Positions 1-64,000 of a stretch of DNA of 64,000 nt are shown here, piece by piece. This DNA is from a virus. The stretch is from positions 37,116 to 101,115 of the IMG/VR virus record IMGVR_UViG_3300042309_002320; one strand, given 5' to 3'. A program made the translations under genes and the position numbers. The number at the start of each line of letters is the position of its first letter. The stretch's first letter is position 1. Under the pieces are notes generated by a model. The model saw nothing but the letters and a program-made list of their open reading frames with translations. It did no database searches and was not told where the DNA came from.

Positions 1-1
1 G

Positions 2-667
2 ATTGATATTCTTATTATTACTCCAGAAATTACAAAAGGCATGAAGTCTGTTGGCTCAAAGTGTTTATTACCATTAAGAAAAAATCTAAGCGTTATTGAG
101 TATCAAATAGCGCAAGCGCAAAAAATAACAAAACAATCGCATATAACCATTAATATAGGGTTCGATTCTGAAAAAATTATATCCAAATTATATCGATATA
201 GAACAATCAGATATTTAGTAAATCATGACTATAACAATACGAATCAAGCTAAAAATCTATTATTATATATAGATCAATATAAACCTAAAAATTTATTAAT
301 TTTGAGTAGTGGATTATTATTAAAAGAAAATACAATAGAAAAGACTCATCTTCAAGCAGAATGTAAAATATTTATGTTACATAAACATAAAAACAATTTT
401 TCTATAGGATCTTCTATGTCTAAAAATTTAGAGTATTTATTTTTTGATATGGATGAACCATGGACAGAGATTGTATATTTGAATGAAGATGCGATTAATA
501 TTCTATCTACTTGCGATAGAAATATATTTAAACAAATGTATCTTTTCGAAGTAATAAATTTTTTACTAAGTAAAAATATAAAGTTCACAAAAGTTTATAT
601 TAATAAAGGCAGTATTATGAAAATTAATAACTATAAAGATCTTGATAAAGCGAAAGTATTTATATGA
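2..667 (+). CDS. Sugar/choline-phosphate nucleotidyltransferase-like protein (GT-A/NTP_transferase fold), 5'-truncated and degenerate
   Basis: Frame is open from base 2: IDILIITPEITKGMKSVGSKCLLPL resembles the xIILAAGxGxRMxxxxPKCLL start. Also has NIGFDSEKI, NHDYNNTNQA and a C-terminal KINNYKDL. Confidence 0.6.
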   Translation: MDILIITPEITKGMKSVGSKCLLPLRKNLSVIEYQIAQAQKITKQSHITINIGFDSEKIISKLYRYRTIRYLVNHDYNNTNQAKNLLLYIDQYKPKNLLILSSGLLLKENTIEKTHLQAECKIFMLHKHKNNFSIGSSMSKNLEYLFFDMDEPWTEIVYLNEDAINILSTCDRNIFKQMYLFEVINFLLSKNIKFTKVYINKGSIMKINNYKDLDKAKVFI

Positions 668-1383
668 CAACAAAAATAGTTGTACAGAAATTAAATGATA
701 AATTTATTAATAATATTGAATTATCAACAACTCCATTTTGTAATAAAAAAGTATTGAATATAACAGGATATCTATATAGGATATATTATATAGAAAAATT
801 TACCCATATAATATTTGCAGCTTCATTATTAGATAATGAAATTAATCAATTCATTGATGAGTTTGGTACTACAGTAAATATCTTTATTTATAATGACACA
901 ACAAAATATATTGAACACCATCCTAATCTTAAAGGAGTTATTCAGAAAACAAAGACTGATTCAAAAAATAAAATTATCACTATACCTAAATTAGTTAATA
1001 ATGAAATTTATTATAGCGATAACTCTATACCTAAATATGATAGCATAGTTTGCTTTTTAGACAATATAGAATCTTTACCAGAAGCTTTAAATAATTATCT
1101 TTATCCACAATCTATATTATCTATTAAATTATTTAATAATAGCTCTATAATACATCCTCAAAATTTAGGACTTCTTTTTGAATATGATAAGGCAAGGATT
1201 CTTAAACAAAACAAATATTATTTGGCATTAACAGACGACTACGTTCCAGAAGCATGGGCTTGTGGAGCATTAGCGCTAGATATTGACGATCTGAATTCAT
1301 TAACACCAAGTAAATATAAACATACAAAAAGTTTTCAGTCTTATTCTAATTTTTTAAAGGTATTAATCAGTGATAAAAAATAA
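664..1383 (+). CDS. Glycosyltransferase-like protein (degenerate GT-B)
   Basis: IPKLVNNEIY and a C-terminal YVPEAWACG resemble the GT4 EAxxxG motif. ATGA overlap with the upstream gene. Confidence 0.4.
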   Translation: MTTKIVVQKLNDKFINNIELSTTPFCNKKVLNITGYLYRIYYIEKFTHIIFAASLLDNEINQFIDEFGTTVNIFIYNDTTKYIEHHPNLKGVIQKTKTDSKNKIITIPKLVNNEIYYSDNSIPKYDSIVCFLDNIESLPEALNNYLYPQSILSIKLFNNSSIIHPQNLGLLFEYDKARILKQNKYYLALTDDYVPEAWACGALALDIDDLNSLTPSKYKHTKSFQSYSNFLKVLISDKK

Positions 1384-1828
1384 TATAGGATTTATGCTTA
1401 TAAATATAGAAAATGATCAACACCATGATTCTATGCTACAAAATATTAGAAAATTGATAGATGCTAATCCATATAAAAATATTGTTATATTTAATAGTAT
1501 TTGTAATAAAATTACTACTTATAATATCCCTATCTTGCATCTGAGTCACGCTAAATTTTTTGAGGGCGACTTATGGCTATTTGATTTAACTAGTGTTATT
1601 ATTAGTAAGAACTTCACCAATCTTAATAAAAAAATACTATATTGTAATGACATGCCGTGGTTAAAAAATAGAACTAATATATATAACGAATGGCTAAAGA
1701 TTTACGATTCTGATCTAGATTTTGTAACTACCAATCAATATTTGTATGATATATACAGTATATGTTGGAAAAAACCATTAGATATTATGGAGAATTTCGA
1801 TTATGAAAAAATACAACACATCGTATGA
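1370..1828 (+). CDS. Hypothetical protein resembling a glycosyltransferase N-terminal half
   Basis: KKILYCNDMPW resembles the KxxYxWDLEW-type motif of phage GT-like proteins. Gene is coupled to its neighbours. Confidence 0.35.
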   Translation: MIKNNIGFMLINIENDQHHDSMLQNIRKLIDANPYKNIVIFNSICNKITTYNIPILHLSHAKFFEGDLWLFDLTSVIISKNFTNLNKKILYCNDMPWLKNRTNIYNEWLKIYDSDLDFVTTNQYLYDIYSICWKKPLDIMENFDYEKIQHIV

Positions 1829-2615
1829 CCAACTATCTGATCAAGATAAAAAAGATCTAATATTATCTTTATATTCATCAGAAGGTAAGAGCTTTGCTGA
1901 TATAGCTACTATGTACGATACTTATGCTAATAGAATAAGACGAGACGCTAAAAAATATAATATAAAAATCAGAGATAAAAGCGAAGCTCAAAAAAATGCA
2001 TTAAAAACTGGCAAACACTCTCATCCAACAAAAGGCAAAGAAAGATCAGAGGACACAAAACAAAAAATAGGGATGGGAGTATTAAACGCATGGGAAAATC
2101 TCGAAGACAACGAAATACAAAAAAGAAAGCTTAAAGCTAAACAAAATTGGGAAAATTTAGACGATAACACAAAAGAAAACATACTTAAATCTGCTAATAT
2201 GGCAGTAAGAACCACCAGCAAGGTAGGATCAAAATTAGAAAAATATCTACATAAAAGACTATTAAGTGATGGTTATAAAGTAGAGTTTCATAAAGAGCAA
2301 ACACTGGTAAACACAAGGTTGCAAATTGACCTGTTCGTTCCTAGTATAAATCTAGCTATAGAAGTGGATGGTCCATCTCACTTCACTCCTGTGTGGGGCC
2401 AAGAATCTTTAAAAAGAAATAAAAACTACGATAATAAAAAAGAAGGATTAATCATTGGTAAAGGATGGAACTTATTGAGAATTATACAAACTAAAGATTA
2501 TTCTGATGCTCGTGCGTTTTTGATCTATGATCAAATACTACAGATTATAAAAACAAATCATTCTGATCTCATTTCTGGACAACAGAAATTTATTATAAAG
2601 GATACCAATGGCTAA
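1803..2615 (+). CDS. HTH + NUMOD3 + DUF559/Vsr-like endonuclease (homing-endonuclease-like)
   Basis: SFADIA...IRRDAKKYNIKIR (HTH); KGKERSEDTKQKIG (NUMOD3); SKLE...QIDLFVPSINLAIEVDGPSH...DNKKE...GWNLLRI (Vsr/DUF559). Confidence 0.75.
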   Translation: MKKYNTSYDQLSDQDKKDLILSLYSSEGKSFADIATMYDTYANRIRRDAKKYNIKIRDKSEAQKNALKTGKHSHPTKGKERSEDTKQKIGMGVLNAWENLEDNEIQKRKLKAKQNWENLDDNTKENILKSANMAVRTTSKVGSKLEKYLHKRLLSDGYKVEFHKEQTLVNTRLQIDLFVPSINLAIEVDGPSHFTPVWGQESLKRNKNYDNKKEGLIIGKGWNLLRIIQTKDYSDARAFLIYDQILQIIKTNHSDLISGQQKFIIKDTNG

Positions 2616-3327
2616 AAAAGATAAAAATGAAGTTGCTGAAGATAATATTGTTGAAAAGAAAATTCCAACAATTGCTGATTTAGACTGGACAGATTATGTT
2701 CTAGGGCTTTTATCTGACGATGAAAAGATTAGTGGCAATCCAACAACGGATGGTTTAAGGCGTATTTTTGAAACTGTTTTAAACTGTAGATTAATATCAT
2801 CAACAAGTTTGGTTGTTCAATCTCCTAGTCCGGAAAATGAAAAAAGAGCAACGGTTATACACTCACTATCATACTGTTTAAATCCAACCCTTCAGGACTC
2901 AAACGGTTTAAATATTGTGTCTGTGGATGGCTCTGCGGACGTATACTGGGGTAACTGTGACAAGGTTTATAGGAATCACCCGGTTGCTGTTGCAGAAACA
3001 AGGGCCGAGGGCAGAGCATTGCGCAGAGCATTAAGATTGCGCAAAGTAGTAGCGGCAGAAGAACTGTCCAAAGAAATCGAAGATCATCCTGATCAAAATA
3101 GTGTTAATAAAATTAGTAATCAACAAATTAATTTTATAGATGTTTTAGCTCAAAGACTAAATATTAATGTGACTAAACTATTAGAAGAAAATAGTATAAA
3201 AACAGATAATATTTATAACTTGACTCATGAATCAGCCGTTGATATAATAAGATTATTGTCCAAGTACCAACAAAATATGGACAGTATTGCTGAAACTATA
3301 TTAGGCTACTCAAACGAATGGAAGTAA
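2608..3327 (+). CDS. Rad52/Sak-like single-strand annealing protein
   Basis: GSAD...AVAETRAEGRALRRALRL helix motif, plus a C-terminal ISNQQINFI...LTHESAVDII small domain typical of phage SSAPs. Confidence 0.6.
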   Translation: MAKKDKNEVAEDNIVEKKIPTIADLDWTDYVLGLLSDDEKISGNPTTDGLRRIFETVLNCRLISSTSLVVQSPSPENEKRATVIHSLSYCLNPTLQDSNGLNIVSVDGSADVYWGNCDKVYRNHPVAVAETRAEGRALRRALRLRKVVAAEELSKEIEDHPDQNSVNKISNQQINFIDVLAQRLNINVTKLLEENSIKTDNIYNLTHESAVDIIRLLSKYQQNMDSIAETILGYSNEWK

Positions 3328-3330
3328 TTT

Positions 3331-3654
3331 ATGAAAGTTTTATATAAAGCTAATGATAAGCTACAATTTGAACTTGAGGCTAGTGGACAAAAAGAGATTT
3401 TTAAAGAACTGGCACTGATACAGGAAATTTTTAGTGAGTCCAAATGCGGCATGTGTGGTAGTACAAATCTTAAATTTGTGGTAAGAAATGTTGATGGAAA
3501 TGATTACTACGAACTAAGATGTGCTGATTGTGGCGCTGTTCTAGCTTTTGGTCAACACAAAAAGGGTGGCACATTATTTCCAAAGCGTAAAGATGATAAT
3601 GGAAATTATTTACCACATAATGGTTGGCATAAATGGACAAAAGATAAAGAATAG
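3331..3654 (+). CDS. Zn-ribbon protein, possibly a recombination/SSB partner
   Basis: CGMC...CADC, followed by AFGQHKKGGTLFPK and GWHKW. Lies directly after the SSAP gene. Confidence 0.55.
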   Translation: MKVLYKANDKLQFELEASGQKEIFKELALIQEIFSESKCGMCGSTNLKFVVRNVDGNDYYELRCADCGAVLAFGQHKKGGTLFPKRKDDNGNYLPHNGWHKWTKDKE

Positions 3655-4017
3655 TTACCATTTATTCACTGGGCATTTTTCGCTATCCCAGCTTAATTTG
3701 CTAATATAATTTCGTGTTCTATTTATTGGACAGCCACACTGTAAACAGGATTGATTTTTAAAGAATTCGCAGCTCTCGCATATTTTAAATCTTCTCTCTA
3801 TTTCTTCATCTTTGGCTAACACAAAATTATTTTTAGCATGAGCGACCAAGCTTTTAGAGAAGTTTTTAATTTTTGTGCCAAATCCTGGCTCTTCTGATCT
3901 AATATCCATATAAGAACATGGAAAAATCGGTGGATTATTATCTTCAACAGTGATCTCTAGTCCACATTTTGAGCATTTGTAAGTGTTATCTCTTATGCTT
4001 ATAAACTCACAAAACAT
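3655..4017 (-). CDS. Cys-rich zinc-binding protein (DUF6171-like)
   Basis: ERRFKICESCEFF...CLQCGC...K...EKCPVNKW, plus an N-terminal CSKCG. Confidence 0.6.
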   Translation of the reverse strand: MFCEFISIRDNTYKCSKCGLEITVEDNNPPIFPCSYMDIRSEEPGFGTKIKNFSKSLVAHAKNNFVLAKDEEIERRFKICESCEFFKNQSCLQCGCPINRTRNYISKLSWDSEKCPVNKW

Positions 4018-4019
4018 AA

Positions 4020-7000
4020 TTATTTTTCTCTCGGTGGTGGTGTATTCGTAAAAAATTCATATGGTATCATTTCCCATAGAAACTGACTTTTTAATATGGT
4101 GCCTTTATTTTCTATTCGATCTATTGATCCATAAAATGTTCTATACATCATCTCATTCATTAGTTGAAAAAACAATGGGGTTGTTGATGGTACTAATTTA
4201 GTATCTTCTATTTCCATACATTTCCAATAATAAATATTATTATTTAATATAGGCTGAAAAGACGAACCACTAACAGATCCCGCTTCTACTATCTCGTATG
4301 GATCCAAAATATCGCTAATTTGATTTCTTTTACCCGGTCTAAATAAACCAGTTGGACCATATCTATACACAGTACTGTAGATATCTAGTCCGCGTAATTG
4401 TCTAGGTATTTTTCTAAATTTTATTTTTAGATTATTTACATTATCTAAATTGCATACATTATATATTTTCATTGATTGACCAGCTCTAATACCTCCCAAT
4501 GTTAATAGTCCAAAACCATCAACAGATTTTTGAGGAACAGAAGCCCCTATTGTTTCTCCTGGTGGAGGCAAACTAGAAACAAAATTACCATCATCTGGTG
4601 GCGGTGGAGAAGGATCATCCGGATCACCACCTCCTACTCCACCAGGTAAATTGCCTATATCCAACACATCAGCATCCTGAGTACTATTGGTTTTGTCTGC
4701 CTTGTTATCTTTTATTTCTAATGGGCTTAGTAATACATCATATGTTTCTATTGCTGTTACCATAATTTCTTTATAACTATTTATGGTATCCATTCCAGCA
4801 GCATTGCCATTGATATGATAATTTCTTTTTATCGTAACTTCTTCCCATTTTATAGGTAATCCTGCTGCTGTTGCTTTTTTTTCTAAATTAGTTTTATTTT
4901 TATTAACTATATTTTCTCCAATAGTATATTTATATGTTTCATATGGCCCACTTCTAAATCCACTAGTACTACCTTTGCTGTAATTTATACCATCAGGATC
5001 ATCTTCTTCGTTTTCCAATATGGATCCTCGTTTATGATTACAAATATTATTTATTGCTAATTGAGGCATTCCATATATTCCTTGTATATAATTTGCTGGT
5101 CTACAAACATATGTTATGCTTTTCAAAACTTTCGGTCTTAGCTCTTCCGCTATACTACAGCCTTGATGAGGATCCAAATTTATCCAGTAATTATCATTAT
5201 CGTATTCGTACTCTATCTGAAAAGCTAAAAGAGATAATCTATCAAAAGGTCTGAATGTTTTAATTTTAGCTAAAATTTGAGGCTTAATACCATGTCTAGT
5301 TCGTTCAAAATCTCTAGTAATAGATACAATATCTTCTTTCAATATAGTATTTTCTTTAAATGTTGTAATATCATCAACCACAACGGATTCTAATACTGTA
5401 ATAGATTCAATATTTTCACGAGCAATCTTTCCGGAGATAATAGATGTTTTATTTTTTATTGTTATTCTTGCTTTTTGATAATCGCTAGTTTCGTTTAATA
5501 GTTTTAGAATATCATTTCTTTCTTGATAAAAAACTCTAAGAGCTAATTCAGAGATTTTTTTATTAGAGTTATATTCTGTTAAAGATTCATAGTGTCTATA
5601 AATATAGGATAAATTATAACTTTCAATGACTTTATTTGTGGCAACAATAGTATTTACGCCTATGTTTGATTCTACCTCTAAATTTACATTAGTATTTTCT
5701 AATAAATTAAGCCTTGTTATTAAATTTTGAAAAACTTCATTACTTATAGGATCTCCATTAATATCTGTCGCTTCAATTGGCGGCTTCTCTTCATAATCAT
5801 TTTCTATTGATATATAACCACTAGGGTACGGAACCATCGAAGAATCTCTAAAATTATTATTTCTTATATATGTTAAATGAATATTATTAAAATCAACATT
5901 ATTAAACGAAAAATATTTAGAATTACTTAATAAATTATCTAAAGTTGTTGAGTTTGCTGGATTATTTACTATATATTTACTATTATTATCAACAACAGTA
6001 ATAACATCATTCAGTTTATGGGGATAGGCTACAGAAGCACCTACATATTTTAAAGAATTAATTTGTTCACTTTGTTCTTTAGTAAAAAACATTTTATTAT
6101 ACAATAATCTATCTGATTTATGATTATTAAACATGTTACCAATTTTTTCAATATTATTGTACATAGGTATTTGAGATAGGATATTTTTATTTATTGTGTA
6201 AGACCCATCTCCATATGAACCATAACTATTTGTTGTATTATATACTTCCGGGTGCGGCCTATTTAATGATTCTTTTTCAAAAGCATACATGTTCACAGGA
6301 TTATTCTTTAAGTCTGTAGAGGACGATAATCCAAATACTACAATTACATTATTATCAGGACTAATAAAGTCTGCTTTATCCATATCTAATCTATCTACTT
6401 TTAATATAGTATACGGTTTTTTATCTTTATAAATTAGTGCTTTACCTAATATTTTGGTAGTATATTTTGGAGTAGTATCCGCTGGTGCAACAGGTTGATC
6501 GGGCTGTGTCGATGTGGGTGTTACGGACGGGGTTTCTCCTGTTGGTCCATCAATAAGATTAACATCTATAATTGCATCTGGAGCAATATTTTGACCACTA
6601 ACTTGAACAATATCCTTAAAAGTAAATATCTCAAATGGTACAGTTCCGTCTATCATTATTAATTTTTTTTGATTAATATCTGAATACAGATTTTTAAAAA
6701 TGCTATATTCGGTATCAGGTAAATCATTATATAAAACATGATTACGTGTTATATAATCTGATTTCTCACATAATATCGAAGGTTTTTGTGCTAAAGATAC
6801 CCATTTACCAGTAGTCGGAACAAAATAGAGACCATCAACACAAACATTAGAGCTATCTGTAGATGAGAATCTTACATCCACAATATCATCCGTATGATAC
6901 GATATATTATTATAAGTCAATGGGCCGCTAACAGCATTAAACTCTGTGCAGCCTATGGTTAATTCTTTGATAGACTTTTCCTCTAGTAAATCTTTGATAT

Positions 7001-10000
7001 TTTCAACTACTTTAACAGAAAATCTGGATAATTCTGGCAGCGTATCCTTATTTAATCTGATATAGTTATATTTTTTATATGGCAATATAGGACTATTAGC
7101 GTATTTAAAAATAGAGGCTTCTGCTTTATACCAAAAAATATTATCTTTTGAAAAATTAATTAGTATTTTTTCTGGACTACCAAAAGGATATCGTTTGTAA
7201 TCTTGATGATAAATATCATTAGCTATGGCTTGTCTAAAATCTTGAGCTCTTTGAGCATTAAAATAATTAACAATTTGTCCTACGGCTATAGACATAGCAA
7301 TGTCGCCTCCTCCAAGACCCGCCATAATTCCTCCTAAACCACCAGCCCCACCAAGACCAACAGCTCCCGTATATGCGTATGTTGCAGCTAAAATAGCCAG
7401 CCATGGAAATTCTACGCCAGGAATACCCTTAATATTTCCAATGAGTTCCGGATCTGATGCTTCACAAATTGTATTATCTTGAAAAAATATATTAGGAGCA
7501 TTAATATTTACAAATGGCATCATATGCTTATAGTTTTTTAAGTTTGCCATAAAACCATACCCACCATACTGGGGTGGCTTACCGTACTCTATAAGAGATA
7601 ATGCTTCATTATTTCCATATGAATTTAATGATGACAAGATTGGAGCCGTTGGTTTTTTAGTATCTCCAAAATGTAACAACAGCTCCCAACTACATAATGA
7701 ACTATATAAACTACTAGAATTAATTTTATTAGTAAAATCATAAATATTTGTATATAATTGAGAATTAATAGTATTATCATTAGGCAACATATCATCATGT
7801 TCATCATATAATGTTATAGCGCAAGTAAAAAATGTGACATCGTTTTTATTAGGCCCTTTTGTTCCCTTAATCCCAGCACCACCTCTTGGTGGACAACGCA
7901 CAGTAGAATCAAACATTGGTTTACCAGCATATTTACTAAATGTATTATTGGTAATGTTAAGCTTATTAGCCGTAACCGCATTATGATAAATATTTACTTC
8001 TTGATCACTATATCCAAATGGACAAATAGATGGTTTTATAATATCATCAGTGTTAATAATATTTTGATAATTAGCAGCAACATATCCTGAACTATTATTA
8101 TAGTTATGATCGTTTACAACATTATATTTATTGGCATGGTCAGAGAATTTTAAACTAAGATTAAAACTATGATTCTGAATATATTCTTGATTTAAAAGAT
8201 ATAAGTGAGGATTCGATGTTGGTTCTTTATATGGAACAGAGATTCCAGCAACAGATGTTTTTGTAAATCTTGTATTCATATTAGATAAGCTATATAAATA
8301 TTGAGTTAAATCAGAATTATTAATATTTATTGGATTAAGAGGCCAGTCTTGTGGAGCTGCCAAGCTATCAAAATCTGATTGTATTGTTTGATCTATAAAT
8401 ATTGATCCTCCAGCAATTGGTGATTTATATCTTTCACCGCCACCAATTCTATATAGTTCATCTAGACATGGTTTAGAATCAAATACTATACTTAAATCTT
8501 TTGTGTTAACATAGTTTAGAAAATTTAGTTTAACTTCTATATCTTTAATAGAAAAATTCAATACTCTAGGATTTCTAAAGCCTTTCCATGTTCCGGTTGG
8601 ATTTGGTAAGTTTTCATAATAGTTTGCTGGTTGCTCTCCATTATCTTTAATACAATTTGGATTGGATCTTCTGGCCTTACTCATATATTTGACTATATCT
8701 TCTGGTATAGGCCCTGGAGGATATCTTGGTCCAGAAACTGGGAAAAGATATTTAAACCTATTATTTTCTGAATCACTAATGAAACCAAATTCATCCATGA
8801 AGGGTGAAAAATTATCGTAAGATCTAGCTTCGTATCTTTTTGGATCTCCTCCTCTTAATATTCTATATCCATGATCATAGGCTTTTCCATTTGCGCTAGG
8901 TATATCTTGATCGCCGTATTCTCTATGGATTTGATTAAGCCAAACCCAGTGAGGAGGACTATCGGATCTACACGGTGTTGTTCCGCCACATTGTATGCTT
9001 TCTTGAATCCACTGAGCGCCTTCTGCTATTCCTATCTCTATTGATGATTTAAATTGTATTGGAATAATAAAAAGATTATTTCCGCTATATATATAGCTAT
9101 CATTCTGAATATTGTTTATACTAGGGCCGCTAAAACTATAAGACTCTCTAGCTCCAACATTGAATTTTAAAACACTAGATAGATTCTCTATGCCGCTATG
9201 TAATGGACTATCATAAGATATCCATCCGCTTTGAGGATGAAAAACACCCTTTTTAAAATCGATATATTTATCAGAATTATCCGGTATAATATCCTCAAAA
9301 CAATATTTAAAGCCCTCTGCAAAATAAGGAGGATCCAATGATGGTTTGTCAGATTTATAATTTAATGGCTTTCCTGTGATAGCCGGAAACACAGTTCCAG
9401 GATCCGGATGATTAGGAATACTTATTCCTATATTATTAATTATTTCATTATCCCAGCCACCATATGATTTTATTTTTGGTGAAAAATCGGTACTAAAAGT
9501 CTCATTATTTTCCTTATCAAGTGCTCCACCCCAAGATCTATAATGATAAGTATTATTTTCCCATCCATCTAGAGTAGAACCCTTTCCTCTTATCCAGTTT
9601 CCTCTTGATCCGTATAGATCTGTTGAATATAAACTAAAACAATTAGCGCATTTTGGATCAGAATGGTGTCTTATATGTTCAAGTTTTATTTTATCTAACC
9701 TATATTGAATATTAGCATCAGAAAAATATCTTAATATAATATTAGAAGATTGATCATACTTATAGGATGAGTCCGCTTTGCCATCTTTTATAGGTCCTCC
9801 ATAGTAATCTTCTAAATAGTATAGCGTATTGTTAATTAATTTTTCTGGCCGACTCTTTAGAACTTTAATATCTGATGTCATGGCTATAGGTAAAGCTAAT
9901 CCTCTACCATGTATTGCTATACTATTTATAATTGGAGTATGAACTCTTAAATTTTTAGAATTTAATATAATATCATGTTTTTCTCTATCTATAATATATT

Positions 10001-12200
10001 CTATATCTGCTGGATCCGGTTTAATCGGAGGCGGAGGTTTTCCTATTCCTCCCGGCCCCGTTGACGGAAAAGAAGTTGATATTGGTGACAAATATCGTCC
10101 TCTAACATCTTTAGGAAAAAATTGATTGGGAGTATTGTTTAGATCGGGGCTCATTAGACCAACAAGACTAGTAACATAAAATGTTTTAATCTTAACAAAT
10201 GTGCCGTATGGAGTTATAATCGTGCATTTTATTTGATACCTTCCTGTAGAATATGGAGCAACATAAACTTCTGGCCCATGAGACAATGATTCAAAGCCAA
10301 CAACTTGTCCAGTATAATCTTTTATAGTTTGTTGAACCTGAGATGTATCAGAAAATAATTGTGGGCCACCTTTAGTAGATATAGATAAAATAATATCATT
10401 AATAAATAATACTGGTGGTCCACTAACTTTTTCCCATTTACACACAAAATCTTTTCTGACTAATATATCAGAAGGATTATTCTCATCCTCTGCTGTTTTA
10501 TAAGAATCTATATCCAGAGTTTCTGGTAAAACTCTTAATAGAATTAGATCCGATAGATTACTAGTGTAGTTTAATCCTAGCACCGATCCATCTTTATATT
10601 TAAAAACGCATGTATTTGGACTATTGTCATTTTTAATGTTATTGTATTCTGGTAAACTTGGATCATTAGTAGATTTAGCAAGAACTAGGTTGATTTTATT
10701 GATTTTTTCATTATATTTAATAATTGGTCTAGCAGAATCCCATAGCATCAGGTCTGATCTGGGAATAATATTTGCTGGTACTTTAGGATTTTGTTTAAAC
10801 TTTAAACCAATTCTTGATTTTGTTTCAGCATAATTTGTATCTATACTTAGATCGCCAACCTCTATGCTTTGATTAGTATATAATATAGCATTTTTTACTT
10901 CGGACTTGACAATATATTCACCAAACTGATCTACTCTAACATTCGCTCCGTATTCTAATGGTTTATTAGATGTTACAACCCCTTCTGCTCCTAGTATAAG
11001 TTTAGATCCATATTTTTGTACTAATTTTTGTTTTAATCCTACTGTGTTATATATAATATTATTATTTAAATTTCTAGTATTATCATCATTATCGGTAGAA
11101 CTTAGCTTACTGAAATATGAACTTATTTTATTAAGACATTCTATCGTAGACTGTAAATGACCAATGCCTGTTGATACATAGTTATTATTTATGAAAATAT
11201 TTACGAACTCCATTACTTCTTTAGTATATAATCTACTAATACTAAATTCATCTATAAATGGACTGGTAGCAATATATTTAGATAAATTTTTATAGCTTCT
11301 TGCTGTATGTGTTTGTCTATAAGATTCTCTTCTCTTTAGATCAAATGTTAATTTATGATATATAGCATTATATGCTTGATATAAAGATGGCGAGCAAAAA
11401 GAACGAGGAGCAATGCCAGGAAATTGTGCCATATATTCATCAAAATTTATATAATAACTATATACATCGCCATCTGGAATCCATAAAAGATATTTGCTTT
11501 GTCCTATAACTATGTCGCTATATGTGCTTACGCTACTTGATGTAGAAACACCCATACGATTTTCTTCAACAAAAATATCACTATCTAAAAATAATGCATT
11601 ATTACCAATAGTAGATAATTTAACATAATTATTTTTGCTGTCTCCATAATTAAATTCTATATATTCGCTATTTATAAACTTGCTAGATGTTTTATTTGGA
11701 TCGTTAGTTTCATATAGAGTTTCTTCATCAATTTTAACGAATGATCTTGATGTGTTAAAAAGCTTAACTCTTGCATTATTTGGAAACTCAGATAATTTTT
11801 TACCAGTTTTGGACGGAACGATTCTTTTAAACCAGCACATTAGACCATGTACTGGAAAATAAGATATATTTTGTCTATTTAGAGTCCAATCTGTTGACAT
11901 ATATCCATTTGTTTTCCAAAAATTAAACTTTGGATTAATAATCTTTAAGAAATTTTGTATACCTAAAATATTATTTTCATTATTATATCCTGAAACATAT
12001 CCTTTATCTAACAATAGGGTGTTGTCGATAGTACTATTATCTTTAGTTATAAAAAGAGGGGTCCATACATTATCCGCAGCTTCAGTGGTGCTGATCAGAT
12101 TATTTAGAATATCGTTCCTCACACTAGCAGCATTAATACTGTTTTTTTGATCTATCAAATCTTCTAAAAAGGTTTTATCGTATATAATACAATTATTCAT
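4020..12200 (-). CDS. Giant (2726 aa) tail-tip/structural protein with PKD-like, expanded P-domain-like and hydrophobic Gly-rich segments
   Basis: Last large gene of the tail block. KWEKVSGP...GRYQIKCTI is PKD-like; IKDIEVKL...SWELLL is P-domain-like; WLAILAA...GLGGAGGLGG is hydrophobic. Confidence 0.6.
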   Translation of the reverse strand: MNNCIIYDKTFLEDLIDQKNSINAASVRNDILNNLISTTEAADNVWTPLFITKDNSTIDNTLLLDKGYVSGYNNENNILGIQNFLKIINPKFNFWKTNGYMSTDWTLNRQNISYFPVHGLMCWFKRIVPSKTGKKLSEFPNNARVKLFNTSRSFVKIDEETLYETNDPNKTSSKFINSEYIEFNYGDSKNNYVKLSTIGNNALFLDSDIFVEENRMGVSTSSSVSTYSDIVIGQSKYLLWIPDGDVYSYYINFDEYMAQFPGIAPRSFCSPSLYQAYNAIYHKLTFDLKRRESYRQTHTARSYKNLSKYIATSPFIDEFSISRLYTKEVMEFVNIFINNNYVSTGIGHLQSTIECLNKISSYFSKLSSTDNDDNTRNLNNNIIYNTVGLKQKLVQKYGSKLILGAEGVVTSNKPLEYGANVRVDQFGEYIVKSEVKNAILYTNQSIEVGDLSIDTNYAETKSRIGLKFKQNPKVPANIIPRSDLMLWDSARPIIKYNEKINKINLVLAKSTNDPSLPEYNNIKNDNSPNTCVFKYKDGSVLGLNYTSNLSDLILLRVLPETLDIDSYKTAEDENNPSDILVRKDFVCKWEKVSGPPVLFINDIILSISTKGGPQLFSDTSQVQQTIKDYTGQVVGFESLSHGPEVYVAPYSTGRYQIKCTIITPYGTFVKIKTFYVTSLVGLMSPDLNNTPNQFFPKDVRGRYLSPISTSFPSTGPGGIGKPPPPIKPDPADIEYIIDREKHDIILNSKNLRVHTPIINSIAIHGRGLALPIAMTSDIKVLKSRPEKLINNTLYYLEDYYGGPIKDGKADSSYKYDQSSNIILRYFSDANIQYRLDKIKLEHIRHHSDPKCANCFSLYSTDLYGSRGNWIRGKGSTLDGWENNTYHYRSWGGALDKENNETFSTDFSPKIKSYGGWDNEIINNIGISIPNHPDPGTVFPAITGKPLNYKSDKPSLDPPYFAEGFKYCFEDIIPDNSDKYIDFKKGVFHPQSGWISYDSPLHSGIENLSSVLKFNVGARESYSFSGPSINNIQNDSYIYSGNNLFIIPIQFKSSIEIGIAEGAQWIQESIQCGGTTPCRSDSPPHWVWLNQIHREYGDQDIPSANGKAYDHGYRILRGGDPKRYEARSYDNFSPFMDEFGFISDSENNRFKYLFPVSGPRYPPGPIPEDIVKYMSKARRSNPNCIKDNGEQPANYYENLPNPTGTWKGFRNPRVLNFSIKDIEVKLNFLNYVNTKDLSIVFDSKPCLDELYRIGGGERYKSPIAGGSIFIDQTIQSDFDSLAAPQDWPLNPININNSDLTQYLYSLSNMNTRFTKTSVAGISVPYKEPTSNPHLYLLNQEYIQNHSFNLSLKFSDHANKYNVVNDHNYNNSSGYVAANYQNIINTDDIIKPSICPFGYSDQEVNIYHNAVTANKLNITNNTFSKYAGKPMFDSTVRCPPRGGAGIKGTKGPNKNDVTFFTCAITLYDEHDDMLPNDNTINSQLYTNIYDFTNKINSSSLYSSLCSWELLLHFGDTKKPTAPILSSLNSYGNNEALSLIEYGKPPQYGGYGFMANLKNYKHMMPFVNINAPNIFFQDNTICEASDPELIGNIKGIPGVEFPWLAILAATYAYTGAVGLGGAGGLGGIMAGLGGGDIAMSIAVGQIVNYFNAQRAQDFRQAIANDIYHQDYKRYPFGSPEKILINFSKDNIFWYKAEASIFKYANSPILPYKKYNYIRLNKDTLPELSRFSVKVVENIKDLLEEKSIKELTIGCTEFNAVSGPLTYNNISYHTDDIVDVRFSSTDSSNVCVDGLYFVPTTGKWVSLAQKPSILCEKSDYITRNHVLYNDLPDTEYSIFKNLYSDINQKKLIMIDGTVPFEIFTFKDIVQVSGQNIAPDAIIDVNLIDGPTGETPSVTPTSTQPDQPVAPADTTPKYTTKILGKALIYKDKKPYTILKVDRLDMDKADFISPDNNVIVVFGLSSSTDLKNNPVNMYAFEKESLNRPHPEVYNTTNSYGSYGDGSYTINKNILSQIPMYNNIEKIGNMFNNHKSDRLLYNKMFFTKEQSEQINSLKYVGASVAYPHKLNDVITVVDNNSKYIVNNPANSTTLDNLLSNSKYFSFNNVDFNNIHLTYIRNNNFRDSSMVPYPSGYISIENDYEEKPPIEATDINGDPISNEVFQNLITRLNLLENTNVNLEVESNIGVNTIVATNKVIESYNLSYIYRHYESLTEYNSNKKISELALRVFYQERNDILKLLNETSDYQKARITIKNKTSIISGKIARENIESITVLESVVVDDITTFKENTILKEDIVSITRDFERTRHGIKPQILAKIKTFRPFDRLSLLAFQIEYEYDNDNYWINLDPHQGCSIAEELRPKVLKSITYVCRPANYIQGIYGMPQLAINNICNHKRGSILENEEDDPDGINYSKGSTSGFRSGPYETYKYTIGENIVNKNKTNLEKKATAAGLPIKWEEVTIKRNYHINGNAAGMDTINSYKEIMVTAIETYDVLLSPLEIKDNKADKTNSTQDADVLDIGNLPGGVGGGDPDDPSPPPPDDGNFVSSLPPPGETIGASVPQKSVDGFGLLTLGGIRAGQSMKIYNVCNLDNVNNLKIKFRKIPRQLRGLDIYSTVYRYGPTGLFRPGKRNQISDILDPYEIVEAGSVSGSSFQPILNNNIYYWKCMEIEDTKLVPSTTPLFFQLMNEMMYRTFYGSIDRIENKGTILKSQFLWEMIPYEFFTNTPPPREK

Positions 12201-15200
12201 ACTTTAGTTGCCGATAATGTCCATTTTCCATTAATAAATATAAAAATACCTTTACTTCCAGCAGAGGCCGATAGTTCCAAAGGATTATCAAAATTTACTA
12301 CAAGTAAAGGAACTGATGCTGATCTTCGTCCTTGAATATGATGCAGCCTAACGCTTGCAGAATTTCCAGACCCTATTGTTCCTATAGCCATTACTGATGG
12401 TTTGCTCAAAGGTTCATAAAATCCACTTAATCTATCGTATCTACACAACAGTTTAGTTCCTTTTGGAGCAGTATATCCTGTTTTGTCTACTACATATACT
12501 AATCTTCTATATCCATTTTGCAATGGTTCTTTATTATATTCTATATCATCTATAAATGCTCTAGTAGAATATGTGCTATCATAATCGTCTTCTTTAATCA
12601 TATCGCTTTCTAGTGTTACATAAACATTCCTATACGGACATTTATTATCTGTTTTATTTGCTAAAAATTCTTGTAAAGAGGCTTGATCTGTTTTATTAGT
12701 AACTATAAATGGTGGCAAAATTTCTTCTTTGCATCCTCCTCCACTAGCGTCCCACACTCTTCTTTGCGAATCCCATCTTAAATCTATTGGGCCAACAGGC
12801 CATAAGTCTGGTTTTTGAGCCCAATTACGATAAAAATATTTGGATTTAGTACTTTTTTTAGTCCATTTACCAGTTCCTTCGCCGATCCCTGTTCCCGAGC
12901 CAGACCATGTATATGCTTGTGTGATAATATCGCCTAAAGGAGTTATTCCATATTGTGATGATGATGGGAGTAATGCTCCGGGTGCTTCTAAATTATTTTT
13001 ACCAAAATTTTTATCACCAGTTGTATCAACCAGTCTGAATCTTAAAACTAGACCATTATCATCAATATGATATGGCATATCATGAGCGTTCGGCGCAGGA
13101 TATCCTTCTGTATCAAATCCCCAAGAGTGTAGCATTAGCGGTCCTCGCAAAGCCATAAATCTTTGATTATTTAGTATAAATACATTATCTGTTGCTTGTT
13201 TATCCATATCATATCTATAATAGTCTTTATTAATATTATCTTTTCTAATATTATTATAGAGCACAAAATTATTACCATTCGTTTGAGGATTGTCTCCTCT
13301 GCCAATAGCCATTATGGAGTGTCTACAAATATCATCTGGTAAAGCATAAGGATTCCTAAATTCGCCACTTGGTACCACTATGGGATTTAAACTATATAAA
13401 TTAACATCTGGTAATGATGTTTTTTTAGTTGGGTCTTTATCATTCTTTTTGATATCTAATTTAGCCTTGGAGCATACGGAGCATGGTATTCTTAAAGGCG
13501 TAGACAATTCTGTACCATCTAAATTATAGATTAAGGTCTCTCTAGTATTAAGACACTTAGGACATGCTAAATCATATGTAAAATTATTATAAGATAGTTT
13601 TAAGTTTTGTTCACCACCAAAAAATGTTCCACTACCACTAACCAAAGTACTTAAAGGATAGGTTCCATTTTGTTTAGTTGGATAAAAAGAAACAGGTGAC
13701 AATATTCCATCAAGACTCATAGCGGATTTAGAAGAATAGTCTTCAAATAATTCTGATCCAATTTCATCTCCAGTAATAATACCTGCCCAATGATGATTTC
13801 GTATACTATAATAAACGCCAGAATAAAAAGCTTTATTTTGATCAGTACCATATGATGCATAATCCGAATATCTTAATGATTGTTCTCCATTATTATTTGT
13901 TATATTCCAAGCATCCGTAAATTTAACTCTATCTAAATGTTGTTGAGCTTGACTGATAATTAACTCAACCGGACTTGTGCCGTAAAATCTAGTACGTCTA
14001 TCATCAACCTTGTAAGCTTCTCTTGAAGATCTTGCTTTAGCTAATATATCAAGTCTTTCTAGTAGAGCTTTATTTGATAATCTTTTATTGATTGTGTTAA
14101 TTTGTTGATTAATTTTACTAATATTATTATTTAGTGTTCTTGCTTTATCTGTTAATTCTTTATTAAATAATCCTGTTTTAGGATTATATGTTTGAAAACT
14201 ATAACTAGTTTTTATACCATCGTTGGAGGTTTGAATACTAATATTACTAATAACCGGAAATCCATAATCATTAGAACTATTAACTACTATACTAGTATAT
14301 CTTAAAGTAGAATTTAGATTAGCATCATAAAATATAGAATTTTTTGAAGATATACCATATAATGTATTGTCAAAAGTAGAATTTCTATTTACTCCTAATA
14401 TATTAGGATTGAATGATCCGCCTATACCAAATATTGGTGGACCAACTATTGAGACTCTTCCGTTCTCAAGAACAGACTGATAGTTAACATCATATGCTAT
14501 ATTAAAATTAACAACATTTTCTAAAAATCTTATACCTCCATATTTCCATGGAACATAGTCGCTATTTTGTTCTACTTTAATATTTCCAAATAAATTATCA
14601 GATATATTAGGATTAAGCATAATCGAAGGATCATTGGCCCATGGGCCGTAAACTCTATTGTTGCTCTTTATTGGTATGCCAGCAAAAAGTGGGGTTGCCA
14701 TCCTTGGTTTAATAACATCATGTTTGGTTGCTTGATTGCTAGAGGCCCCTTTGACAACTATAAAATCTTGACTGATTACAGGTAATCTATATTGTTCTAA
14801 ATAATCTATATAAAAACGAAATTCTTGCATTTCTTCTTCTGAATATTCATATCTATTTTGATTTTTCTTTGATTTACCCTTTTCTTTTGGCTCTCTTTCT
14901 TCAGCATCGTCCGCTTCTTTCTTGGCCTGTTTAACAATACCAAGATTAGCTAATATAGCTAAATCTTCTTCGGCAACATTAGCAATCACAGTTAATGATG
15001 GATCAGCAGTATAGCTATTACTTATGCTCATAACCTCTATACCTGGACTCTCAACAATAGCTCTACAGTCTGTAAGATTAATAGGATTAAGAAATACTAA
15101 TTGCGAACATTGTGCAGAAATATATAACTTTGCTCCTGGAACAAATCGATCATAAGGATCATAGTTATTATTTTTTCTAATTAAAATAAAATCTTCATCT

Positions 15201-15466
15201 GTTAATGTATTAATATTTACAGACGGTTGTAGTAATGGACAAAAACTATCCTCTTCATCTTCACTAACTGGTATAACTACATTATTATCAATTCTTTGAC
15301 CAGTATCTGCTGTCGATGTTTTTTCCCAAGCCTGAATCCTACTCTTATCTGCGTCACTAACTCTATCTTCCTTCAGTGCTGTTACTAATTCATCTTTAGC
15401 TTCCTGTAGTTCTTTTTCAGCTTTACTAAGTTCTTCTTTTAATTCTGCTATAGTTTGTTCTGCCAT
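12197..15466 (-). CDS. Large tail-tip/hub-associated structural protein (1089 aa)
   Basis: Position in the tail block; N-terminal coiled coil; CPKC...CSVC insert; beta-rich body. Confidence 0.5.
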   Translation of the reverse strand: MAEQTIAELKEELSKAEKELQEAKDELVTALKEDRVSDADKSRIQAWEKTSTADTGQRIDNNVVIPVSEDEEDSFCPLLQPSVNINTLTDEDFILIRKNNNYDPYDRFVPGAKLYISAQCSQLVFLNPINLTDCRAIVESPGIEVMSISNSYTADPSLTVIANVAEEDLAILANLGIVKQAKKEADDAEEREPKEKGKSKKNQNRYEYSEEEMQEFRFYIDYLEQYRLPVISQDFIVVKGASSNQATKHDVIKPRMATPLFAGIPIKSNNRVYGPWANDPSIMLNPNISDNLFGNIKVEQNSDYVPWKYGGIRFLENVVNFNIAYDVNYQSVLENGRVSIVGPPIFGIGGSFNPNILGVNRNSTFDNTLYGISSKNSIFYDANLNSTLRYTSIVVNSSNDYGFPVISNISIQTSNDGIKTSYSFQTYNPKTGLFNKELTDKARTLNNNISKINQQINTINKRLSNKALLERLDILAKARSSREAYKVDDRRTRFYGTSPVELIISQAQQHLDRVKFTDAWNITNNNGEQSLRYSDYASYGTDQNKAFYSGVYYSIRNHHWAGIITGDEIGSELFEDYSSKSAMSLDGILSPVSFYPTKQNGTYPLSTLVSGSGTFFGGEQNLKLSYNNFTYDLACPKCLNTRETLIYNLDGTELSTPLRIPCSVCSKAKLDIKKNDKDPTKKTSLPDVNLYSLNPIVVPSGEFRNPYALPDDICRHSIMAIGRGDNPQTNGNNFVLYNNIRKDNINKDYYRYDMDKQATDNVFILNNQRFMALRGPLMLHSWGFDTEGYPAPNAHDMPYHIDDNGLVLRFRLVDTTGDKNFGKNNLEAPGALLPSSSQYGITPLGDIITQAYTWSGSGTGIGEGTGKWTKKSTKSKYFYRNWAQKPDLWPVGPIDLRWDSQRRVWDASGGGCKEEILPPFIVTNKTDQASLQEFLANKTDNKCPYRNVYVTLESDMIKEDDYDSTYSTRAFIDDIEYNKEPLQNGYRRLVYVVDKTGYTAPKGTKLLCRYDRLSGFYEPLSKPSVMAIGTIGSGNSASVRLHHIQGRRSASVPLLVVNFDNPLELSASAGSKGIFIFINGKWTLSATKV

Positions 15467-15471
15467 AGTTA

Positions 15472-18400
15472 TTATTCTTTTGGTTTTTTAGCATCTTCTG
15501 GTTTTGGTTGATTCTTTTTATTTATTGCATCATTTAAAGAACGAATTTTATATTTAAGATTATCAATTTTTCCTTGTAAATCACGAACTGTTGGATCTGA
15601 TGCATAATTACTTCTATCGATAGCATTAGTTTTGGTGCGTTTTGTTATGATTGCTTTTTTTGTATTATTATCTAATTTAGCCCACGAACACGTAACATCA
15701 TCAATATTTGGACTAACATTGTATCCTAGAATAGGTCCCAACAAACCATCATCATTTCTAAGGGCGTGCCAATAATTATCGCCAAAAACAAAACTATCAT
15801 CAATATAATTGCCTGGCTCTTCCCAGCCACCATCCGCTATTTCAAAATTATATCTTATATTTTGACTACCATGATAAACAAAAAATGATGACGTTGTGCC
15901 AGGAATAGCTATATCTATATAAGCTGTATCTTTATAAGCATATACGTCTGGCATTTTAACCATATATTGTTTACCATAGTATTTACTAGCTATAGTTTGA
16001 ATAAAACCATGAATAAGTTGTAAATCTTTAATAAAATTATGATTAAGATATAAATCCCAATTCATTTGCATTTTAGAATGCAAAGCATTTCTTGGCTCGG
16101 CCATATGCCCATCTTCTGCTATACTAGGACTAGATAAGTTAGTACCAGCTCCTCCCATACCACCACCCAGATTAACTGTGGATATTGGCTCACCAGGCAA
16201 TGGTGGCGGTTTTGCTTCCAAAAAGATATTTTTAGCCTTATAAGCATTTACTAACATAACAAAAAGATCAGGCTTACTAAAATAAGATTTACCTAAACAA
16301 TATGTCAAATATTCATCAAATCCAGAGCATCTTAACTCTGTTTCTTTAATTGTAAATCCAGCGGATTTATATTCAAGAGTTCTTACAACATTTCTATCAC
16401 TTTCTGCTGCTGGAGTTGAACTACTGTCTGATGATCCGGAACCATCGTCTGATGATCCGGAACCATCGTCTGATGATCCGGAACCATCGTCTGATGATTG
16501 TTCTTGTTGGGCATCAGCAGCATCTTCGTCTCTCTTTTGAGCATTCGGATTATTATTATCTTCTCCTCTATTATTCCATCCTGGCTCTTCATCACTCATT
16601 TTTGGTCTTTCAAGCTCCGGAGAATCAGTAGACGGACTTGTTTCTTCACCCTGTTCTTCCTCGTCCTCTTGCGCAATAAAAAGCGGTGTAAAAGTTATTA
16701 TATTTTGGGCAGATTGTTCCGAAGATGGTGATGGAGGGGGCGGAGGAGGCGGAGACGACCCACGGTTATTTACAGATACTCCTATCTCAGGAATAGCAGT
16801 GGAGCTACCTTGAAAACCTACTCCAGATAATTTATCCGGAGCCCCGCTTCCTTCGCTATCACTATTTGATCCATTCGGTGGACTATTCTCTGTTTCTTTT
16901 TGTTCTTCTTCTGTTCCTCCTTCACTATCGTCATTTTTTTTCTCATCATCTGATGCATCGTCGGTTTCACCGCTAGCATCTTCTGATTTTGGTGTTGAAG
17001 AAGTTTTTTCATTGTCACTAGTAGAAGCTACGCTTCCATCGTACATAGACAATGGTTCGCCTATTGATAATGATGGTAATTCATTAAGGTCAAAAGCAAT
17101 AGTAATCTGATTTGTCCAAGTATCTAAATATACTGGTCTGACAAATCTAAAAATATTAGAATCAGAAGTTGATCCGTATGTAACGTCTAGTTTTGTGCCA
17201 AAGTATGGACAAATAACATCTCTGAATAATGGTATAAATCTTGTGCCAGGATTATTACGAAATATTCTTGTTAAAAAATAATTACCACCTATTACGCTTT
17301 CTGGTCTACCTATTTCGGCATCTCCCCAATAAGGATCAATAGTTATATTATTTATTTTATTTGATCTTAGAAATGGATTTCTAATTTTTGATATTGATCG
17401 TCTATTATTAATAAATCTTTTAACTATAGGATTCCATATATAATTATTTTGTGCATAAGCTAATCTGTAGGTTTTTGCTTGATAAAATCTTTGTTGATTG
17501 CCTCCAAAAACTACTTTTCTAATACTATTCTGATTTGTCTCTTGTCCAAATGAGCTATTTTCAACATTAAATCCAGATGTTTCTAAATTCGATACAACTG
17601 CTGGAATCTGATATGTTGGATTATATTGAGTTCTATTAACAGTAACAACTTTAATAATAAATTCTATACCACCATTAGCTTTAACCGGCACAACAACTGT
17701 TAAAAAATCTAATCCAGTATCTTCTACAATCGTTGATATAAATTCTGATAGGCTTTTATCTGGACTACCAGATATTCTGTAGTCATAGGGAGGAGTGGGT
17801 AAACTACTTAAATCAAGAGAAAAAGAGTTATATGGTAATGATGTAAATCCTCTTCCAGGGCCAGCAGCAGTTATTACGCCAAAAGTATTCATTGTTGTTA
17901 AATGTGGTTCATTAACACCATTATAATTAATACCAACTCTTCTAATACTTTTTGATAAAATTCTACCAAATGGAGAATATGATCCATCCTCGTCTCTGGC
18001 TCCTCCATCAACATTAGCGGTTAATGCATGTATACTATCTATAATAGCTTTGGCACTAATCCCATTTTCATTTAATGCAGCACCACCGAATCTGTTATAT
18101 CCCATGCTTTCTAAAAATCCATAAACATTAAAAATATTAGCAATATTACCTTGAGATAATCTAGCATTTTTTGCACTAGTTACGGCCCCATCAAAATCTT
18201 GTAAGATTATTTTAGAATTATCCAATAAACTATCGAAAGATTCTATTTGTACGCTATATGTTACTCCTCCTGGTCTATTATTTCTTTCCCAACTTCTTAC
18301 TAATCCTATAAATTCAAAATTATCAAATTTAAAATATACTGGAGTATCAATAATATCATAAATATTAATTGGTCCATTTCTATTAACTGTTCCGTCCGGC

Positions 18401-18786
18401 TGCACATAAGTTCCTGTTGCAAAAAAACCAGGATCCTCATAAACCCAATAACTAGAAACAAAAGCGTTTCCAACCCATCTATAAAAAATCTTTCCGGGAG
18501 CATTTTTTTCTTTTTTTGTTAAGCTTGAACTATATGGATTACCAAATTCATCAACATAACAATCATCTCCTATGCAGTTATAGTAATGATTTAATGGATA
18601 ACTATTGGCATTATAATGAGGAATATTAGCAAAAATATTTGGTTGAAAATCTTCTATTAATTCTACTGTTAACGAACTAGCTTTTCCTCCCCATCCAACA
18701 TTACTACTAAAAGATACTACACTAGCACCTAAGAATAAAGTCTGTGCCAAAACATTTTCTTTATAATTCTGACAATTAATCGGCAT
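15472..18786 (-). CDS. Large tail-tip/hub-like structural protein (1104 aa) with an acidic low-complexity insert
   Basis: N-terminal FLGASVVSFSSNVGWGG...LTVEL...FEFIGLVRSWE...YSVQI is a beta pattern like tail hub proteins. AGGA SD upstream. Confidence 0.55.
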   Translation of the reverse strand: MPINCQNYKENVLAQTLFLGASVVSFSSNVGWGGKASSLTVELIEDFQPNIFANIPHYNANSYPLNHYYNCIGDDCYVDEFGNPYSSSLTKKEKNAPGKIFYRWVGNAFVSSYWVYEDPGFFATGTYVQPDGTVNRNGPINIYDIIDTPVYFKFDNFEFIGLVRSWERNNRPGGVTYSVQIESFDSLLDNSKIILQDFDGAVTSAKNARLSQGNIANIFNVYGFLESMGYNRFGGAALNENGISAKAIIDSIHALTANVDGGARDEDGSYSPFGRILSKSIRRVGINYNGVNEPHLTTMNTFGVITAAGPGRGFTSLPYNSFSLDLSSLPTPPYDYRISGSPDKSLSEFISTIVEDTGLDFLTVVVPVKANGGIEFIIKVVTVNRTQYNPTYQIPAVVSNLETSGFNVENSSFGQETNQNSIRKVVFGGNQQRFYQAKTYRLAYAQNNYIWNPIVKRFINNRRSISKIRNPFLRSNKINNITIDPYWGDAEIGRPESVIGGNYFLTRIFRNNPGTRFIPLFRDVICPYFGTKLDVTYGSTSDSNIFRFVRPVYLDTWTNQITIAFDLNELPSLSIGEPLSMYDGSVASTSDNEKTSSTPKSEDASGETDDASDDEKKNDDSEGGTEEEQKETENSPPNGSNSDSEGSGAPDKLSGVGFQGSSTAIPEIGVSVNNRGSSPPPPPPPSPSSEQSAQNIITFTPLFIAQEDEEEQGEETSPSTDSPELERPKMSDEEPGWNNRGEDNNNPNAQKRDEDAADAQQEQSSDDGSGSSDDGSGSSDDGSGSSDSSSTPAAESDRNVVRTLEYKSAGFTIKETELRCSGFDEYLTYCLGKSYFSKPDLFVMLVNAYKAKNIFLEAKPPPLPGEPISTVNLGGGMGGAGTNLSSPSIAEDGHMAEPRNALHSKMQMNWDLYLNHNFIKDLQLIHGFIQTIASKYYGKQYMVKMPDVYAYKDTAYIDIAIPGTTSSFFVYHGSQNIRYNFEIADGGWEEPGNYIDDSFVFGDNYWHALRNDDGLLGPILGYNVSPNIDDVTCSWAKLDNNTKKAIITKRTKTNAIDRSNYASDPTVRDLQGKIDNLKYKIRSLNDAINKKNQPKPEDAKKPKE
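16427..16498. repeat. 21-bp tandem repeat, 3.4 copies (encodes SSDDGSG)
   Basis: TCTGATGATCCGGAACCATCG at 16427, 16448 and 16469, plus a partial copy at 16490. Confidence 0.95.
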
Positions 18787-18797
18787 AATATTTCCTA

Positions 18798-20777
18798 CTA
18801 ATGATCTCTATAACTTTGTCCTATATTACATTGTTGGTATACCCAACTGATACTACGAGAATATCGTCCAGAATTTGGGTTCCAATTTTCATTATCACTG
18901 GATATATACACCAAACCTAAAGTTTGTAATGGCTCATTAAATAATGGACTAGAAGAATACGGCCTATGAGCCTCAATAACTTGCTCAATAGCCTTAAATA
19001 AATAGTTATTATAATGTAATGGACATTTTGGATTATTCAATGATATCTCATCAACTGATGATGCCGGAGGTATGGCTATTTCTATATTAATTGTCTTTTT
19101 GGGGGTAGTTCTTCCGGTTCTTTGTATAATTGGTCCTAATGCTCTGCCAATAACAAAAGTTTCTGCTGTACTATCCACAGGATTATCGTATGATACGGTA
19201 ATATTTTCACTAATAACACCAGGAATCAATAGTTGTTTATTATTAAACTCATAACTATAATTAATTGTGCCTTTTTTTGGATCAAAAGATTCACTAGTAG
19301 ACACAGGAACAGCACTCAATAAATTTTCTGTACTAAATATAGGATTATTTGGTAATGATGGCGGGTCGGTAACATAAGCTGGAATATAAGGAACTTTTCT
19401 ATCGGAACTATTTATTCCAAGACTAGCTCTTCTATATAGATAAGGCTTAATATGATTTGTCCATGCGTTTAACGCATTTTCTATTTTTGTACTTTTAATA
19501 TTTTGGCTAGGTGGATATTGAGGTGGTATTGGAAAAGCGGATGAGGCCGTGTCTGTGCTATTATAGGCTTGTGTATTAGTTTTATCCAACATATTATTCG
19601 CATAAGATAAATCCAATTTTGCATCTATAAGCCCATCATTGCCTATGCCTGTTGGAAGAACGCCACTTTCATGTTCCATTATATCTTGGTTTACGATAGC
19701 TAATCCTTCTATATTACCAGCAACTCTTACTGTTTTAACATAATCTTCTCCAGTTGAACATTCTATAGTATATGTTTCAGTATATGGGATACCGCTAGGC
19801 ATAGCTAACCATGTATCATTAGCTTCATACGTTCCATTAAAAATATCCATATTTATTGTTCTGTTATGATTAAAAGCAAATAAATTTTGCTCAAATGGTA
19901 TTTTTATATATGGCGAGCTATTTGTTGTGCTTCCACTAAATGTATTTTTTGACATTTTTTCTACCCAAGCTTTGGCGAGAACATACGGCTTGGTATTTTC
20001 GTCAAGCAAACCAGTAGCACAAATTTGATTTTTAGGGGGCAGTATACCTTTTGCAGATAATCTTCTTGTGATTCTAAATTGTGGAATATTAACAATATTT
20101 AGTCCATTTGATAATGGCAATCCTAGATTAATAGGATTATTATCATTAAATAAACCAAGATTAGGATTATGAAACTCTGGCCTCATTGATGGAGAAAAAG
20201 AAACATTGGTATATGATACATCATCCAGTGGCTCAACACTCCAACTATCAGACCTATCCGTTACATATTTTTCTATAACATTATTTGGATCTTCTATTAG
20301 ACTAGAATTTGTTTCTAGAGCTATAGTATAGTCTGCGCTTTGAACCCAATTATCGGCCGTATTACTAAATGACATATCCCTGACAGATAATCCACTAATT
20401 TCATAAAGTATATTATCTTCACATTTAAATTTTAATGTTCCATATGGACAACTAGTAAATAGTTGTTTTAATCCACTAACTCCGGCTATGATTCCACTAA
20501 ATCCTGGAAATGCTTTATCAACATCAACATTAGAAATATTACCTTCAGGAAATCTAAAAATTTTACCATTAAGATTTATGGATGTGACAAGAGTTTCTGG
20601 TAAATTATTATTATTAGCATTTATACTATAGCTGATATCAACAACTGGTACAGGTCCGGTGATGCTATGGATTGGTATATTGTTATATTCTATAATAATT
20701 TTAGGATTATTATTAATAGATTGTATCTGATTTAATTCTTCAGAATTTATTCCATTTATATTTAATTGATTAAACAT
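18798..20777 (-). CDS. Tail structural protein (distal-tail/hub-like), 659 aa
   Basis: Beta-rich, with alternating S/T-aromatic strands (SESFDPKKGTINYSYEF; ENWNPNSGRYSRSISW). Lies upstream of the tail-tip genes. Confidence 0.5.
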   Translation of the reverse strand: MFNQLNINGINSEELNQIQSINNNPKIIIEYNNIPIHSITGPVPVVDISYSINANNNNLPETLVTSINLNGKIFRFPEGNISNVDVDKAFPGFSGIIAGVSGLKQLFTSCPYGTLKFKCEDNILYEISGLSVRDMSFSNTADNWVQSADYTIALETNSSLIEDPNNVIEKYVTDRSDSWSVEPLDDVSYTNVSFSPSMRPEFHNPNLGLFNDNNPINLGLPLSNGLNIVNIPQFRITRRLSAKGILPPKNQICATGLLDENTKPYVLAKAWVEKMSKNTFSGSTTNSSPYIKIPFEQNLFAFNHNRTINMDIFNGTYEANDTWLAMPSGIPYTETYTIECSTGEDYVKTVRVAGNIEGLAIVNQDIMEHESGVLPTGIGNDGLIDAKLDLSYANNMLDKTNTQAYNSTDTASSAFPIPPQYPPSQNIKSTKIENALNAWTNHIKPYLYRRASLGINSSDRKVPYIPAYVTDPPSLPNNPIFSTENLLSAVPVSTSESFDPKKGTINYSYEFNNKQLLIPGVISENITVSYDNPVDSTAETFVIGRALGPIIQRTGRTTPKKTINIEIAIPPASSVDEISLNNPKCPLHYNNYLFKAIEQVIEAHRPYSSSPLFNEPLQTLGLVYISSDNENWNPNSGRYSRSISWVYQQCNIGQSYRDH

Positions 20778-20792
20778 AAAATATGTCCATTA

Positions 20793-23700
20793 TTAAATTG
20801 TTGGTACGCAAGTAGTACTTATATATGTACCTTGTACAGCTGGGTGGCACGGATATATCAATTCATTTGGTTGAGAGCACGAATATCCTTGGTTACAAAC
20901 ACTTTGATATAAGACCCATCTATATGCAGTATAAGGAGATGGAAGAGATTCTAAAACAACAGCTACTTCAGAATCATTAGTGCTTGATAATCCCCCATAA
21001 ACATCACAATAATAGTAACATTCCCCAGCATTCACGGGTGGAGGTGGGGGTGGTGGCGGAGGCGGCGGCGGAGGCGACGATGGCTCATTACATCTACTAC
21101 AATACGATCCACTAGGACCATATACATATAATTCTACAACATGTGTTACATTAGCCCTTAATGGAGTTAAGGCACAATTAGGAGCACAATTACCACAATC
21201 ATTATAGTGGCAAGTCATATGAGTAATTGTAACAGAGGAGCTTAATGGTAAAGAACTACTGGAGGCGGTGTTTAGTGAATCTTTAGGTAATTGACCTGTC
21301 CACGTTACAGCCACCGGGCCTGAACCACATCCAGCATCTTGATAGTATATTTGGTTAAGAGGTTTGATAAATAATATAGCATTTTGATTGCTTTGTAATA
21401 TACCTTTTAGCGAAACTGTTATAGATCCATTTGCATTAGTTACACAATTAAATATACTCAATGGTCCTGTTGCCAATCCTCTTGTTGGGGTCGGAGTTGG
21501 AGCAGGAGTTCTTGTCGGTGTTACAGGATTAGATGATCCGCATGGTCCTGCTAGTACTATACCATTTCCAGAACTATATCGAGGTATATATAATGAGCCA
21601 GTAGTCTGATCGACATCTAAATGTCCAAGATATTGAGGACCTATTTTGTTAATAATAGATCTGTTCTGCTTAGTTTCTAAATTAACGCCAACAACATAAT
21701 TATCCGTTAAATTATTATTATAGGTTATATAATATCCTACTTTATTATTTTTATCTATCTTTAAGAAATTTTCCACGTTATAAGAGGATCCAAGAAGATC
21801 GTTAACTATAGATATGGTACTTAGTAAAGATGGATTTTGTTGATAATACGAAGTTGATTGATTTAATTCATAAATTCTAATAGAGCTTTGTGATCCGGCC
21901 TGTCTAGCATCAAATGAATATAATTTATTATTAAATATATATGGAGTAACTGATATCGATCCAGGAGAAAAATTATTTATGGTCGTAACTGCGTATGTCG
22001 AACCATCTATTATAAACAATGTATGCTCAGGAGAGGCTCCAACATGATTACTAACTACTACATAAATCTTATTATTATTTTCATCAACAGATACATTTCC
22101 ATTGCCAAAAAGTTTATTTAACGAAATTGATGTTTCTATAGTATCTGTTGAGCAATTTATAGCTGTTAGGATTGCATTACTATTAGAATCATATCTCATA
22201 ATAAAAATTTTATTAGTCACACTATTTATTGCTAAGGCTGATGGATGTATTTTGCTTTGCAAAGATATGGTATTAACTAATGAATCTGTTGATCCATTTA
22301 TTACCAGTACAGAGCCATTATTAGGTGTTCCATAATTTATAAGATAAAGTTTATTTAAAGACTCATTAATTATTAAATTACCGAATTCAGCGCCTGCTGG
22401 TCCAGATATCGAGGATGTTATACTTTTAGTTATACTATTTACAACTCTAATTCTATCACTAATTACATCAACAAGATATAATTTTTTACTACTATTATTA
22501 AAGTAACAGCCATAAGCTTCTGTGGTTGGAAATAATACCTCTGTAGAATGAGTACATTGTGTTAAAGGTAATGGTGACGAAGATGGTGTTCTCGTCGGAG
22601 TTCTTGTTGGGGTAACAGACGGAACAACAGCGGCCACGGTTGATGTTGGAGTGACCGTTATTTGAGGAGTTCTAGTTAATGTTATGCTTGGTGTTGGTGT
22701 GGGTGTTGGAACAACACATTCATAACCAGAACATCTTAGTGCTACTCTACCAGCATTATTGTATACAGTATCTACGACCCGTGTTCCTGCATTATTAATT
22801 TGCATAGTTTGAAATATATTCGCGCTACGAATATTATCGCTTAGTTTTTCTTTATATATCCAATTATTATTTACATATTCATATATTATTATTCTTTCAT
22901 TGATAATACTTATAGGATCTTTATGCATAATTGCTAAAATATTATTAGTTTCAGAAATTGCTGCTCTACCATCCTCATTTGTAGCAAAAATAGATGTGAT
23001 GGGAGATCCCTTTAGGGTCCATTGATTATTTATTAGAGTATAAACTTCTACTCTACTTCGTCCGCTAGCCACGAATGTATCATTACTTTTTGCGTCAATA
23101 TACCATAGTATATTACCAGCTGATGGAGAAAAAGATGTACTTATTGTTGCCGATTTAACCCATGCATTATTAATCCAATCATAAACTCTTACTATACCAG
23201 TAGTAATACCAATAAATAATCTACTACCATCAGGACTTAATTTAATATTCGGATAATATCCTACTAAATCAGTAGAATTTTCGCCAAATATTGAGAATCC
23301 TTTTTGTGTCCATGTTCCATTAATAAATTCGTATACTTTAATTTTACCAGCTGTTGCTTGTTCGGCCCCGGTGGAGCCAACATAGTCTGGACTACCAATA
23401 GCAATAGTATTACCGTCACTGCTCATACTTACAATAGAACCTAGACCCTCCCCAGTATTTATTCCTAATATATCTGAACCTTTTTTAGACCAAGATGTAC
23501 CATTCCACATATATACAGTAACTTTTCCTTTATATTGTCCAACAGTAGAATATATACTTGTTGAATGTCTTGGTGTTCCTATCGCTACTGTGGTACCAGC
23601 AGTATCTGTATCTATAGAATCATTACCGCTAAATGCAGTAACAATCTCGGCATTATCTAATGTTATCCTACTAGCTCTTTCGATCCAGGCTGTATTGTTC

Positions 23701-26700
23701 CAATCATATACTACTACCGTATTAACAAATAATCCAGCTATTGTGGATCCGTTTCTACTTAAAGAATATGTTACTAATCCACGATTACTAAGTTGTGGTT
23801 CCAATAGTTCTCCTAATTGTTTGTAAGAGCATACGGGCAACATAGTTGGTGTTGGAGTAACTCTGGGGGTAGATGTAGGAACAGGAGTTCGTGTTGGGGT
23901 AGGTGATGGCGTTGGAGACGGTACTGCTTGACCTATCGGTAATACGCACACACAATCAATCGCTGCTCCAAAGCAACCACAATTAGCGCATGTGCTTTCA
24001 AATCTGATTGTTGTTGTTGTGCTTGAAGCGGTAAAATCTATTATTTCTGCGATCCATCCCATGCTTTCGTATGATTCAAATGTTGTATTGCTAGGATCAA
24101 AAGAGAAATTATATTCTTCAGCATAGGTGCCTGTGATAACAACCTTAAATGTTCTTATAACATTAATATTTCCATAATTATTACCAGATTTTTTAAATGA
24201 TAGTCTATAAACACCATTTACAATCGTTGGTATATTTTGTTCAATATAACCAGGACTACAAGAATTTAAATCAACCCATACTTTAATTGGTTGATTTGTC
24301 CCATAGAAGTGCAACGAATGAACATCAACATTATTGGTTACCCAATTAGCTGCTGTTCCTAAATTCATTGATGGTACACTAATCTCGAAATCACCATTAA
24401 CAACCAAATTATTAGCACAAGATGGACAATCAGGAACCACCGGTATAGTAATTGGTGGAGGACAAACAAAGTTAGTATCGATTTCTTGACCACGTCCAGA
24501 TGATGTTGCACTAGACGGATCTGGTAAATTATTGGATTTGGTGGCATATGTAAAATATGCAGCATTAGCGGATCCGCCAGAATAGTATGCCGCTTTATAC
24601 CATTCATTTTCAGTAGGAATAGCATATTTTGCTGCCGGATTTCTTGTTATCGATGACTGACTCATGTCATACGCGCCATTTTCTGTGATTCCATAGTCAT
24701 TAGAGTCTTTAGAATCTATTTTTCCATTACTAAGCCAATTACAATATCTAGCTAAATCAAACCATGTTATATAATTTACTGGTTTATCTCCCATATTTAA
24801 TTTTGTTGTATAATAATATAAAGAATCTTTTTCGGTGCGTAATATACCTCCTCTAGGATCGTTGCTCATAGCTTCTTTATATAGATTATATCTATCATAA
24901 ACACTAGCAACAGAATTTAAAAATTGTGCATATTCACAATTGGTTAATAGATATTTTTTGATTGCGTATCTATAAACGACAGAGCCGTATCCATTAGTAT
25001 CAGCAACATTATTAACATCATCAATTAATGCATAATTAATAAGATCTAACGATCTAGTATCTCTAACTATTATTCGTCCACCAATAGTAGCATTAGCTGA
25101 TATTGGAGACTGTGGACTTCTATAGCCTGATCCAAGTTCTAGACTATTGGATATCCATGATCCTCCTCTAACAATTCTACTACTACTAACCTGACCCTCT
25201 GTCCATTCATTTAAATTACCAGTTTGATCATACGTTCCATAAAAACTACTACTACCATTTGTTCCGACAGTTGTTACATTACCTGTCTGATCGTTCCACA
25301 CAGCAACAGAACCATAATTAGCAGTTGATACCAAATTGAAACTTGCTGGCGAAGCTGGCTCATTAAATGATTCATTACAAGAAATACATTGTTTTGTTGG
25401 ATAATGTAATTTGTAAAAAATCTCGTATTCATGACATACTATTAAATTATTAAGCTGAATTTGCATAACATCAGTAGTTAATAATGTACAGTTTTCTCTA
25501 TTAGCAGAACTCCAACAATCTTTAATATCTTGATACGATGAAGGAGATGTTTGTATTCTATAATTAATATTTAATCTATTATTTCCTTTTTGTGGCTTTA
25601 GATAATTTTGCTGTATAATATTATCCGATGTTAAGGTTTTAAATGATAAATTTTGTGCAGAAGATCCTGATACTTGTAAACAGCTTTGAGCAACTTGATT
25701 TGTAGCAGCAGCGTATATCCAATCGAGCCATCTTTCTGACGAGCAATTAAATTCTACAAACTGATATTGTAAAGTTTCTACAATATATTCTATAAACTCA
25801 TTAATCCCCGGTTCTATATCGGCCCTATTCATTGAACCGCTTACGTCTACAAATATTAAAATTCTAATTGGGGTCTCTTGATCTGTTTGTTCAATAATCG
25901 GTAAGAAGTGAGTTTCGAATTGTGTTAAAATATCGTTATAAGTTGTTGGTCTACTTACTTTAACCACCCTGTCTGTTCCAAAAGGAAGTTTAGGAACAGC
26001 ATTAGATGGATATATCCATTGTGTACTATCTGCTGGAGCTAATACTATAAATCTTTCAGCATCTACAGCTCCATTTTCTATTAGAGATGTAACATTATTG
26101 GTATCTTCGACCCAGTCTTTTCCTATAGTACCTAGGAGTCCAACATAGTCCGGATTTGCTTCGTCAATAAATATCATGATAAAATCTGTTGGTAAAATAA
26201 CAGCTGGTGGTATGTATATACCAGTTACTTCTGGTCCAATAAATTCGCAATGTTTAGTTAATGTTACTACTCTAAAATCATAATATTCTCCTAATTCTAA
26301 TCCTGTTATAGATGTCGATGCTGTATCTAATATAAAAGCGTCTCTAATCCATGATGATGAACTAGTTTTATACTCTATAACATATCCTTCTATATCTGGA
26401 TACTGTGGTATTTGATCTTCCCAGCTCAACGATACAATATTATCACTAACCTCGTAATTAGTAATTATTGATGATGCTACAGTAGTAGCGCCACACTCAA
26501 CAAAGTCCGGACACTCCAAAATAAATGATTCGGTTCTTGATACTCCACTAGTTTTATCTTTTATGATAGTTTCCAGTATAAATTGTTTTAACTCAACATT
26601 TTTAGTAATGCCAACAAAAGCATTTTGTCTAGTATTAGATGCTTTAAAAGTAAAAAATTCTTTATCTAAATATGCTCTATTACTAAAATCTGCATCTAAG

Positions 26701-29700
26701 CATTTATCTGGTGACGGAGTAGGAGTTGGTGTGGGGGTGACGCTGGGCGTTGGTCCAAATACTGGTAATGTTGGTGGCGGGGTTGTGGGAGGAGAAACTA
26801 AATTGCAATCATAGTCTGTAAATTGTACTTTTCCATCCGGCTTGCCATTACCAAAACCATCTGCTTCTACGCACTGAAATAAATTAGAGAAAGATCTATC
26901 TGGTAAATCAGATTGTGTGGGCCATCTCCAATATCCAGCATTGGTACCTCCTCCTTTATAGTATGCTGCTTTATACCATTCACTATAGCTTGGTAAAAAA
27001 TATTTAGCATTAGCGTTTCTAACAATAGGTTGGTCAAAATTTTCTGCTGTTGTTCTGCCATTAAGTGTATACGCGCCATCTTCTGTTGTTGTATTGTCTT
27101 GGCTACCATTAGGCTTTCCATTGTGTAACCAATTACAAAATCTAGCGGCAGAAAACCAGTTAACAAATACAACTGGTTTATTATTCATAGGCTGCGGTCT
27201 ATTGTTTGCAGAAGTTGTTTTTGAACTATATGTATAATTACCAGACGTTCCACTTCTAACAATACCTCCTTTGGTATTGCTTATCATATTAGTATCGTAT
27301 AATTTATAGATATCTGTTTTTGCTACAGCATTAAGAAATTCTACATATTGACAATTCGTTACTTCGTACTGACCAATTTTATATTCATAAGATACAGCCC
27401 CTACAGGATCTGTGGTAAAAATTGGATTATTAGGATTACCAGCATCTCCAACAGTAACAAAATATGGTAAATTATTAGGATTAGTTAAACTCGCTATTCT
27501 AAATCCATGACTAGCTACTTTTAGTGTCGGATCTTTAGCATGATAGGATGTTTTTGTGTAATCAAGCTCATTATCTGGACTATCAAATCCTCCACCCAGA
27601 CACCATCTTCTCGTTACTTTACGACCACCCACTACCGAAACATGATGTTCTTCTGTCCATTCTTCAGCGTTCCCACCCTGATCATATGTACCATATGCGC
27701 TAGGTCCACCATTAGAGCCAACTGTAGTAACATTACCATTGTCAATCCAAATTGGGCCTTTGGCACATAATTTTAGATTTGCACTATTAGGACCGGGAGG
27801 AAAAGTTAAAGAATATACACTATAAATACCTAAACTATTAACAGCTCGACATGTGATATATAAAATTCTTGGAGTTAATTCGTAGTAAAAAATATTAACA
27901 GGATCGACAGCATCAAAATCTATGGTGTCTTGTACAGTATCGTTGAGTAGATTGATTACAGACAAGGAATTTGAGTCTGTATTACACACATATAATTTTT
28001 TAGCAAAATTAATCAATGCCATAGACGTTGGCGATGATCCAACAGCGATTGTTTTTTCTATGGTTCTTGTTGTTAGATTAAGAACACTAATATTATTACT
28101 AAGATAATTTGTAATATATCCTTTATCATTTAATGCTACAAATGACCATGGTCTTAAACCACTAGAATTAATATTGCTAATAACACTATCGTTAACCGGA
28201 TCTATGATACTAATAGAATTAGATTCTGTATTACAAACATAAATTAAATTATTGTGAAGATACAGGGATCTCGGACCATTCTGTACTGTTATTGATGTTA
28301 TAAATTGATATGTTGTGGCATTAAAAATATTGATAGTAGAATTGGGCGAACTTACTGTGCCAGTATTAGTAACATAAATTTTATTATTTAGATATAGCAA
28401 GCTAGCAGGACTGGTACCGACATTCAATATAGTTTGTATAACAGTGTTATTAGTAGCATTTATAATACTTATACTATTATCATCAGAATTAATAACATAA
28501 ATTCTATTATCTATAGAATTACTAATAATATCAGTTGGGTTATTGCCAACAGATACGGTGCTAAGTTGTGTTTTTGTTGCGAGATCAACAATACTAATAG
28601 TGTCGCTGTCACTATTTGTAACATAAGCTCTTGTTCCAAATAGAAAAGTGGCGCTGTTAGGATTTGATTGAACTGTAACTAACTCCAAATCTTTTATTGG
28701 AGGTAATAGAGGAGGTGGCGGTGGTGGAGGCGGTGGAGGAGGTGGTGGCGGTGGAGGAGGTGGTGGCGGTGGAGGAGGAGGCGGAGGTGGCGGAGGAGGA
28801 GGTGGAGGAGGGGGTGGTGGACTAGCTATCAAAATACTAGCAGCTCCGGTAACATCTAGTCTGCCACCAGTACTAATCGGGGCAGCGCCATTGGTAGCAA
28901 AAGCTGGGGTTGGTATTGCGCTAAAAAGAATAGCGTTTTTAATTTGTGCGGCAGATACGTTTGGAAAAATACTTGCCAATAACGCAACAGCTCCGGCAAC
29001 ATGGGGACAGGCCATACTAGTTCCACTAATAGAAAAATAGTCACCATTCTTCCATGTGCTTAGTATGCCACCTTCTTCAGTCTGGTCTCCTCCTGGTGCT
29101 GCTATATCAACATTAGCTAAGCCATAATTAGAAAATATACTCCTAGCCCCAGTAATAGTCATGCTTGCTACAGATATAATACCATCTGTTCCGCTTGGAT
29201 CGTTCCATGTATAAGAGGATGGATATTTTGGTAATGAATCATTATTTGTTCCATTATTAGCAGCAGCACATACGCTAATTATACCTTGAGCATAAGCGGC
29301 TTTCATAGCATCTAATTGAGATTGAGAAAATGATCCGCCGGCATAACTATGATTAATTACAACAATATTTCTGCCTTTTGGATCATTATTTTTAAATAAT
29401 TGTTTTAATGATGTTGTATAATTTACAGCTAGTATAATTTTAGCCAAACTGCTTGTAAGTTCAAGACTACTACATGGTGGTGGTTTGTCACTTCTACAAG
29501 AGAATATTTTTCCATTCAATAGACTAACTCTTTTACAAACTCCTGTCACTCCCAAATTATTGTCACCAAAAGCTCCTATTGTACCAGCAACATGGGTTCC
29601 ATGACCATTATAATCATTATATCCTTCGTTATTGGTGCTAAAATCTCCTTCTAGATTATTATTAGAATCATATGTGAATCTAAGATTACCAGCTAAATCT

Positions 29701-30212
29701 GCATGAGTAATCATATTATTTAATAATATGCCAGTATCTATAACCACAGCATAAACATCATGAGTTCCTATATGTCCTCGATTCCATAGGGGGACAACAT
29801 TTATATGAAAATTGCCTCTCGCTGGATTTAGACCCCATAATTCGAACCATCTACTATCATTACTCAAAGAATTATAACTTTTATTAATTATTGGTTCTTC
29901 GAATCTAATTATTTCATCAGCTTCAAAAAATGCTATATTTTTATTATAATTCAATGTATTTTGTGTTTCAAAAGTATTTTGCCTAACCAAAAACATCCCA
30001 GGAAGACCCAATCCTCTAATAACAGTATATTCAGGTCCTAAAATAGTATAAATATCATTTATAGATTCCATTCTAGATATTGCTTCTTCAGTAAGTCTAA
30101 TAATAAAATTACTAGAATACTCTGATTGAGAATTAATTAATATTGATTCTATTTTAGTATCAACAAATTGAGTAAACCATATCTCTGATACTTTATTATA
30201 ATCACTATTCAT
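20793..30212 (-). CDS. Giant modular virion protein: propeptide + S8 subtilase, poly-Pro, YVTN propeller, 2x permuted FGE/SUMF1, FN3, VWA-like, DUF642/CBM-like, two more propellers, Cys-rich end
   Basis: VIDTG / HGTHVAGTIG / GTSMACPHVAG triad; AYVTN...ISIVD repeats; YEVTN...WYKAAYY; LSWE...GYVIEYK...YDFRV; IFVDVSGSM; NLVVNGDFE; TP-rich linkers between modules. Confidence 0.85.
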   Translation of the reverse strand: MNSDYNKVSEIWFTQFVDTKIESILINSQSEYSSNFIIRLTEEAISRMESINDIYTILGPEYTVIRGLGLPGMFLVRQNTFETQNTLNYNKNIAFFEADEIIRFEEPIINKSYNSLSNDSRWFELWGLNPARGNFHINVVPLWNRGHIGTHDVYAVVIDTGILLNNMITHADLAGNLRFTYDSNNNLEGDFSTNNEGYNDYNGHGTHVAGTIGAFGDNNLGVTGVCKRVSLLNGKIFSCRSDKPPPCSSLELTSSLAKIILAVNYTTSLKQLFKNNDPKGRNIVVINHSYAGGSFSQSQLDAMKAAYAQGIISVCAAANNGTNNDSLPKYPSSYTWNDPSGTDGIISVASMTITGARSIFSNYGLANVDIAAPGGDQTEEGGILSTWKNGDYFSISGTSMACPHVAGAVALLASIFPNVSAAQIKNAILFSAIPTPAFATNGAAPISTGGRLDVTGAASILIASPPPPPPPPPPPPPPPPPPPPPPPPPPPPPPPPPPPPPLLPPIKDLELVTVQSNPNSATFLFGTRAYVTNSDSDTISIVDLATKTQLSTVSVGNNPTDIISNSIDNRIYVINSDDNSISIINATNNTVIQTILNVGTSPASLLYLNNKIYVTNTGTVSSPNSTINIFNATTYQFITSITVQNGPRSLYLHNNLIYVCNTESNSISIIDPVNDSVISNINSSGLRPWSFVALNDKGYITNYLSNNISVLNLTTRTIEKTIAVGSSPTSMALINFAKKLYVCNTDSNSLSVINLLNDTVQDTIDFDAVDPVNIFYYELTPRILYITCRAVNSLGIYSVYSLTFPPGPNSANLKLCAKGPIWIDNGNVTTVGSNGGPSAYGTYDQGGNAEEWTEEHHVSVVGGRKVTRRWCLGGGFDSPDNELDYTKTSYHAKDPTLKVASHGFRIASLTNPNNLPYFVTVGDAGNPNNPIFTTDPVGAVSYEYKIGQYEVTNCQYVEFLNAVAKTDIYKLYDTNMISNTKGGIVRSGTSGNYTYSSKTTSANNRPQPMNNKPVVFVNWFSAARFCNWLHNGKPNGSQDNTTTEDGAYTLNGRTTAENFDQPIVRNANAKYFLPSYSEWYKAAYYKGGGTNAGYWRWPTQSDLPDRSFSNLFQCVEADGFGNGKPDGKVQFTDYDCNLVSPPTTPPPTLPVFGPTPSVTPTPTPTPSPDKCLDADFSNRAYLDKEFFTFKASNTRQNAFVGITKNVELKQFILETIIKDKTSGVSRTESFILECPDFVECGATTVASSIITNYEVSDNIVSLSWEDQIPQYPDIEGYVIEYKTSSSSWIRDAFILDTASTSITGLELGEYYDFRVVTLTKHCEFIGPEVTGIYIPPAVILPTDFIMIFIDEANPDYVGLLGTIGKDWVEDTNNVTSLIENGAVDAERFIVLAPADSTQWIYPSNAVPKLPFGTDRVVKVSRPTTYNDILTQFETHFLPIIEQTDQETPIRILIFVDVSGSMNRADIEPGINEFIEYIVETLQYQFVEFNCSSERWLDWIYAAATNQVAQSCLQVSGSSAQNLSFKTLTSDNIIQQNYLKPQKGNNRLNINYRIQTSPSSYQDIKDCWSSANRENCTLLTTDVMQIQLNNLIVCHEYEIFYKLHYPTKQCISCNESFNEPASPASFNLVSTANYGSVAVWNDQTGNVTTVGTNGSSSFYGTYDQTGNLNEWTEGQVSSSRIVRGGSWISNSLELGSGYRSPQSPISANATIGGRIIVRDTRSLDLINYALIDDVNNVADTNGYGSVVYRYAIKKYLLTNCEYAQFLNSVASVYDRYNLYKEAMSNDPRGGILRTEKDSLYYYTTKLNMGDKPVNYITWFDLARYCNWLSNGKIDSKDSNDYGITENGAYDMSQSSITRNPAAKYAIPTENEWYKAAYYSGGSANAAYFTYATKSNNLPDPSSATSSGRGQEIDTNFVCPPPITIPVVPDCPSCANNLVVNGDFEISVPSMNLGTAANWVTNNVDVHSLHFYGTNQPIKVWVDLNSCSPGYIEQNIPTIVNGVYRLSFKKSGNNYGNINVIRTFKVVITGTYAEEYNFSFDPSNTTFESYESMGWIAEIIDFTASSTTTTIRFESTCANCGCFGAAIDCVCVLPIGQAVPSPTPSPTPTRTPVPTSTPRVTPTPTMLPVCSYKQLGELLEPQLSNRGLVTYSLSRNGSTIAGLFVNTVVVYDWNNTAWIERASRITLDNAEIVTAFSGNDSIDTDTAGTTVAIGTPRHSTSIYSTVGQYKGKVTVYMWNGTSWSKKGSDILGINTGEGLGSIVSMSSDGNTIAIGSPDYVGSTGAEQATAGKIKVYEFINGTWTQKGFSIFGENSTDLVGYYPNIKLSPDGSRLFIGITTGIVRVYDWINNAWVKSATISTSFSPSAGNILWYIDAKSNDTFVASGRSRVEVYTLINNQWTLKGSPITSIFATNEDGRAAISETNNILAIMHKDPISIINERIIIYEYVNNNWIYKEKLSDNIRSANIFQTMQINNAGTRVVDTVYNNAGRVALRCSGYECVVPTPTPTPSITLTRTPQITVTPTSTVAAVVPSVTPTRTPTRTPSSSPLPLTQCTHSTEVLFPTTEAYGCYFNNSSKKLYLVDVISDRIRVVNSITKSITSSISGPAGAEFGNLIINESLNKLYLINYGTPNNGSVLVINGSTDSLVNTISLQSKIHPSALAINSVTNKIFIMRYDSNSNAILTAINCSTDTIETSISLNKLFGNGNVSVDENNNKIYVVVSNHVGASPEHTLFIIDGSTYAVTTINNFSPGSISVTPYIFNNKLYSFDARQAGSQSSIRIYELNQSTSYYQQNPSLLSTISIVNDLLGSSYNVENFLKIDKNNKVGYYITYNNNLTDNYVVGVNLETKQNRSIINKIGPQYLGHLDVDQTTGSLYIPRYSSGNGIVLAGPCGSSNPVTPTRTPAPTPTPTRGLATGPLSIFNCVTNANGSITVSLKGILQSNQNAILFIKPLNQIYYQDAGCGSGPVAVTWTGQLPKDSLNTASSSSLPLSSSVTITHMTCHYNDCGNCAPNCALTPLRANVTHVVELYVYGPSGSYCSRCNEPSSPPPPPPPPPPPPPVNAGECYYYCDVYGGLSSTNDSEVAVVLESLPSPYTAYRWVLYQSVCNQGYSCSQPNELIYPCHPAVQGTYISTTCVPTI
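28710..28820 (-). repeat. Poly-proline tract, 37 consecutive CCN codons
   Basis: 111 nt of NGG triplets on the + strand, using mixed synonymous codons. Confidence 0.95.
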
Positions 30213-30240
30213 AATAGATATTATTTGTCCTAAATATTAA

Positions 30241-31377
30241 TTAAGATTCTGTAGCACAAACATCAAGACCACATCTTATTGCTATACTATCATATATTTT
30301 ATGTTGACTTCTATCATGAGTAAGCTCTATTGTAACAAGACTTTGTTCGTATAGTGCCAAATTAGGAACCAGATAAGTATAAATATTTCCATTACCATTC
30401 TCACCAAAATAAATATCTCCAGACGATGGAACAAAACCAACAGTTCCGATGCCCATATTAGCTGTTGTAAACTTATAAGTATATTTTTCACCAGGATTAG
30501 CATTGTAAACTTCTACTATCATAAGTTTTGGACTACTACTAGTACAGCATTCTCCAGATAGGGATATTTGTGGAGAACCAGAAATTGTTACTAATCCATA
30601 TTTAATACATGGTAAACAATCATCGCAAATTGTCATAATTGAATTACTAAAATTCATTTCTCCATTACAAGATTGTGGAGTAACACTTAATTGTATAGTA
30701 TTAAAAATTTTAGCTTCGTCAGTATTTTTAACATACATATTATGATTCATAGAGCCAGGATGATCAGATGAACATTCACCAGAATTTGCACAAAAGACCA
30801 ATCTATGCTGCATATCATATGAGTCTGATGTGGGAATAAAAGTGCCTGATTTTGGCGAAGCCATTATGCATGGCCAATTTGATCCTAAGCTATATAAGCT
30901 ATAATTATACGATGCTCCTGCTTCTAATCCACTAAAAGATGATACAAAATTAAAAATGTTAGAATTGCTTAGTATATACTGGTCGCATACTTCAGAGCCA
31001 CATCCACTCAATTCTATACCAATATTTGGTAAACATCCAGTACATTGTACAAGTTGCTGGGATGAAAATATTTCTGAATTATCTGATAAACTTACAACCT
31101 TTGCTTTTACGCTTGTAAATAATTCTTGATTAGCATATCCACATTGTAATGGTTCATACGGTAATACATTAGATAAATTCATAGCTAGACCTGTACTAGC
31201 ACAAAAAGATACTGATGTATTTATAGAGGTTGTTTTTGCTGTTGCTTCAAAAGACCCTGTCCTAGGAATAGCAACGGATGGCCAGTTTCCACCAAGTCCT
31301 AAAATTTCATATCTATAATTTTCTCTCTTAATTAATCCACTAACTGGTATCGAGATATGAATATTATTGTTTTTCAT
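30241..31377 (-). CDS. Cys-rich repeated Ig/FN3-like module protein (fibre or decoration)
   Basis: SGL-x5-Y-x-Y...G[GS]NWP...[TS]G[ST]F...FC module twice, plus a degenerate third copy. ATG at 31377 follows AGGAAAAATT (ORF track starts at 31395). Confidence 0.55.
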   Translation of the reverse strand: MKNNNIHISIPVSGLIKRENYRYEILGLGGNWPSVAIPRTGSFEATAKTTSINTSVSFCASTGLAMNLSNVLPYEPLQCGYANQELFTSVKAKVVSLSDNSEIFSSQQLVQCTGCLPNIGIELSGCGSEVCDQYILSNSNIFNFVSSFSGLEAGASYNYSLYSLGSNWPCIMASPKSGTFIPTSDSYDMQHRLVFCANSGECSSDHPGSMNHNMYVKNTDEAKIFNTIQLSVTPQSCNGEMNFSNSIMTICDDCLPCIKYGLVTISGSPQISLSGECCTSSSPKLMIVEVYNANPGEKYTYKFTTANMGIGTVGFVPSSGDIYFGENGNGNIYTYLVPNLALYEQSLVTIELTHDRSQHKIYDSIAIRCGLDVCATES

Positions 31378-31385
31378 AATTTTTC

Positions 31386-32597
31386 CTATAAGCAATCATT
31401 GCAATAGATTGTTAATGATGGACTATAAACACTATTACTACCCTGAAACATATAGTATGGTTCTGCGCATGTATTTGGCGTAACTTTAAGCCTTAGAGAT
31501 GAATAATAAGTTTCGACAAACTTTGGGTCTAAAACATAGTCTATAACTGAGCTATCATTACTAGGACATAATGACGATGTTGGACAAAATACTATTTTAG
31601 AGGATAATTTAAATTCTCTAGAATTATATGTAGTAAATGTCCCGCTTATTGGAGTGATAAACATTGCTGGCCAGTTTGCTCCTAGGCCAACATATTCGTA
31701 GTTGTAGTTTTGTGTTGGTTCTAGTCCACTTATATGAGCAGTAATATCCACAGTACTTGTATTAGTACCTAAGTTAATAACACTAGATCCTTCTTGAAGA
31801 ATAACTTTAACTCTTGGTAAACAATCTTTGCATTCTATAGTAACAGGATTACTTTTAACAGAAGATCCGTTAAAAGACAAAGGGATAACTTCAAGTTCAA
31901 AAGTACTATATAAATGACTTTCATTATATGTTGGACAAGTATTTGGTATTACTCCAGAAATAATGTTTCTATTTGTTACACATTCACAACAAGCTCCAGA
32001 TGTTGGACAAAACGACATAATAGAACTTAGATTACCACTAGTTTCAGACGGTTTTATAGTTCCAGAAAGCGGGGCTATGGTTATAGGCCAATTACTATCA
32101 ATACCTTTATAAACATAAGAATATCTCTCATATGGCTGTAGACCACTTATTGTGGGATTAAGTATAGTTTTATAGTCATCTTCTAATAATTTATAAGACA
32201 AATTAGTAATAACAGGTATAACACCTATTCCTCCTCCAACACTGCCACCAGGAATTGTACCCATAATAGGTACATATATGGGCAAATCAGCAGTTGTTCG
32301 TAAAATAACATAATAAGCAGATTGTGAAGAAAGTTGTGTTAGTGTTGAATCTTCATGCGGAACATAAGCATACGAAGAATTACCAAATTCATCTGTTAAT
32401 TGTGATCGTTTTGTCCAAAACACTGGTATAGAATTATCTATATTTTGACTACTATATATAGTATCTATAGATTGAATAAACTTATTATATTGTAGTTTTT
32501 TATCATTATCAGAAGATATTTCTTCTGGCATCTCCATAAGATTTAATGGTTCTGTACCAGCGTATGTAAAGATAAAAAATTGATTATTAATTATCAT
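31386..32597 (-). CDS. Paralogue of the downstream Cys-rich Ig-like module protein
   Basis: SGLQPYERYSY...SNWP...SGT...FCPT and SGLEPTQNYNY...ANWP...SGTF...FCPT. ATG at 32597; TTG at 32609 is an alternative start. Confidence 0.55.
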   Translation of the reverse strand: MIINNQFFIFTYAGTEPLNLMEMPEEISSDNDKKLQYNKFIQSIDTIYSSQNIDNSIPVFWTKRSQLTDEFGNSSYAYVPHEDSTLTQLSSQSAYYVILRTTADLPIYVPIMGTIPGGSVGGGIGVIPVITNLSYKLLEDDYKTILNPTISGLQPYERYSYVYKGIDSNWPITIAPLSGTIKPSETSGNLSSIMSFCPTSGACCECVTNRNIISGVIPNTCPTYNESHLYSTFELEVIPLSFNGSSVKSNPVTIECKDCLPRVKVILQEGSSVINLGTNTSTVDITAHISGLEPTQNYNYEYVGLGANWPAMFITPISGTFTTYNSREFKLSSKIVFCPTSSLCPSNDSSVIDYVLDPKFVETYYSSLRLKVTPNTCAEPYYMFQGSNSVYSPSLTIYCNDCL

Positions 32598-32629
32598 AAA
32601 ATATAGCAAATAAGTTTAAAGTAAGTAAT

Positions 32630-32646
32630 ATAATAATACACCATTC
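32630..32646 (-). promoter_or_regulatory. Putative late-promoter motif GGTGTA + AT-rich
   Basis: - strand reads GAATGGTGTATTATTAT in an intergenic gap. The same core occurs in the other three large gaps. Confidence 0.55.
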
Positions 32647-32647
32647 G

Positions 32648-33526
32648 CTAAGGTATGCTTGCTAAACAAATAGTATCGTTACTAACCCTGCCACCAAGAG
32701 TGATTTCTGCTATAGATGGAATATTATTTGGTTGATCGGCAAATAATAGTTCAAAATTTTTAATAGGTAATAAGATTTTAATTTTATTATTAATACCTAA
32801 ATTATTGGGAATAAATTTTACAATTGTTTTGTTGTTTGACGATAATGTCCAATTATTTGTTTCATCCAAAATTATGTAATTATTTTCATATTGTCTTCTC
32901 TCTAATTGAGATGGACTAGCACAAAATGTTGCTGCTGTAAAGGTATAATTACCATCTATTTGTTCCTCAACTCCAAGATTGATTGATAATTCTATATCGG
33001 CAGATTCTGAGGACGCTATAAAATTCTTGATAGTAGCTGTTACTGTTTCTGGTATTCCTGGACCAGTAACTTTCATACCAACAAATAATGAATTAAAATT
33101 ACTTCTATTATTGAGCCTCAGAACAGAATGATTGTTTGATACTCCTTCTAGTGTATTTCCATTTAATATGGATCCTTCAAATGAGAACGACGTAGACGGA
33201 GAACATACTACTAATAAATAATCTGTATATAATATACTATTAGAAACATCTCTAATATTAGTTTGAATAACAGTTTGAGTTTCAAAATTATGATTTGCTT
33301 TGATTGTTAAATTAACTGTCGGTTTAAAGTTTTTATTTTTAGATATGGTATAACTAGGATTATCCGGTAAAAACTTAATAACTGGTGGAGATATTTTTGG
33401 TAAAGTTGTGGATACTTTAAAGTCTACTATATAAATATCTTTTTGTGGTAAATTAGGAGGCGTTGGAAAAGAGAGTAAAATACCTTTTTCACCGTCTTCG
33501 ATAGAGTAATTTACTGTATTAATCAT
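32648..33526 (-). CDS. Hypothetical virion/fibre-associated protein
   Basis: LFVGMKVTGPGIP is a beta motif common in phage fibre/baseplate proteins. Coupled by an ATGA overlap. Confidence 0.45.
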   Translation of the reverse strand: MINTVNYSIEDGEKGILLSFPTPPNLPQKDIYIVDFKVSTTLPKISPPVIKFLPDNPSYTISKNKNFKPTVNLTIKANHNFETQTVIQTNIRDVSNSILYTDYLLVVCSPSTSFSFEGSILNGNTLEGVSNNHSVLRLNNRSNFNSLFVGMKVTGPGIPETVTATIKNFIASSESADIELSINLGVEEQIDGNYTFTAATFCASPSQLERRQYENNYIILDETNNWTLSSNNKTIVKFIPNNLGINNKIKILLPIKNFELLFADQPNNIPSIAEITLGGRVSNDTICLASIP

Positions 33527-34065
33527 AGAGAAGCTTCAATACATTTAAAAGTTAAAATTTGTTCAGTTAACACACTATTATTACTATCTAGCACACTAAA
33601 TTTAAAAATACTAATATTATTATATGTTTCAGGGTTTACTGATATATTTAGTGGTATTGTTGCTTTTCTAAGAGTAATAGTATTATCATTTTGTGTTTCT
33701 TGATAATTCTCGTATTTGGGTTGGCCAATCGATACTAGATTTGTAGTAGAATTCTGTGTTAACTCTACAAAAGCATACGAATATTCAACTGCTCCACTTT
33801 TTAGATTAGTTACAACAGCTGATAGTAAATCTCCAGCACAACAAAAATTTTCTATATTAGATACTGCTTGATTTTTATAGCTAAATGCTATAACTGGCAT
33901 CGGTTCAAAGCAAATTTTTTGACCGATCCACTCTATAATAGATCCATCAATAAGTTTAGAATATAATTTGCCTGTTTTGCTATTCATAACTAGTTCGCCA
34001 ACCTCTAGTTGTTCTGGGCTTGGAAAACCATTACTACTTATATCTCTTTTAATTAAAAGCCTCAT
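33523..34065 (-). CDS. Tail-fibre-associated protein with an Mtd_N/hyaluronidase-like N-terminal motif
   Basis: RLLIKR...PSPEQLEVGELVMNSKTGKLY. Confidence 0.6.
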   Translation of the reverse strand: MRLLIKRDISSNGFPSPEQLEVGELVMNSKTGKLYSKLIDGSIIEWIGQKICFEPMPVIAFSYKNQAVSNIENFCCAGDLLSAVVTNLKSGAVEYSYAFVELTQNSTTNLVSIGQPKYENYQETQNDNTITLRKATIPLNISVNPETYNNISIFKFSVLDSNNSVLTEQILTFKCIEASL

Positions 34066-36560
34066 AAGCTACAAACTCCTGTAAATAATATAACTCCGAA
34101 ATCCCAATTACTTAATACATCATTATTTTGTTCCTCTTCTTCAGGATCAACGGCATAAGCGGTTAATCCAGAAGCATAATAATATGAATATGTTCCCTGG
34201 CCACTACTATTCCATGCGCTGATTCTATATAAATAGTCTTTAGTAGAATTCAAACCATATATTGTTTCAGAATTTATGGTTATAAAGTTATTATCTGATG
34301 GAGAATTATGATAATACCAATTAATTCCATAGTCATCTGATTCTTCTATAATATAACCAGAAAATACACCAATCCCTAATTGAGCACTAGTATTCCAAGA
34401 TAAAGAAATAGCAGAAATATCTCCATCGAAAACTCTTGTACCAGTTACTGATATAGGACTTGTTGGAACATTATTATTTGGGCTAAGTAATTGTGTAGCT
34501 TCAGAATATTCTCCAATACCAATGGAATTCTGTGCAGCTACTCTGAATAAAATATTACTGCCTGCTATTGTTTTAATTGTAGCAGAAGTCTGATCTGATA
34601 GTCCTCTGTGTAGATAAGCTGGGTTTTCATCTTCGTCATCCTGAGTATTTGTCCAAGTTTCTCCATTATTAAAAGAGAACTGAACAAGATAATTTACAAT
34701 TTTGCTTCTGCCATCATCGACTGGGGCGTCCCATTGTAAAGAATATTCATTATTGCCAAGACCAGCATTATTATGACCAATTGCTCCTCTAATATTAGTT
34801 GGAGCATCTGGTTCTGTTGGATTAATTCTAGGTGTTCGAGATATAATTTTACCATTATAATCAACTGTTAATAAGGCATTTGCAATATATTTACTTGTTC
34901 CGTCTAAAGACGGTTTCGGTCTAAGATACACATCCTCTGCTACTAATGCGGTAGAATAGGTATTCCCGCTCACAGTTAAATCGGCATATGTAGATAATAA
35001 TCCTTCTCCACTAACTATACTGGCTAATGAAAAAGCATTACTTGTATTAATACACACTTTACCAATTTCGTCGTAACTAAATCCGGATGGTATGGTTTTT
35101 TCTCTATCTAGATATCTATCAAAAAACACTCCTGTTGGAGATCCAGATACAGCATTAGGAATATGTGCATCTACTCTAAATGTTGGAATTAATCCTTGTG
35201 GAATAAAATTCTGGTTTAATTTATAGACACTATCATTATAATTATTATATGGAATATTATTTTTAGAATAAATGAGAAAATCTATATTTTCACCAAGCAT
35301 ATTAAAACCAGTATGTATGTCTGGTCTAATACTAATATTATTTAATGTTGATGGTTTAAAAGTTAATTCTGTTGTAACTTCTTGTCCTAAGTTATTTGTG
35401 TATGTAACATTATCTGTGGCGAGTGGTTCCATCTGCATAGCCAAATAACCACCTTTTGTGACAGAAAAAATGAATACATTAGTATCTACAGCGGCCCCAG
35501 TGCCGTCTAATCCTATTGGTGGATCTCCAGGATGCTCTGGAGCTATTTCTAGTTCGAAACAATCTACTGGCTCATTGTCAACATTACCATTTTCATCGGC
35601 TGCTGGAGGATTTGGATCAGTTATCGAAACTTCTGTTCGTATACTATCTTCAAAAATATATTCTCTATCAATATCTAATTGAGCTGGTTCTTTAGCAACA
35701 TAAGCCATTTTAGCATAGCCGACGATAACTTCGCCAAAAGCATTTTCTATACACAACGTATCCGAACCAGTACCTAGTTCCTTAACTATTTGTTCTAGCC
35801 CAGGCTGTCCTGGTACTATAGCAGCATAAGGCGACCACCAACGGTCTTCCGTATAAATATAAAGTCTATTATTTCTTAGTAACGCAGGGCGTTTTGGATA
35901 TCTTATCCAGCTCACACCGACTCTCTCTAATCCACTCAAATGTACATCAGGATCATAATTTTCTCTTAAATATGTAGCTGGTTGCCATTTGGCTACTTCT
36001 CCTGATCCATCATGTGTTAATATAAATCCTTTATATGAATCAAGATCATTATTAGGCCCTAAGCTTATACCCATATCGGCTTCAATGACTTTATTAATTT
36101 CTACTTTTTGATTAGTAAAAGATATACCGGGATAAGTATTTATTTGTTTCTCTTCATTATTCATTACATACAAAGGAGATGATGGTGTGCCAGATGGAAA
36201 GCATATTGGTCCACCAGTAGCAGAAACAAAATATGAGGTAGCAGCGGCATTCGAGTCATTTAATTTGTAGATTAATCCGCTACTCTGTCCACTATACAAT
36301 GGAATAGGCTGTCCACTCAAGTTAATTCTACCAAAGTTTTCGGCAACTATCGTTTGTGCTCGTAGTCCGCTAGCATCTACAAATGAGGGACTAATCAATT
36401 TGATACCACTATTAGCAGCTAGATACATACTACCACTAGCTGCTAAACTAACTTGATTACTACTTAAAACATTAAAATATATTCCGTCTATTTTATTATT
36501 GCCGGTTTTAATAGCAACACCCGGCCAATTGCGTGGATTTAGTATATTATACCATAACAT
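34062..36560 (-). CDS. Tail fibre-like protein with two C-terminal FN3 domains
   Basis: PDAPTNI...LQWDAPVDDGRSKIVNY...FRVAAQNSIGIGEYS and LSWN...GLNSTKDYLYRISAWNSSGQG. Confidence 0.7.
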   Translation of the reverse strand: MLWYNILNPRNWPGVAIKTGNNKIDGIYFNVLSSNQVSLAASGSMYLAANSGIKLISPSFVDASGLRAQTIVAENFGRINLSGQPIPLYSGQSSGLIYKLNDSNAAATSYFVSATGGPICFPSGTPSSPLYVMNNEEKQINTYPGISFTNQKVEINKVIEADMGISLGPNNDLDSYKGFILTHDGSGEVAKWQPATYLRENYDPDVHLSGLERVGVSWIRYPKRPALLRNNRLYIYTEDRWWSPYAAIVPGQPGLEQIVKELGTGSDTLCIENAFGEVIVGYAKMAYVAKEPAQLDIDREYIFEDSIRTEVSITDPNPPAADENGNVDNEPVDCFELEIAPEHPGDPPIGLDGTGAAVDTNVFIFSVTKGGYLAMQMEPLATDNVTYTNNLGQEVTTELTFKPSTLNNISIRPDIHTGFNMLGENIDFLIYSKNNIPYNNYNDSVYKLNQNFIPQGLIPTFRVDAHIPNAVSGSPTGVFFDRYLDREKTIPSGFSYDEIGKVCINTSNAFSLASIVSGEGLLSTYADLTVSGNTYSTALVAEDVYLRPKPSLDGTSKYIANALLTVDYNGKIISRTPRINPTEPDAPTNIRGAIGHNNAGLGNNEYSLQWDAPVDDGRSKIVNYLVQFSFNNGETWTNTQDDEDENPAYLHRGLSDQTSATIKTIAGSNILFRVAAQNSIGIGEYSEATQLLSPNNNVPTSPISVTGTRVFDGDISAISLSWNTSAQLGIGVFSGYIIEESDDYGINWYYHNSPSDNNFITINSETIYGLNSTKDYLYRISAWNSSGQGTYSYYYASGLTAYAVDPEEEEQNNDVLSNWDFGVILFTGVCSL

Positions 36561-36572
36561 CTTGATAATTTC

Positions 36573-39500
36573 CTATGAATAAAAATATGGACCCCTTGCT
36601 CTTCCAATTTCGCCGCACCAGAATGGTAAATTATTAGTATCAATTAATTCTTCACTATCGCAGGACAAATCTATCATATCTTCTGTACCATCAGGAATTA
36701 ATGGTGGAGAAGTTTCTCCGTATACGCCGTCCAATCTCGGAACAGAAGTTTTATTACCCCAAAACGTAGTATTTGCTGTTCCATCTTTTTGTCTTGGCAA
36801 AGGAGGTGGAACATTTGGTAATGGAGCAGTCGGCCCAGTCGTCTGAGTTGTTCCAGCGTCTTCATCATCCGGATCTGGTGGTATAACAGGATCCCATCCG
36901 ATATCTGTTAATCTAGACTTAACAGTACCATCTTTTACAAATATCTTATCAACAACCAACCATCCACTGATCGTCACATCTCCATATAAAGTTCTTGGTG
37001 TCAAAGAATTTGTTCCGACATCTTCGCTTGCAATTAGATACGGCTCATCTGTATTAACAGTAACGACTGGATATCCTGTAGTAACAACATTATTAAAATT
37101 TTGAAAATATGCTGCTTTATGCCATTGATGAATATCTGGTAAAAAGTATTTTCTAGTATTATTAGTCAGTATTCTATAACTATTACTACCTACTGGCAAT
37201 ATGGTATATGCTCCGTCATTCAGTATCTCAGCAGTAGATTGAGATGATGTTAGTCCTGTCGGAGCGCCATTATGAAGCCAGTTCATATATTTTAATGAAT
37301 TAATATAACTAACAAAAGTTACTGGCTTATTACCCATATTTGATTTAATAGAATATGAATTATTAATACCATTGGTGCTGAATATGATACCACCTTCTGG
37401 TTGGTTTGTCATATCAGAAATATACAGACCGCTACTAAATGGATCATTGCCGGTGGCAACAGCATTTAGAAAAATATTATATTGAGCATTTGTGACTTCA
37501 TATTTACCTATTCTATAATTTTTATTAACTTTACCCAAATTATCAATAGGTACTAACGAATATGAATTTCCATTTCTAAGATAAAGATTTCCGGTATCAG
37601 GTATATTGTCTCCATCTGTTACAATAACAAATTGAAGACCTAATATGGAACTTATAATATTATTATCTGTTTGTCCTTCGGTGCTTGCGACTCTAAATCC
37701 GATATGATCATGTCCACTATTAGCTGTTGCATATTCTATACTTTTTAGATATACTGATGGATCGTTTCCAATTGCTGAGATTGTTTCAAAAGAGCCACCA
37801 GCGGCCATCTGGCTACTAGCGGTATATTCTTTTACTGCCGGATCTATCCATTCTGCGACGTTTCCATTTTGATCATAAGTACCGTAATAACTATCTACTC
37901 CATTAGTGCCAACAGAAGAAACTATACCACTAAATAAATTATCAGTAGCATTATAGTTAAAATTAGCAGTGCTGAATGAACTGTTTATTCCACTGCCACC
38001 TGTATTTATAAGAATAGCAGCAATATCGTTAGCATTAGTAGCATAGGGTGTATAGATACCGGAAAATCTTTCTACAGAACCTATATTGGCGTAGACTTTA
38101 AGCGCTGGGCTAGGATCATTACCATAGATAGCAAAATTAATATCTTTTCTACCAGTATTAAATTCTGTGTCAACTAATGGTCTTATACTCAAAACATTAG
38201 AGCTTGAATCAGGGATTACTCCAACAACACTCTTTTGCATTGTTAAGTAACCAGCGCGAGTGATGGATACTACAGATACGGCGTTAATCGTTGTTGTTGT
38301 AACATTTTGATCTAATAATAATTCTATTATAAAACCATCGTCAAATACTATATCTGTAACTATTCTATAAACTGTCGCTGTTCCTGTTACTATTTCTACT
38401 TGATCTCCAACAGCGAATTCATCAACTGGAACATCAGCATCAAATATAATTTGTTTTAAACATATGCTGCCTGTTCTGGCATTAAACTTTGTCCAAATAA
38501 TATCTTGTTCGGTAAGAAAATAATCATTAATATCGTATAGGCCTTGAATATATCCATTAGATGATGTGGTAAGAATTTTATTAGAGCCAACATTACTAAT
38601 ATTAATACTATTTCCACTAACAGATATTCCACTTGCGGCTAATATACGACCACTTGTTGAAACACTAAGTAAGCTGCCTGTTGCTAAATTATCTAAAAAT
38701 AAATTAGTAGGATAAAGATTTGTAATAGCTAATGAGCCTTGTGAAGATATTGAGCCAGAGCCAAGTGATAATGTATTAAAACTCGCAGTAATGTTACGGT
38801 TGGCATTTGTAAATGTAAGAGATGTATTATTTTGTGTACCAATGGATAATGAGTTCAATGTTGAAGCATTAAATGATGATCCAGAGATAGTTACCGAGCC
38901 ATTACTATTTAGATTTATTCTTTGTTGATTATTATATCCTATATTAATATTGTTTAATGATCCTGATATTAAACTTTGTTGATTATTACCAGAACTAACG
39001 CTAAGAACTAATCCGCCATAACCATCTGTAGTGTTAGATGCTATACTATATAATTGAGCATAGTCTTTTTGATTATTATTAGAGTCTTTACCAGCTAAAT
39101 TAACTATTGAGCAAACATCTCCATTATTCAAACCTGATGGTTTATGATATACTGTGAGTTTTGCAGGTTGGCATGTGGTCCTATTTTCTAATCTTAGTAT
39201 CTCACTACAACTATAATTAACAACATGAAAAATAGTTTGTGGTCTTGATCCTGATGGAATATTAATTCCTACTCTACCATCATAACTAAAGAATAGATTA
39301 CGATAGTTTTGACCACTACCATAAATTATAAAATCGCTACTTTTTAGATCTTGATTAAATATTGTATTAGCATTACCAGATGTTGGGATAATTGAATGAG
39401 CTAATGATTCGGAACTTGATCCTAGCAATAGCTTATTGGTGTTTCCGGAACTCCAGTATAGTCGTGATCCTAGTAATCCATTTGAGCCATCATTATATTG

Positions 39501-40163
39501 AAAAGAATAAATATCTCCTCCTGGATTGGCTTGAGCAGAAAAATTATCCTCGTATGATAGTGCTGAAGAATATTTGTCGTTCTGGTTTAAACTATACCAA
39601 GTTTGTCCATCGCAAACCAGCCTGATTGGGTTTTGAACAGATGAGAATATTGAGCCATTATGGTCTCTAATAATAACGGAATGACCATCCGATAAGGGTT
39701 TAATATCCACAACTAAATTTCTACATGTTTTCGGATCCGGCAAAGAGCAGTCTATATTTTGAATAGTATTATCTACTATATAAATACTAGTAACAGAGTC
39801 TATACTAAAATGATTATTTTTTAGAACAACATTATGAAAATTAGTATTAAAATTAGAACTATTTACAAATAGATAAAACTCATTATTGGAACCAGAGAAT
39901 GCTTCTTTATTATTGTTTTTAGATGAATTAGATATTTCTATTCTTTTAATAACTATATTTCCATCTAATAATTGTACTTCTCCAACCCCTATTTCCCATT
40001 TATAGTTATCCTTAATGTTTCTAACAAGATAAGGAATATAGTATCCAATGCTACTATTATCTAATGTTTGATATCCATTAATAGATTTATTAGGTACAAA
40101 ATAATCATTATTAATTGAGCAATAAAAACCTATATTATTAAATATTTTAGTAGTTTTATTCAT
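36573..40163 (-). CDS. Tail fibre/receptor-binding protein with a C-terminal permuted FGE/SUMF1 domain
   Basis: WEIGVG...KRIEISNSS fibre N-terminal motif; DGRVGIN; YGTYDQNGNVAEW...GFRVAS...YRIGKYEVTN...WHKAAY. First gene after the TMP. Confidence 0.7.
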   Translation of the reverse strand: MNKTTKIFNNIGFYCSINNDYFVPNKSINGYQTLDNSSIGYYIPYLVRNIKDNYKWEIGVGEVQLLDGNIVIKRIEISNSSKNNNKEAFSGSNNEFYLFVNSSNFNTNFHNVVLKNNHFSIDSVTSIYIVDNTIQNIDCSLPDPKTCRNLVVDIKPLSDGHSVIIRDHNGSIFSSVQNPIRLVCDGQTWYSLNQNDKYSSALSYEDNFSAQANPGGDIYSFQYNDGSNGLLGSRLYWSSGNTNKLLLGSSSESLAHSIIPTSGNANTIFNQDLKSSDFIIYGSGQNYRNLFFSYDGRVGINIPSGSRPQTIFHVVNYSCSEILRLENRTTCQPAKLTVYHKPSGLNNGDVCSIVNLAGKDSNNNQKDYAQLYSIASNTTDGYGGLVLSVSSGNNQQSLISGSLNNINIGYNNQQRINLNSNGSVTISGSSFNASTLNSLSIGTQNNTSLTFTNANRNITASFNTLSLGSGSISSQGSLAITNLYPTNLFLDNLATGSLLSVSTSGRILAASGISVSGNSINISNVGSNKILTTSSNGYIQGLYDINDYFLTEQDIIWTKFNARTGSICLKQIIFDADVPVDEFAVGDQVEIVTGTATVYRIVTDIVFDDGFIIELLLDQNVTTTTINAVSVVSITRAGYLTMQKSVVGVIPDSSSNVLSIRPLVDTEFNTGRKDINFAIYGNDPSPALKVYANIGSVERFSGIYTPYATNANDIAAILINTGGSGINSSFSTANFNYNATDNLFSGIVSSVGTNGVDSYYGTYDQNGNVAEWIDPAVKEYTASSQMAAGGSFETISAIGNDPSVYLKSIEYATANSGHDHIGFRVASTEGQTDNNIISSILGLQFVIVTDGDNIPDTGNLYLRNGNSYSLVPIDNLGKVNKNYRIGKYEVTNAQYNIFLNAVATGNDPFSSGLYISDMTNQPEGGIIFSTNGINNSYSIKSNMGNKPVTFVSYINSLKYMNWLHNGAPTGLTSSQSTAEILNDGAYTILPVGSNSYRILTNNTRKYFLPDIHQWHKAAYFQNFNNVVTTGYPVVTVNTDEPYLIASEDVGTNSLTPRTLYGDVTISGWLVVDKIFVKDGTVKSRLTDIGWDPVIPPDPDDEDAGTTQTTGPTAPLPNVPPPLPRQKDGTANTTFWGNKTSVPRLDGVYGETSPPLIPDGTEDMIDLSCDSEELIDTNNLPFWCGEIGRARGPYFYS

Positions 40164-40164
40164 A

Positions 40165-43100
40165 TTATGTTAATGATCTAGGATCAATATCTATATTAAA
40201 ATTAATAGTATTATTTTCTGGATTTTTGGCTTTTAGGTCTCTAAACGCCCCCTTAATTGCTGATACCACAATTCCTGCTATATCTGGTCGTAATTGATTC
40301 AAAACCGTGTCTCCGTTGATGGTTACAACAACATCATGTTTTCCGGTAATAGTAATTTGTGGAGGAATATAAATATTACTAAGTATATTAGCAATATTAT
40401 TTAATCTATTAACAAAGTTATCAATACTAGCAATATCGCCGCTAGTATTAGATACACCACCAGCAGCATTGTTTGGTTGTTTTAGATTGGACAATGCTTT
40501 GTCGAATGCTTCTGTGATACTACTTGTTATGGATCCGACTAGACCATTAAGATATTTTGTAAAATCGAATGATTGAGCATTTCCCATCATACCACCTAAG
40601 AATTTATATTGTGGTATGTACCCACCTTTATTTAGATAGTTAACTATTCCACCTCTAGCATAATTTCCGCTATTTATTGCTTCTAATACTGGTTTATATT
40701 TTTGAGTTGATTGTCTATTAATAACAAATTCGCCAGGCGTTAACATAGCCGGAACAGTATCTGTGCCTTTTGGAGCAAAATTAACAAAGGAGCCACCGCT
40801 AGCATATAATGGAACAGGACCTCCCTTAGCAAGTTTCATAGAAATTCCTTCTGGTAATCCTGCTTGTTTTGCTTCTTCTTTAATCTCTTCTTCTTTTTCT
40901 TTGATTCTAGCTTCTAATAATGTAATCAGTCTCGACGATGTTGGCAAAGCGCCATAAATATTACCAGTTAATAATAAGTGTGCTTCTGTTGCTTTTTTCT
41001 GTAGATTATCTATATCTGTGGCTCGTACCGCATCGGTTCTTAAAGATTTTATATTATTTTCAATTTTATCTACAGATAATCCTTTATATAATAGAGAATC
41101 TTGAACATTATACCACTCTCTTAGTTGATTCAAAGCGTCTATGAAGCTAGTATCATATAATTTTCTTCCTTTTTTATCGGTAGCTTTTGTATAATATTCT
41201 TTTAGTATATCAATTATATTTAATCTAGTCTTGGGTCCAGAAAATAGATTTTCAGGCGTTAATGCCATTTTATGAACATCTTGCCATGTTGTGGCTCCAG
41301 CATATTCTGGTTGTTTTCCTTTTGGATTTGTTCCGCTCTTTAGGCCAGTCTTAGGATCAACATCGTGTAGTATCGCGCCTTCTGCTAGATCAGTAATTTG
41401 ATCAGATACTCCAATATCCACATCTCCTCCAGCAAAAGCTTTAGATCGTATTAAGGCAATTTCTCTATTTATAGCAGTAAGTACTGTTTCTTGGGTTATT
41501 GGTGGCGTTTTACGAAAATATAATGTTTTATCAAGACCTCCTTGATTAACTGTTACTGGATCCCCATATAATTTTCTATCTACTGGGATACCTAAGTTTT
41601 TCAAATATTCAGCACTTTGTGCAGGATTAGCTGGCTTATATAAGTCTACATATAATGATCTCCATGCATCTATAATAGCTCTTCTAGGAGATGTTACGTC
41701 GTTAATGTTGGTAGCTTCTTGTGCTAATTTTCCGGCTATCATACCAACTTGACTAATTTTATCTGGTGGGGTAGCTGATATTTTTATTCCTGTTCCATCA
41801 GCTAAATTTTGTGATAATACTGGTTGAATAGCACGGGCTATTGATAATCTGATTGGTTCACTAAACTTAGCTTCATCGCTAGTTACTTTTTCTCTTTGTA
41901 CTGTTGCTGCTTTAGTTTTAGCGATTAATGTCCTAGCATTCTTTATATCTTCTTCTCGCTTCTTTTTGTAATTTTCTGCAAAAAAGTTTTCGACAGGAAT
42001 TATATTCTTTCTACCATTAGTAGATGTTATTACGCTAGCTTTTTCTGAATCCTGTAAGCTCATTTTATATGTATCTGGTATATCAGTAAATAAACTAGAA
42101 TCAATCAAACCTATATTTTCACCATTAAGATTATATTTAAATGGTTCTCCTGGAGGAGCAGTCTCTTGACCTGTTAATACGTCATATATTGGAGTATTAT
42201 TCTTTAAATTTCCTAATAAAACATCTATAGAATCAGCATATAAAGATTTATTATTAGTTGATAATAATTCTGCTAATGGAAATTTAGATTTTGGATCTTG
42301 TGGTTTAACTATAATATAATTTAAAGGATCTCCAACAAAAGCCTTACTAATCGTATCATATAGTTTGCCATTGATTTGATCATATGTGAAATTAAATGGA
42401 GCAGTATCATATACTGATGGGGTTGTGGTAATCAATTTAACAAGTCCATCTTTACCTCCAATACCAAAAGCTGTCTGAGAACCACTAAAAATTTCTTCTC
42501 TAGCCCCTTGTATAGTATTGAATGCATTAGAAATCCATGGTAATTTTCTTGGATTTTTAGCGGCACCTGTGATCCTATCTTTCTGACTAATTTCTATAAA
42601 ATCATTTTCAGATAGAGCAAATTTATTAGCATCATCAATATTCTTATATGCACCATTTTTTATAATATCATTTTGTTGTAAAATATTTTTCCATTGATCT
42701 TTTGGTATATTATATAATGTTATTGGAAATTCTATTCCTCCTTTATCGAATGGTTGACCGAGATTAAAACTAGCCCTAAAAGTATTTCTATTATATAAAG
42801 CTTCTAAATCAGCTAAATATTTTTTAATATTTAATGATGATTGTGACTCAACAAAATCTTTTTCTTTTTTCATATTATCTATAGCATTTTCGATAGCATT
42901 ATAAATTGTATCATTCTTAACAATATCCGTATTTAAATATGATAACTGAGACTCTACGTCATTGTATGGAATATGCCAATCAGATGCTGTTTGGGCATAT
43001 TGCTTTAATCCTCCAGCTCCGCCACCACGAAAACTACCTATGCTTCTAAAATTATCTATACCGGCTACAACTTGTGTCATACCACTTAATGCAGATTGTC

Positions 43101-46100
43101 TAAAACTAAGTATATTTCCTAAACCAGATCCTCCAGCGGCTCCTAAAATAGAAGGATCTTTTGTTAATAATCCTGGATTTGTAGTATCTTCATATGATAA
43201 TCCCTCTAATATATAATCATTCCCTACTGATCTTACTTTAACAGAAGACTGAAAATTAGGAGCTTTCGATTTTTGAATGTTATTTAGTATTTCTTTTATA
43301 TTCTTAAATTTATATTTATCATTATAGGTTTGTAAAATATTTTGATAATTCTTTTTAACAGTATCAAAATCGAGCTGTCTTATAGGCAATAAAGAAATTT
43401 TATCTCCATCTAAAACAGTATTACTTAAGTATGATGAATCTGGAAGTCTACCTACACTTTTAACTGAAATACCGGCATTTTGAGTGGTAGATGGAATAAT
43501 TTTAGGAAAAGAAAGATTCGAACCAAATACAGCGTCTGTGACACCAATATCTGCCATTTGTATACTTACACCATCATATCCGATGCCTCTTCTGGCGTTT
43601 AAAGTACCAAGCTCAAGACCTGGTTTATTGTTACTACCTCCTCGAACTCCGGCAAATTCTCCCAATGGTCCAGATTTTTCTGAAATTGCATAATATGAAT
43701 TGGGAAATTCATAGATTGGGTTGCTAGTTATTGCTGATCCAATACCAGTATTAGGTTTAACATAATCTGAAATATTCTTATCTAATGCTGGATATGTTCC
43801 ACTTGTTATTAAGTCTTGTTGATTTCTTGATGCATAATCAGCTCCTAGAAAATCCATACCTCTAGCTTTCCATTTTTTATCAACAACAAGTCCACCATCA
43901 GCATAGTAACTTACCCTACCTCCTTTATTATAATTTCCACTATTAATAGTTTTTAGTAAAGATAAATTATTTTTTGTAGCGCTCTTATTAACAACAAACT
44001 CTCCAGGAGTTAACATAGCAGGAACAGTATCTGTTCCTTTGGATTGAAAATTAATTTGTTGGCCTTCGCTGGCATAAACCACGCCGCCAAGTCTCATACC
44101 GGGTGCTGGTTTACCATTATTTGCAAGTTCTACTAATTTCCATATACCATTTCGCATTTCATCTAATACTTGGTTTTCAAAATTAAGCTTAACACCTTGG
44201 ATAGAATGGGCTAATTTTTCTGCTGCTATTTCAGCAGTATTTTGTGCCATAAGTTGTTGAATTTGTCCAAGCATCATATTAGCTTGAGATTGTTGAGCAA
44301 GACTACTTTTATAGTAGGCTATTGCTTCCTGCATTTCTGGATCTTCTTCTGGGTTTCTTAAACTATCTAATACTTGAGCAAATAACGGATTTACGCCTTG
44401 TCCGCTTTCTTTTAACATGCTTTCTAGTACATTTGCTCTTAATTCATTTTGTTTTTGTCCTTCTCCTAGTAATGGAGCTATCATATTAAATGTTTGAAGA
44501 TCTTCGCCTCTTTGTTCTGATGTGCTTAAATTAGTTCTACCAGCCATATTATTACTTAATCGAGCTATAGAATTATTTAATTTAGCAACTTCTCCTGGAT
44601 CGGAGGTAACAACTTTTTCAAGCAAGTTCATGCCAGCTTGTCTTTTAGCTTGAACTTCTTGAATTTTATTCATAGCGGCCTCGGCCATTTCTGTGCTATC
44701 CGCCATCTGTTTTAATGCTTCATAATTTTCTCTTAGACTAACATTAACGTTACGCAATCTATTTTGCATTAACATAAACTCATCACGACCAGCTGGTCCT
44801 CTATTAGCAGCAGTATCGCTCATTCCTTGTATTTGTGATCTAGTATTTTCTAGATTAAGAATATTTTGACCAATAGCAGCAGGATTTGTTGGTCCTCCTG
44901 TTAATGAGCGTGTTTGTTCATTAGCTATTTGTTGTTGTTGAAATAATGAAGTTGATTTCCCAAAAGCTTCATTAAGTTTTAGTAATCCTTGCGTTTGAAT
45001 ATCACTGGCTCTTCTAAATCGTGAATTAGCCTCTATTTGATAATCAACCATTTGATTCATAGCATTAGAATAATCATTTAGATTTTTTTGATAAAATTCT
45101 AGTGCTTTTATGGCTGTTTCTTCTGCTCTTCTAGCAGATCCTATAGCGTCTGCAAATGCTGGTACTTGTTCAACAATCTCGTCAAAACTTACATCTTTAG
45201 CGTCTGTTCCGCTTTTACTAATTTCAGCAAAAGCTTTATTGACTTGATTACTAAGTTTATCAGTAAGATTGCTTGGTAAACCTAAGTCTCTTAAATTTTT
45301 ATCTAATGATGAGCGAATACCAGCAGCTATTCTTTCATTAGTAGCTTCTGGATTCTTTTCTATTTCTCTATTTACAGTAGATAGTACTGTCTTTTCTAGT
45401 TTGTTACCTAAGCCAAGAAGAGGGCTAACAATATCAGATTGCGATCCAAAAAATCCAGCAGCTTGACTCACTGCTTCTTTTCCTTCTCTTGGACTATAAG
45501 CGTCTAGGTTTCTTAACACATTTAAACTTTTAATAGCTATCTCACCAGATTTTGCATTACCGCTTAATGCTGCTGCTGATAATTCTGCTGATCTGCCCAT
45601 ATTATCTAGTTCAAAAGATGTTTTTTCAATCGACTGATCCATATTATTAAACATACGTTCTAAACTAACAATAAATTTTTTCATCTCTCTATTAAGTTTA
45701 TCAATTTCCATGGATCGTAAAGAAGCTTCTAAGTTGATACGAGCCCTATACTCTGCCTCTTGAGCTATAACATTACGTTCCATAGCGGCTTTTTGCTGAT
45801 CGCTGAGATTATTACTTGCTCGTATTCTTAATATTTGTTCTTGAATAACTGGATTACTTTGAGCTATATTTTTAGCAAGCTGTGTGGGAGCACCGGTTGC
45901 ATCTTTTAATTCTCCCATAACGTCTTGCATACTAGTTCCTGTTCTTAATTTCTCTTCAAACAGTCTGAGGGTAGCATCAGCAACTGGTTTGTAAGCAGCA
46001 GATTGCTCTTTGGCCATATCGGGAGCCATTTTTTGCATATAGAAGTTTCTAGTTTTTTCTCCGCCACCAAAGGTATCAGTAGATGCTATATATGCTCCAA

Positions 46101-49100
46101 TTCCTTGTTTTTCTAATATCATACTCCTTTGAGCAGCCTCGCTTCCTCCTCCCAAAGCATCAAAAAGATTAACCCACATAGCTTTAGGAACTTCAGCATC
46201 TATACGTATACCTTCGGCAACATTCGTGCCGGCAATGCTTAATTCTTGTCGAATATTATCTAATAAATCTAATCTTGTTATGTCTTTACTAAAATCTTCG
46301 AATGCATTACTTACTTTTTCCATAGCGTTTTCAACATTTTTTGCTGCTAATGCTTTATCAAATTCTCTAGCCGCATTATGAGCGTCTTTTAATGCTGCTG
46401 CTATTCCAATAGCTGCCACTCCTATAACTGCTCCAGCAGCAACAAAAGGATTACTCATAAATTTTATTATTTGTGGACCAATACTACTTGCTAAATTACC
46501 AACACTTCCACCCATAGAGCTTAGACTTTTTATAGTAGAGTCAACAGTGCCAGGTAATTGAGAGAGCGCAGCAAGACCAGTACCAAAAGTTGAACCGAAG
46601 CTCTCTATGCCAGCGGCGGCAACAACAGACCCTCTATCATTTTCTCCACCAAACATTTTTATAGCACTAGATAGAGCGGAAGTAAATGCTGTCACTCCTA
46701 CTGCCCCCTTGGTCATATAAGAAGACATTTTATTTAGAGATTTTATATTATCGTCGTAGCCTTTACTAGCTTCTATAAGACCTGCACTAGCTAATGATTC
46801 CGCAGCTGCTGTTGTTATTCCAAGTTGTTCAGCTAATTTTTCTGATGCTATTTTTTGAGCTTCTGCACTAGTCATTGTACCATGGAATACTTGTTGTAGT
46901 TTTGTAGAACTACTAATGATATCATTTAAATTTAAGCCTTTACTAAATCCACTAGTAATTTCTGTAGCAATACTAGCTAATTCTTTTGATGCTAACGCTG
47001 GATTTATTTCTTTTATTTGTGCAATTAGTGAGTCCTGTATAGATTGTACTTCTGTATTTGCTTTATCTTTAACGTCTGTGCCTTTCTTTTTAGATGAATC
47101 ACTTAATTCTTTTAGTTTAGTCTGTTTTTCTGTTTTAGACAAAGAAGCATCGTTCAATATTTTGGCTTTTTGTGATTGGTATTCTGATTTAATAGCGTCT
47201 AGATCTGCTTTTTTTCTTTGATTAATAGTTTCTAATCTGGTTTTATTTTCTAATGCTAAAATTCTAAGAGTATTTTGTTTTTCTGCCGGATTCATAAGTT
47301 CTTTAGCACTATCAATTAGAGCTTTTCTCATTTGAGCTACTTCTTGATCAAAACTAATACCTTTTGCTTTTGCTCTTGAGGCAACTAGATCTGTATCGTC
47401 TTGTGTTCCACTAAAAGAACCCGCCGAAACTGGCCTTGGAGGAACCGGTGGCGGAGCTGGCCTTGGAGGAACCGGTGGCGGAATTGGTCTTGTTGGAACA
47501 GGCGGTGAAACCGCCGAAACTGGCCTTGGAGGAACCGGTGGCGGAATTGGTCTTGTTGGAACAGGTGGTGGAGCCGCCGAAACTGAACTTGGTGGAACCG
47601 ATGGTGGAACAAACTGAGTTGGAGCCGCTGATGAAGAGCCGGGCGCAGATTGCGCTCTACTACTGCTTAATGATTTTTCTGACTCAATAGCTTGAACAGC
47701 GCCAGTTTTACGAATCTCTATTAGTTGAGCTTCTAGTTTTCTAATTTGTTCTAGTTCAGATGCTGCTACAGCTAATTTTTCTTCATAACGTTTGGCCAAC
47801 TCTTCTGGACTACCACTACTTCGCCCAGTTAGTCTAGCATCTATGGCTCCTCCTTTTGTCTTATAATCTCCTCCGTATGCTGCTATTTCTTCTCTTTCTA
47901 TTCTACCAATCTCCTCTGGTGATGCTTTGCTGATTAATTCTTTAGCGACGCTACCAACCGGACCTTCTGTAGAATATCTTTTTAATAATTCTTCAGAACT
48001 TTGTGCGGGATTAGCCGCATAGTAAACTTTTCGTTGACGTTCATATAATTGTCTTCCGCCACCAACATCTTTTGGACCTTCTCCTCCCAAACCTCCCTGA
48101 AAACCTAATTTAGTAGCCGCTGTTCTATATATACCAACTAATTCAGCTTCTATTTTTTCAATAGCTTTTTGTGCTTCTTTACTTAATTCTCCACCATCTT
48201 TAAATTTTCTAATTCCAATACCTCCTCCTTTATTTAGTCCCAGAGCCTTCGTTGCTTTTTCTCTTATTATAAAACTTCCTACTGGTAGATTTGTTGGTAT
48301 GCTATCACTAGTACCACTTCCCGGACCATTAAATATGCTAATTCCACCATCACTAAATCGCCCCATACCATTTTTATCAGCTTGATTCATACGGCTTAGT
48401 GTTCCATAACCAATTCGTTTAGCAAGTTTAGGAGGCACATAAGCCTCGCCGTTACTTACTAAGGCCGGAACAGAACCACCATCAGCAAAACGGTCTATGG
48501 GTCCACCATCGGCTCTTTGAAAATATGATAGGGCCATGCTTCTAGAATCAACAGGTTTTTGTGCTTTATTATTATTTCTTTTTACTTGTTCTGGATCATT
48601 AAGCAAGGTGGGACTCTTGCTATAACCGCTCTGTAGTATCCAAGCCGGATCGGTTGCTGGAGGCCATGTTTCTCTTCTTCCATAAAGCTTAGGATCTATT
48701 AGTGCTTGGTTTTTAGTCCAATTTTCTGGTTCTAATGGTGTTTTTTTAACATCTCCTCTGTTTTTAAAGTAATAAGCCCAGACCTTTTGAGCATCCGCAC
48801 TTACCATACTTCTGTCAGAAGTTAGCATATCTCCTTTTTCACTAACAGCTTCCATAGCCACATCATACAATCTTGGTCCATATCCTTTAGTAGCTTTTGA
48901 TAATCCAACATACCATAGATTATCTTTATATTTCATTGCTTGTACATATCCTGATCTACTCTCATTTTTAAGATATCCAACACTAAGCATATTTCCATCT
49001 TCTGTAACGCTTATTTTTCCAAAATCTTTTTCTTTTTTATTTGTTTGTTGGCTTCTATTTCCGTATAATCCTTGCATTAATCCCGACATAGCTTCTGTAG

Positions 49101-52100
49101 AATCTGCTAATCCTCCCAGAGCAAACTTTTGTCTACTTATTCCAGCACCTCCCAATAGGTCATCCAGAGTACTATCCAAAATTCCCCTTAAATTTTCATC
49201 TAATAATGGTAATTTTTGTACTAGTGTTGTTAAAAATTCTTCTTTGCCATTATCTTCATATTTATCTATAACATCTTGACTTATTTTACCTCTTAATAAA
49301 ACATCATTAACTCTAGGATTAAGCGGCTTAAAGGCTTTGGCATTTGTGGTGGAGTTAGTTGCTGCCCAAGTTTTTCTTAATTCTGGAATATATTCTGGAT
49401 CACTATTAACATATTTTGCAAATGACTCTTTGGCTGATCCCATCATCAAGCTACTTAGTCCACTAAGTTTATAACTTCTTCCATAAGCAACATCAGCACT
49501 ATTATATCCAGTATTTCCAACCAGAGCATCAAAAGCATCGGCCACATCATCATTATTTCCACTAAATAAACTAGCAACTTTTGCCTTGTATGCTTCAAAT
49601 GATTGAGCATTTTTAGTTCTAAGACTATTAAAAAGTTGATGAGTTAATTCATGATATAAAATACTATAATCTTGACGTTGCCTTGTATTAAAAGGATTAG
49701 TCGCTATGCCAACGCTACCACGACCACTCTGTTTTGCAGATTGTAATCTAGATTCTTTTGCAGCTTTAATGGCTGCATTATTTTTATCAATAAGAGATCT
49801 TTGTTGTTTTTGTAGATCGTTTAATTCTACTCTTAGTTTTTCTGCTAGAGCTACATCATAACCAAAACTACCATCTTCATATGTTGTAACAGAAGTTTTG
49901 ATTGTTTTTAATATTTGTTTCTTTTTTTCTTCTATTAGTTTAGTATATCCAAATAAATCTTGTTTATCTTGTTCAGTATAACCATATGGTGTTAAATCTA
50001 CTCCTTGTAATCCTCTGGTTCCTGGACCAGAAGGATCCTTGTTAAATAATGCTGTAGCAGGATAATTAACACCAAAATCTAACTGAGTTGGTATAGCAGA
50101 CAAAAAGTCTGTCTGTGGTAATCCTATGACTCGTGCAAATTGTCCCATTCTTTCAAAAACTGTATTTCTACTTATTTTATCCTTAAACGAATTTATGAAT
50201 AGTTCTCTACTAAAAGGAGATTCGTATCCTTTTTGTACAGCCTCTTCGTCTACAATCATTCTTTCATTACCAGGATACGTTGAAAAAACCTTCTCCATTT
50301 GTTCTTGTTCTAATAATTTTTCCATTTCCCGAACATAAGCATTACTTATTCTTTTAGGGAATTTGAATGTTCCAGAACCAAAGGTCGCTGTTCCTCCTTT
50401 AGCAAAGGCTTGTGGATTTTCTGTAAAGTATCTACTAAATTCTTCTCTGGCTTTTGAAAAACTATCTCCGTCCAAAGTTCTTTTTACTTCTGTTTCAATA
50501 TTCGGAGGTAATCCAAAAAGTTGAGCTCCTCTGCCTAGTCCCTGTGGAAAATCTATTGCTCTATTTCTTTGTAAAGCATCAACATTTATATTATAACCCA
50601 ATAATTGCGATAGTGCCGCTTCTAACATACCTCCTTCAATATTAGATTGTCCAAATTTTTCTTCTGCTGGTCCTTTAAGTTCTGGAACTTCACCATAACG
50701 AAAAGTACTTTTACCAGCAGCCATTGTTGCTCTAATATTTTCTTCACTATCATCGATTAATTTTTCAGCTCTTGCAACATTAGCAGCTTTAGCTTTTGCT
50801 ATATTTGTTCCTAATCCTTGACTAACTCCAGTAACATCTTGTTCTAAATATGGTAATCCAAATCTATTAAGAGTTGAGGCTATAATATCCGCTGTGCTTT
50901 GAGGACGAGCCGTTAAGATACGACTAAACATCCTAACGTATCCAGGATTTTTTTGTTCTATACTGGCCAATCTTTTAGCTAGTGAGGTTGGTCTAGCTTG
51001 GGCCAGACTCTCCATAACTTTTTTTCTATCCGAGTAGGCTGGTAAATCTTCTTTACCATTTTTATCTAGCATTTTTGTTCCAAGAGCTAGTGTTTCATCA
51101 AAATCTATTGCTAATGGTTGAATTGGTCCTCGAATATTTCTATTACCTAATCCGCCTAATGCTGCTGTATCCTGAATATCTTCGGCAAATTTTTGACGAG
51201 TAGCTCTATTAGCCTCTTGCATAGCTTCTATTTGTGGTAAAAAGCTAGATTGAAATCCTCTAACATAACCATAAATTTCTCTACCATCCTCCAACTTCCA
51301 GTCCGAAAAATCTTTGTTATAATCTAATGGAAATAATCCGGCAATTGCAACTTTTCTCATGGCTGCTTCTTTTGCTTCTCTAGCAGCATCTTGTTTTCCT
51401 GTCTTAGCTAACGCCCTATTTATAAATTTAATAGCTTGTGCTATATTTTTACCAGCTTTAATATTACCAGCATTTAGTATAGCTCCGATCTCTCTTTCTC
51501 CGGATCCTAATCCTAGTATTTTTTTAACTCCGCTAGCATTTCCAAAACTGGATAATTGTTCTAAAATTACAGTTTCAATAGATTTTTTTTCTTTAGCAGC
51601 TATGCCCTCTACTGTTCCGCCAACGACAAATTTTTGAATTTTTCCACCGAGATTTCGTTCTATAGCATAAACAACGGCTGTATTGTCTGGGGTGTATGTT
51701 TCATCAAAATTTGGTTCTAGTCCAGATCTATACTTTAATTCCGCGGCCGTAATATCTTTACCAGTTTCTTTCTTTGTAAGCCCAAATTGTTTCTTTAATC
51801 TACCAGACAACTTAGGGATATCAGGAAATTTCTGATCCGGCGCTTCGATACCATAATTTTGTCCAACATAATTCTCGAACATGTATCCTCTTATAGCTCC
51901 CTTGCCACTATCGTTAATTTTCAAATCATCAATATTTTTATATGAAATTTGTTGTTTTGATAGCTGTTCTTCTGCTCCAGGTAGTTGCTTCTTTATATAT
52001 CCTCCAGCAACATATTTATTCATCCTTACCAAATTGCCTCTTCCATACTTATTAACAGCTCTATTACTCATTACCACTTCACCAGGTTCTAACAATGCTG

Positions 52101-54111
52101 GAACTTTGTCTCCTTTTCCACTACCGGGAACACTGCCTCCTTTAGAAAAACCCAAAATACGACCACCACCACTAGCAGTAGTTGGTCCGCCGCCTCCGAA
52201 ATCTTTTCTATCTAAAGTAGCATCTAAATTAACTAAAGCAGCATAAACATTTTCTAGAGAACTACTATTACTAGATAAAGCATTAGTATTATTTAATAAC
52301 GCAGAATTATATGATGCTAAGGTGCTATTAATAGATACTAAGTTGGTATTCAATGCAGTTATAGCTGGTGTTAAGGCATTAATAGAAGACATTGAAGATA
52401 CCAAAGAATCTATTTTACCAGAAAGCTTATCTAGAGCGGCGCTATTTTGATCCAAATCTCTACTAACTTGTTCTGTTTTAGCTCCAACTAAACTACTACC
52501 CAAATTACTGCCTATAGATCTTGCTATTCCGGGTTGTTCTTCTCCCTCTTGTCCTTTTGGTACTTTCTTTAATCCTCCTATAAAACCACCAGTAAATTGA
52601 GTAGCACTTCTTATACCGGCACCAGCTCCTAAGATTGCTAAAACCGGTAAAACTCCTTTAAGAGCACCACTAATTTTAATTAATCCACTAACTAAACCAA
52701 GAGCGCCTTTTGCTAATGTTTGAAATGTATCACTCTGTCCTAAGCTACGAATTAATGTTAAAAATTCTTCTCTTACTTTTACAATTTGATTAGCCAAACT
52801 TAATTGTGCTTTAGCAGCATCTGCTGCTAAACTTCCTTGACCAGCTTGTGCTACTTTAAGTGCTTCTTGAGCAGTGGCGAACTGTTGAATCAAAGGAATA
52901 ACCTTTCCGATCTGTCGAAATCCACCAAGCTCTTCAACAATTTGACTAAATCTTATATCTCTTGGATCAATTCTGTTGAGTCCTTCACTTAATAATTGTA
53001 CAGCTTTATATGCTCCAACAAATTTACCCTCAACATCTGTTAAGCTTACTCCATATTCTCTTAGTGCTTCGATTGTTCCTTGTCTTTGAATACGAGTAAA
53101 AATAGTTCTTAATCCAGTAGCAATAGTTTCGGCACTTTCACGAGTTGTAGCACGAACACTAGTAAATACAGCAATAAATTCATTTAAAGCGTCTGTGCCT
53201 TCGCTAACTCCTTTGCTGGCATTTGCAAACACACCACCGGTACGCTGTATAGCAGCAATAATATCGCTACTTTCCACAGCAAAAGCAGCAGCCACAGCAT
53301 TAACAGACCCGAGAGCTTTTTCTAGTTCTTTAGCGCTTATACCAAACTGTCTCATTAATGCAATAGATCCTTCTACGGTTTGATTTATATCATCAAAACT
53401 AGGAGCTAAACTACTACGAGCCAGCGCCTCTAATGCTGATCGTGTCTCAGTAGCGCTCAAACCAGCTTGTGCTAAAGTACTAGAAACCTTAATTAAACTA
53501 TCAGAACTAACACCTAATCCAATAGATAATCTACTTATTTCATCCTGCAATCCTTTTAATCCTTCGGCGCTTTTACCAGTAACTTGTTGTAATCTTACCA
53601 GCTCTCTATCAAATTCGATAAAACTTTTTAAACCGCTATTAATAGCTCTGTTGAGACTAAAAAATACTCCAGTAACAGCACTAAATGCCGCAAAACGACG
53701 AACAGCAAGAGCGCTTTGACGACCAAACTCTTCCATTTCTGTACGAGCAACGCCGACGCTTTTGGCGCTTTTTGACGCTGAAACTCCTAAATTATCTGCT
53801 CCTTTTGCTGCTTTACTAAGATTATTGGATAGTTTTGTTGAGGAATTTCCAACATTAGATACACTTTGACCAAAATTTCTAATAGCATTAGAAGCTGCTG
53901 TTGCATTAGACGCTACATTTGCTAAATTAGTATTTAAATCTTGTAAAGACTTATTTAGTTTTGATGCATTATTAATAGCAGCTGGATCAATTTTTATATT
54001 AACATCACCAGTAATAGTTCCCAACTGTTTCTTAATATCAGAAACTATTTGTCTAACATTAGACGGTCCCCTCAAATTTAACTGAGCAGTTAAGTTAAAA
54101 GCTTGAGCCAT
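40165..54111 (-). CDS. Tail tape-measure protein (4648 aa) carrying multiple enzyme-like cassettes
   Basis: TP901-like TMP core (FDRELVRLQQVTG...LAQAGL...TRESAETIATGLRTIF); Ala/Gly hydrophobic helices; GTDTVPAMLTPGEFV modules; position after tube and chaperones. Confidence 0.9.
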   Translation of the reverse strand: MAQAFNLTAQLNLRGPSNVRQIVSDIKKQLGTITGDVNIKIDPAAINNASKLNKSLQDLNTNLANVASNATAASNAIRNFGQSVSNVGNSSTKLSNNLSKAAKGADNLGVSASKSAKSVGVARTEMEEFGRQSALAVRRFAAFSAVTGVFFSLNRAINSGLKSFIEFDRELVRLQQVTGKSAEGLKGLQDEISRLSIGLGVSSDSLIKVSSTLAQAGLSATETRSALEALARSSLAPSFDDINQTVEGSIALMRQFGISAKELEKALGSVNAVAAAFAVESSDIIAAIQRTGGVFANASKGVSEGTDALNEFIAVFTSVRATTRESAETIATGLRTIFTRIQRQGTIEALREYGVSLTDVEGKFVGAYKAVQLLSEGLNRIDPRDIRFSQIVEELGGFRQIGKVIPLIQQFATAQEALKVAQAGQGSLAADAAKAQLSLANQIVKVREEFLTLIRSLGQSDTFQTLAKGALGLVSGLIKISGALKGVLPVLAILGAGAGIRSATQFTGGFIGGLKKVPKGQEGEEQPGIARSIGSNLGSSLVGAKTEQVSRDLDQNSAALDKLSGKIDSLVSSMSSINALTPAITALNTNLVSINSTLASYNSALLNNTNALSSNSSSLENVYAALVNLDATLDRKDFGGGGPTTASGGGRILGFSKGGSVPGSGKGDKVPALLEPGEVVMSNRAVNKYGRGNLVRMNKYVAGGYIKKQLPGAEEQLSKQQISYKNIDDLKINDSGKGAIRGYMFENYVGQNYGIEAPDQKFPDIPKLSGRLKKQFGLTKKETGKDITAAELKYRSGLEPNFDETYTPDNTAVVYAIERNLGGKIQKFVVGGTVEGIAAKEKKSIETVILEQLSSFGNASGVKKILGLGSGEREIGAILNAGNIKAGKNIAQAIKFINRALAKTGKQDAAREAKEAAMRKVAIAGLFPLDYNKDFSDWKLEDGREIYGYVRGFQSSFLPQIEAMQEANRATRQKFAEDIQDTAALGGLGNRNIRGPIQPLAIDFDETLALGTKMLDKNGKEDLPAYSDRKKVMESLAQARPTSLAKRLASIEQKNPGYVRMFSRILTARPQSTADIIASTLNRFGLPYLEQDVTGVSQGLGTNIAKAKAANVARAEKLIDDSEENIRATMAAGKSTFRYGEVPELKGPAEEKFGQSNIEGGMLEAALSQLLGYNINVDALQRNRAIDFPQGLGRGAQLFGLPPNIETEVKRTLDGDSFSKAREEFSRYFTENPQAFAKGGTATFGSGTFKFPKRISNAYVREMEKLLEQEQMEKVFSTYPGNERMIVDEEAVQKGYESPFSRELFINSFKDKISRNTVFERMGQFARVIGLPQTDFLSAIPTQLDFGVNYPATALFNKDPSGPGTRGLQGVDLTPYGYTEQDKQDLFGYTKLIEEKKKQILKTIKTSVTTYEDGSFGYDVALAEKLRVELNDLQKQQRSLIDKNNAAIKAAKESRLQSAKQSGRGSVGIATNPFNTRQRQDYSILYHELTHQLFNSLRTKNAQSFEAYKAKVASLFSGNNDDVADAFDALVGNTGYNSADVAYGRSYKLSGLSSLMMGSAKESFAKYVNSDPEYIPELRKTWAATNSTTNAKAFKPLNPRVNDVLLRGKISQDVIDKYEDNGKEEFLTTLVQKLPLLDENLRGILDSTLDDLLGGAGISRQKFALGGLADSTEAMSGLMQGLYGNRSQQTNKKEKDFGKISVTEDGNMLSVGYLKNESRSGYVQAMKYKDNLWYVGLSKATKGYGPRLYDVAMEAVSEKGDMLTSDRSMVSADAQKVWAYYFKNRGDVKKTPLEPENWTKNQALIDPKLYGRRETWPPATDPAWILQSGYSKSPTLLNDPEQVKRNNNKAQKPVDSRSMALSYFQRADGGPIDRFADGGSVPALVSNGEAYVPPKLAKRIGYGTLSRMNQADKNGMGRFSDGGISIFNGPGSGTSDSIPTNLPVGSFIIREKATKALGLNKGGGIGIRKFKDGGELSKEAQKAIEKIEAELVGIYRTAATKLGFQGGLGGEGPKDVGGGRQLYERQRKVYYAANPAQSSEELLKRYSTEGPVGSVAKELISKASPEEIGRIEREEIAAYGGDYKTKGGAIDARLTGRSSGSPEELAKRYEEKLAVAASELEQIRKLEAQLIEIRKTGAVQAIESEKSLSSSRAQSAPGSSSAAPTQFVPPSVPPSSVSAAPPPVPTRPIPPPVPPRPVSAVSPPVPTRPIPPPVPPRPAPPPVPPRPVSAGSFSGTQDDTDLVASRAKAKGISFDQEVAQMRKALIDSAKELMNPAEKQNTLRILALENKTRLETINQRKKADLDAIKSEYQSQKAKILNDASLSKTEKQTKLKELSDSSKKKGTDVKDKANTEVQSIQDSLIAQIKEINPALASKELASIATEITSGFSKGLNLNDIISSSTKLQQVFHGTMTSAEAQKIASEKLAEQLGITTAAAESLASAGLIEASKGYDDNIKSLNKMSSYMTKGAVGVTAFTSALSSAIKMFGGENDRGSVVAAAGIESFGSTFGTGLAALSQLPGTVDSTIKSLSSMGGSVGNLASSIGPQIIKFMSNPFVAAGAVIGVAAIGIAAALKDAHNAAREFDKALAAKNVENAMEKVSNAFEDFSKDITRLDLLDNIRQELSIAGTNVAEGIRIDAEVPKAMWVNLFDALGGGSEAAQRSMILEKQGIGAYIASTDTFGGGEKTRNFYMQKMAPDMAKEQSAAYKPVADATLRLFEEKLRTGTSMQDVMGELKDATGAPTQLAKNIAQSNPVIQEQILRIRASNNLSDQQKAAMERNVIAQEAEYRARINLEASLRSMEIDKLNREMKKFIVSLERMFNNMDQSIEKTSFELDNMGRSAELSAAALSGNAKSGEIAIKSLNVLRNLDAYSPREGKEAVSQAAGFFGSQSDIVSPLLGLGNKLEKTVLSTVNREIEKNPEATNERIAAGIRSSLDKNLRDLGLPSNLTDKLSNQVNKAFAEISKSGTDAKDVSFDEIVEQVPAFADAIGSARRAEETAIKALEFYQKNLNDYSNAMNQMVDYQIEANSRFRRASDIQTQGLLKLNEAFGKSTSLFQQQQIANEQTRSLTGGPTNPAAIGQNILNLENTRSQIQGMSDTAANRGPAGRDEFMLMQNRLRNVNVSLRENYEALKQMADSTEMAEAAMNKIQEVQAKRQAGMNLLEKVVTSDPGEVAKLNNSIARLSNNMAGRTNLSTSEQRGEDLQTFNMIAPLLGEGQKQNELRANVLESMLKESGQGVNPLFAQVLDSLRNPEEDPEMQEAIAYYKSSLAQQSQANMMLGQIQQLMAQNTAEIAAEKLAHSIQGVKLNFENQVLDEMRNGIWKLVELANNGKPAPGMRLGGVVYASEGQQINFQSKGTDTVPAMLTPGEFVVNKSATKNNLSLLKTINSGNYNKGGRVSYYADGGLVVDKKWKARGMDFLGADYASRNQQDLITSGTYPALDKNISDYVKPNTGIGSAITSNPIYEFPNSYYAISEKSGPLGEFAGVRGGSNNKPGLELGTLNARRGIGYDGVSIQMADIGVTDAVFGSNLSFPKIIPSTTQNAGISVKSVGRLPDSSYLSNTVLDGDKISLLPIRQLDFDTVKKNYQNILQTYNDKYKFKNIKEILNNIQKSKAPNFQSSVKVRSVGNDYILEGLSYEDTTNPGLLTKDPSILGAAGGSGLGNILSFRQSALSGMTQVVAGIDNFRSIGSFRGGGAGGLKQYAQTASDWHIPYNDVESQLSYLNTDIVKNDTIYNAIENAIDNMKKEKDFVESQSSLNIKKYLADLEALYNRNTFRASFNLGQPFDKGGIEFPITLYNIPKDQWKNILQQNDIIKNGAYKNIDDANKFALSENDFIEISQKDRITGAAKNPRKLPWISNAFNTIQGAREEIFSGSQTAFGIGGKDGLVKLITTTPSVYDTAPFNFTYDQINGKLYDTISKAFVGDPLNYIIVKPQDPKSKFPLAELLSTNNKSLYADSIDVLLGNLKNNTPIYDVLTGQETAPPGEPFKYNLNGENIGLIDSSLFTDIPDTYKMSLQDSEKASVITSTNGRKNIIPVENFFAENYKKKREEDIKNARTLIAKTKAATVQREKVTSDEAKFSEPIRLSIARAIQPVLSQNLADGTGIKISATPPDKISQVGMIAGKLAQEATNINDVTSPRRAIIDAWRSLYVDLYKPANPAQSAEYLKNLGIPVDRKLYGDPVTVNQGGLDKTLYFRKTPPITQETVLTAINREIALIRSKAFAGGDVDIGVSDQITDLAEGAILHDVDPKTGLKSGTNPKGKQPEYAGATTWQDVHKMALTPENLFSGPKTRLNIIDILKEYYTKATDKKGRKLYDTSFIDALNQLREWYNVQDSLLYKGLSVDKIENNIKSLRTDAVRATDIDNLQKKATEAHLLLTGNIYGALPTSSRLITLLEARIKEKEEEIKEEAKQAGLPEGISMKLAKGGPVPLYASGGSFVNFAPKGTDTVPAMLTPGEFVINRQSTQKYKPVLEAINSGNYARGGIVNYLNKGGYIPQYKFLGGMMGNAQSFDFTKYLNGLVGSITSSITEAFDKALSNLKQPNNAAGGVSNTSGDIASIDNFVNRLNNIANILSNIYIPPQITITGKHDVVVTINGDTVLNQLRPDIAGIVVSAIKGAFRDLKAKNPENNTINFNIDIDPRSLT
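47421..47610. repeat. Imperfect Pro-rich direct repeats (PPPVPPRP)
   Basis: TGGCCTTGGAGGAACCGGTGGCGGA at 47431, 47458 and 47521. Confidence 0.9.
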
Positions 54112-54129
54112 AAGCTAATTTCCTGAATA

Positions 54130-54172
54130 ATAAAAATATTCCCCGCTTAGAGTATGATCTAAACGGGGAATA
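54130..54172 (-). terminator. Hairpin + U-tract (intrinsic terminator or attenuator) upstream of the TMP gene
   Basis: - strand RNA reads UAUUCCCCGUUUAGA-UCAUAC-UCUAAGCGGGGAAUA-UUUUUAUU. The 15-bp stem includes one G-U pair that forms only on this strand. Confidence 0.75.
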
Positions 54173-54183
54173 ATATAACCCAA

Positions 54184-54200
54184 TATTATATACACTATTT
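54184..54200 (-). promoter_or_regulatory. Putative late-promoter motif variant (AGTGTA)
   Basis: - strand reads AAATAGTGTATATAATA. Confidence 0.45.
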
Positions 54201-54202
54201 TA

Positions 54203-55111
54203 CTAAGTTGTTGACACTGTTTGTTCAGTTGAGGCGGAAAGTTGGGGTTGTTCTTGTTCAACAGCCTCTTCTGCTTTAACTGATGGTTCAACTTTGTCAT
54301 TTTTGGGTTGTTCCTCATCTAATACTATTGGATTTCCATTTTCATCTAGGAAGGGTTGACTATCAACAAGGTATTCTCCATCTTTGTCTACTTTATTACC
54401 AAATTTATCAACAAAGTTACCTTCTTCGTCAATAAATCGGCCACTCTCGTCTATTAGCCTGCCTTCTCTATCTATTAATCTGCCCTTTTTATCTACTAAT
54501 CTTAGTTTATCATCAATAAATTTAAATTTCTTTAAAAATTTATTTTCTGGTAAATTACTTTCATAATCATTATCTAATCCATACAGCATATTAGCCAAAT
54601 TTTGAGCACCCATAATAGCAACCTTTTCGGTTGAACTATTTAGGTACTCTTCCATATTTTTATATACTGGTTGTTTAGTATCATTATACACCAAACAAAC
54701 ACTTACTAAATAATTAAATCTACTATTGTCAGCTTGGCCTTCGGCGCTATGATTATCCAAACTTGTTCGTACACTAATAAGATCTCTTATTTCATCACGA
54801 ATACTTTTCATCTTAATAGCTAAATCCTTAGCCTCGTTCAAACTAAAACCGCCTTTTGCTAATCTTTTTTCTCCTTCTAATAATTCTCTTTGAAGTTCTG
54901 TAAACTTAGCTTGCTTTTCGTCATTCCATAAGCCCTGATCCTCTAGTAAATCATCAAGCTTGGCTCGTACCACACTTTTGCTTTTAATAGCATCGGTAAA
55001 AGCTTGGTTATAAACCTTTTGTGCTTCTCTTTGATTATCTAGTGTGGGGCTACGAACCAAATATTCTTTTTCGACACCGTCAACTTCTACTTTAAAGGTT
55101 TTGGTCTTCAT
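54203..55111 (-). CDS. Tail assembly chaperone-like protein with C-terminal 7-aa DxxG repeats
   Basis: Immediately upstream of the TMP; helical; contains LVDKKGRLIDREGRLIDESGRFIDEEGNFVDKFGNKVDKDG. Confidence 0.55.
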   Translation of the reverse strand: MKTKTFKVEVDGVEKEYLVRSPTLDNQREAQKVYNQAFTDAIKSKSVVRAKLDDLLEDQGLWNDEKQAKFTELQRELLEGEKRLAKGGFSLNEAKDLAIKMKSIRDEIRDLISVRTSLDNHSAEGQADNSRFNYLVSVCLVYNDTKQPVYKNMEEYLNSSTEKVAIMGAQNLANMLYGLDNDYESNLPENKFLKKFKFIDDKLRLVDKKGRLIDREGRLIDESGRFIDEEGNFVDKFGNKVDKDGEYLVDSQPFLDENGNPIVLDEEQPKNDKVEPSVKAEEAVEQEQPQLSASTEQTVSTT

Positions 55112-55389
55112 GCATCCTTCTCCTGTCTAAGGTTAAATTTATAGGTATATTTATTATTTACTTTATTTTGTGATAAGAATTTTTTTATATCATCTATTGC
55201 GGATCTTGCTTGTTTATTACCATTATTTAATATACTATTTCTAGTATATTCCCAAGTATCCCAAACAGGATTATTATCTGGTTCATTTTCCCAAATATGT
55301 CCGAAGCTATCTTCGAATCGTGCTAACGCACCAATCATTGTTGTTTGAAATCTTTTATATATATTATCTAGTAATTCTTGTTCGCTCAT
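55108..55389 (-). CDS. Hypothetical protein in the tail chaperone region
   Basis: 93-aa ORF with an AGGA SD, coupled to the next gene by an ATGA overlap. Confidence 0.6.
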   Translation of the reverse strand: MSEQELLDNIYKRFQTTMIGALARFEDSFGHIWENEPDNNPVWDTWEYTRNSILNNGNKQARSAIDDIKKFLSQNKVNNKYTYKFNLRQEKDA

Positions 55390-55392
55390 ATA

Positions 55393-56427
55393 TTATTTCC
55401 TATTTTTCATTTGTTGATTAAGTTGACTTCTAAGATCAACCTGAACATCTGGTAATTGACTTTCTTCTGTTAGTCCAAATTTATTAACATGCGCTATTTT
55501 ACTTTTCATTCTATTTAATCCTTCTATATTATTTAATCCAACTATTTCTTGAGCTTCGTCATTGTTGTTTGCAAATAAGAAAACCTCTTGAGCATTTTTA
55601 AGTTTAGGATTAAGATTATCTACTTGTTGTTGCTTTTTATCTTTTTCTATTTTACGTTTTTGAACTATCATCCATCCATCCAAAGCATCGTCATCCTCAA
55701 TAATTTCATCCGCTGGACATTCTGGATGCTCATAAACCCTATCATACATTTGACTAATACCAATTATTGTACGTTGATCATCTGTAATATTATTTCCTTG
55801 CTGACTAAATATAGAATTCTTACTAACATTCCAATACGATCTCCATATATGGCTACGAGCTAATTTTTTAAAATCGGATAATCCTATGCTATGCTTATTA
55901 AGCTCATTAACAACATTATTAAATAACATGTAGTTATTAGTATTATTTTGGTTATTAAAAATTAAGCTATTATTTTTATAAAGAGTATGCGTAATAATAA
56001 ATTCATTTTTTATACTATTTGCATACCCTTCCAAAGTATTAGAATATAGTTCATCCTTTTTACCTAGTATAGTGCTAAGTTGTTTTTTATAATTGTCTAA
56101 ATTCTTTTTAATAGTATTTTTTTTATCTGTAAATTTAAAATTACTATAATAATCTGCTTTACTATTTTCTATCTTTTTGTCTAAATCCTTAATAATCATA
56201 TTTGTATCTTTAGTCCATAAATTTAAGTAAATTAATAAATTATCTAGATTATCCTCTCTAAGCCAATCATTGTATTTTTCATCATTAATAATAGTGTTAT
56301 AAAGAAGTTGTGCCTCATATTTAATATCGATAGTAGCAGATTTTAGTGTGTATCTTTCGTTATTATAAGTAAAAACTAAGTATCCACAAAAAATTCTATA
56401 GAATAATAATTCCAGATCCTCATTCAT
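55393..56427 (-). CDS. Tail assembly chaperone-like protein (paralogue of 54203-55111 with a C-terminal extension)
   Basis: YTLKSAT...EAQLLYN...LDNLL...LW...LEGYAN aligns by eye with YLVRSPT...EAQKVYN...LDDLL...LW...AEGQAD. Confidence 0.55.
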   Translation of the reverse strand: MNEDLELLFYRIFCGYLVFTYNNERYTLKSATIDIKYEAQLLYNTIINDEKYNDWLREDNLDNLLIYLNLWTKDTNMIIKDLDKKIENSKADYYSNFKFTDKKNTIKKNLDNYKKQLSTILGKKDELYSNTLEGYANSIKNEFIITHTLYKNNSLIFNNQNNTNNYMLFNNVVNELNKHSIGLSDFKKLARSHIWRSYWNVSKNSIFSQQGNNITDDQRTIIGISQMYDRVYEHPECPADEIIEDDDALDGWMIVQKRKIEKDKKQQQVDNLNPKLKNAQEVFLFANNNDEAQEIVGLNNIEGLNRMKSKIAHVNKFGLTEESQLPDVQVDLRSQLNQQMKNRK

Positions 56428-56569
56428 CTAGACCTTCTGGTAAAGCTTTTTTAAGTTTTTGTAACTCGTTGTCCTTATCCTGAAGTTGTTGTCTCATAAT
56501 TTCTAATACTTTTTGAGTATTATAAATATCAACATACAACTTACCTATTATATTAAATAACTCATCCAT
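56420..56569 (-). CDS. Small coiled-coil protein (49 aa), absent from the ORF track
   Basis: Manual translation gives MDELFNIIGKLYVDIYNTQKVLEIMRQQLQDKDNELQKLKKALPEGLDE*. Fills the gap and overlaps the next start by 8 nt. Confidence 0.7.
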   Translation of the reverse strand: MDELFNIIGKLYVDIYNTQKVLEIMRQQLQDKDNELQKLKKALPEGLDE

Positions 56570-56600
56570 AATCCATTTTCCGAACAATTATTAAAAACTA

Positions 56601-57719
56601 TCAGTCACCAGTAATCTCAGCATCATTTACAATATCGACCCATTTACCTTCGGCAAAAGTACCGCTAGCGTCAACAACAAACTTATTAAATGTTTGATAA
56701 CTATAAGTAATTGTTGCATTATCTCCACCAGCTTCACCACCAGTATAGTTAACACTAGTAAGTTTATTCTTACTGCCAAGATCCAAAATAAGTTGATCGC
56801 TTGTGCCACTACCACAGACTACAACCTTAACAGTTTTGTCCTGTAGATTTTTGTAAACAACATTACAACCAACTTGACCATCAAAATCTTTAGCTTCAAC
56901 ATAGTCACCACTAGAAGCAATAATTTCAAATTCGCTTGTTACCTCTACTGGGAATGTTACATAACGATAGTATGGGGCCATAGCTCCAAGTTCGTTGATA
57001 GCTTCACGACCCAAATCTGTGCTAACAGTAACGCTCTGTAAGAATGGCATTGTGCGACCTTCTGGAATCGGAATACCACCACCATTACCGGTTGGAATTG
57101 TACTTAGCGAACTGTTAAACTTGTATCGACGACCAATAGCTGGAGCTGTCATTGTGCCAGCATCGCTATTACTGCTAAAGAAACCACTAGCAGCACTAGA
57201 ATTAGCAGCATATAATGAACCACTATTCCAGTATTTATTATTTCCGACTAGTGTCACATCTTCTGTAGCATTACCATCAACAGGAATTGTGAAACTAACA
57301 CTACTAAGATACATACCAGAGCAATCAACAAATACGCTTGGAGTTCCAGTTGCTGCGCTATTAGTATCGGGATAAATACCTAATCTAAAATTAACACGAT
57401 TATTTGCTACTGCTGGTAGTTCTTTCTTAACAGCGCCAGTGATGCCTGTGGATCCACCCATGCACATTAGATATAATGGAGGAGTACCATCAATAACTTT
57501 ATTAAGACTAACCTCTACTTCTGGTACATCTTCAACGTTTTCATACAATTCGATTTGACCTAGTTGAAAAACTTGTTCTAGAGTAAAGTTTGTTGTTATA
57601 CCAGCGCTTTGTACGCCGCGAGGATAGTACCATGTTGTGTATTGATTACTACCTGTGTCATTTTGTGGTTTGAGAGCGATAGCTTGTGTTGCATAAAAAA
57701 TTCTATTATTTCGTGCCAT
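56601..57719 (-). CDS. Major tail tube protein
   Basis: GVQSAGITTNFTLEQVFQLGQIELYE...PEVEVSL and LQSVTVSTDLGREAINELG...FPVEVTSEFE suggest a duplicated tube-like beta fold. Strong GGAG SD; canonical position. Confidence 0.75.
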   Translation of the reverse strand: MARNNRIFYATQAIALKPQNDTGSNQYTTWYYPRGVQSAGITTNFTLEQVFQLGQIELYENVEDVPEVEVSLNKVIDGTPPLYLMCMGGSTGITGAVKKELPAVANNRVNFRLGIYPDTNSAATGTPSVFVDCSGMYLSSVSFTIPVDGNATEDVTLVGNNKYWNSGSLYAANSSAASGFFSSNSDAGTMTAPAIGRRYKFNSSLSTIPTGNGGGIPIPEGRTMPFLQSVTVSTDLGREAINELGAMAPYYRYVTFPVEVTSEFEIIASSGDYVEAKDFDGQVGCNVVYKNLQDKTVKVVVCGSGTSDQLILDLGSKNKLTSVNYTGGEAGGDNATITYSYQTFNKFVVDASGTFAEGKWVDIVNDAEITGD

Positions 57720-57747
57720 TGAAGATCTCCATTATATGGGATATTGT

Positions 57748-57769
57748 GTTATACTTTAGTACACCTTTT
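57748..57769 (-). promoter_or_regulatory. Putative late-promoter motif GGTGTA upstream of the tail tube gene
   Basis: - strand reads AAAAGGTGTACTAAAGTATAAC. Confidence 0.55.
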
Positions 57770-57777
57770 TGAACAAA

Positions 57778-58704
57778 TTACGGGAAAATTTCTATTGACC
57801 ATCGTACAATACCGTTGTATAGTGAACTACTCAAAGAATTTAATTCTCCAATGGTACTATCTTTAATAGTACACCAATAACTAGGAAAATTTTGAACAAT
57901 ATTTGGATAATTATACCCACTAGGATTAATATTTCCAAATTTATTAAGAGAATATCTATTATTTTTAATAACATCATTTACATCGTATAAATATACTGTT
58001 TTATCTTTTTGATGCAATAATATGTCTATTATGGTGTTCCTTTGGTTTGCATTTTCGGTATAAATATGTAAAAATACATCTTGTATAATAATATTATCAA
58101 CTGTTCCTAATTGGTGAGGAATTTGAGTAGTTCTTGGTATTAGTTCCACAATAATTGCTGGTAATTGAACCCTATGAACACTGGTTATGCTATAATCTTG
58201 TTTGTTAAAAGTAGATGGATTATATGTTTCTTTTTGAACCTCTTTCCACCAAAAATTATCGCTACTTTTATATACTTGTATATATCTATAGGAATAATTA
58301 GCAGTCACCGTACTCTTGGCTGAAACAGAATTATTAAATACTATTTGACCGAGAGGATAATTAACATTATATCCATAATTTCCGCTACCTGTTGGGGCTG
58401 GTAAAAAGGTATTATTAAGATATAATCCCGAAAAAGTAATTGGACTACCACTCTCATAAACTATACCGCTCTCATAAACCCAATCCTTGCGCGGAGACTG
58501 CCATACTTTATCTTTTAGGATAGGATCGTCGGCACTTTTTAAAATATGGTATGAGCCACCGCCTACGCCACTAGTGGGAATATTAACATTAACAAATCCT
58601 CCAATATGTAAAAATGACCAATCTAGAAAACTTTTAACATTATCTTCTAATAATGATATGCGATTTTTATTTGTAATAGAAGATACGTTATGAAAAGTAG
58701 TCAT
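57778..58704 (-). CDS. Tail terminator/completion-like protein
   Basis: VQLPAIIVE...QLG...QDVFLHIYTENANQRNTIIDIL pattern; immediately upstream of the tube gene. Confidence 0.6.
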   Translation of the reverse strand: MTTFHNVSSITNKNRISLLEDNVKSFLDWSFLHIGGFVNVNIPTSGVGGGSYHILKSADDPILKDKVWQSPRKDWVYESGIVYESGSPITFSGLYLNNTFLPAPTGSGNYGYNVNYPLGQIVFNNSVSAKSTVTANYSYRYIQVYKSSDNFWWKEVQKETYNPSTFNKQDYSITSVHRVQLPAIIVELIPRTTQIPHQLGTVDNIIIQDVFLHIYTENANQRNTIIDILLHQKDKTVYLYDVNDVIKNNRYSLNKFGNINPSGYNYPNIVQNFPSYWCTIKDSTIGELNSLSSSLYNGIVRWSIEIFP

Positions 58705-59345
58705 AAAAGATCCTCTATATTAGTTTGAATAACTTTTGAAATTTTATCACTAATTTTATTTATTGCTCTTGTTGTCCAATTGTTATCTTCTGTTCCAGCA
58801 AAATTGACAGGTACTCTCCAGCCATTAGGATTACTTACCATAATAGCAGATCCTGTGCGTGATCGATAGCTATTATTAATATAGGTTATACTATAATCTT
58901 GTATGATTTTATCATTTCCTTTTAATAATAACCATTCTAACCAAGGTAAAGATTCTCCTTTTTCGGTTTTTGTCATAGCAATATCCATACCTATAATACC
59001 ATTAATATCGGAACTACGAATCATAGATAGTGTAAAACCTCCACTTAATCCCCTGCCTGATACTTTAATAGGATTATTAAATATCTCTAATGTATTAACC
59101 ATAGCGTCTACAACACCATCAACTTCTCCGGTATTTAGTATTCCAAATTCAGCCCGTAAAGTCCCTGCTTTTAATGAAGAATATTCTGGTTCTGATATTA
59201 GAGCTTCTTTTACTAAATTTTTTATTTCAATAGTAATTTTTGATAAAGCCTTATTCATAACATTATCCATTTGATTTTTTAAATTTTCTAGGATAAGTTT
59301 TATTATATCACTATCATTTTCTAATAAATCCAATGAAAATTTCAT
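58701..59345 (-). CDS. Neck/tail-completion protein (HK97 gp10-like position)
   Basis: GTLRAE, LPWLEWLL, GTEDNNWTTRAI. Start at 59345 inferred from the ATGA overlap (ORF track starts at 59357). Confidence 0.5.
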   Translation of the reverse strand: MKFSLDLLENDSDIIKLILENLKNQMDNVMNKALSKITIEIKNLVKEALISEPEYSSLKAGTLRAEFGILNTGEVDGVVDAMVNTLEIFNNPIKVSGRGLSGGFTLSMIRSSDINGIIGMDIAMTKTEKGESLPWLEWLLLKGNDKIIQDYSITYINNSYRSRTGSAIMVSNPNGWRVPVNFAGTEDNNWTTRAINKISDKISKVIQTNIEDLL

Positions 59346-59875
59346 TTTTTCTTCCATAAAGTAAAAATATACCTATTATCACCGAATCCTGCTGGTTCAG
59401 GATCTCCAGCTCTTTCATATTTAAAATGAGACAAGTTTGTTAAACTATTATCAAAGATAATTTCACTAGCATTCTTAACTTTATTAAGCAGATTAATGTT
59501 GCATATACTTTGAACTGATCCATCGGGAATATTAATAACCTTGTTGTTGGTATTCAAAAAGTATTTACTATCAAAAATAAAAGCTAGATAAATTGTTTCA
59601 CTAGAGCTACTATTCTTAATTTGTCCTAATCCTAAACAAACAGGACAAACTCCTCCCTCTGGAAAAGGATTCGGTCCCGATCCATTATATATATTACTAG
59701 ATAACAAAGATATATTATCAAAAATACAATTATTACAATAAGTATTATTTATACTATTATCATATATTATCTTACAAGGTAAGCTTAGAGCATTGTTCTC
59801 TAATAAACTATCAATAGCATTATTAAAGATACTTTTTAATTCACTCGAAATAAGACCACTAAAAGGATTGCTCAT
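59342..59875 (-). CDS. Head-closure/stopper-like protein with a Zn motif
   Basis: CNNC...CPVCLGLG insert and a C-terminal beta-barrel pattern ending YIFTLWKK; position between adaptor and terminator. Confidence 0.55.
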   Translation of the reverse strand: MSNPFSGLISSELKSIFNNAIDSLLENNALSLPCKIIYDNSINNTYCNNCIFDNISLLSSNIYNGSGPNPFPEGGVCPVCLGLGQIKNSSSSETIYLAFIFDSKYFLNTNNKVINIPDGSVQSICNINLLNKVKNASEIIFDNSLTNLSHFKYERAGDPEPAGFGDNRYIFTLWKKK

Positions 59876-60069
59876 TGTTTAATACTGATAGATAAAATAG
59901 GAGAATTTTTAAGACTAATGCTAGTGTCTGCAATTTGTGTAGAACCAGAAACAACTTGTTTTCTAATTGCTATAGTATTGGTAATAGAATTTATATTAAT
60001 CAAATTTAATATTTGAACAGATGCTGAGACATTTTTTGTATTGGTATAAGAAGTAGAATTAATTATCAT
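59872..60069 (-). CDS. Small hypothetical protein
   Basis: 65 aa, with ATGA overlaps at both ends. Confidence 0.5.
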   Translation of the reverse strand: MIINSTSYTNTKNVSASVQILNLININSITNTIAIRKQVVSGSTQIADTSISLKNSPILSISIKQ

Positions 60070-60293
60070 ATAGTTTTAGGTTCTCCAATAAGTCCTGGGC
60101 CAGCAGGAGCATAAGGGGCTTCAGGATCATTTATAGAGAGTATGCATAATTGTGCCCAGTTATCTGCTTCATTATAATTATTCCAAGGATCACCATTTGG
60201 CCAGTTTGGTTGATATATTACCGGAACATTATTGCCGGATACGAATATATTAACAGCAAAAGTTGAATTATCGATACTGTATATTAAATTCAT
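60066..60293 (-). CDS. Small fibre-accessory-like protein
   Basis: QPNWPNGDPWNNYNEADNWAQL. AAGG SD; follows the propeller gene. Confidence 0.5.
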   Translation of the reverse strand: MNLIYSIDNSTFAVNIFVSGNNVPVIYQPNWPNGDPWNNYNEADNWAQLCILSINDPEAPYAPAGPGLIGEPKTI

Positions 60294-60306
60294 AATTTTA
60301 CCTTTA

Positions 60307-61848
60307 TTAAGAATTAAAAACTATATTTTTCCAGTTATTGTTACTTATAGATCTTTGTGTCCAAGTAATTCCATTTGACGAAGTAAATGATACTGATCCT
60401 ATGCCGACAGCAACGAATGTATTATTTCCATATGTAATATCTCTCCATCTAAATCCAAGTCCTGTTCCTTGTGTCCATGAAATACCGTCACTAGAGTATG
60501 CTGTTATAGAACTATTATCGATAAGAGTTACATAGGTATTATTCCCATATGCTAAACATTGCCATAGTTGTGCTGATGGCAGAGTAGATGAACTCCACGA
60601 GATTCCATCACTACTATAAAGAACAGTATCGGTATTATAACCTATTAGTACAAACTTATTATTACTATATACAATATCTGTCCAGTCTCCGGATACTGGT
60701 AGTGCTCTTTGAGTCCATGTAATACCATCAGACGATGTGGCTATTACAGAAGAACTACTGGCTACAGCGACATAAGTACTATTGCCATATGCTGCTGCAA
60801 CCCAATTAGCATTTGGTAATATAAAAGAATTCCATGTTACTAAATCTGTGGAATATAAGCCCGTAGAACTATTAGCAAATACTAAATATTTATTATTACC
60901 ATAGATGGTTTTTGTAAATAAATTATTAGGATGACCTATACTATAGGTATTATCTGACCACGATATCCCATTTGTTGATTTATCAAAATTGCTACTGTTA
61001 TACGCTATAGCTAAATAACCATATGGTCCATATGATAGTCCATTCCAGATTCTATTATTAGAAAAATTACCATTTGTCCATGTTTCTCCATTGCTAGATC
61101 TTGCATTAACGGAATTATCTGTTGCTGCAATAAATAGAGGACTAATCGATTGTGTTGCTGTTGGAGAGGGAGTAACTGTAGTAGTAGCTGTTGGCGTAGC
61201 TGTTGAGGTTAATGATGGGGTTGGCGTTAGAGTAGACGCAGGAGTTGCTGTTGGCGTAGGAGTATTTGTTGATGTTATTGTGGGCGTTGATGTTTGAGTA
61301 TATGATGGTGTTGGCGTAACAGAAGAAGTGTTGGTTGGTGTTGATGTTTGTGTTACGGTTGGAGTTGTGGTTAATGTTGGTGTTGATGTTTGTGTTACGG
61401 TTGGAGTTGTGGTTAATGTTGGTGTTTGTGTTTGTGTAGATGTTGTGGTTGGCGTAGTGGTATTGGTCGGTGTTGCTGTTAGCGTCGCAGTATTGGTTGG
61501 TGTTACTGTTGGTGTCGCAGTATTGGTTGGTGTTGCTGTTGGTGTTTGACCGACAGAAGCGGTTGGTGTCGGCGTTTGAGAACTTGTAGTTGTAACTGTT
61601 GGAGTAACTGTTGGAGTATTGGTGGGCGATGGCGTTGGAGTGATATTGGATGGGCTTAGATTTCCATTATTACAACATAACCAGTAATAATTAGGATCGT
61701 TAAAATTAAGAGAATATAAATTTTGTATAGTATTTATAGAAGGATCAACATCTTTACTGGTATCCAAAGTCTGAAAAGATGTTCCAGTTTTAACTATACT
61801 ACGACCATTATTGATATTATTCGCACTAATAGACTTATCTATAGTCAT
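60307..61848 (-). CDS. Virion decoration/adhesin: long T/P linker + beta-propeller (SxDGxxW/BNR-like repeats)
   Basis: About 165-aa TPT tract followed by repeats of W-x3-YGNxxYVAV...SSDGITW. Confidence 0.75.
61334..61426. repeat. 42-bp tandem duplication within the T/P linker
   Basis: GTTGGTGTTGATGTTTGTGTTACGGTTGGAGTTGTGGTTAAT at 61334 and 61376. Confidence 0.9.
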
Positions 61849-61866
61849 AATAATAAATTTCTATTG

Positions 61867-62865
61867 TTAAAGGTCGCTGTTATAAGTGATAATAAGCTTC
61901 CATGAATCAATGCTACCACTTCCGGATGGATCAGTGTCTTTAACTATTAATTGCCATACTCCGGTAACAGCATAATTAAATAAATGATCAAAAGAGTTAT
62001 TTAGGGTCTCGCTATTATAATTTATTAATGAAGTCTTATCATATATTCTACAAGTTTGACCATTACTAATATTATGTAAATATTGATTACTATCAGATTT
62101 ATTACTAAACATAAAACTAAAATTATTATTGAAATTTGGTATTTTTTGATTAGCAGAAAGTAAGATTTTGTTTCCACTGGGTGGGGCTAATAGCATAACC
62201 AAATCGGTTGGATTTGAATGACTAAGTTTATTAACTGCTAGTTCAATATTAGATATTAGTCCGGTATTGGTAACGGTTACCGATCCTGTAACAGTTGATA
62301 AGTCGTTGATAATTAAACCGCTACCATTATATACTGTCGAAAATAAATCTAATGGTCCACAATCATATGGTAAGCAAAAATCTGTGATTTCGGTAGTTGT
62401 TGGCGTTGGTGTTAATGTACCTTGTGTTGGTGTCGGTGTCGGTGTTTGTGTAATTACTTCGCACGGTTCCACATTAAGATTACATTGAATATCAATAGGA
62501 GTATTTCTATCAATGATAGTAATAATACCCTGAGAAAGCCTAATATTATTAAGTAGTGTTGTTTGATCCTTAATATCTAAATCATATGATGCAGAATCAA
62601 AATCAAAAGTATTGGTAATTTCAGCACTTAGCTTTATATTAATTTGTCCCAAATTATTAGCATTTAAGCTCCATCCATGAGCTTCGTATATCGCTGGAGC
62701 CAAGCTAGAATATCTACACACTCTAGTTTCATCGCCAGAAAGAAGCGAAAACTGTACACATTTATCTGTTAAATTAATAGGATTATTATTTTCATCAGTA
62801 TATAAAAAATTAATCTCAAAATCAGATCCTTTTTCAATATTAAAATTATAAATTGCTGCTACCAT
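61867..62865 (-). CDS. BppU-like Ig anchor + TP linker + proprotein-convertase P-domain
   Basis: YNFNIEKGSDF...PINLT...INIKLS...YDLDI...QGIITI; then ISNIELAVNKLSHSNPTDLVMLLAPPSG...GVWQLIVKD...GSIDSWKL. Confidence 0.75.
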   Translation of the reverse strand: MVAAIYNFNIEKGSDFEINFLYTDENNNPINLTDKCVQFSLLSGDETRVCRYSSLAPAIYEAHGWSLNANNLGQINIKLSAEITNTFDFDSASYDLDIKDQTTLLNNIRLSQGIITIIDRNTPIDIQCNLNVEPCEVITQTPTPTPTQGTLTPTPTTTEITDFCLPYDCGPLDLFSTVYNGSGLIINDLSTVTGSVTVTNTGLISNIELAVNKLSHSNPTDLVMLLAPPSGNKILLSANQKIPNFNNNFSFMFSNKSDSNQYLHNISNGQTCRIYDKTSLINYNSETLNNSFDHLFNYAVTGVWQLIVKDTDPSGSGSIDSWKLIITYNSDL

Positions 62866-62876
62866 AAAATTTCCTA

Positions 62877-63395
62877 TTAGCTATAAAGGTCTCTAGCGTG
62901 ATCACCAGGATATCGTAAATAACTCGGATCAAAATTATTACCAACAAACGGACTAAGAATACCCCGTAGTAAGCTAGTATTACCTATTTCATAATCAAGT
63001 TTTAGATCCTCATACATTTTACAAGGACCATTAACTAAAAGAAATTGATAAGAGCTATTTCCACCAACACTAATATTAGCTGGTCCTAAAGCGGCTCTGA
63101 TACCCTCTGTAGCGGCCCGTGTGCGTAAACTACTTTGATCTAAAAAGCAAGACGATTTTAATGCTATAAAACTAATAAAATCTACATCTTTATTTTCTAA
63201 AAGAGTAGGATCAGGAATTATATCAGGATTGATAATATTAATACTATATTCGTTATTTAAATTAACTTCTCTTGTAACGTATTGAGCCGCTACAACTATT
63301 AGTTGCTGGATTCTTTCGTCACTATATGTTGGATTATCACTAAGATCATTAATTAAACTACGAACTATAATTGGTATTTCTAGCTGCCAGCTCAT
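62877..63395 (-). CDS. Head-tail adaptor-like protein
   Basis: VRSLIND...YSDERIQQLI N-terminal pattern typical of gp6/gp15-like adaptors; heads the neck genes. Confidence 0.6.
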   Translation of the reverse strand: MSWQLEIPIIVRSLINDLSDNPTYSDERIQQLIVVAAQYVTREVNLNNEYSINIINPDIIPDPTLLENKDVDFISFIALKSSCFLDQSSLRTRAATEGIRAALGPANISVGGNSSYQFLLVNGPCKMYEDLKLDYEIGNTSLLRGILSPFVGNNFDPSYLRYPGDHARDLYS

Positions 63396-63419
63396 AGGGT
63401 ATCCCCTGAAGGTTAGTAT

Positions 63420-63438
63420 TTAACTTATACACCATTTT
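63420..63438 (-). promoter_or_regulatory. Putative late-promoter motif GGTGTA
   Basis: - strand reads AAAATGGTGTATAAGTTAA. Confidence 0.55.
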
Positions 63439-63465
63439 ATAAAGTAGCAACTAGCTTAATACGCT

Positions 63466-63651
63466 TCAGGTCGGAGCTGGTGAATTTGATCCAACTTTAT
63501 TATTTTGTTCAGTTAAATTCTTGCTTATAGAACTTAGTTTCTCATAAAGCTGACCAATAGCGACCAAATCACTGGCCTTAAAAACCCCCCTTTGAGTAGC
63601 AAGATCAATAACCACCATTAGATTCTGAATATCGCCTTGATTTAATTCCAT
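63466..63651 (-). CDS. Small phage hypothetical protein
   Basis: LxxxDIQNLxxVIDLATQRGVFKASDLxxIGQLYEKL resembles a common small-phage-protein pattern. AGGG SD. Confidence 0.65.
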   Translation of the reverse strand: MELNQGDIQNLMVVIDLATQRGVFKASDLVAIGQLYEKLSSISKNLTEQNNKVGSNSPAPT

Positions 63652-63662
63652 AGTTTTTCCCT

Positions 63663-63986
63663 TTATTCTGGACTATTAATTGGAGCAATAACACCCTGTT
63701 CTGCTCCTGCTTTTCCTATATATAATAGTAATGATTGCACTATATTTGCAAGGTCACTATCTTCTGCGCTTTTGCTTAATAAATTATCAATAACTAACCA
63801 AGTTCCATTATCGCCGGGCATATATTCTGCCACACCATCAAATACTCCAAATTTTTTCAAACGAACTCTAGCGGTAGCCTCACCGCCCAAAGTTCCCGCA
63901 CTAATAATTATTTCTTCAACCCATAATTTATCATATGTTTTTGCTGGAACTGTGGATACTATTGCTGGACTTAAAACTGGTAACAT
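63663..63986 (-). CDS. Hypothetical protein
   Basis: 107-aa ORF preceded by AAGGAAATT. Confidence 0.6.
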   Translation of the reverse strand: MLPVLSPAIVSTVPAKTYDKLWVEEIIISAGTLGGEATARVRLKKFGVFDGVAEYMPGDNGTWLVIDNLLSKSAEDSDLANIVQSLLLYIGKAGAEQGVIAPINSPE

Positions 63987-64000
63987 ATTAATTTCCTTCT

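Follow-up and report, generated by a model that had tools for sequence, protein, structure and literature searches.

A giant protein encoded in the tail module of an uncultured freshwater tailed phage combines, within a single polypeptide, a subtilase that is predicted to be catalytically intact, the propeptide that probably precedes it, a tract of 37 prolines and around 2600 further residues made up of propeller, lectin-like, fibronectin type III (fn3) and other modules. We tentatively read this protein as a tail-associated fibre whose latent protease would cut a host surface protein, an interpretation to which we give somewhat less than an even chance. The phage is represented by a linear IMG/VR virus record of 101,115 bp (here G000), which is around 70% complete according to CheckV. 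The window, by which we mean the whole stretch of DNA analysed, comprises the last 64 kb of this record. Three related phage records are referred to as G001, G002 and G003.

Genomic setting

As judged from gene order, the S8 gene is found inside the tail morphogenesis module. The tape measure gene heads an array of 13 genes on the same strand (54111 down to 3655), in which gaps and overlaps do not exceed 38 nt. The S8 gene is tightly packed into this array as number seven after the tape measure, likewise on the minus strand (Table 1). The two genes directly after the tape measure gave atlas matches that score at most 0.86 and are leads at best, and the conserved 659-aa neighbour yielded an AF2 model with a pLDDT of only 40.2, from a 4-sequence alignment. 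Scans of positions 18000-37000 for promoters (123 vs 108±13) and for terminators (10 vs 8.5±2.7) gave chance levels, and no tRNA genes were found.

Genes in the left 37 kb of the record include those for RNR, PhoH, RecA, DnaB, a primase, a split Pol III alpha and glycosyltransferases. For Pol III alpha the best cultured-phage match in the collection searched has only ~34% identity, and a 513-aa protein gives weak, partial matches to cultured phages. The phage thus has no close cultured relative in that collection. The lineage is also poorly known by another measure, since no PHROG family could be assigned to 17 of the 21 proteins scanned in the window.

Table 1. Coordinates of the S8 gene, its parts and its neighbours in the window
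Feature	Residues	Positions	Strand	Basis or remark
Whole coding sequence (P0001), single ORF with ATG start	1-3139	20793..30212	-	pro-subtilase, poly-Pro linker, multi-domain putative binding array
N-terminal extension	1-33	30114..30212	-	consensus M..[DN]YN.P...WF..F, in 10 viral-family modules
Predicted I9-type propeptide	1-~113	29874..30212	-	beta-alpha-beta fold; AF2 model and Foldseek
S8 subtilase catalytic domain	~114-464	28821..29873	-	Pfam, motifs, fold
VIDTG motif	D159	29730..29744	-	Asp codon 29736-29738
HGTHVAG motif	H204	29583..29603	-	His codon 29601-29603
AAANNG, oxyanion Asn	N319	29256..29258	-	Asn codon
GTSMA motif	S399	29010..29024	-	Ser codon 29016-29018
37 proline codons	465-501	28710..28820	-	internal 18-nt tandem duplication, about 28731-28778
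YVTN-type beta-propeller repeats	~528-776	27885..28631	-	TIGR02276, E 3.1e-32, 5 stretches, above cut-off
First FGE-sulfatase-type (lectin-like) module	~825-1110	26883..27740	-	Pfam PF03781
Fibronectin type III domain	1254-1321	26250..26453	-	E 1.7e-6, 28.6 bits vs cut-off 25
Second FGE-sulfatase-type module	~1630-1910	24483..25325	-	Pfam PF03781
Choice-of-anchor C / DUF642-like domain	1935-2090	23943..24410	-	below curated cut-offs
Repeat region	~2126-2467	22812..23837	-	shared with FG-GAP-repeat part of 1688-aa G000 protein
Second poly-Pro run, 13 prolines	3047-3059	21036..21074	-	sequence
Cys-rich C-terminal domain (80 residues)	3060-3139	20796..21035	-	follows second poly-Pro run
Tape measure gene, 4648 aa		40165..54111	-	PF10145 E 5.8e-23; phrog_28 E 2.9e-21
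Late genes, 659, 1104, 1089, 2726 and 120 aa		3655..20777	-	directly downstream of S8 gene; conserved in family

Organization of the giant protein

The term giant adhesin, which was used in the first-pass annotation, is fair in terms of domain content (propellers, lectin-like modules and fn3), with binding itself being putative. That annotation also set the protease at the end of the adhesin, and here the orientation needs to be stated: the S8 module forms the N-terminal end of the protein. The FGE-sulfatase-type modules match PF03781 with an E-value of 4.7e-24, and the first of them is common to other giant proteins of G000 and its relatives. Pfam matches to propellers in the protein fall below cut-off. 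The repeat region at residues ~2126-2467 is also common to the second S8 protein of G001, and after this FG-GAP-like region, before the run of 13 prolines, there is a second propeller-like region. A proline tract followed by a Cys-rich end also closes the truncated upstream proteins of G001-G003. Pfam returned no tail-fibre family for the 3139-aa protein, and PHROGs returned only a "protease" family and a weak "kinase" family, with no fibre, spike or baseplate family.

Two further readings of this architecture were considered and set aside. For an S74 intramolecular chaperone there is no PF13884 match, and the protease present here is of the S8 type and N-terminal. For the variable protein of a DGR, which the FGE-sulfatase/C-type-lectin fold would recall, no reverse transcriptase (PF00078) was found in the 101-kb record, itself ~70% complete.

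The subtilase domain and its predicted propeptide

The Peptidase_S8 family (PF00082) matches residues 157-432 with an E-value of 1.6e-41 and 142.9 bits, against a cut-off of 21.8. The triad occurs in the order Asp-His-Ser and is accompanied by the oxyanion Asn. The enzyme had been described as a catalytically intact subtilase, and with D159, H204, N319 and S399 all present, and the motifs where they had been placed, the domain is indeed predicted from its sequence to be competent. An AF2 model of residues 1-464, made with a 30-sequence alignment, has a mean pLDDT of 86.4 and a pTM of 0.91, and the sole segment with a pLDDT below 50 comprises residues 113-117. In Foldseek comparisons the model aligns over 435-466 columns with unautoprocessed pro-subtilisin E (3whi) and pro-Tk-subtilisin (3wiu, 2e1p), and its catalytic part aligns with deseasin MCP-01 (3vv3) with an E-value of 2e-28. 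TM-scores normalised by target, for 3vv3 and 3whi, are 0.82-0.84, in agreement with a subtilisin alpha/beta fold. By sequence, too, deseasin 3vv3 is the best solved relative (E 1e-33, 34% identity); residue 115 is where the N-terminus of mature deseasin falls in the alignment.

The propeptides of subtilases act as folding catalysts and subsequently as tight inhibitors until they are degraded. In the phage protein the first 140 residues have no Pfam family, even at E<=10, and the top fold matches in BFVD carry the name "Peptidase inhibitor I9". The presence of a propeptide, which had been proposed earlier, is thus borne out at the level of predicted fold by the alignment to unprocessed pro-subtilisins, with no Pfam match by sequence. 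The dip in pLDDT, the deseasin alignment and the pro-subtilisin fold alignment together point to an I9-type propeptide at residues 1 to ~113, with a predicted pro/mature junction near residues 113-117.

No signal peptide is apparent in the first ~55 residues, where the best 12-residue hydropathy, among windows starting in the first 45 residues, is 0.7. The same measure gives 0.29-1.12 in the six other viral-family proteins examined, and of nine tree-sister cellular proteins examined five reach 2.1-2.9, with obvious signal peptides, so that the earlier remark on the absence of a signal peptide stands. This absence fits assembly in the cytoplasm. The 33-residue viral extension stands where some of the cellular relatives have their signal peptide, and its residues M1, Y5 and F13 are invariant in all seven viral modules aligned, including one that is catalytically dead.

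The proline tract and other linkers

The tract consists of exactly 37 consecutive prolines and, as had been reported, its codons are mixed (CCT16/CCA14/CCG6/CCC1). The most used codons are CCT (0.43) and CCA (0.38), as against CCA (0.55) and CCT (0.28) in 11 neighbouring genes. The mixture of codons had been taken as an argument for selection rather than slippage. However, a string of 10 codons recurs inside the tract 6 codons further on, which gives a unit of 18 nt; just 17 of 5000 codon shuffles match this recurrence, and TRF reports a period of 9 with 77% matches. The repeat and the period indicate that duplication of a higher-order unit contributed to the tract despite the mixed codons, with which either slippage or duplication is compatible.

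The gene and its tract can be followed in lake metagenomes. Of the sampled words of region 28300-29300, 22 metagenome runs from freshwater or lakes (2016-2024) contain at least 99%; these runs are possible sources of the DNA of the record and so not all independent. There is no RNA run among the listed sequencing runs with this region. In four of four runs compared, long contigs from Logan match both flanks of the tract with no differences and stop inside it; one flank breaks off at 28755/28758 and the other at 28749/28752. Three of these four runs also list a piece of 46 nt (28731-28776) that joins the flanks with no differences, and neither indels nor other letters are listed for the tract in any of the four. 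No listed Logan contig spans the tract, and the length of 37 prolines therefore rests on overlapping pieces. The identical sequence in lake runs from 2016 to 2024 indicates that the gene is maintained.

Proline-rich linkers are a habit of the whole phage family, and their length is not conserved. Among the seven aligned viral modules, four have long proline runs right after the S8 domain: 37 in the window protein, 21 in the long protein of G001 (with more P-rich sequence around them), ~50 residues with interspersed G in the short protein of G001, and ~14 in the dead copy of G002. Two of the remaining modules have Pro/Thr-rich stretches in this position, and one has only TPSP. Runs of at least 6 prolines are also found in proteins that have no protease, such as a 758-aa protein of G000 (16) and a 565-aa protein of G003 (15 and 20). 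The starts of two contigs lie inside proline runs (54 in G001, 25+9 in G002), and the G003 contig ends in PPPVS repeats. Across the family the linker thus varies from none to at least 54 prolines. This variation, and the occurrence of poly-Pro or Pro/Thr linkers in giant proteins without a protease, argue for a generic linker rather than a protease-specific ruler, and against the view that the tract is a stalk for the protease.

An all-trans PPII helix extends by 0.31 nm per residue, such that 37 prolines would span ~11 nm. Bonds of the X-Pro type are poor substrates for serine endopeptidases, which would provide a rationale for a proline linker beside an active protease. Neither EF-P (efp, PF01132) nor a prolyl hydroxylase of the PF13640 type was found in G000-G003, all four contigs of which are incomplete. 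A cyclophilin-type prolyl isomerase domain (E 3.4e-32) lies inside a 2687-aa protein of G003.

Related phages and the descent of the cassette

A scan of viral contigs with the single sequence found no relative, and an alignment-based scan found three loci, in G001, G002 and G003 (27%, 55% and 83% complete, respectively). Dozens of replication genes are syntenic among G000-G003 at 55-78% identity, and the order of the downstream late genes (659, 1104+1089, 2726 and 120 aa) is preserved in G001-G003. The four records belong to one phage family. Each of the three relatives has two adjacent N-terminal pro-S8 genes (1034+2358, 1005+2769 and 1018+2210 aa in G001-G003); G000 has one, in a record that is ~70% complete. 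In the three relatives, giant proteins of different build begin with the pro-S8 cassette. Their C-terminal parts are mosaic, with lectin-like and FG-GAP modules that are common to other giant proteins of these phages, as would be expected for host-range determinants.

An exhaustive HMMER search of 1.84 billion representatives returned 76,765 S8 matches. Alignments that begin at or before residue 4 of both query and match number four among the best 150 (P0123, P0126, P0132 and the fragment P0170). A word-index search with residues 1-130 gave no match at the near setting and four at the shorter setting (two identical fragments, P0170 and P0255). In a FastTree phylogeny of 235 S8 modules, with SH-like supports, the ten viral-family modules form one clade (support 0.984) with long branches. 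This clade contains two subclades that correspond to the first and the second gene (supports 0.924 and 0.741), and the window protein belongs to the second. The single supported clade and its long branches point to one old capture followed by duplication. The S8 phylogeny had been suggested as a means of finding the donor lineage; the sister group of the viral clade consists of 15 metagenomic proteins and names no donor. A cluster look-up of 10 proteins yielded no taxon names. A scan of genome contigs with the generic GTSMA motif as its only query returned generic S8 proteins of many phyla, at no more than 39% identity, and no orthologue, so that neither donor nor host can be named.

The four catalytic positions (D/H/N/S) are kept in nine of the ten viral modules, at identities of 26-46%, which argues that catalysis is under selection in most copies. 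The remaining module belongs to the second gene of G002 (2769 aa), which reads S/K/-/W at these positions and is found on a very long branch. This dead paralogue keeps the whole module and the N-terminal motif, which suggests that the module also has a non-catalytic use, in binding, docking or folding.

Comparison with known systems

The classical pro-subtilases (3whi, 2e1p/3wiu) and deseasin 3vv3 resemble the phage protein, as modelled, in the fold of propeptide plus catalytic domain, and have the same D/H/N/S residues. They are small and secreted, whereas the phage protein has no signal peptide and ~2600 additional residues. It also differs from the classical pro-subtilases in its 33-residue extension and in having no Pfam I9 match. 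A closer parallel in size is provided by the giant cellular surface proteins annotated as "S8 family serine peptidase", which are 2000-5000 aa in length and often harbor the S8 domain near the N-terminus, followed by arrays of the adhesin type. These have 30-39% identity to the phage module and come from MAGs labelled Planctomycetota, Verrucomicrobiota, Sumerlaeia and Kiritimatiellia, and some of them, for example P0130, contain a homologous type of propeptide. They are, however, encoded by cells, and no proline run longer than PPPP occurs in the nine tree-sister proteins examined.

Among cultured phages, 68 of 50,697 records match the S8 query and none covers 80% of it. The stand-alone S8 proteases of the Bacillus phages Tsamsa, SP-15, Goe3 and others are phage-encoded and ~25-35% identical, but they are not fused to fibres, and gp173 of Tsamsa is a small gene among non-structural genes. 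Some fold matches in BFVD, with E-values of about 1e-8 to 1e-9, are cyanophage proteins that bear the label baseplate wedge or proximal tail fibre; these are leads only.

The virion depolymerase fibres and spikes and the tail-tip lysins, such as tailspike polysaccharide lyases and T4 gp5, likewise bring a tail enzyme and binding domains to bear on a surface layer. In contrast to the depolymerase fibres, the protein described here carries its enzyme at the N-terminus, and its appearance is that of beads on a string rather than of a beta-helix. The virion-borne phage enzymes known to us cut polysaccharide or peptidoglycan. In the literature consulted, which consisted mostly of abstracts together with parts of PMC9004378 and a term search of PMC9602691, no subtilase fused to a phage tail fibre was found. 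Within the parts of PMC9004378 covered, "sheath subtilisin" occurs solely as one of the structural genes listed for building a tree.

Function of the pro-subtilase protein

According to the reading that we tentatively favour, the protein would be assembled into the tail in the cytoplasm. The propeptide would fold the protease and then keep it inhibited, as I9 propeptides do in the classical subtilases. Once the virion is free, the binding modules would hold the host surface, and the protease would cut a proteinaceous surface component, such as an S-layer, a sheath or an outer-membrane protein, thereby clearing the way for the tail. The fibre would be the counterpart, for protein, of the polysaccharide depolymerase fibres. 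The poly-Pro tract would serve as a generic, extended and protease-resistant spacer, ~11 nm long if fully PPII, rather than as a length-tuned stalk, and would protect the joint beside the active protease. Support for this sequence of events comes from the catalytic residues and fold, the tail-gene setting, the absence of a signal peptide, the conservation of catalysis in nine of ten modules, the mosaic binding modules and the maintenance of the gene from 2016 to 2024. Several observations count against it: the 3139-aa protein matches no Pfam or PHROG fibre family, the poly-Pro linkers are not tied to the protease, one paralogue in G002 is dead, and the S8 proteins of cultured phages are small and, where examined (Tsamsa gp173), non-structural. 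Furthermore, an unregulated subtilase would be hazardous in the compartment where the virion is assembled, and inhibition by the propeptide is assumed. The enzyme also lies at the N-terminus, by which phage fibres are usually anchored. This position makes a virion-proximal placement of the protease equally likely, and weakens the initial proposal that the protease is held out from the binding domains on a rod.

The same N-terminal position leads to an alternative in which the pro-S8 module is mainly structural, a cassette that docks giant fibres to the baseplate or folds them, with proteolysis limited to its own propeptide and host recognition residing wholly in the C-terminal modules. Otherwise unrelated giant proteins have this module alone as their conserved part, an arrangement that is usual for fibre anchors; a fully dead paralogue retains the module together with the extreme N-terminal motif, and M1, Y5 and F13 are invariant in seven of seven modules. 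We nevertheless regard this alternative as unlikely, as all four catalytic residues are kept in nine of ten modules that are only 26-46% identical and cleavage of the propeptide, to which the fold points, would leave the conserved N-terminal peptide without a covalent link to the fibre. It is distinctly improbable that the protein is not part of the virion at all, and is instead made late as a free protease-adhesin, intracellular or released at lysis, for example one that degrades receptors or the surface proteins of neighbouring cells. The location of the gene inside a tight tail array, with the tape measure on one side and conserved late genes on the other, the cost of 3139 residues for a soluble factor, and the sharing of mosaic binding modules with other proteins of the tail module are at odds with such a role, even though the protein has no homology to known structural families, the S8 proteins of cultured phages are non-structural where examined, and the cellular relatives are surface or secreted proteases.

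Cleavage of the tape measure protein, by proteases yet to be named, is known from several phages, and the S8 gene shares an operon-like array with a tape measure gene. A maturation protease for tail polyproteins, as was suggested at first, would act on the 4648-aa tape measure, or on other giant proteins of the tail, while the tail is being assembled. We consider this very unlikely: known phage maturation proteases are small, dedicated enzymes, whereas the S8 domain is fused to ~2600 residues of putative binding modules and is duplicated in all three relatives with different C-termini, one copy being dead, so that duplicated genes on different binding arrays fit poorly with such a function.

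The favoured reading, of a latent protease on a tail fibre, can be extended to the family as a whole. In this rather unlikely extension, a family of freshwater phages would possess "protein depolymerase" fibres, namely latent pro-subtilases that are built into the tail, silenced by their propeptides in the cytoplasm and switched on outside to cut a proteinaceous surface layer. In its boldest form, the non-covalent complex between propeptide and enzyme, together with the viral N-terminal peptide, would itself join the fibre to the virion, and activation and release would be coupled.

Implications for phage biology

Tracts of the (CCN)n type break assemblies, and the contigs of the three relatives end in them; genes of this kind are thus probably under-sampled. 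The signal-less pro-S8 cassette, in combination with its N-terminal motif, would provide a sequence handle for finding such phages. If the favoured reading is true, a tail-borne subtilase would extend the repertoire of virion enzymes from sugars and peptidoglycan to protein surface layers. For the evolution of modular fibres, the family would provide a case in which one enzymatic head has been duplicated, and once has died, in front of freely shuffled binding arrays with poly-Pro or Pro/Thr linkers.

Proline tracts and assembly breaks

The contigs of all three relatives of the phage (G001, G002 and G003) terminate within coding tracts rich in proline, and in each case a Cys-rich C-terminal domain comes after the tract. 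(CCN)n tracts, that is, runs of proline codons, seem to break the assemblies at these ends. Logan contigs are likewise broken inside the window's own tract. Across this tract, the summed depth in four lake metagenome runs climbs from 9-143 to 39-7162, and the region draws 3 to 437 contigs per run with a likeness of merely 90-95%. Many CCN tracts in these lake metagenomes resemble the one in the window and belong to other sequences. In one of the runs, X8, a single 1049-bp contig bears two CCN tracts at a phage-like depth (135.6).

Positions of the features discussed
Feature	Sequence	Position (strand)	Proline content
Pro-rich contig end	G001	2-718	54 P
Pro-rich contig end	G002	1-663	25+9 P
Pro-rich contig end	G003	116907-117938	PPPVS repeats
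Proline tract region	window	28708-28843	
1104-aa and 1089-aa gene pair	window	12197-18786 (-)	
Tape measure gene	window	40165-54111 (-)	
FGE-sulfatase-type modules	window	24483-27740 (-); 36573-40163 (-)	
FGE-sulfatase-type modules	L002 (stretch of G000)	4618-9684 (+)	
P-domain gene	window	61867-62865 (-)	
PD-(D/E)XK nuclease/Pol III alpha stretch	L003 (stretch of G000)	7713-9701 (+); 9698-14058 (+)	
Cyclophilin-protein region	L088 (stretch of G003)	2430-10493 (+); 11925-19243 (-)	

Tail, module and possibly interrupted genes

At the rule-of-thumb value of roughly 0.15 nm of tail per residue, the 4648-aa tape measure protein would specify a tail several hundred nm long, unless extra domains make up much of the protein. 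FGE-sulfatase-type modules are carried by at least three proteins of the phage contig, G000, and are found C-terminally in 1023-1324-aa proteins of the relatives. This fold is typical among DGR targets; G000 yielded no reverse transcriptase. A 332-aa protein, encoded close to the contig end and separately from the S8 gene, contains a proprotein-convertase P-domain (PF01483, E 1.8e-9) and also matches a PHROG of unknown function.

The adjacent 1104-aa and 1089-aa genes represent two halves of one 2068-2118-aa gene in the relatives, reflecting either a split in G000 or a fusion in G001-G003. The PD-(D/E)XK nuclease gene of G000 encodes 662 aa with a LAGLIDADG domain, whereas the relatives' version has 334 aa, a difference suggestive of an inserted homing element. 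G000 encodes Pol III alpha in two ORFs, between which sits an RNase T-like exonuclease gene.

A cyclophilin region in one relative

G003 harbors a cyclophilin prolyl-isomerase domain (E 3.4e-32) within a 2687-aa protein. Adjoining it are an RCC1-repeat protein, a GT10 fucosyltransferase-like gene, a PLOD-type GT, a PF11397 GlcNAc-transferase (E 7e-77) and a sulfotransferase. The region is absent from the G000, G001 and G002 contigs. Its products may modify the Pro/Thr-rich fibres.

Follow-up and report, generated by a model that had tools for sequence, protein, structure and literature searches.

Tape measure proteins are known as the rulers of phage tails, and those of a few phages are also known to carry a single activity that degrades the wall. 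The tape measure of P74-26 represents a 5,002-aa class and goes with a ~1-µm tail, and the P74-26 and P23-45 tape measures are known as rulers for tails of this length, with no enzyme cassettes reported. SPbeta YomI is a tape measure with a transglycosylase, and the peptidoglycan-hydrolase motif of mycobacteriophage TM4 helps infection and also counts as ruler (~0.17 nm per residue). T5 pb2 is cut after R1127, with the freed enzymatic piece remaining in the tail, and lambda gpH is processed in its Gly-rich C-terminal region; gpH residues 818–849 bind gpI. Outside tape measures, units ending in x-x-G-G are found in polyubiquitin, African swine fever virus (ASFV) pp220/pp62, adenovirus protease substrates and double-glycine leader peptides. 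Polyvalent proteins, described in a paper that nowhere mentions tape measures (Iyer et al. 2017, PMC5512222), are injected polypeptides for which a zincin-dependent release has been suggested. Our literature searches for multi-enzyme tape measures gave no paper describing them.

The window analysed here is a stretch of 64,000 nt (positions 37,116 to 101,115 of IMG/VR record IMGVR_UViG_3300042309_002320) from an uncultured tailed phage, the source record being 101 kb long and ~70% complete. An earlier note on this DNA had recognised a single tape measure ORF, which was confirmed as one chain of 4,648 aa (P0001, Table 1), matching PF10145 with 82.3 bits (cut-off 33.2) and the PHROG tape measure families 28, 167, 1272 and 1533. 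The surrounding tail genes all lie on the same strand, with proteins of 1,196, 832 and 3,139 aa containing fn3, BNR, FGE-lectin and subtilase domains located downstream, and no relative was found among 50,697 phage records. P0001 is a true tape measure, made as a single chain by an uncultured tailed phage, and an assembly chimera was rejected given the presence of the same blueprint on >120 independent contigs.

Table 1. Features of the tape measure protein P0001, with positions in the 64,000-nt window.
Feature	Residues (aa)	Position	Strand	Remarks
P0001 giant tape measure protein	4,648 in total	40165..54111	(-)	One ORF; PF10145 and PHROG tape measure families
N-terminal tape measure body	1-648	52168..54111	(-)	Kept in 114-117/120 relatives
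PF10145 core	190-384	52960-53544	(-)	Inside N-terminal body
Hydrophobic Gly-rich stretch	470-504	52600-52704	(-)	Inside N-terminal body
Module M1	649-707	51991..52167	(-)	FSKGG...PGEVV...YVAGG; module HMM 79.7 bits
Cassette S1	705-827	51631..51999	(-)	Small PD-(D/E)xK-like domain (candidate); rare in family
Doublet RNLGG/FVVGG		51616-51657	(-)	Closes S1
Cassette S2	832-1238	50398..51618	(-)	Helical lead-in, HAD-like, then PD-(D/E)xK-like (candidates)
HAD-like domain of S2	~991-1140	50692-51141	(-)	Conserved motifs
PD-(D/E)xK-like domain of S2	1149-1238	50398-50667	(-)	Conserved motifs
FAKGG		50392-50406	(-)	Closes S2
Cassette S3	1240-1665	49117..50394	(-)	Globular alpha/beta domain, HExxH
YHELTHQ of S3		49636-49656	(-)	Invariant in alignment
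FALGG		49111-49125	(-)	Closes S3
Cassette S4	1668-1868	48508..49110	(-)	GNAT-fold domain by structure comparison (model)
Tandem modules M2 + M3	1862-1977	48181..48528	(-)	RADGG/FADGG...FSDGG...LNKGG/FKDGG
Variable linker	1978-2300	47212..48180	(-)	12% Pro; matched in 0-6/120 relatives
Pro-rich stretch of linker		47417-47635	(-)	Encoded by 27-nt repeats
Second conserved helical body	2301-3341	44089..47211	(-)	~115/120 relatives match from aa ~2550
Strong transmembrane-like segment	2548-2577	46381-46470	(-)	Within second helical body
Module M4	3342-3410	43882..44088	(-)	MRLGG...TPGEFV...YNKGG/YADGG; 83.2 bits
Block S7	3411-4429	40825..43881	(-)	~1,000 aa, non-helical composition
Module M5	4430-4510	40582..40824	(-)	LAKGG/YASGG...TPGEFV...YARGG/LNKGG...FLGG; 79.2 bits
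C-terminal end	~140 residues	40168..40581	(-)	Position of lambda gpH hub-binding end

Every block of P0001 terminates in a 9-residue unit (Φ-A-x-G-G-x-V-x-x), frequently present as a doublet. All of the ~19 GG motifs listed in the earlier note were recovered in their places, with GG codons at 52140, 52005, 51648/51621, 50397 and 49116 in the N-terminal part, at 48507/48480, 48348 and 48228/48195 around M2 and M3, and at 44088, 43923/43896, 40824/40797 and 40653/40626/40596 in M4 and M5. Their number is far above that in shuffled sequences, with 16 [FY]xxGG motifs in P0001 compared with 2.1 ± 1.4 (maximum 9) in 2,000 shuffles, and 20 [FYLM]xxGG motifs compared with 5.8 ± 2.3. The listing needs one correction: 12 of the 19 motifs sit in five copies of a larger module of ~55–70 aa, which in full consists of a GG unit on either side of a (D)xVPAxLxPGEFV core. 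No Pfam model covers this module, and PF09718 spans only residues 627–701 of lambda gpH.

Using the module as a profile, we matched 22,208 representative clusters (1,066 at E ≤ 1e-30), of which the best 150 comprise proteins of 2,100–7,900 aa with 4–12 modules. Proteins with several modules make up >1,000 clusters at 50% identity, and M5 also matches tape measures of cultured Gordonia, Burkholderia, Nodularia and Shewanella phages in tblastn searches. The blueprint of P0001 is shared by >120 relatives of 3,000–7,900 aa and is constant among them, with modules in 121/121 proteins (2–11 copies each). The family to which P0001 belongs is very large and uncultured, with tape measures of 2,000–8,000 aa, and the suggestion that this phage had itself multiplied the motif was not upheld. 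The blueprint is fixed and consists of a tape measure body and module, a variable zone in which globular, enzyme-like cassettes are followed by one or more modules, a second helical or transmembrane body and module, and a ~1,000-aa block and module, ending with a lambda-like C-terminal end of ~148 aa.

Across the family the motif total is 3,240, compared with 1,303 in a shuffle, and motif spacing shows a sharp peak at 9 aa (371 pairs). Conservation extends past the GG, with V, I, A or L at the +2 position in 61% of the family motifs, and the invariant residues of the module are Gly and Pro only, for which reason we rejected the module as a self-cleaving enzyme. Recent DNA duplicates or recombination handles were likewise rejected, with M4 and M5 73% identical over 136 nt at the DNA level; selection is shown to work on the protein and not on repeated DNA. 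The regular 9-residue period, the extended pattern on both sides of the GG and the restriction of invariance to Gly and Pro all fit units and modules that are never cut, acting as hinges or as inter-subunit clasps that keep 3–6 parallel chains in register, and the presence of one module in ~20,000 ordinary tape-measure clusters would then need no polyprotein. We regard this as a serious possibility that falls somewhat short of probable, as standalone modules are modelled with low predicted confidence, and the lambda and T5 tape measures do get cut in this region. Globular inserts would, with such joints, loop out from the tube or thread through it.

The motifs were earlier placed at block borders, and BLAST comparison with 120 relatives bears this out, as the ends of high-scoring pairs (HSPs) pile up at aa ~640, 700–710, 820–830, 1230–1240, 1660, 1860–70 and 1970 in the N-terminal half, and at aa 3340, 3400–10, 4420–30 and 4490–4500 in the C-terminal half. 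Of 12,628 internal HSP ends, 4,869 fall no more than 12 aa from a motif, compared with 1,379 expected. At junctions between close relatives, identity begins or ends exactly at the GG, with differences starting from the residue after it. The content between the delimiters varies: the GNAT cassette S4 is cleanly missing from P0003, zincin and HAD are in swapped order in P0005, and P0002 has a different insert of 374 aa in place of S1, while the 121 relatives contain PD-(D/E)xK-like (110), HAD (79), GNAT (55) and zincin (48) cassettes. Occupancy and junctions thus agree with the earlier expectation that cassettes vary and GG delimiters persist, and this comparison of aligned proteins shows the GG units to be the exact sites at which cassettes have been gained, lost, replaced and reordered in evolution. 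A single alignment of the whole cassette zone was discarded since MAFFT smeared fragments, and S3 and S4+M2+M3 were modelled separately.

A helical stretch of 1,365 aa (aa 1975–3340) had not been listed as a block in the earlier note. A search for a match in cultured phages to the second helical body found none. The length of S7 is kept across the family (940–1,090 aa), and searches gave no Pfam or NCBIfam hit, no usable Atlas hit and no separate S7 gene. The C-terminal end is also kept at ~145–155 aa in the family.

Searches per segment against Pfam, NCBIfam, PHROGs and PDB (phmmer and profile) did not name any of the cassettes. Of the enzyme blocks proposed earlier, the GNAT is borne out by its fold, the zincin stands as a motif on a globular model without a family match, and the HAD-like and nuclease-like domains are candidates recognised by conserved motifs only. 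In 16 S2 sequences, aligned down to 29% identity, the HAD motifs are invariant and in order (D172-F-D174-x-T176, T236 within an invariant T-A-R-P, K277 and D289-D290), and a PD-(D/E)xK triad is conserved (E333, D356 and [ED]377-x-K379). No Pfam, NCBIfam or PDB-profile hit was obtained for S2, and its alignment did not match E. coli GmhB (hhalign probability 0.1%). The putative nuclease domain of S1 shows a weak match to that of S2 (hhalign probability 41%, E 2.7e-4).

The AF2 model of S3 is globular (pLDDT 87.7, pTM 0.83) with coil termini, and the YHELTHQ sequence, invariant in 15 sequences, sits in the helix at residues 243–261; invariant E380, D381 and E386 are candidates for the third zinc ligand. 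Foldseek found nothing at E ≤ 0.001 in PDB and BFVD, with one weak M34 row in BFVD, and the VIA-wide comparison was dominated by a helical hairpin, with anthrax LF (1yqy, Z 6.9, rmsd 9.4) as sole whole-domain row. There was no PF18818 or PF07737 hit in the phage's ~70%-complete record, and the Atlas clusters nearest to S3 carry LPD and ART-PolyVal families, with scores of 0.81–0.89 that are all <0.9 and provide a lead only. We consider S3 a putative zincin, given its invariant HExxH on a confident globular model.

The S4 model is of low confidence (pLDDT 51 overall, 60–74 in the core), and when it was compared with 48,161 chains, all 50 of the 50 best VIA rows were GNAT acyltransferases (top row 5i0c, Z 8.2, rmsd 2.6, 83 of 89 aligned; 1xmt, Z 7.8). 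The conserved K-G-Y-G-P-R-L-Y-D resembles the acyl-CoA-binding motif A (Q/RxxGxG/A), and a Pfam search gave no hit; the assignment of S4 as GNAT by predicted fold is supported. At least two inter-GG segments, S3 and S4, are accordingly modelled as non-helical domains, as had been proposed. Among the relatives, P0082 has an ADP-ribosyltransferase (PF03496, E 1.3e-7) between two doublets, and SNase and EF-hand domains are present in others.

These domains also bear on whether the whole chain of 4,648 residues does no more than set a tail of ~700 nm, with the enzyme-like blocks as fillers or acting at the envelope only. The 5,002-aa class of P74-26 with its long tail and the TM4 motif that counts towards length are precedents for such a ruler, which we nevertheless consider very unlikely here, as catalytic-type residues are invariant down to 29–47% identity, the cassettes are combinatorial with cytoplasm-type activities predicted (GNAT, ADP-ribosyltransferase, nuclease), and relatives with similar cores range in total length from 3,000 to 7,900 aa. 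Tail length would not be decisive on the status of the cassettes, because the embedded TM4 enzyme motif still measures as ruler.

When the module HMM was built from family sequences alone, it matched lambda gpH residues 747–793 with 27.8 bits. The FATGG and YATGG motifs of gpH, which the earlier note had mentioned together with its processing, surround this homologous module, with gpH being cut within ~30 residues of FATGG. In T5 pb2 the cut site (FVPR|AEGG) is directly ahead of a GG; pb2 was rejected as a module homologue, since nothing was detectable with the module HMM. Both cuts would fit a polyprotein, as the earlier note had proposed, in which the ΦxxGG units are protease sites and cutting after or beside the GG, at tail assembly or after ejection, frees every cassette as an effector of its own, although the T5 cut precedes the GG rather than follows it, in a protein without detectable module homology. 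Each cassette has its own C-terminal ΦAxGG and relatives diverge exactly after the GG, as in polyubiquitin or viral polyproteins cut at GG, yet conservation continues beyond the GG and the 9-aa doublets resemble a structural repeat. A module with only G and P invariant and no invariant catalytic residues could be a recognition element, and the coil termini of the S3 model would suit excision, but cuts at every motif would yield many peptides of 9–55 aa. By calculation, the main products from P0001 would be of 68, 14, 44, 48, 24, 147, 112 and 16 kDa, and the C-terminal fragment of lambda gpH would be of 12.2 kDa for a cut after G737 (FATGG|F) or 13.8 kDa for one after G721. A search of the ~70%-complete record for a GG-specific protease, including JAB, MPTase-PolyVal, C48, C39 and ATLF domains, found none, and the internal zincin, present in just 48/121 relatives, cannot be the universal processing enzyme. 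We hold such a polyprotein to be possible though rather doubtful, and grant effector release through processing at the joints a similarly tentative plausibility.

Bringing these data together, we consider it probable that P0001 is a modular, polyvalent-type tape measure, in which the cassettes are tail-delivered enzymes and the GG units are joints for unrelated domains. The ΦxxGG units would string these domains onto one ruler, most likely as flexible linkers, and by analogy with the lambda and T5 tape measures, cut beside this region, they may also be processing sites. The cargo of P0001 would consist of two PD-(D/E)xK-like domains, a HAD-like, an HExxH and a GNAT domain, with an ADP-ribosyltransferase or SNase in relatives, at 3–6 copies per virion. 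Since tape measures leave the tail into the cell before the DNA, we infer that the cassettes would be delivered along with the tape measure; those of the P0001 family may be active, packaged, ejected and perhaps released.

Weighing against this modular, tail-delivered arrangement, folded domains of 40–50 kDa in 3–6 copies are too large for a tail lumen of ~4 nm, which leaves the cassettes either to pass through it unfolded or to be located elsewhere. In addition, the cassettes were found only in tape measures at the sensitivity of the search used, unlike typical shared effector domains.

A further and more unlikely extension is that ΦAxGG is a general tape-measure processing signal, used once in lambda (giving gpH* and gpHC) and iterated here, yielding ruler, membrane-channel pieces and free enzymes. 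Freed nuclease, phosphatase, acetyltransferase, ADP-ribosyltransferase and peptidase would then precede the DNA into the cell. If true, this would constitute a second phage effector-delivery route, via the tail lumen, and would name the cleavage determinant of lambda gpH.

The grammar of cassette plus ΦAxGG is defined and could serve to find or swap tape-measure cargo, and it ties to a so far unannotated module of lambda gpH, beside which gpH is cut. It also makes a concrete prediction on a 50-year-old point in lambda, namely that the ends of gpH* and gpHC may lie at or beside FATGG. Both proteins have the ΦAxGG-PAxhxxGEFV-ΦAxGG module followed by an end of ~70–150 aa, and by eye the C-terminal end of P0001 resembles the hub-binding end of gpH. 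Lambda gpH contains one module and no enzyme domain, whereas P0001 contains five modules, further units that stand singly or in pairs, and enzyme-like cassettes amounting to ~1,200 aa. The P74-26 and P23-45 tape measures also run to thousands of residues, with no sequence relation to P0001 found, and the resemblance to GG-cut polyproteins is by analogy only.

Polyvalent proteins likewise combine zincin, GNAT, ART and nuclease domains in one heavily shuffled polypeptide (PMC5512222), and several unrelated effector-type domains per polypeptide in variable combinations are what we found in the P0001 family. In contrast to P0001, polyvalent proteins are delivered from the head or by conjugation, and neither PF10145 nor the GG module is present in them; their hallmarks MPTase-PolyVal and LPD gave no Pfam hit in P0001 or in the phage's record. 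P0001 would be a tail-borne counterpart to the head-borne polyvalent proteins, which extends the polyvalent-protein idea to the tail lumen. T5 pb2 with its metallopeptidase piece, TM4 and SPbeta YomI share with P0001 an enzyme within the tape-measure chain, but these are single, cell-wall-directed activities, whereas the P0001 family, with its >1,000 uncultured clusters, places several interchangeable cytoplasm-type domains on one ruler, combinatorially and between conserved delimiters formed by one short separator.

The tape measure is encoded by an uninterrupted ORF of 4,648 codons (window 40165-54111, minus strand), in a window that is the final 64 kb of a 101,115-bp IMG/VR virus record with an estimated completeness of ~70% (CheckV). 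PF10145 matched aa 190-384 (82 bits, cut-off 33.2), and the N-terminal ~600 aa were matched by four PHROG tape-measure families. A word-indexed search identified 307 related proteins of 2,556-8,134 aa, the best 120 of which (3,143-7,872 aa, on contigs reaching 250 kb) nearly all contained PF10145. One recorded product of 1,917 aa (P0245; 13 member sequences, contig ≤37,980 bases) matches the last 1,917 residues of the tape measure ORF exactly, and most likely reflects a gene call truncated at the contig end rather than an internal start.

The position immediately upstream of the tape measure, usual for tail assembly chaperones (G/GT), is taken by ORFs of 93 and 302 aa with a 4-nt overlap (window 54203-55389, minus strand), the 302-aa product showing coiled-coil-type matches only. 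Directly downstream, a 1,196-aa protein (window 36573-40163, minus strand) with an FGE-sulfatase-like (C-lectin fold) domain at aa 879-1018 is probably a receptor-binding tail-tip protein. The tail-tip block also contains a 292-aa ORF (window 32648-33526, minus strand) with a faint MPN-domain match (UfSP_MPN_N, E 0.048); the equivalent block of lambda holds gpK, a JAB/MPN protein, and the Prok-JAB model had no match in this ~70% complete genome record. A 3,139-aa tail protein (window 20793-30212, minus strand) combines beta-propeller matches, fn3 and three FGE-sulfatase/C-lectin-like stretches with a complete S8 subtilase domain (aa 157-432, E 1.6e-41), the sole clear protease within the structural block, whose target may be either the host surface or virion proteins.

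An earlier note had read the tape measure as a polyprotein punctuated by 19 xxxGG motifs and delivering effectors. Listing every GG with its context recovered all 19 in place, and [FY]xxGG occurs 16 times, compared with 2.1±1.4 (maximum 9) in 2,000 shuffles. Five copies of a larger module (M1-M5, see table) account for 12 of the 19, with the layout ΦxxGG - short Gly-rich spacer - (D)xVPAxLxPGEFV - ~20 residues - ΦxxGG(-xxxx-ΦxxGG), in which Φ is mostly aromatic or hydrophobic. Across the family, the spacing between successive motifs has a sharp peak at 9 residues (371 pairs) and the consensus is Φ-A-x-G-G-x-V-x-x, so that the basic element is a 9-residue unit that frequently occurs as a doublet; FAKGG and FALGG, which stand as single separators, and the doublet RNLGG/FVVGG represent this unit without the PGEFV core. 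As only Gly and Pro are invariant, the module itself is ruled out as an enzyme. Its conservation sits at the protein level, since M4 and M5 share just 73% DNA identity over 136 nt.

Modules were present in 121/121 proteins (query included, 2-11 each), which follow one common blueprint: a core of ~520-650 aa and a module, a variable zone of 900-2,500 aa and one or two modules, a conserved helical block of 1,100-1,540 aa and a module, a block of 940-1,090 aa and a module, optional extra blocks with one module apiece, and a C-terminal end of ~148 aa. An exhaustive HMMER search of 1.84 billion representatives with the module profile gave 22,208 clusters at E≤0.001, of which 1,066 reached E≤1e-30, with the best 150 clusters being 2,100-7,900 aa long and carrying 4-12 modules apiece. 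Neither the conserved second body (aa 2301-3341) nor the DNA had a match in cultured phages.

Features of the 4,648-aa tape measure, with positions in amino acids
Feature	Position	Description
M1	649-707	GG module
S1	705-827	weak hhalign match to PD-(D/E)xK-like domain (probability 41%)
S2	832-1238	HAD-like + PD-(D/E)xK-like, conserved motifs
S3	1240-1665	HExxH zincin motif, globular model
S4	1668-1868	GNAT fold, structural matches
M2	1862-1913	GG module
M3	1914-1977	GG module
Linker	1978-2300	lineage-specific, with Pro-rich repeat
Second body	2301-3341	helical; conserved in ~115/120 relatives
M4	3342-3410	GG module
S7	3411-4429	non-helical composition; length conserved in family
M5	4430-4510	GG module

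BLAST HSP ends of the 120 relatives cluster at the motifs on the query. When the variable zones were compared all against all, 4,869 of 12,628 internal HSP ends lay ≤12 aa from ΦxxGG (1,379 expected), a count that is descriptive only because the sequences are related. Junction print-outs of relatives with 93-95% identity inside shared blocks showed that identity starts and stops exactly at GG: P0002 has an unrelated 374-aa insert in place of S1, with the match resuming at F-x-V-G-G/TVEG, P0003 lacks the 201-aa S4 cassette and runs from ...SVGG directly into the next unit and M2, and P0015 diverges immediately after QKFA[LI]GG. Cassette HMMs detected the PD-(D/E)xK-like domain in 110, HAD in 79, GNAT in 55 and HExxH in 48 of the 121 proteins, in varying order (HExxH precedes HAD in P0005). 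P0082 carries an ADP-ribosyltransferase domain (PF03496, E 1.3e-7) flanked by the doublets YATGG/FVDGG and LNRGG/FADGG, and precomputed annotations place PF03496 in an NCBI-sourced 2,507-aa tape measure as well. The breakpoints, swaps and variable occupancy therefore indicate that cassettes vary while GG delimiters persist, as the effector reading had anticipated and opposite to the invariant domain content that would speak against it. These alignments show a modular tape measure, with the ΦAxGG unit as the exact boundary of cassette exchange at the level of sequence evolution. Precomputed annotations also list EF-hand (PF13202, PF00036), SHD1 (PF03983) or SNase (PF00565) in family tape measures (P0018, P0067, P0068, P0088, P0102, P0109), which are additional cassette types absent from the window. 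Within the sensitivity of the word-based search, the cassettes were detected only in tape measures.

The block identities proposed earlier were borne out in part, with structure matches for the GNAT fold, and HAD, nuclease and zincin standing at motif level without a family match. S2 retains DFDxT, T-A-R-P, K and DD, invariant and in order, followed by E...D...[ED]xK, and is best read from these motifs as HAD-like plus PD-(D/E)xK-like; it had no match in Pfam, NCBIfam, a PDB profile search or hhalign against E. coli GmhB. S3 is a zincin by motif, without family assignment: all 15 sequences, with identities as low as 42%, retain YHELTHQ and a GKEEFLTTL stretch unchanged, and the confident globular model (pLDDT 87.7, pTM 0.83) places HExxH on a helix (243-261). 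It had no clear structural neighbour by Foldseek (PDB, BFVD) or VIA, the leads being anthrax LF (VIA; Z 6.9, rmsd 9.4) and a weak M34 row (BFVD), and PF18818 and PF07737 had no match in this genome. For S4, all 50 best matches among 48,161 PDB representatives were GNAT acyltransferases (5i0c, Z 8.2, rmsd 2.6 over 83 residues; 1xmt, Z 7.8), which supports a GNAT fold for a model that is itself of low confidence (pLDDT 51, core 60-74). The suggestion of discrete globular blocks between GG motifs found support for at least S3 and S4. The helical aa 2301-3341 contain a strong transmembrane-like segment (2548-2577) and look like a second tape-measure body. The ~1000-aa block listed in the note as an unknown, S7, had no match in Pfam, NCBIfam or Atlas, nor was it found as a separate gene. 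Five imperfect DNA repeats with a 27-nt period (window 47417-47635) encode a Pro-rich PPPVPxRP linker (aa ~2165-2235), a region confined to the closest relatives.

Tape measures occupy the lumen of the tail and exit ahead of the DNA. The cassettes would thus be brought into the cell by the tape measure, with 3-6 copies in each virion, and are probably carried unfolded, since folded cassettes are too big for the ~4-nm lumen. Release by cutting at the ΦAxGG units is a tentative possibility: every cassette has a C-terminal ΦAxGG, both termini of the S3 model are coil, and the lambda gpH cut falls within ~30 residues of FATGG, but no protease was identified in searches for JAB, C48 and C39 in the ~70% complete record, and the zincin occurs in only 40% of members. 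Conservation also continues past GG and the 9-residue period looks structural, and that the units form a non-cleaved joint comes closer to an even chance; the two readings are not exclusive. Tail length alone cannot separate them, because in TM4 a 114-aa enzyme motif in the tape measure counts as ~20 nm of tail.

The GG motifs noted near the C-terminus of lambda gpH (NC_001416) are present as FHFATGG ... HRGEFVF ... GYATGG within the C-terminal 234 residues, which align with all five module copies, and a module HMM built solely from the metagenomic family scored gpH 747-793 at 27.8 bits. Pfam has no model for the GG module, with PF09718 covering gpH 627-701, upstream of it. By tblastn, M5 also matched annotated tape measures of cultured Gordonia, Burkholderia, Nodularia, Shewanella, Ralstonia and Brevundimonas phages. 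Lambda gpH is cleaved ~14 kDa from its C-terminus, within a Gly-rich region; gpH* makes the trans-envelope channel, and residues 818-849 of gpHC remain bound to gpI. T5 pb2 is cleaved after R1127, and the separated metallopeptidase piece stays in the tail. The site, within the pb2 C-terminus (L074:17122-17871), reads FVPR/AEGGMMYPG...GEHGTEVV, the cut lying directly before xxEGG and a GE-containing stretch, a likeness to the module by eye, with homology undetectable by the module HMM. Zincin, GNAT, ART and nuclease domains occur together in polyvalent proteins delivered from the head, as described in a paper that nowhere mentions tape measures (Iyer et al. 2017, PMC5512222), and our literature search found no paper describing multi-enzyme, GG-delimited tape measures. 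Neither tape measures with embedded enzymes nor polyvalent proteins are novel in themselves; the novelty lies in finding the two combined across a huge family from uncultured phages that follows a defined delimiter grammar, and in connecting this delimiter with an unannotated module of gpH.
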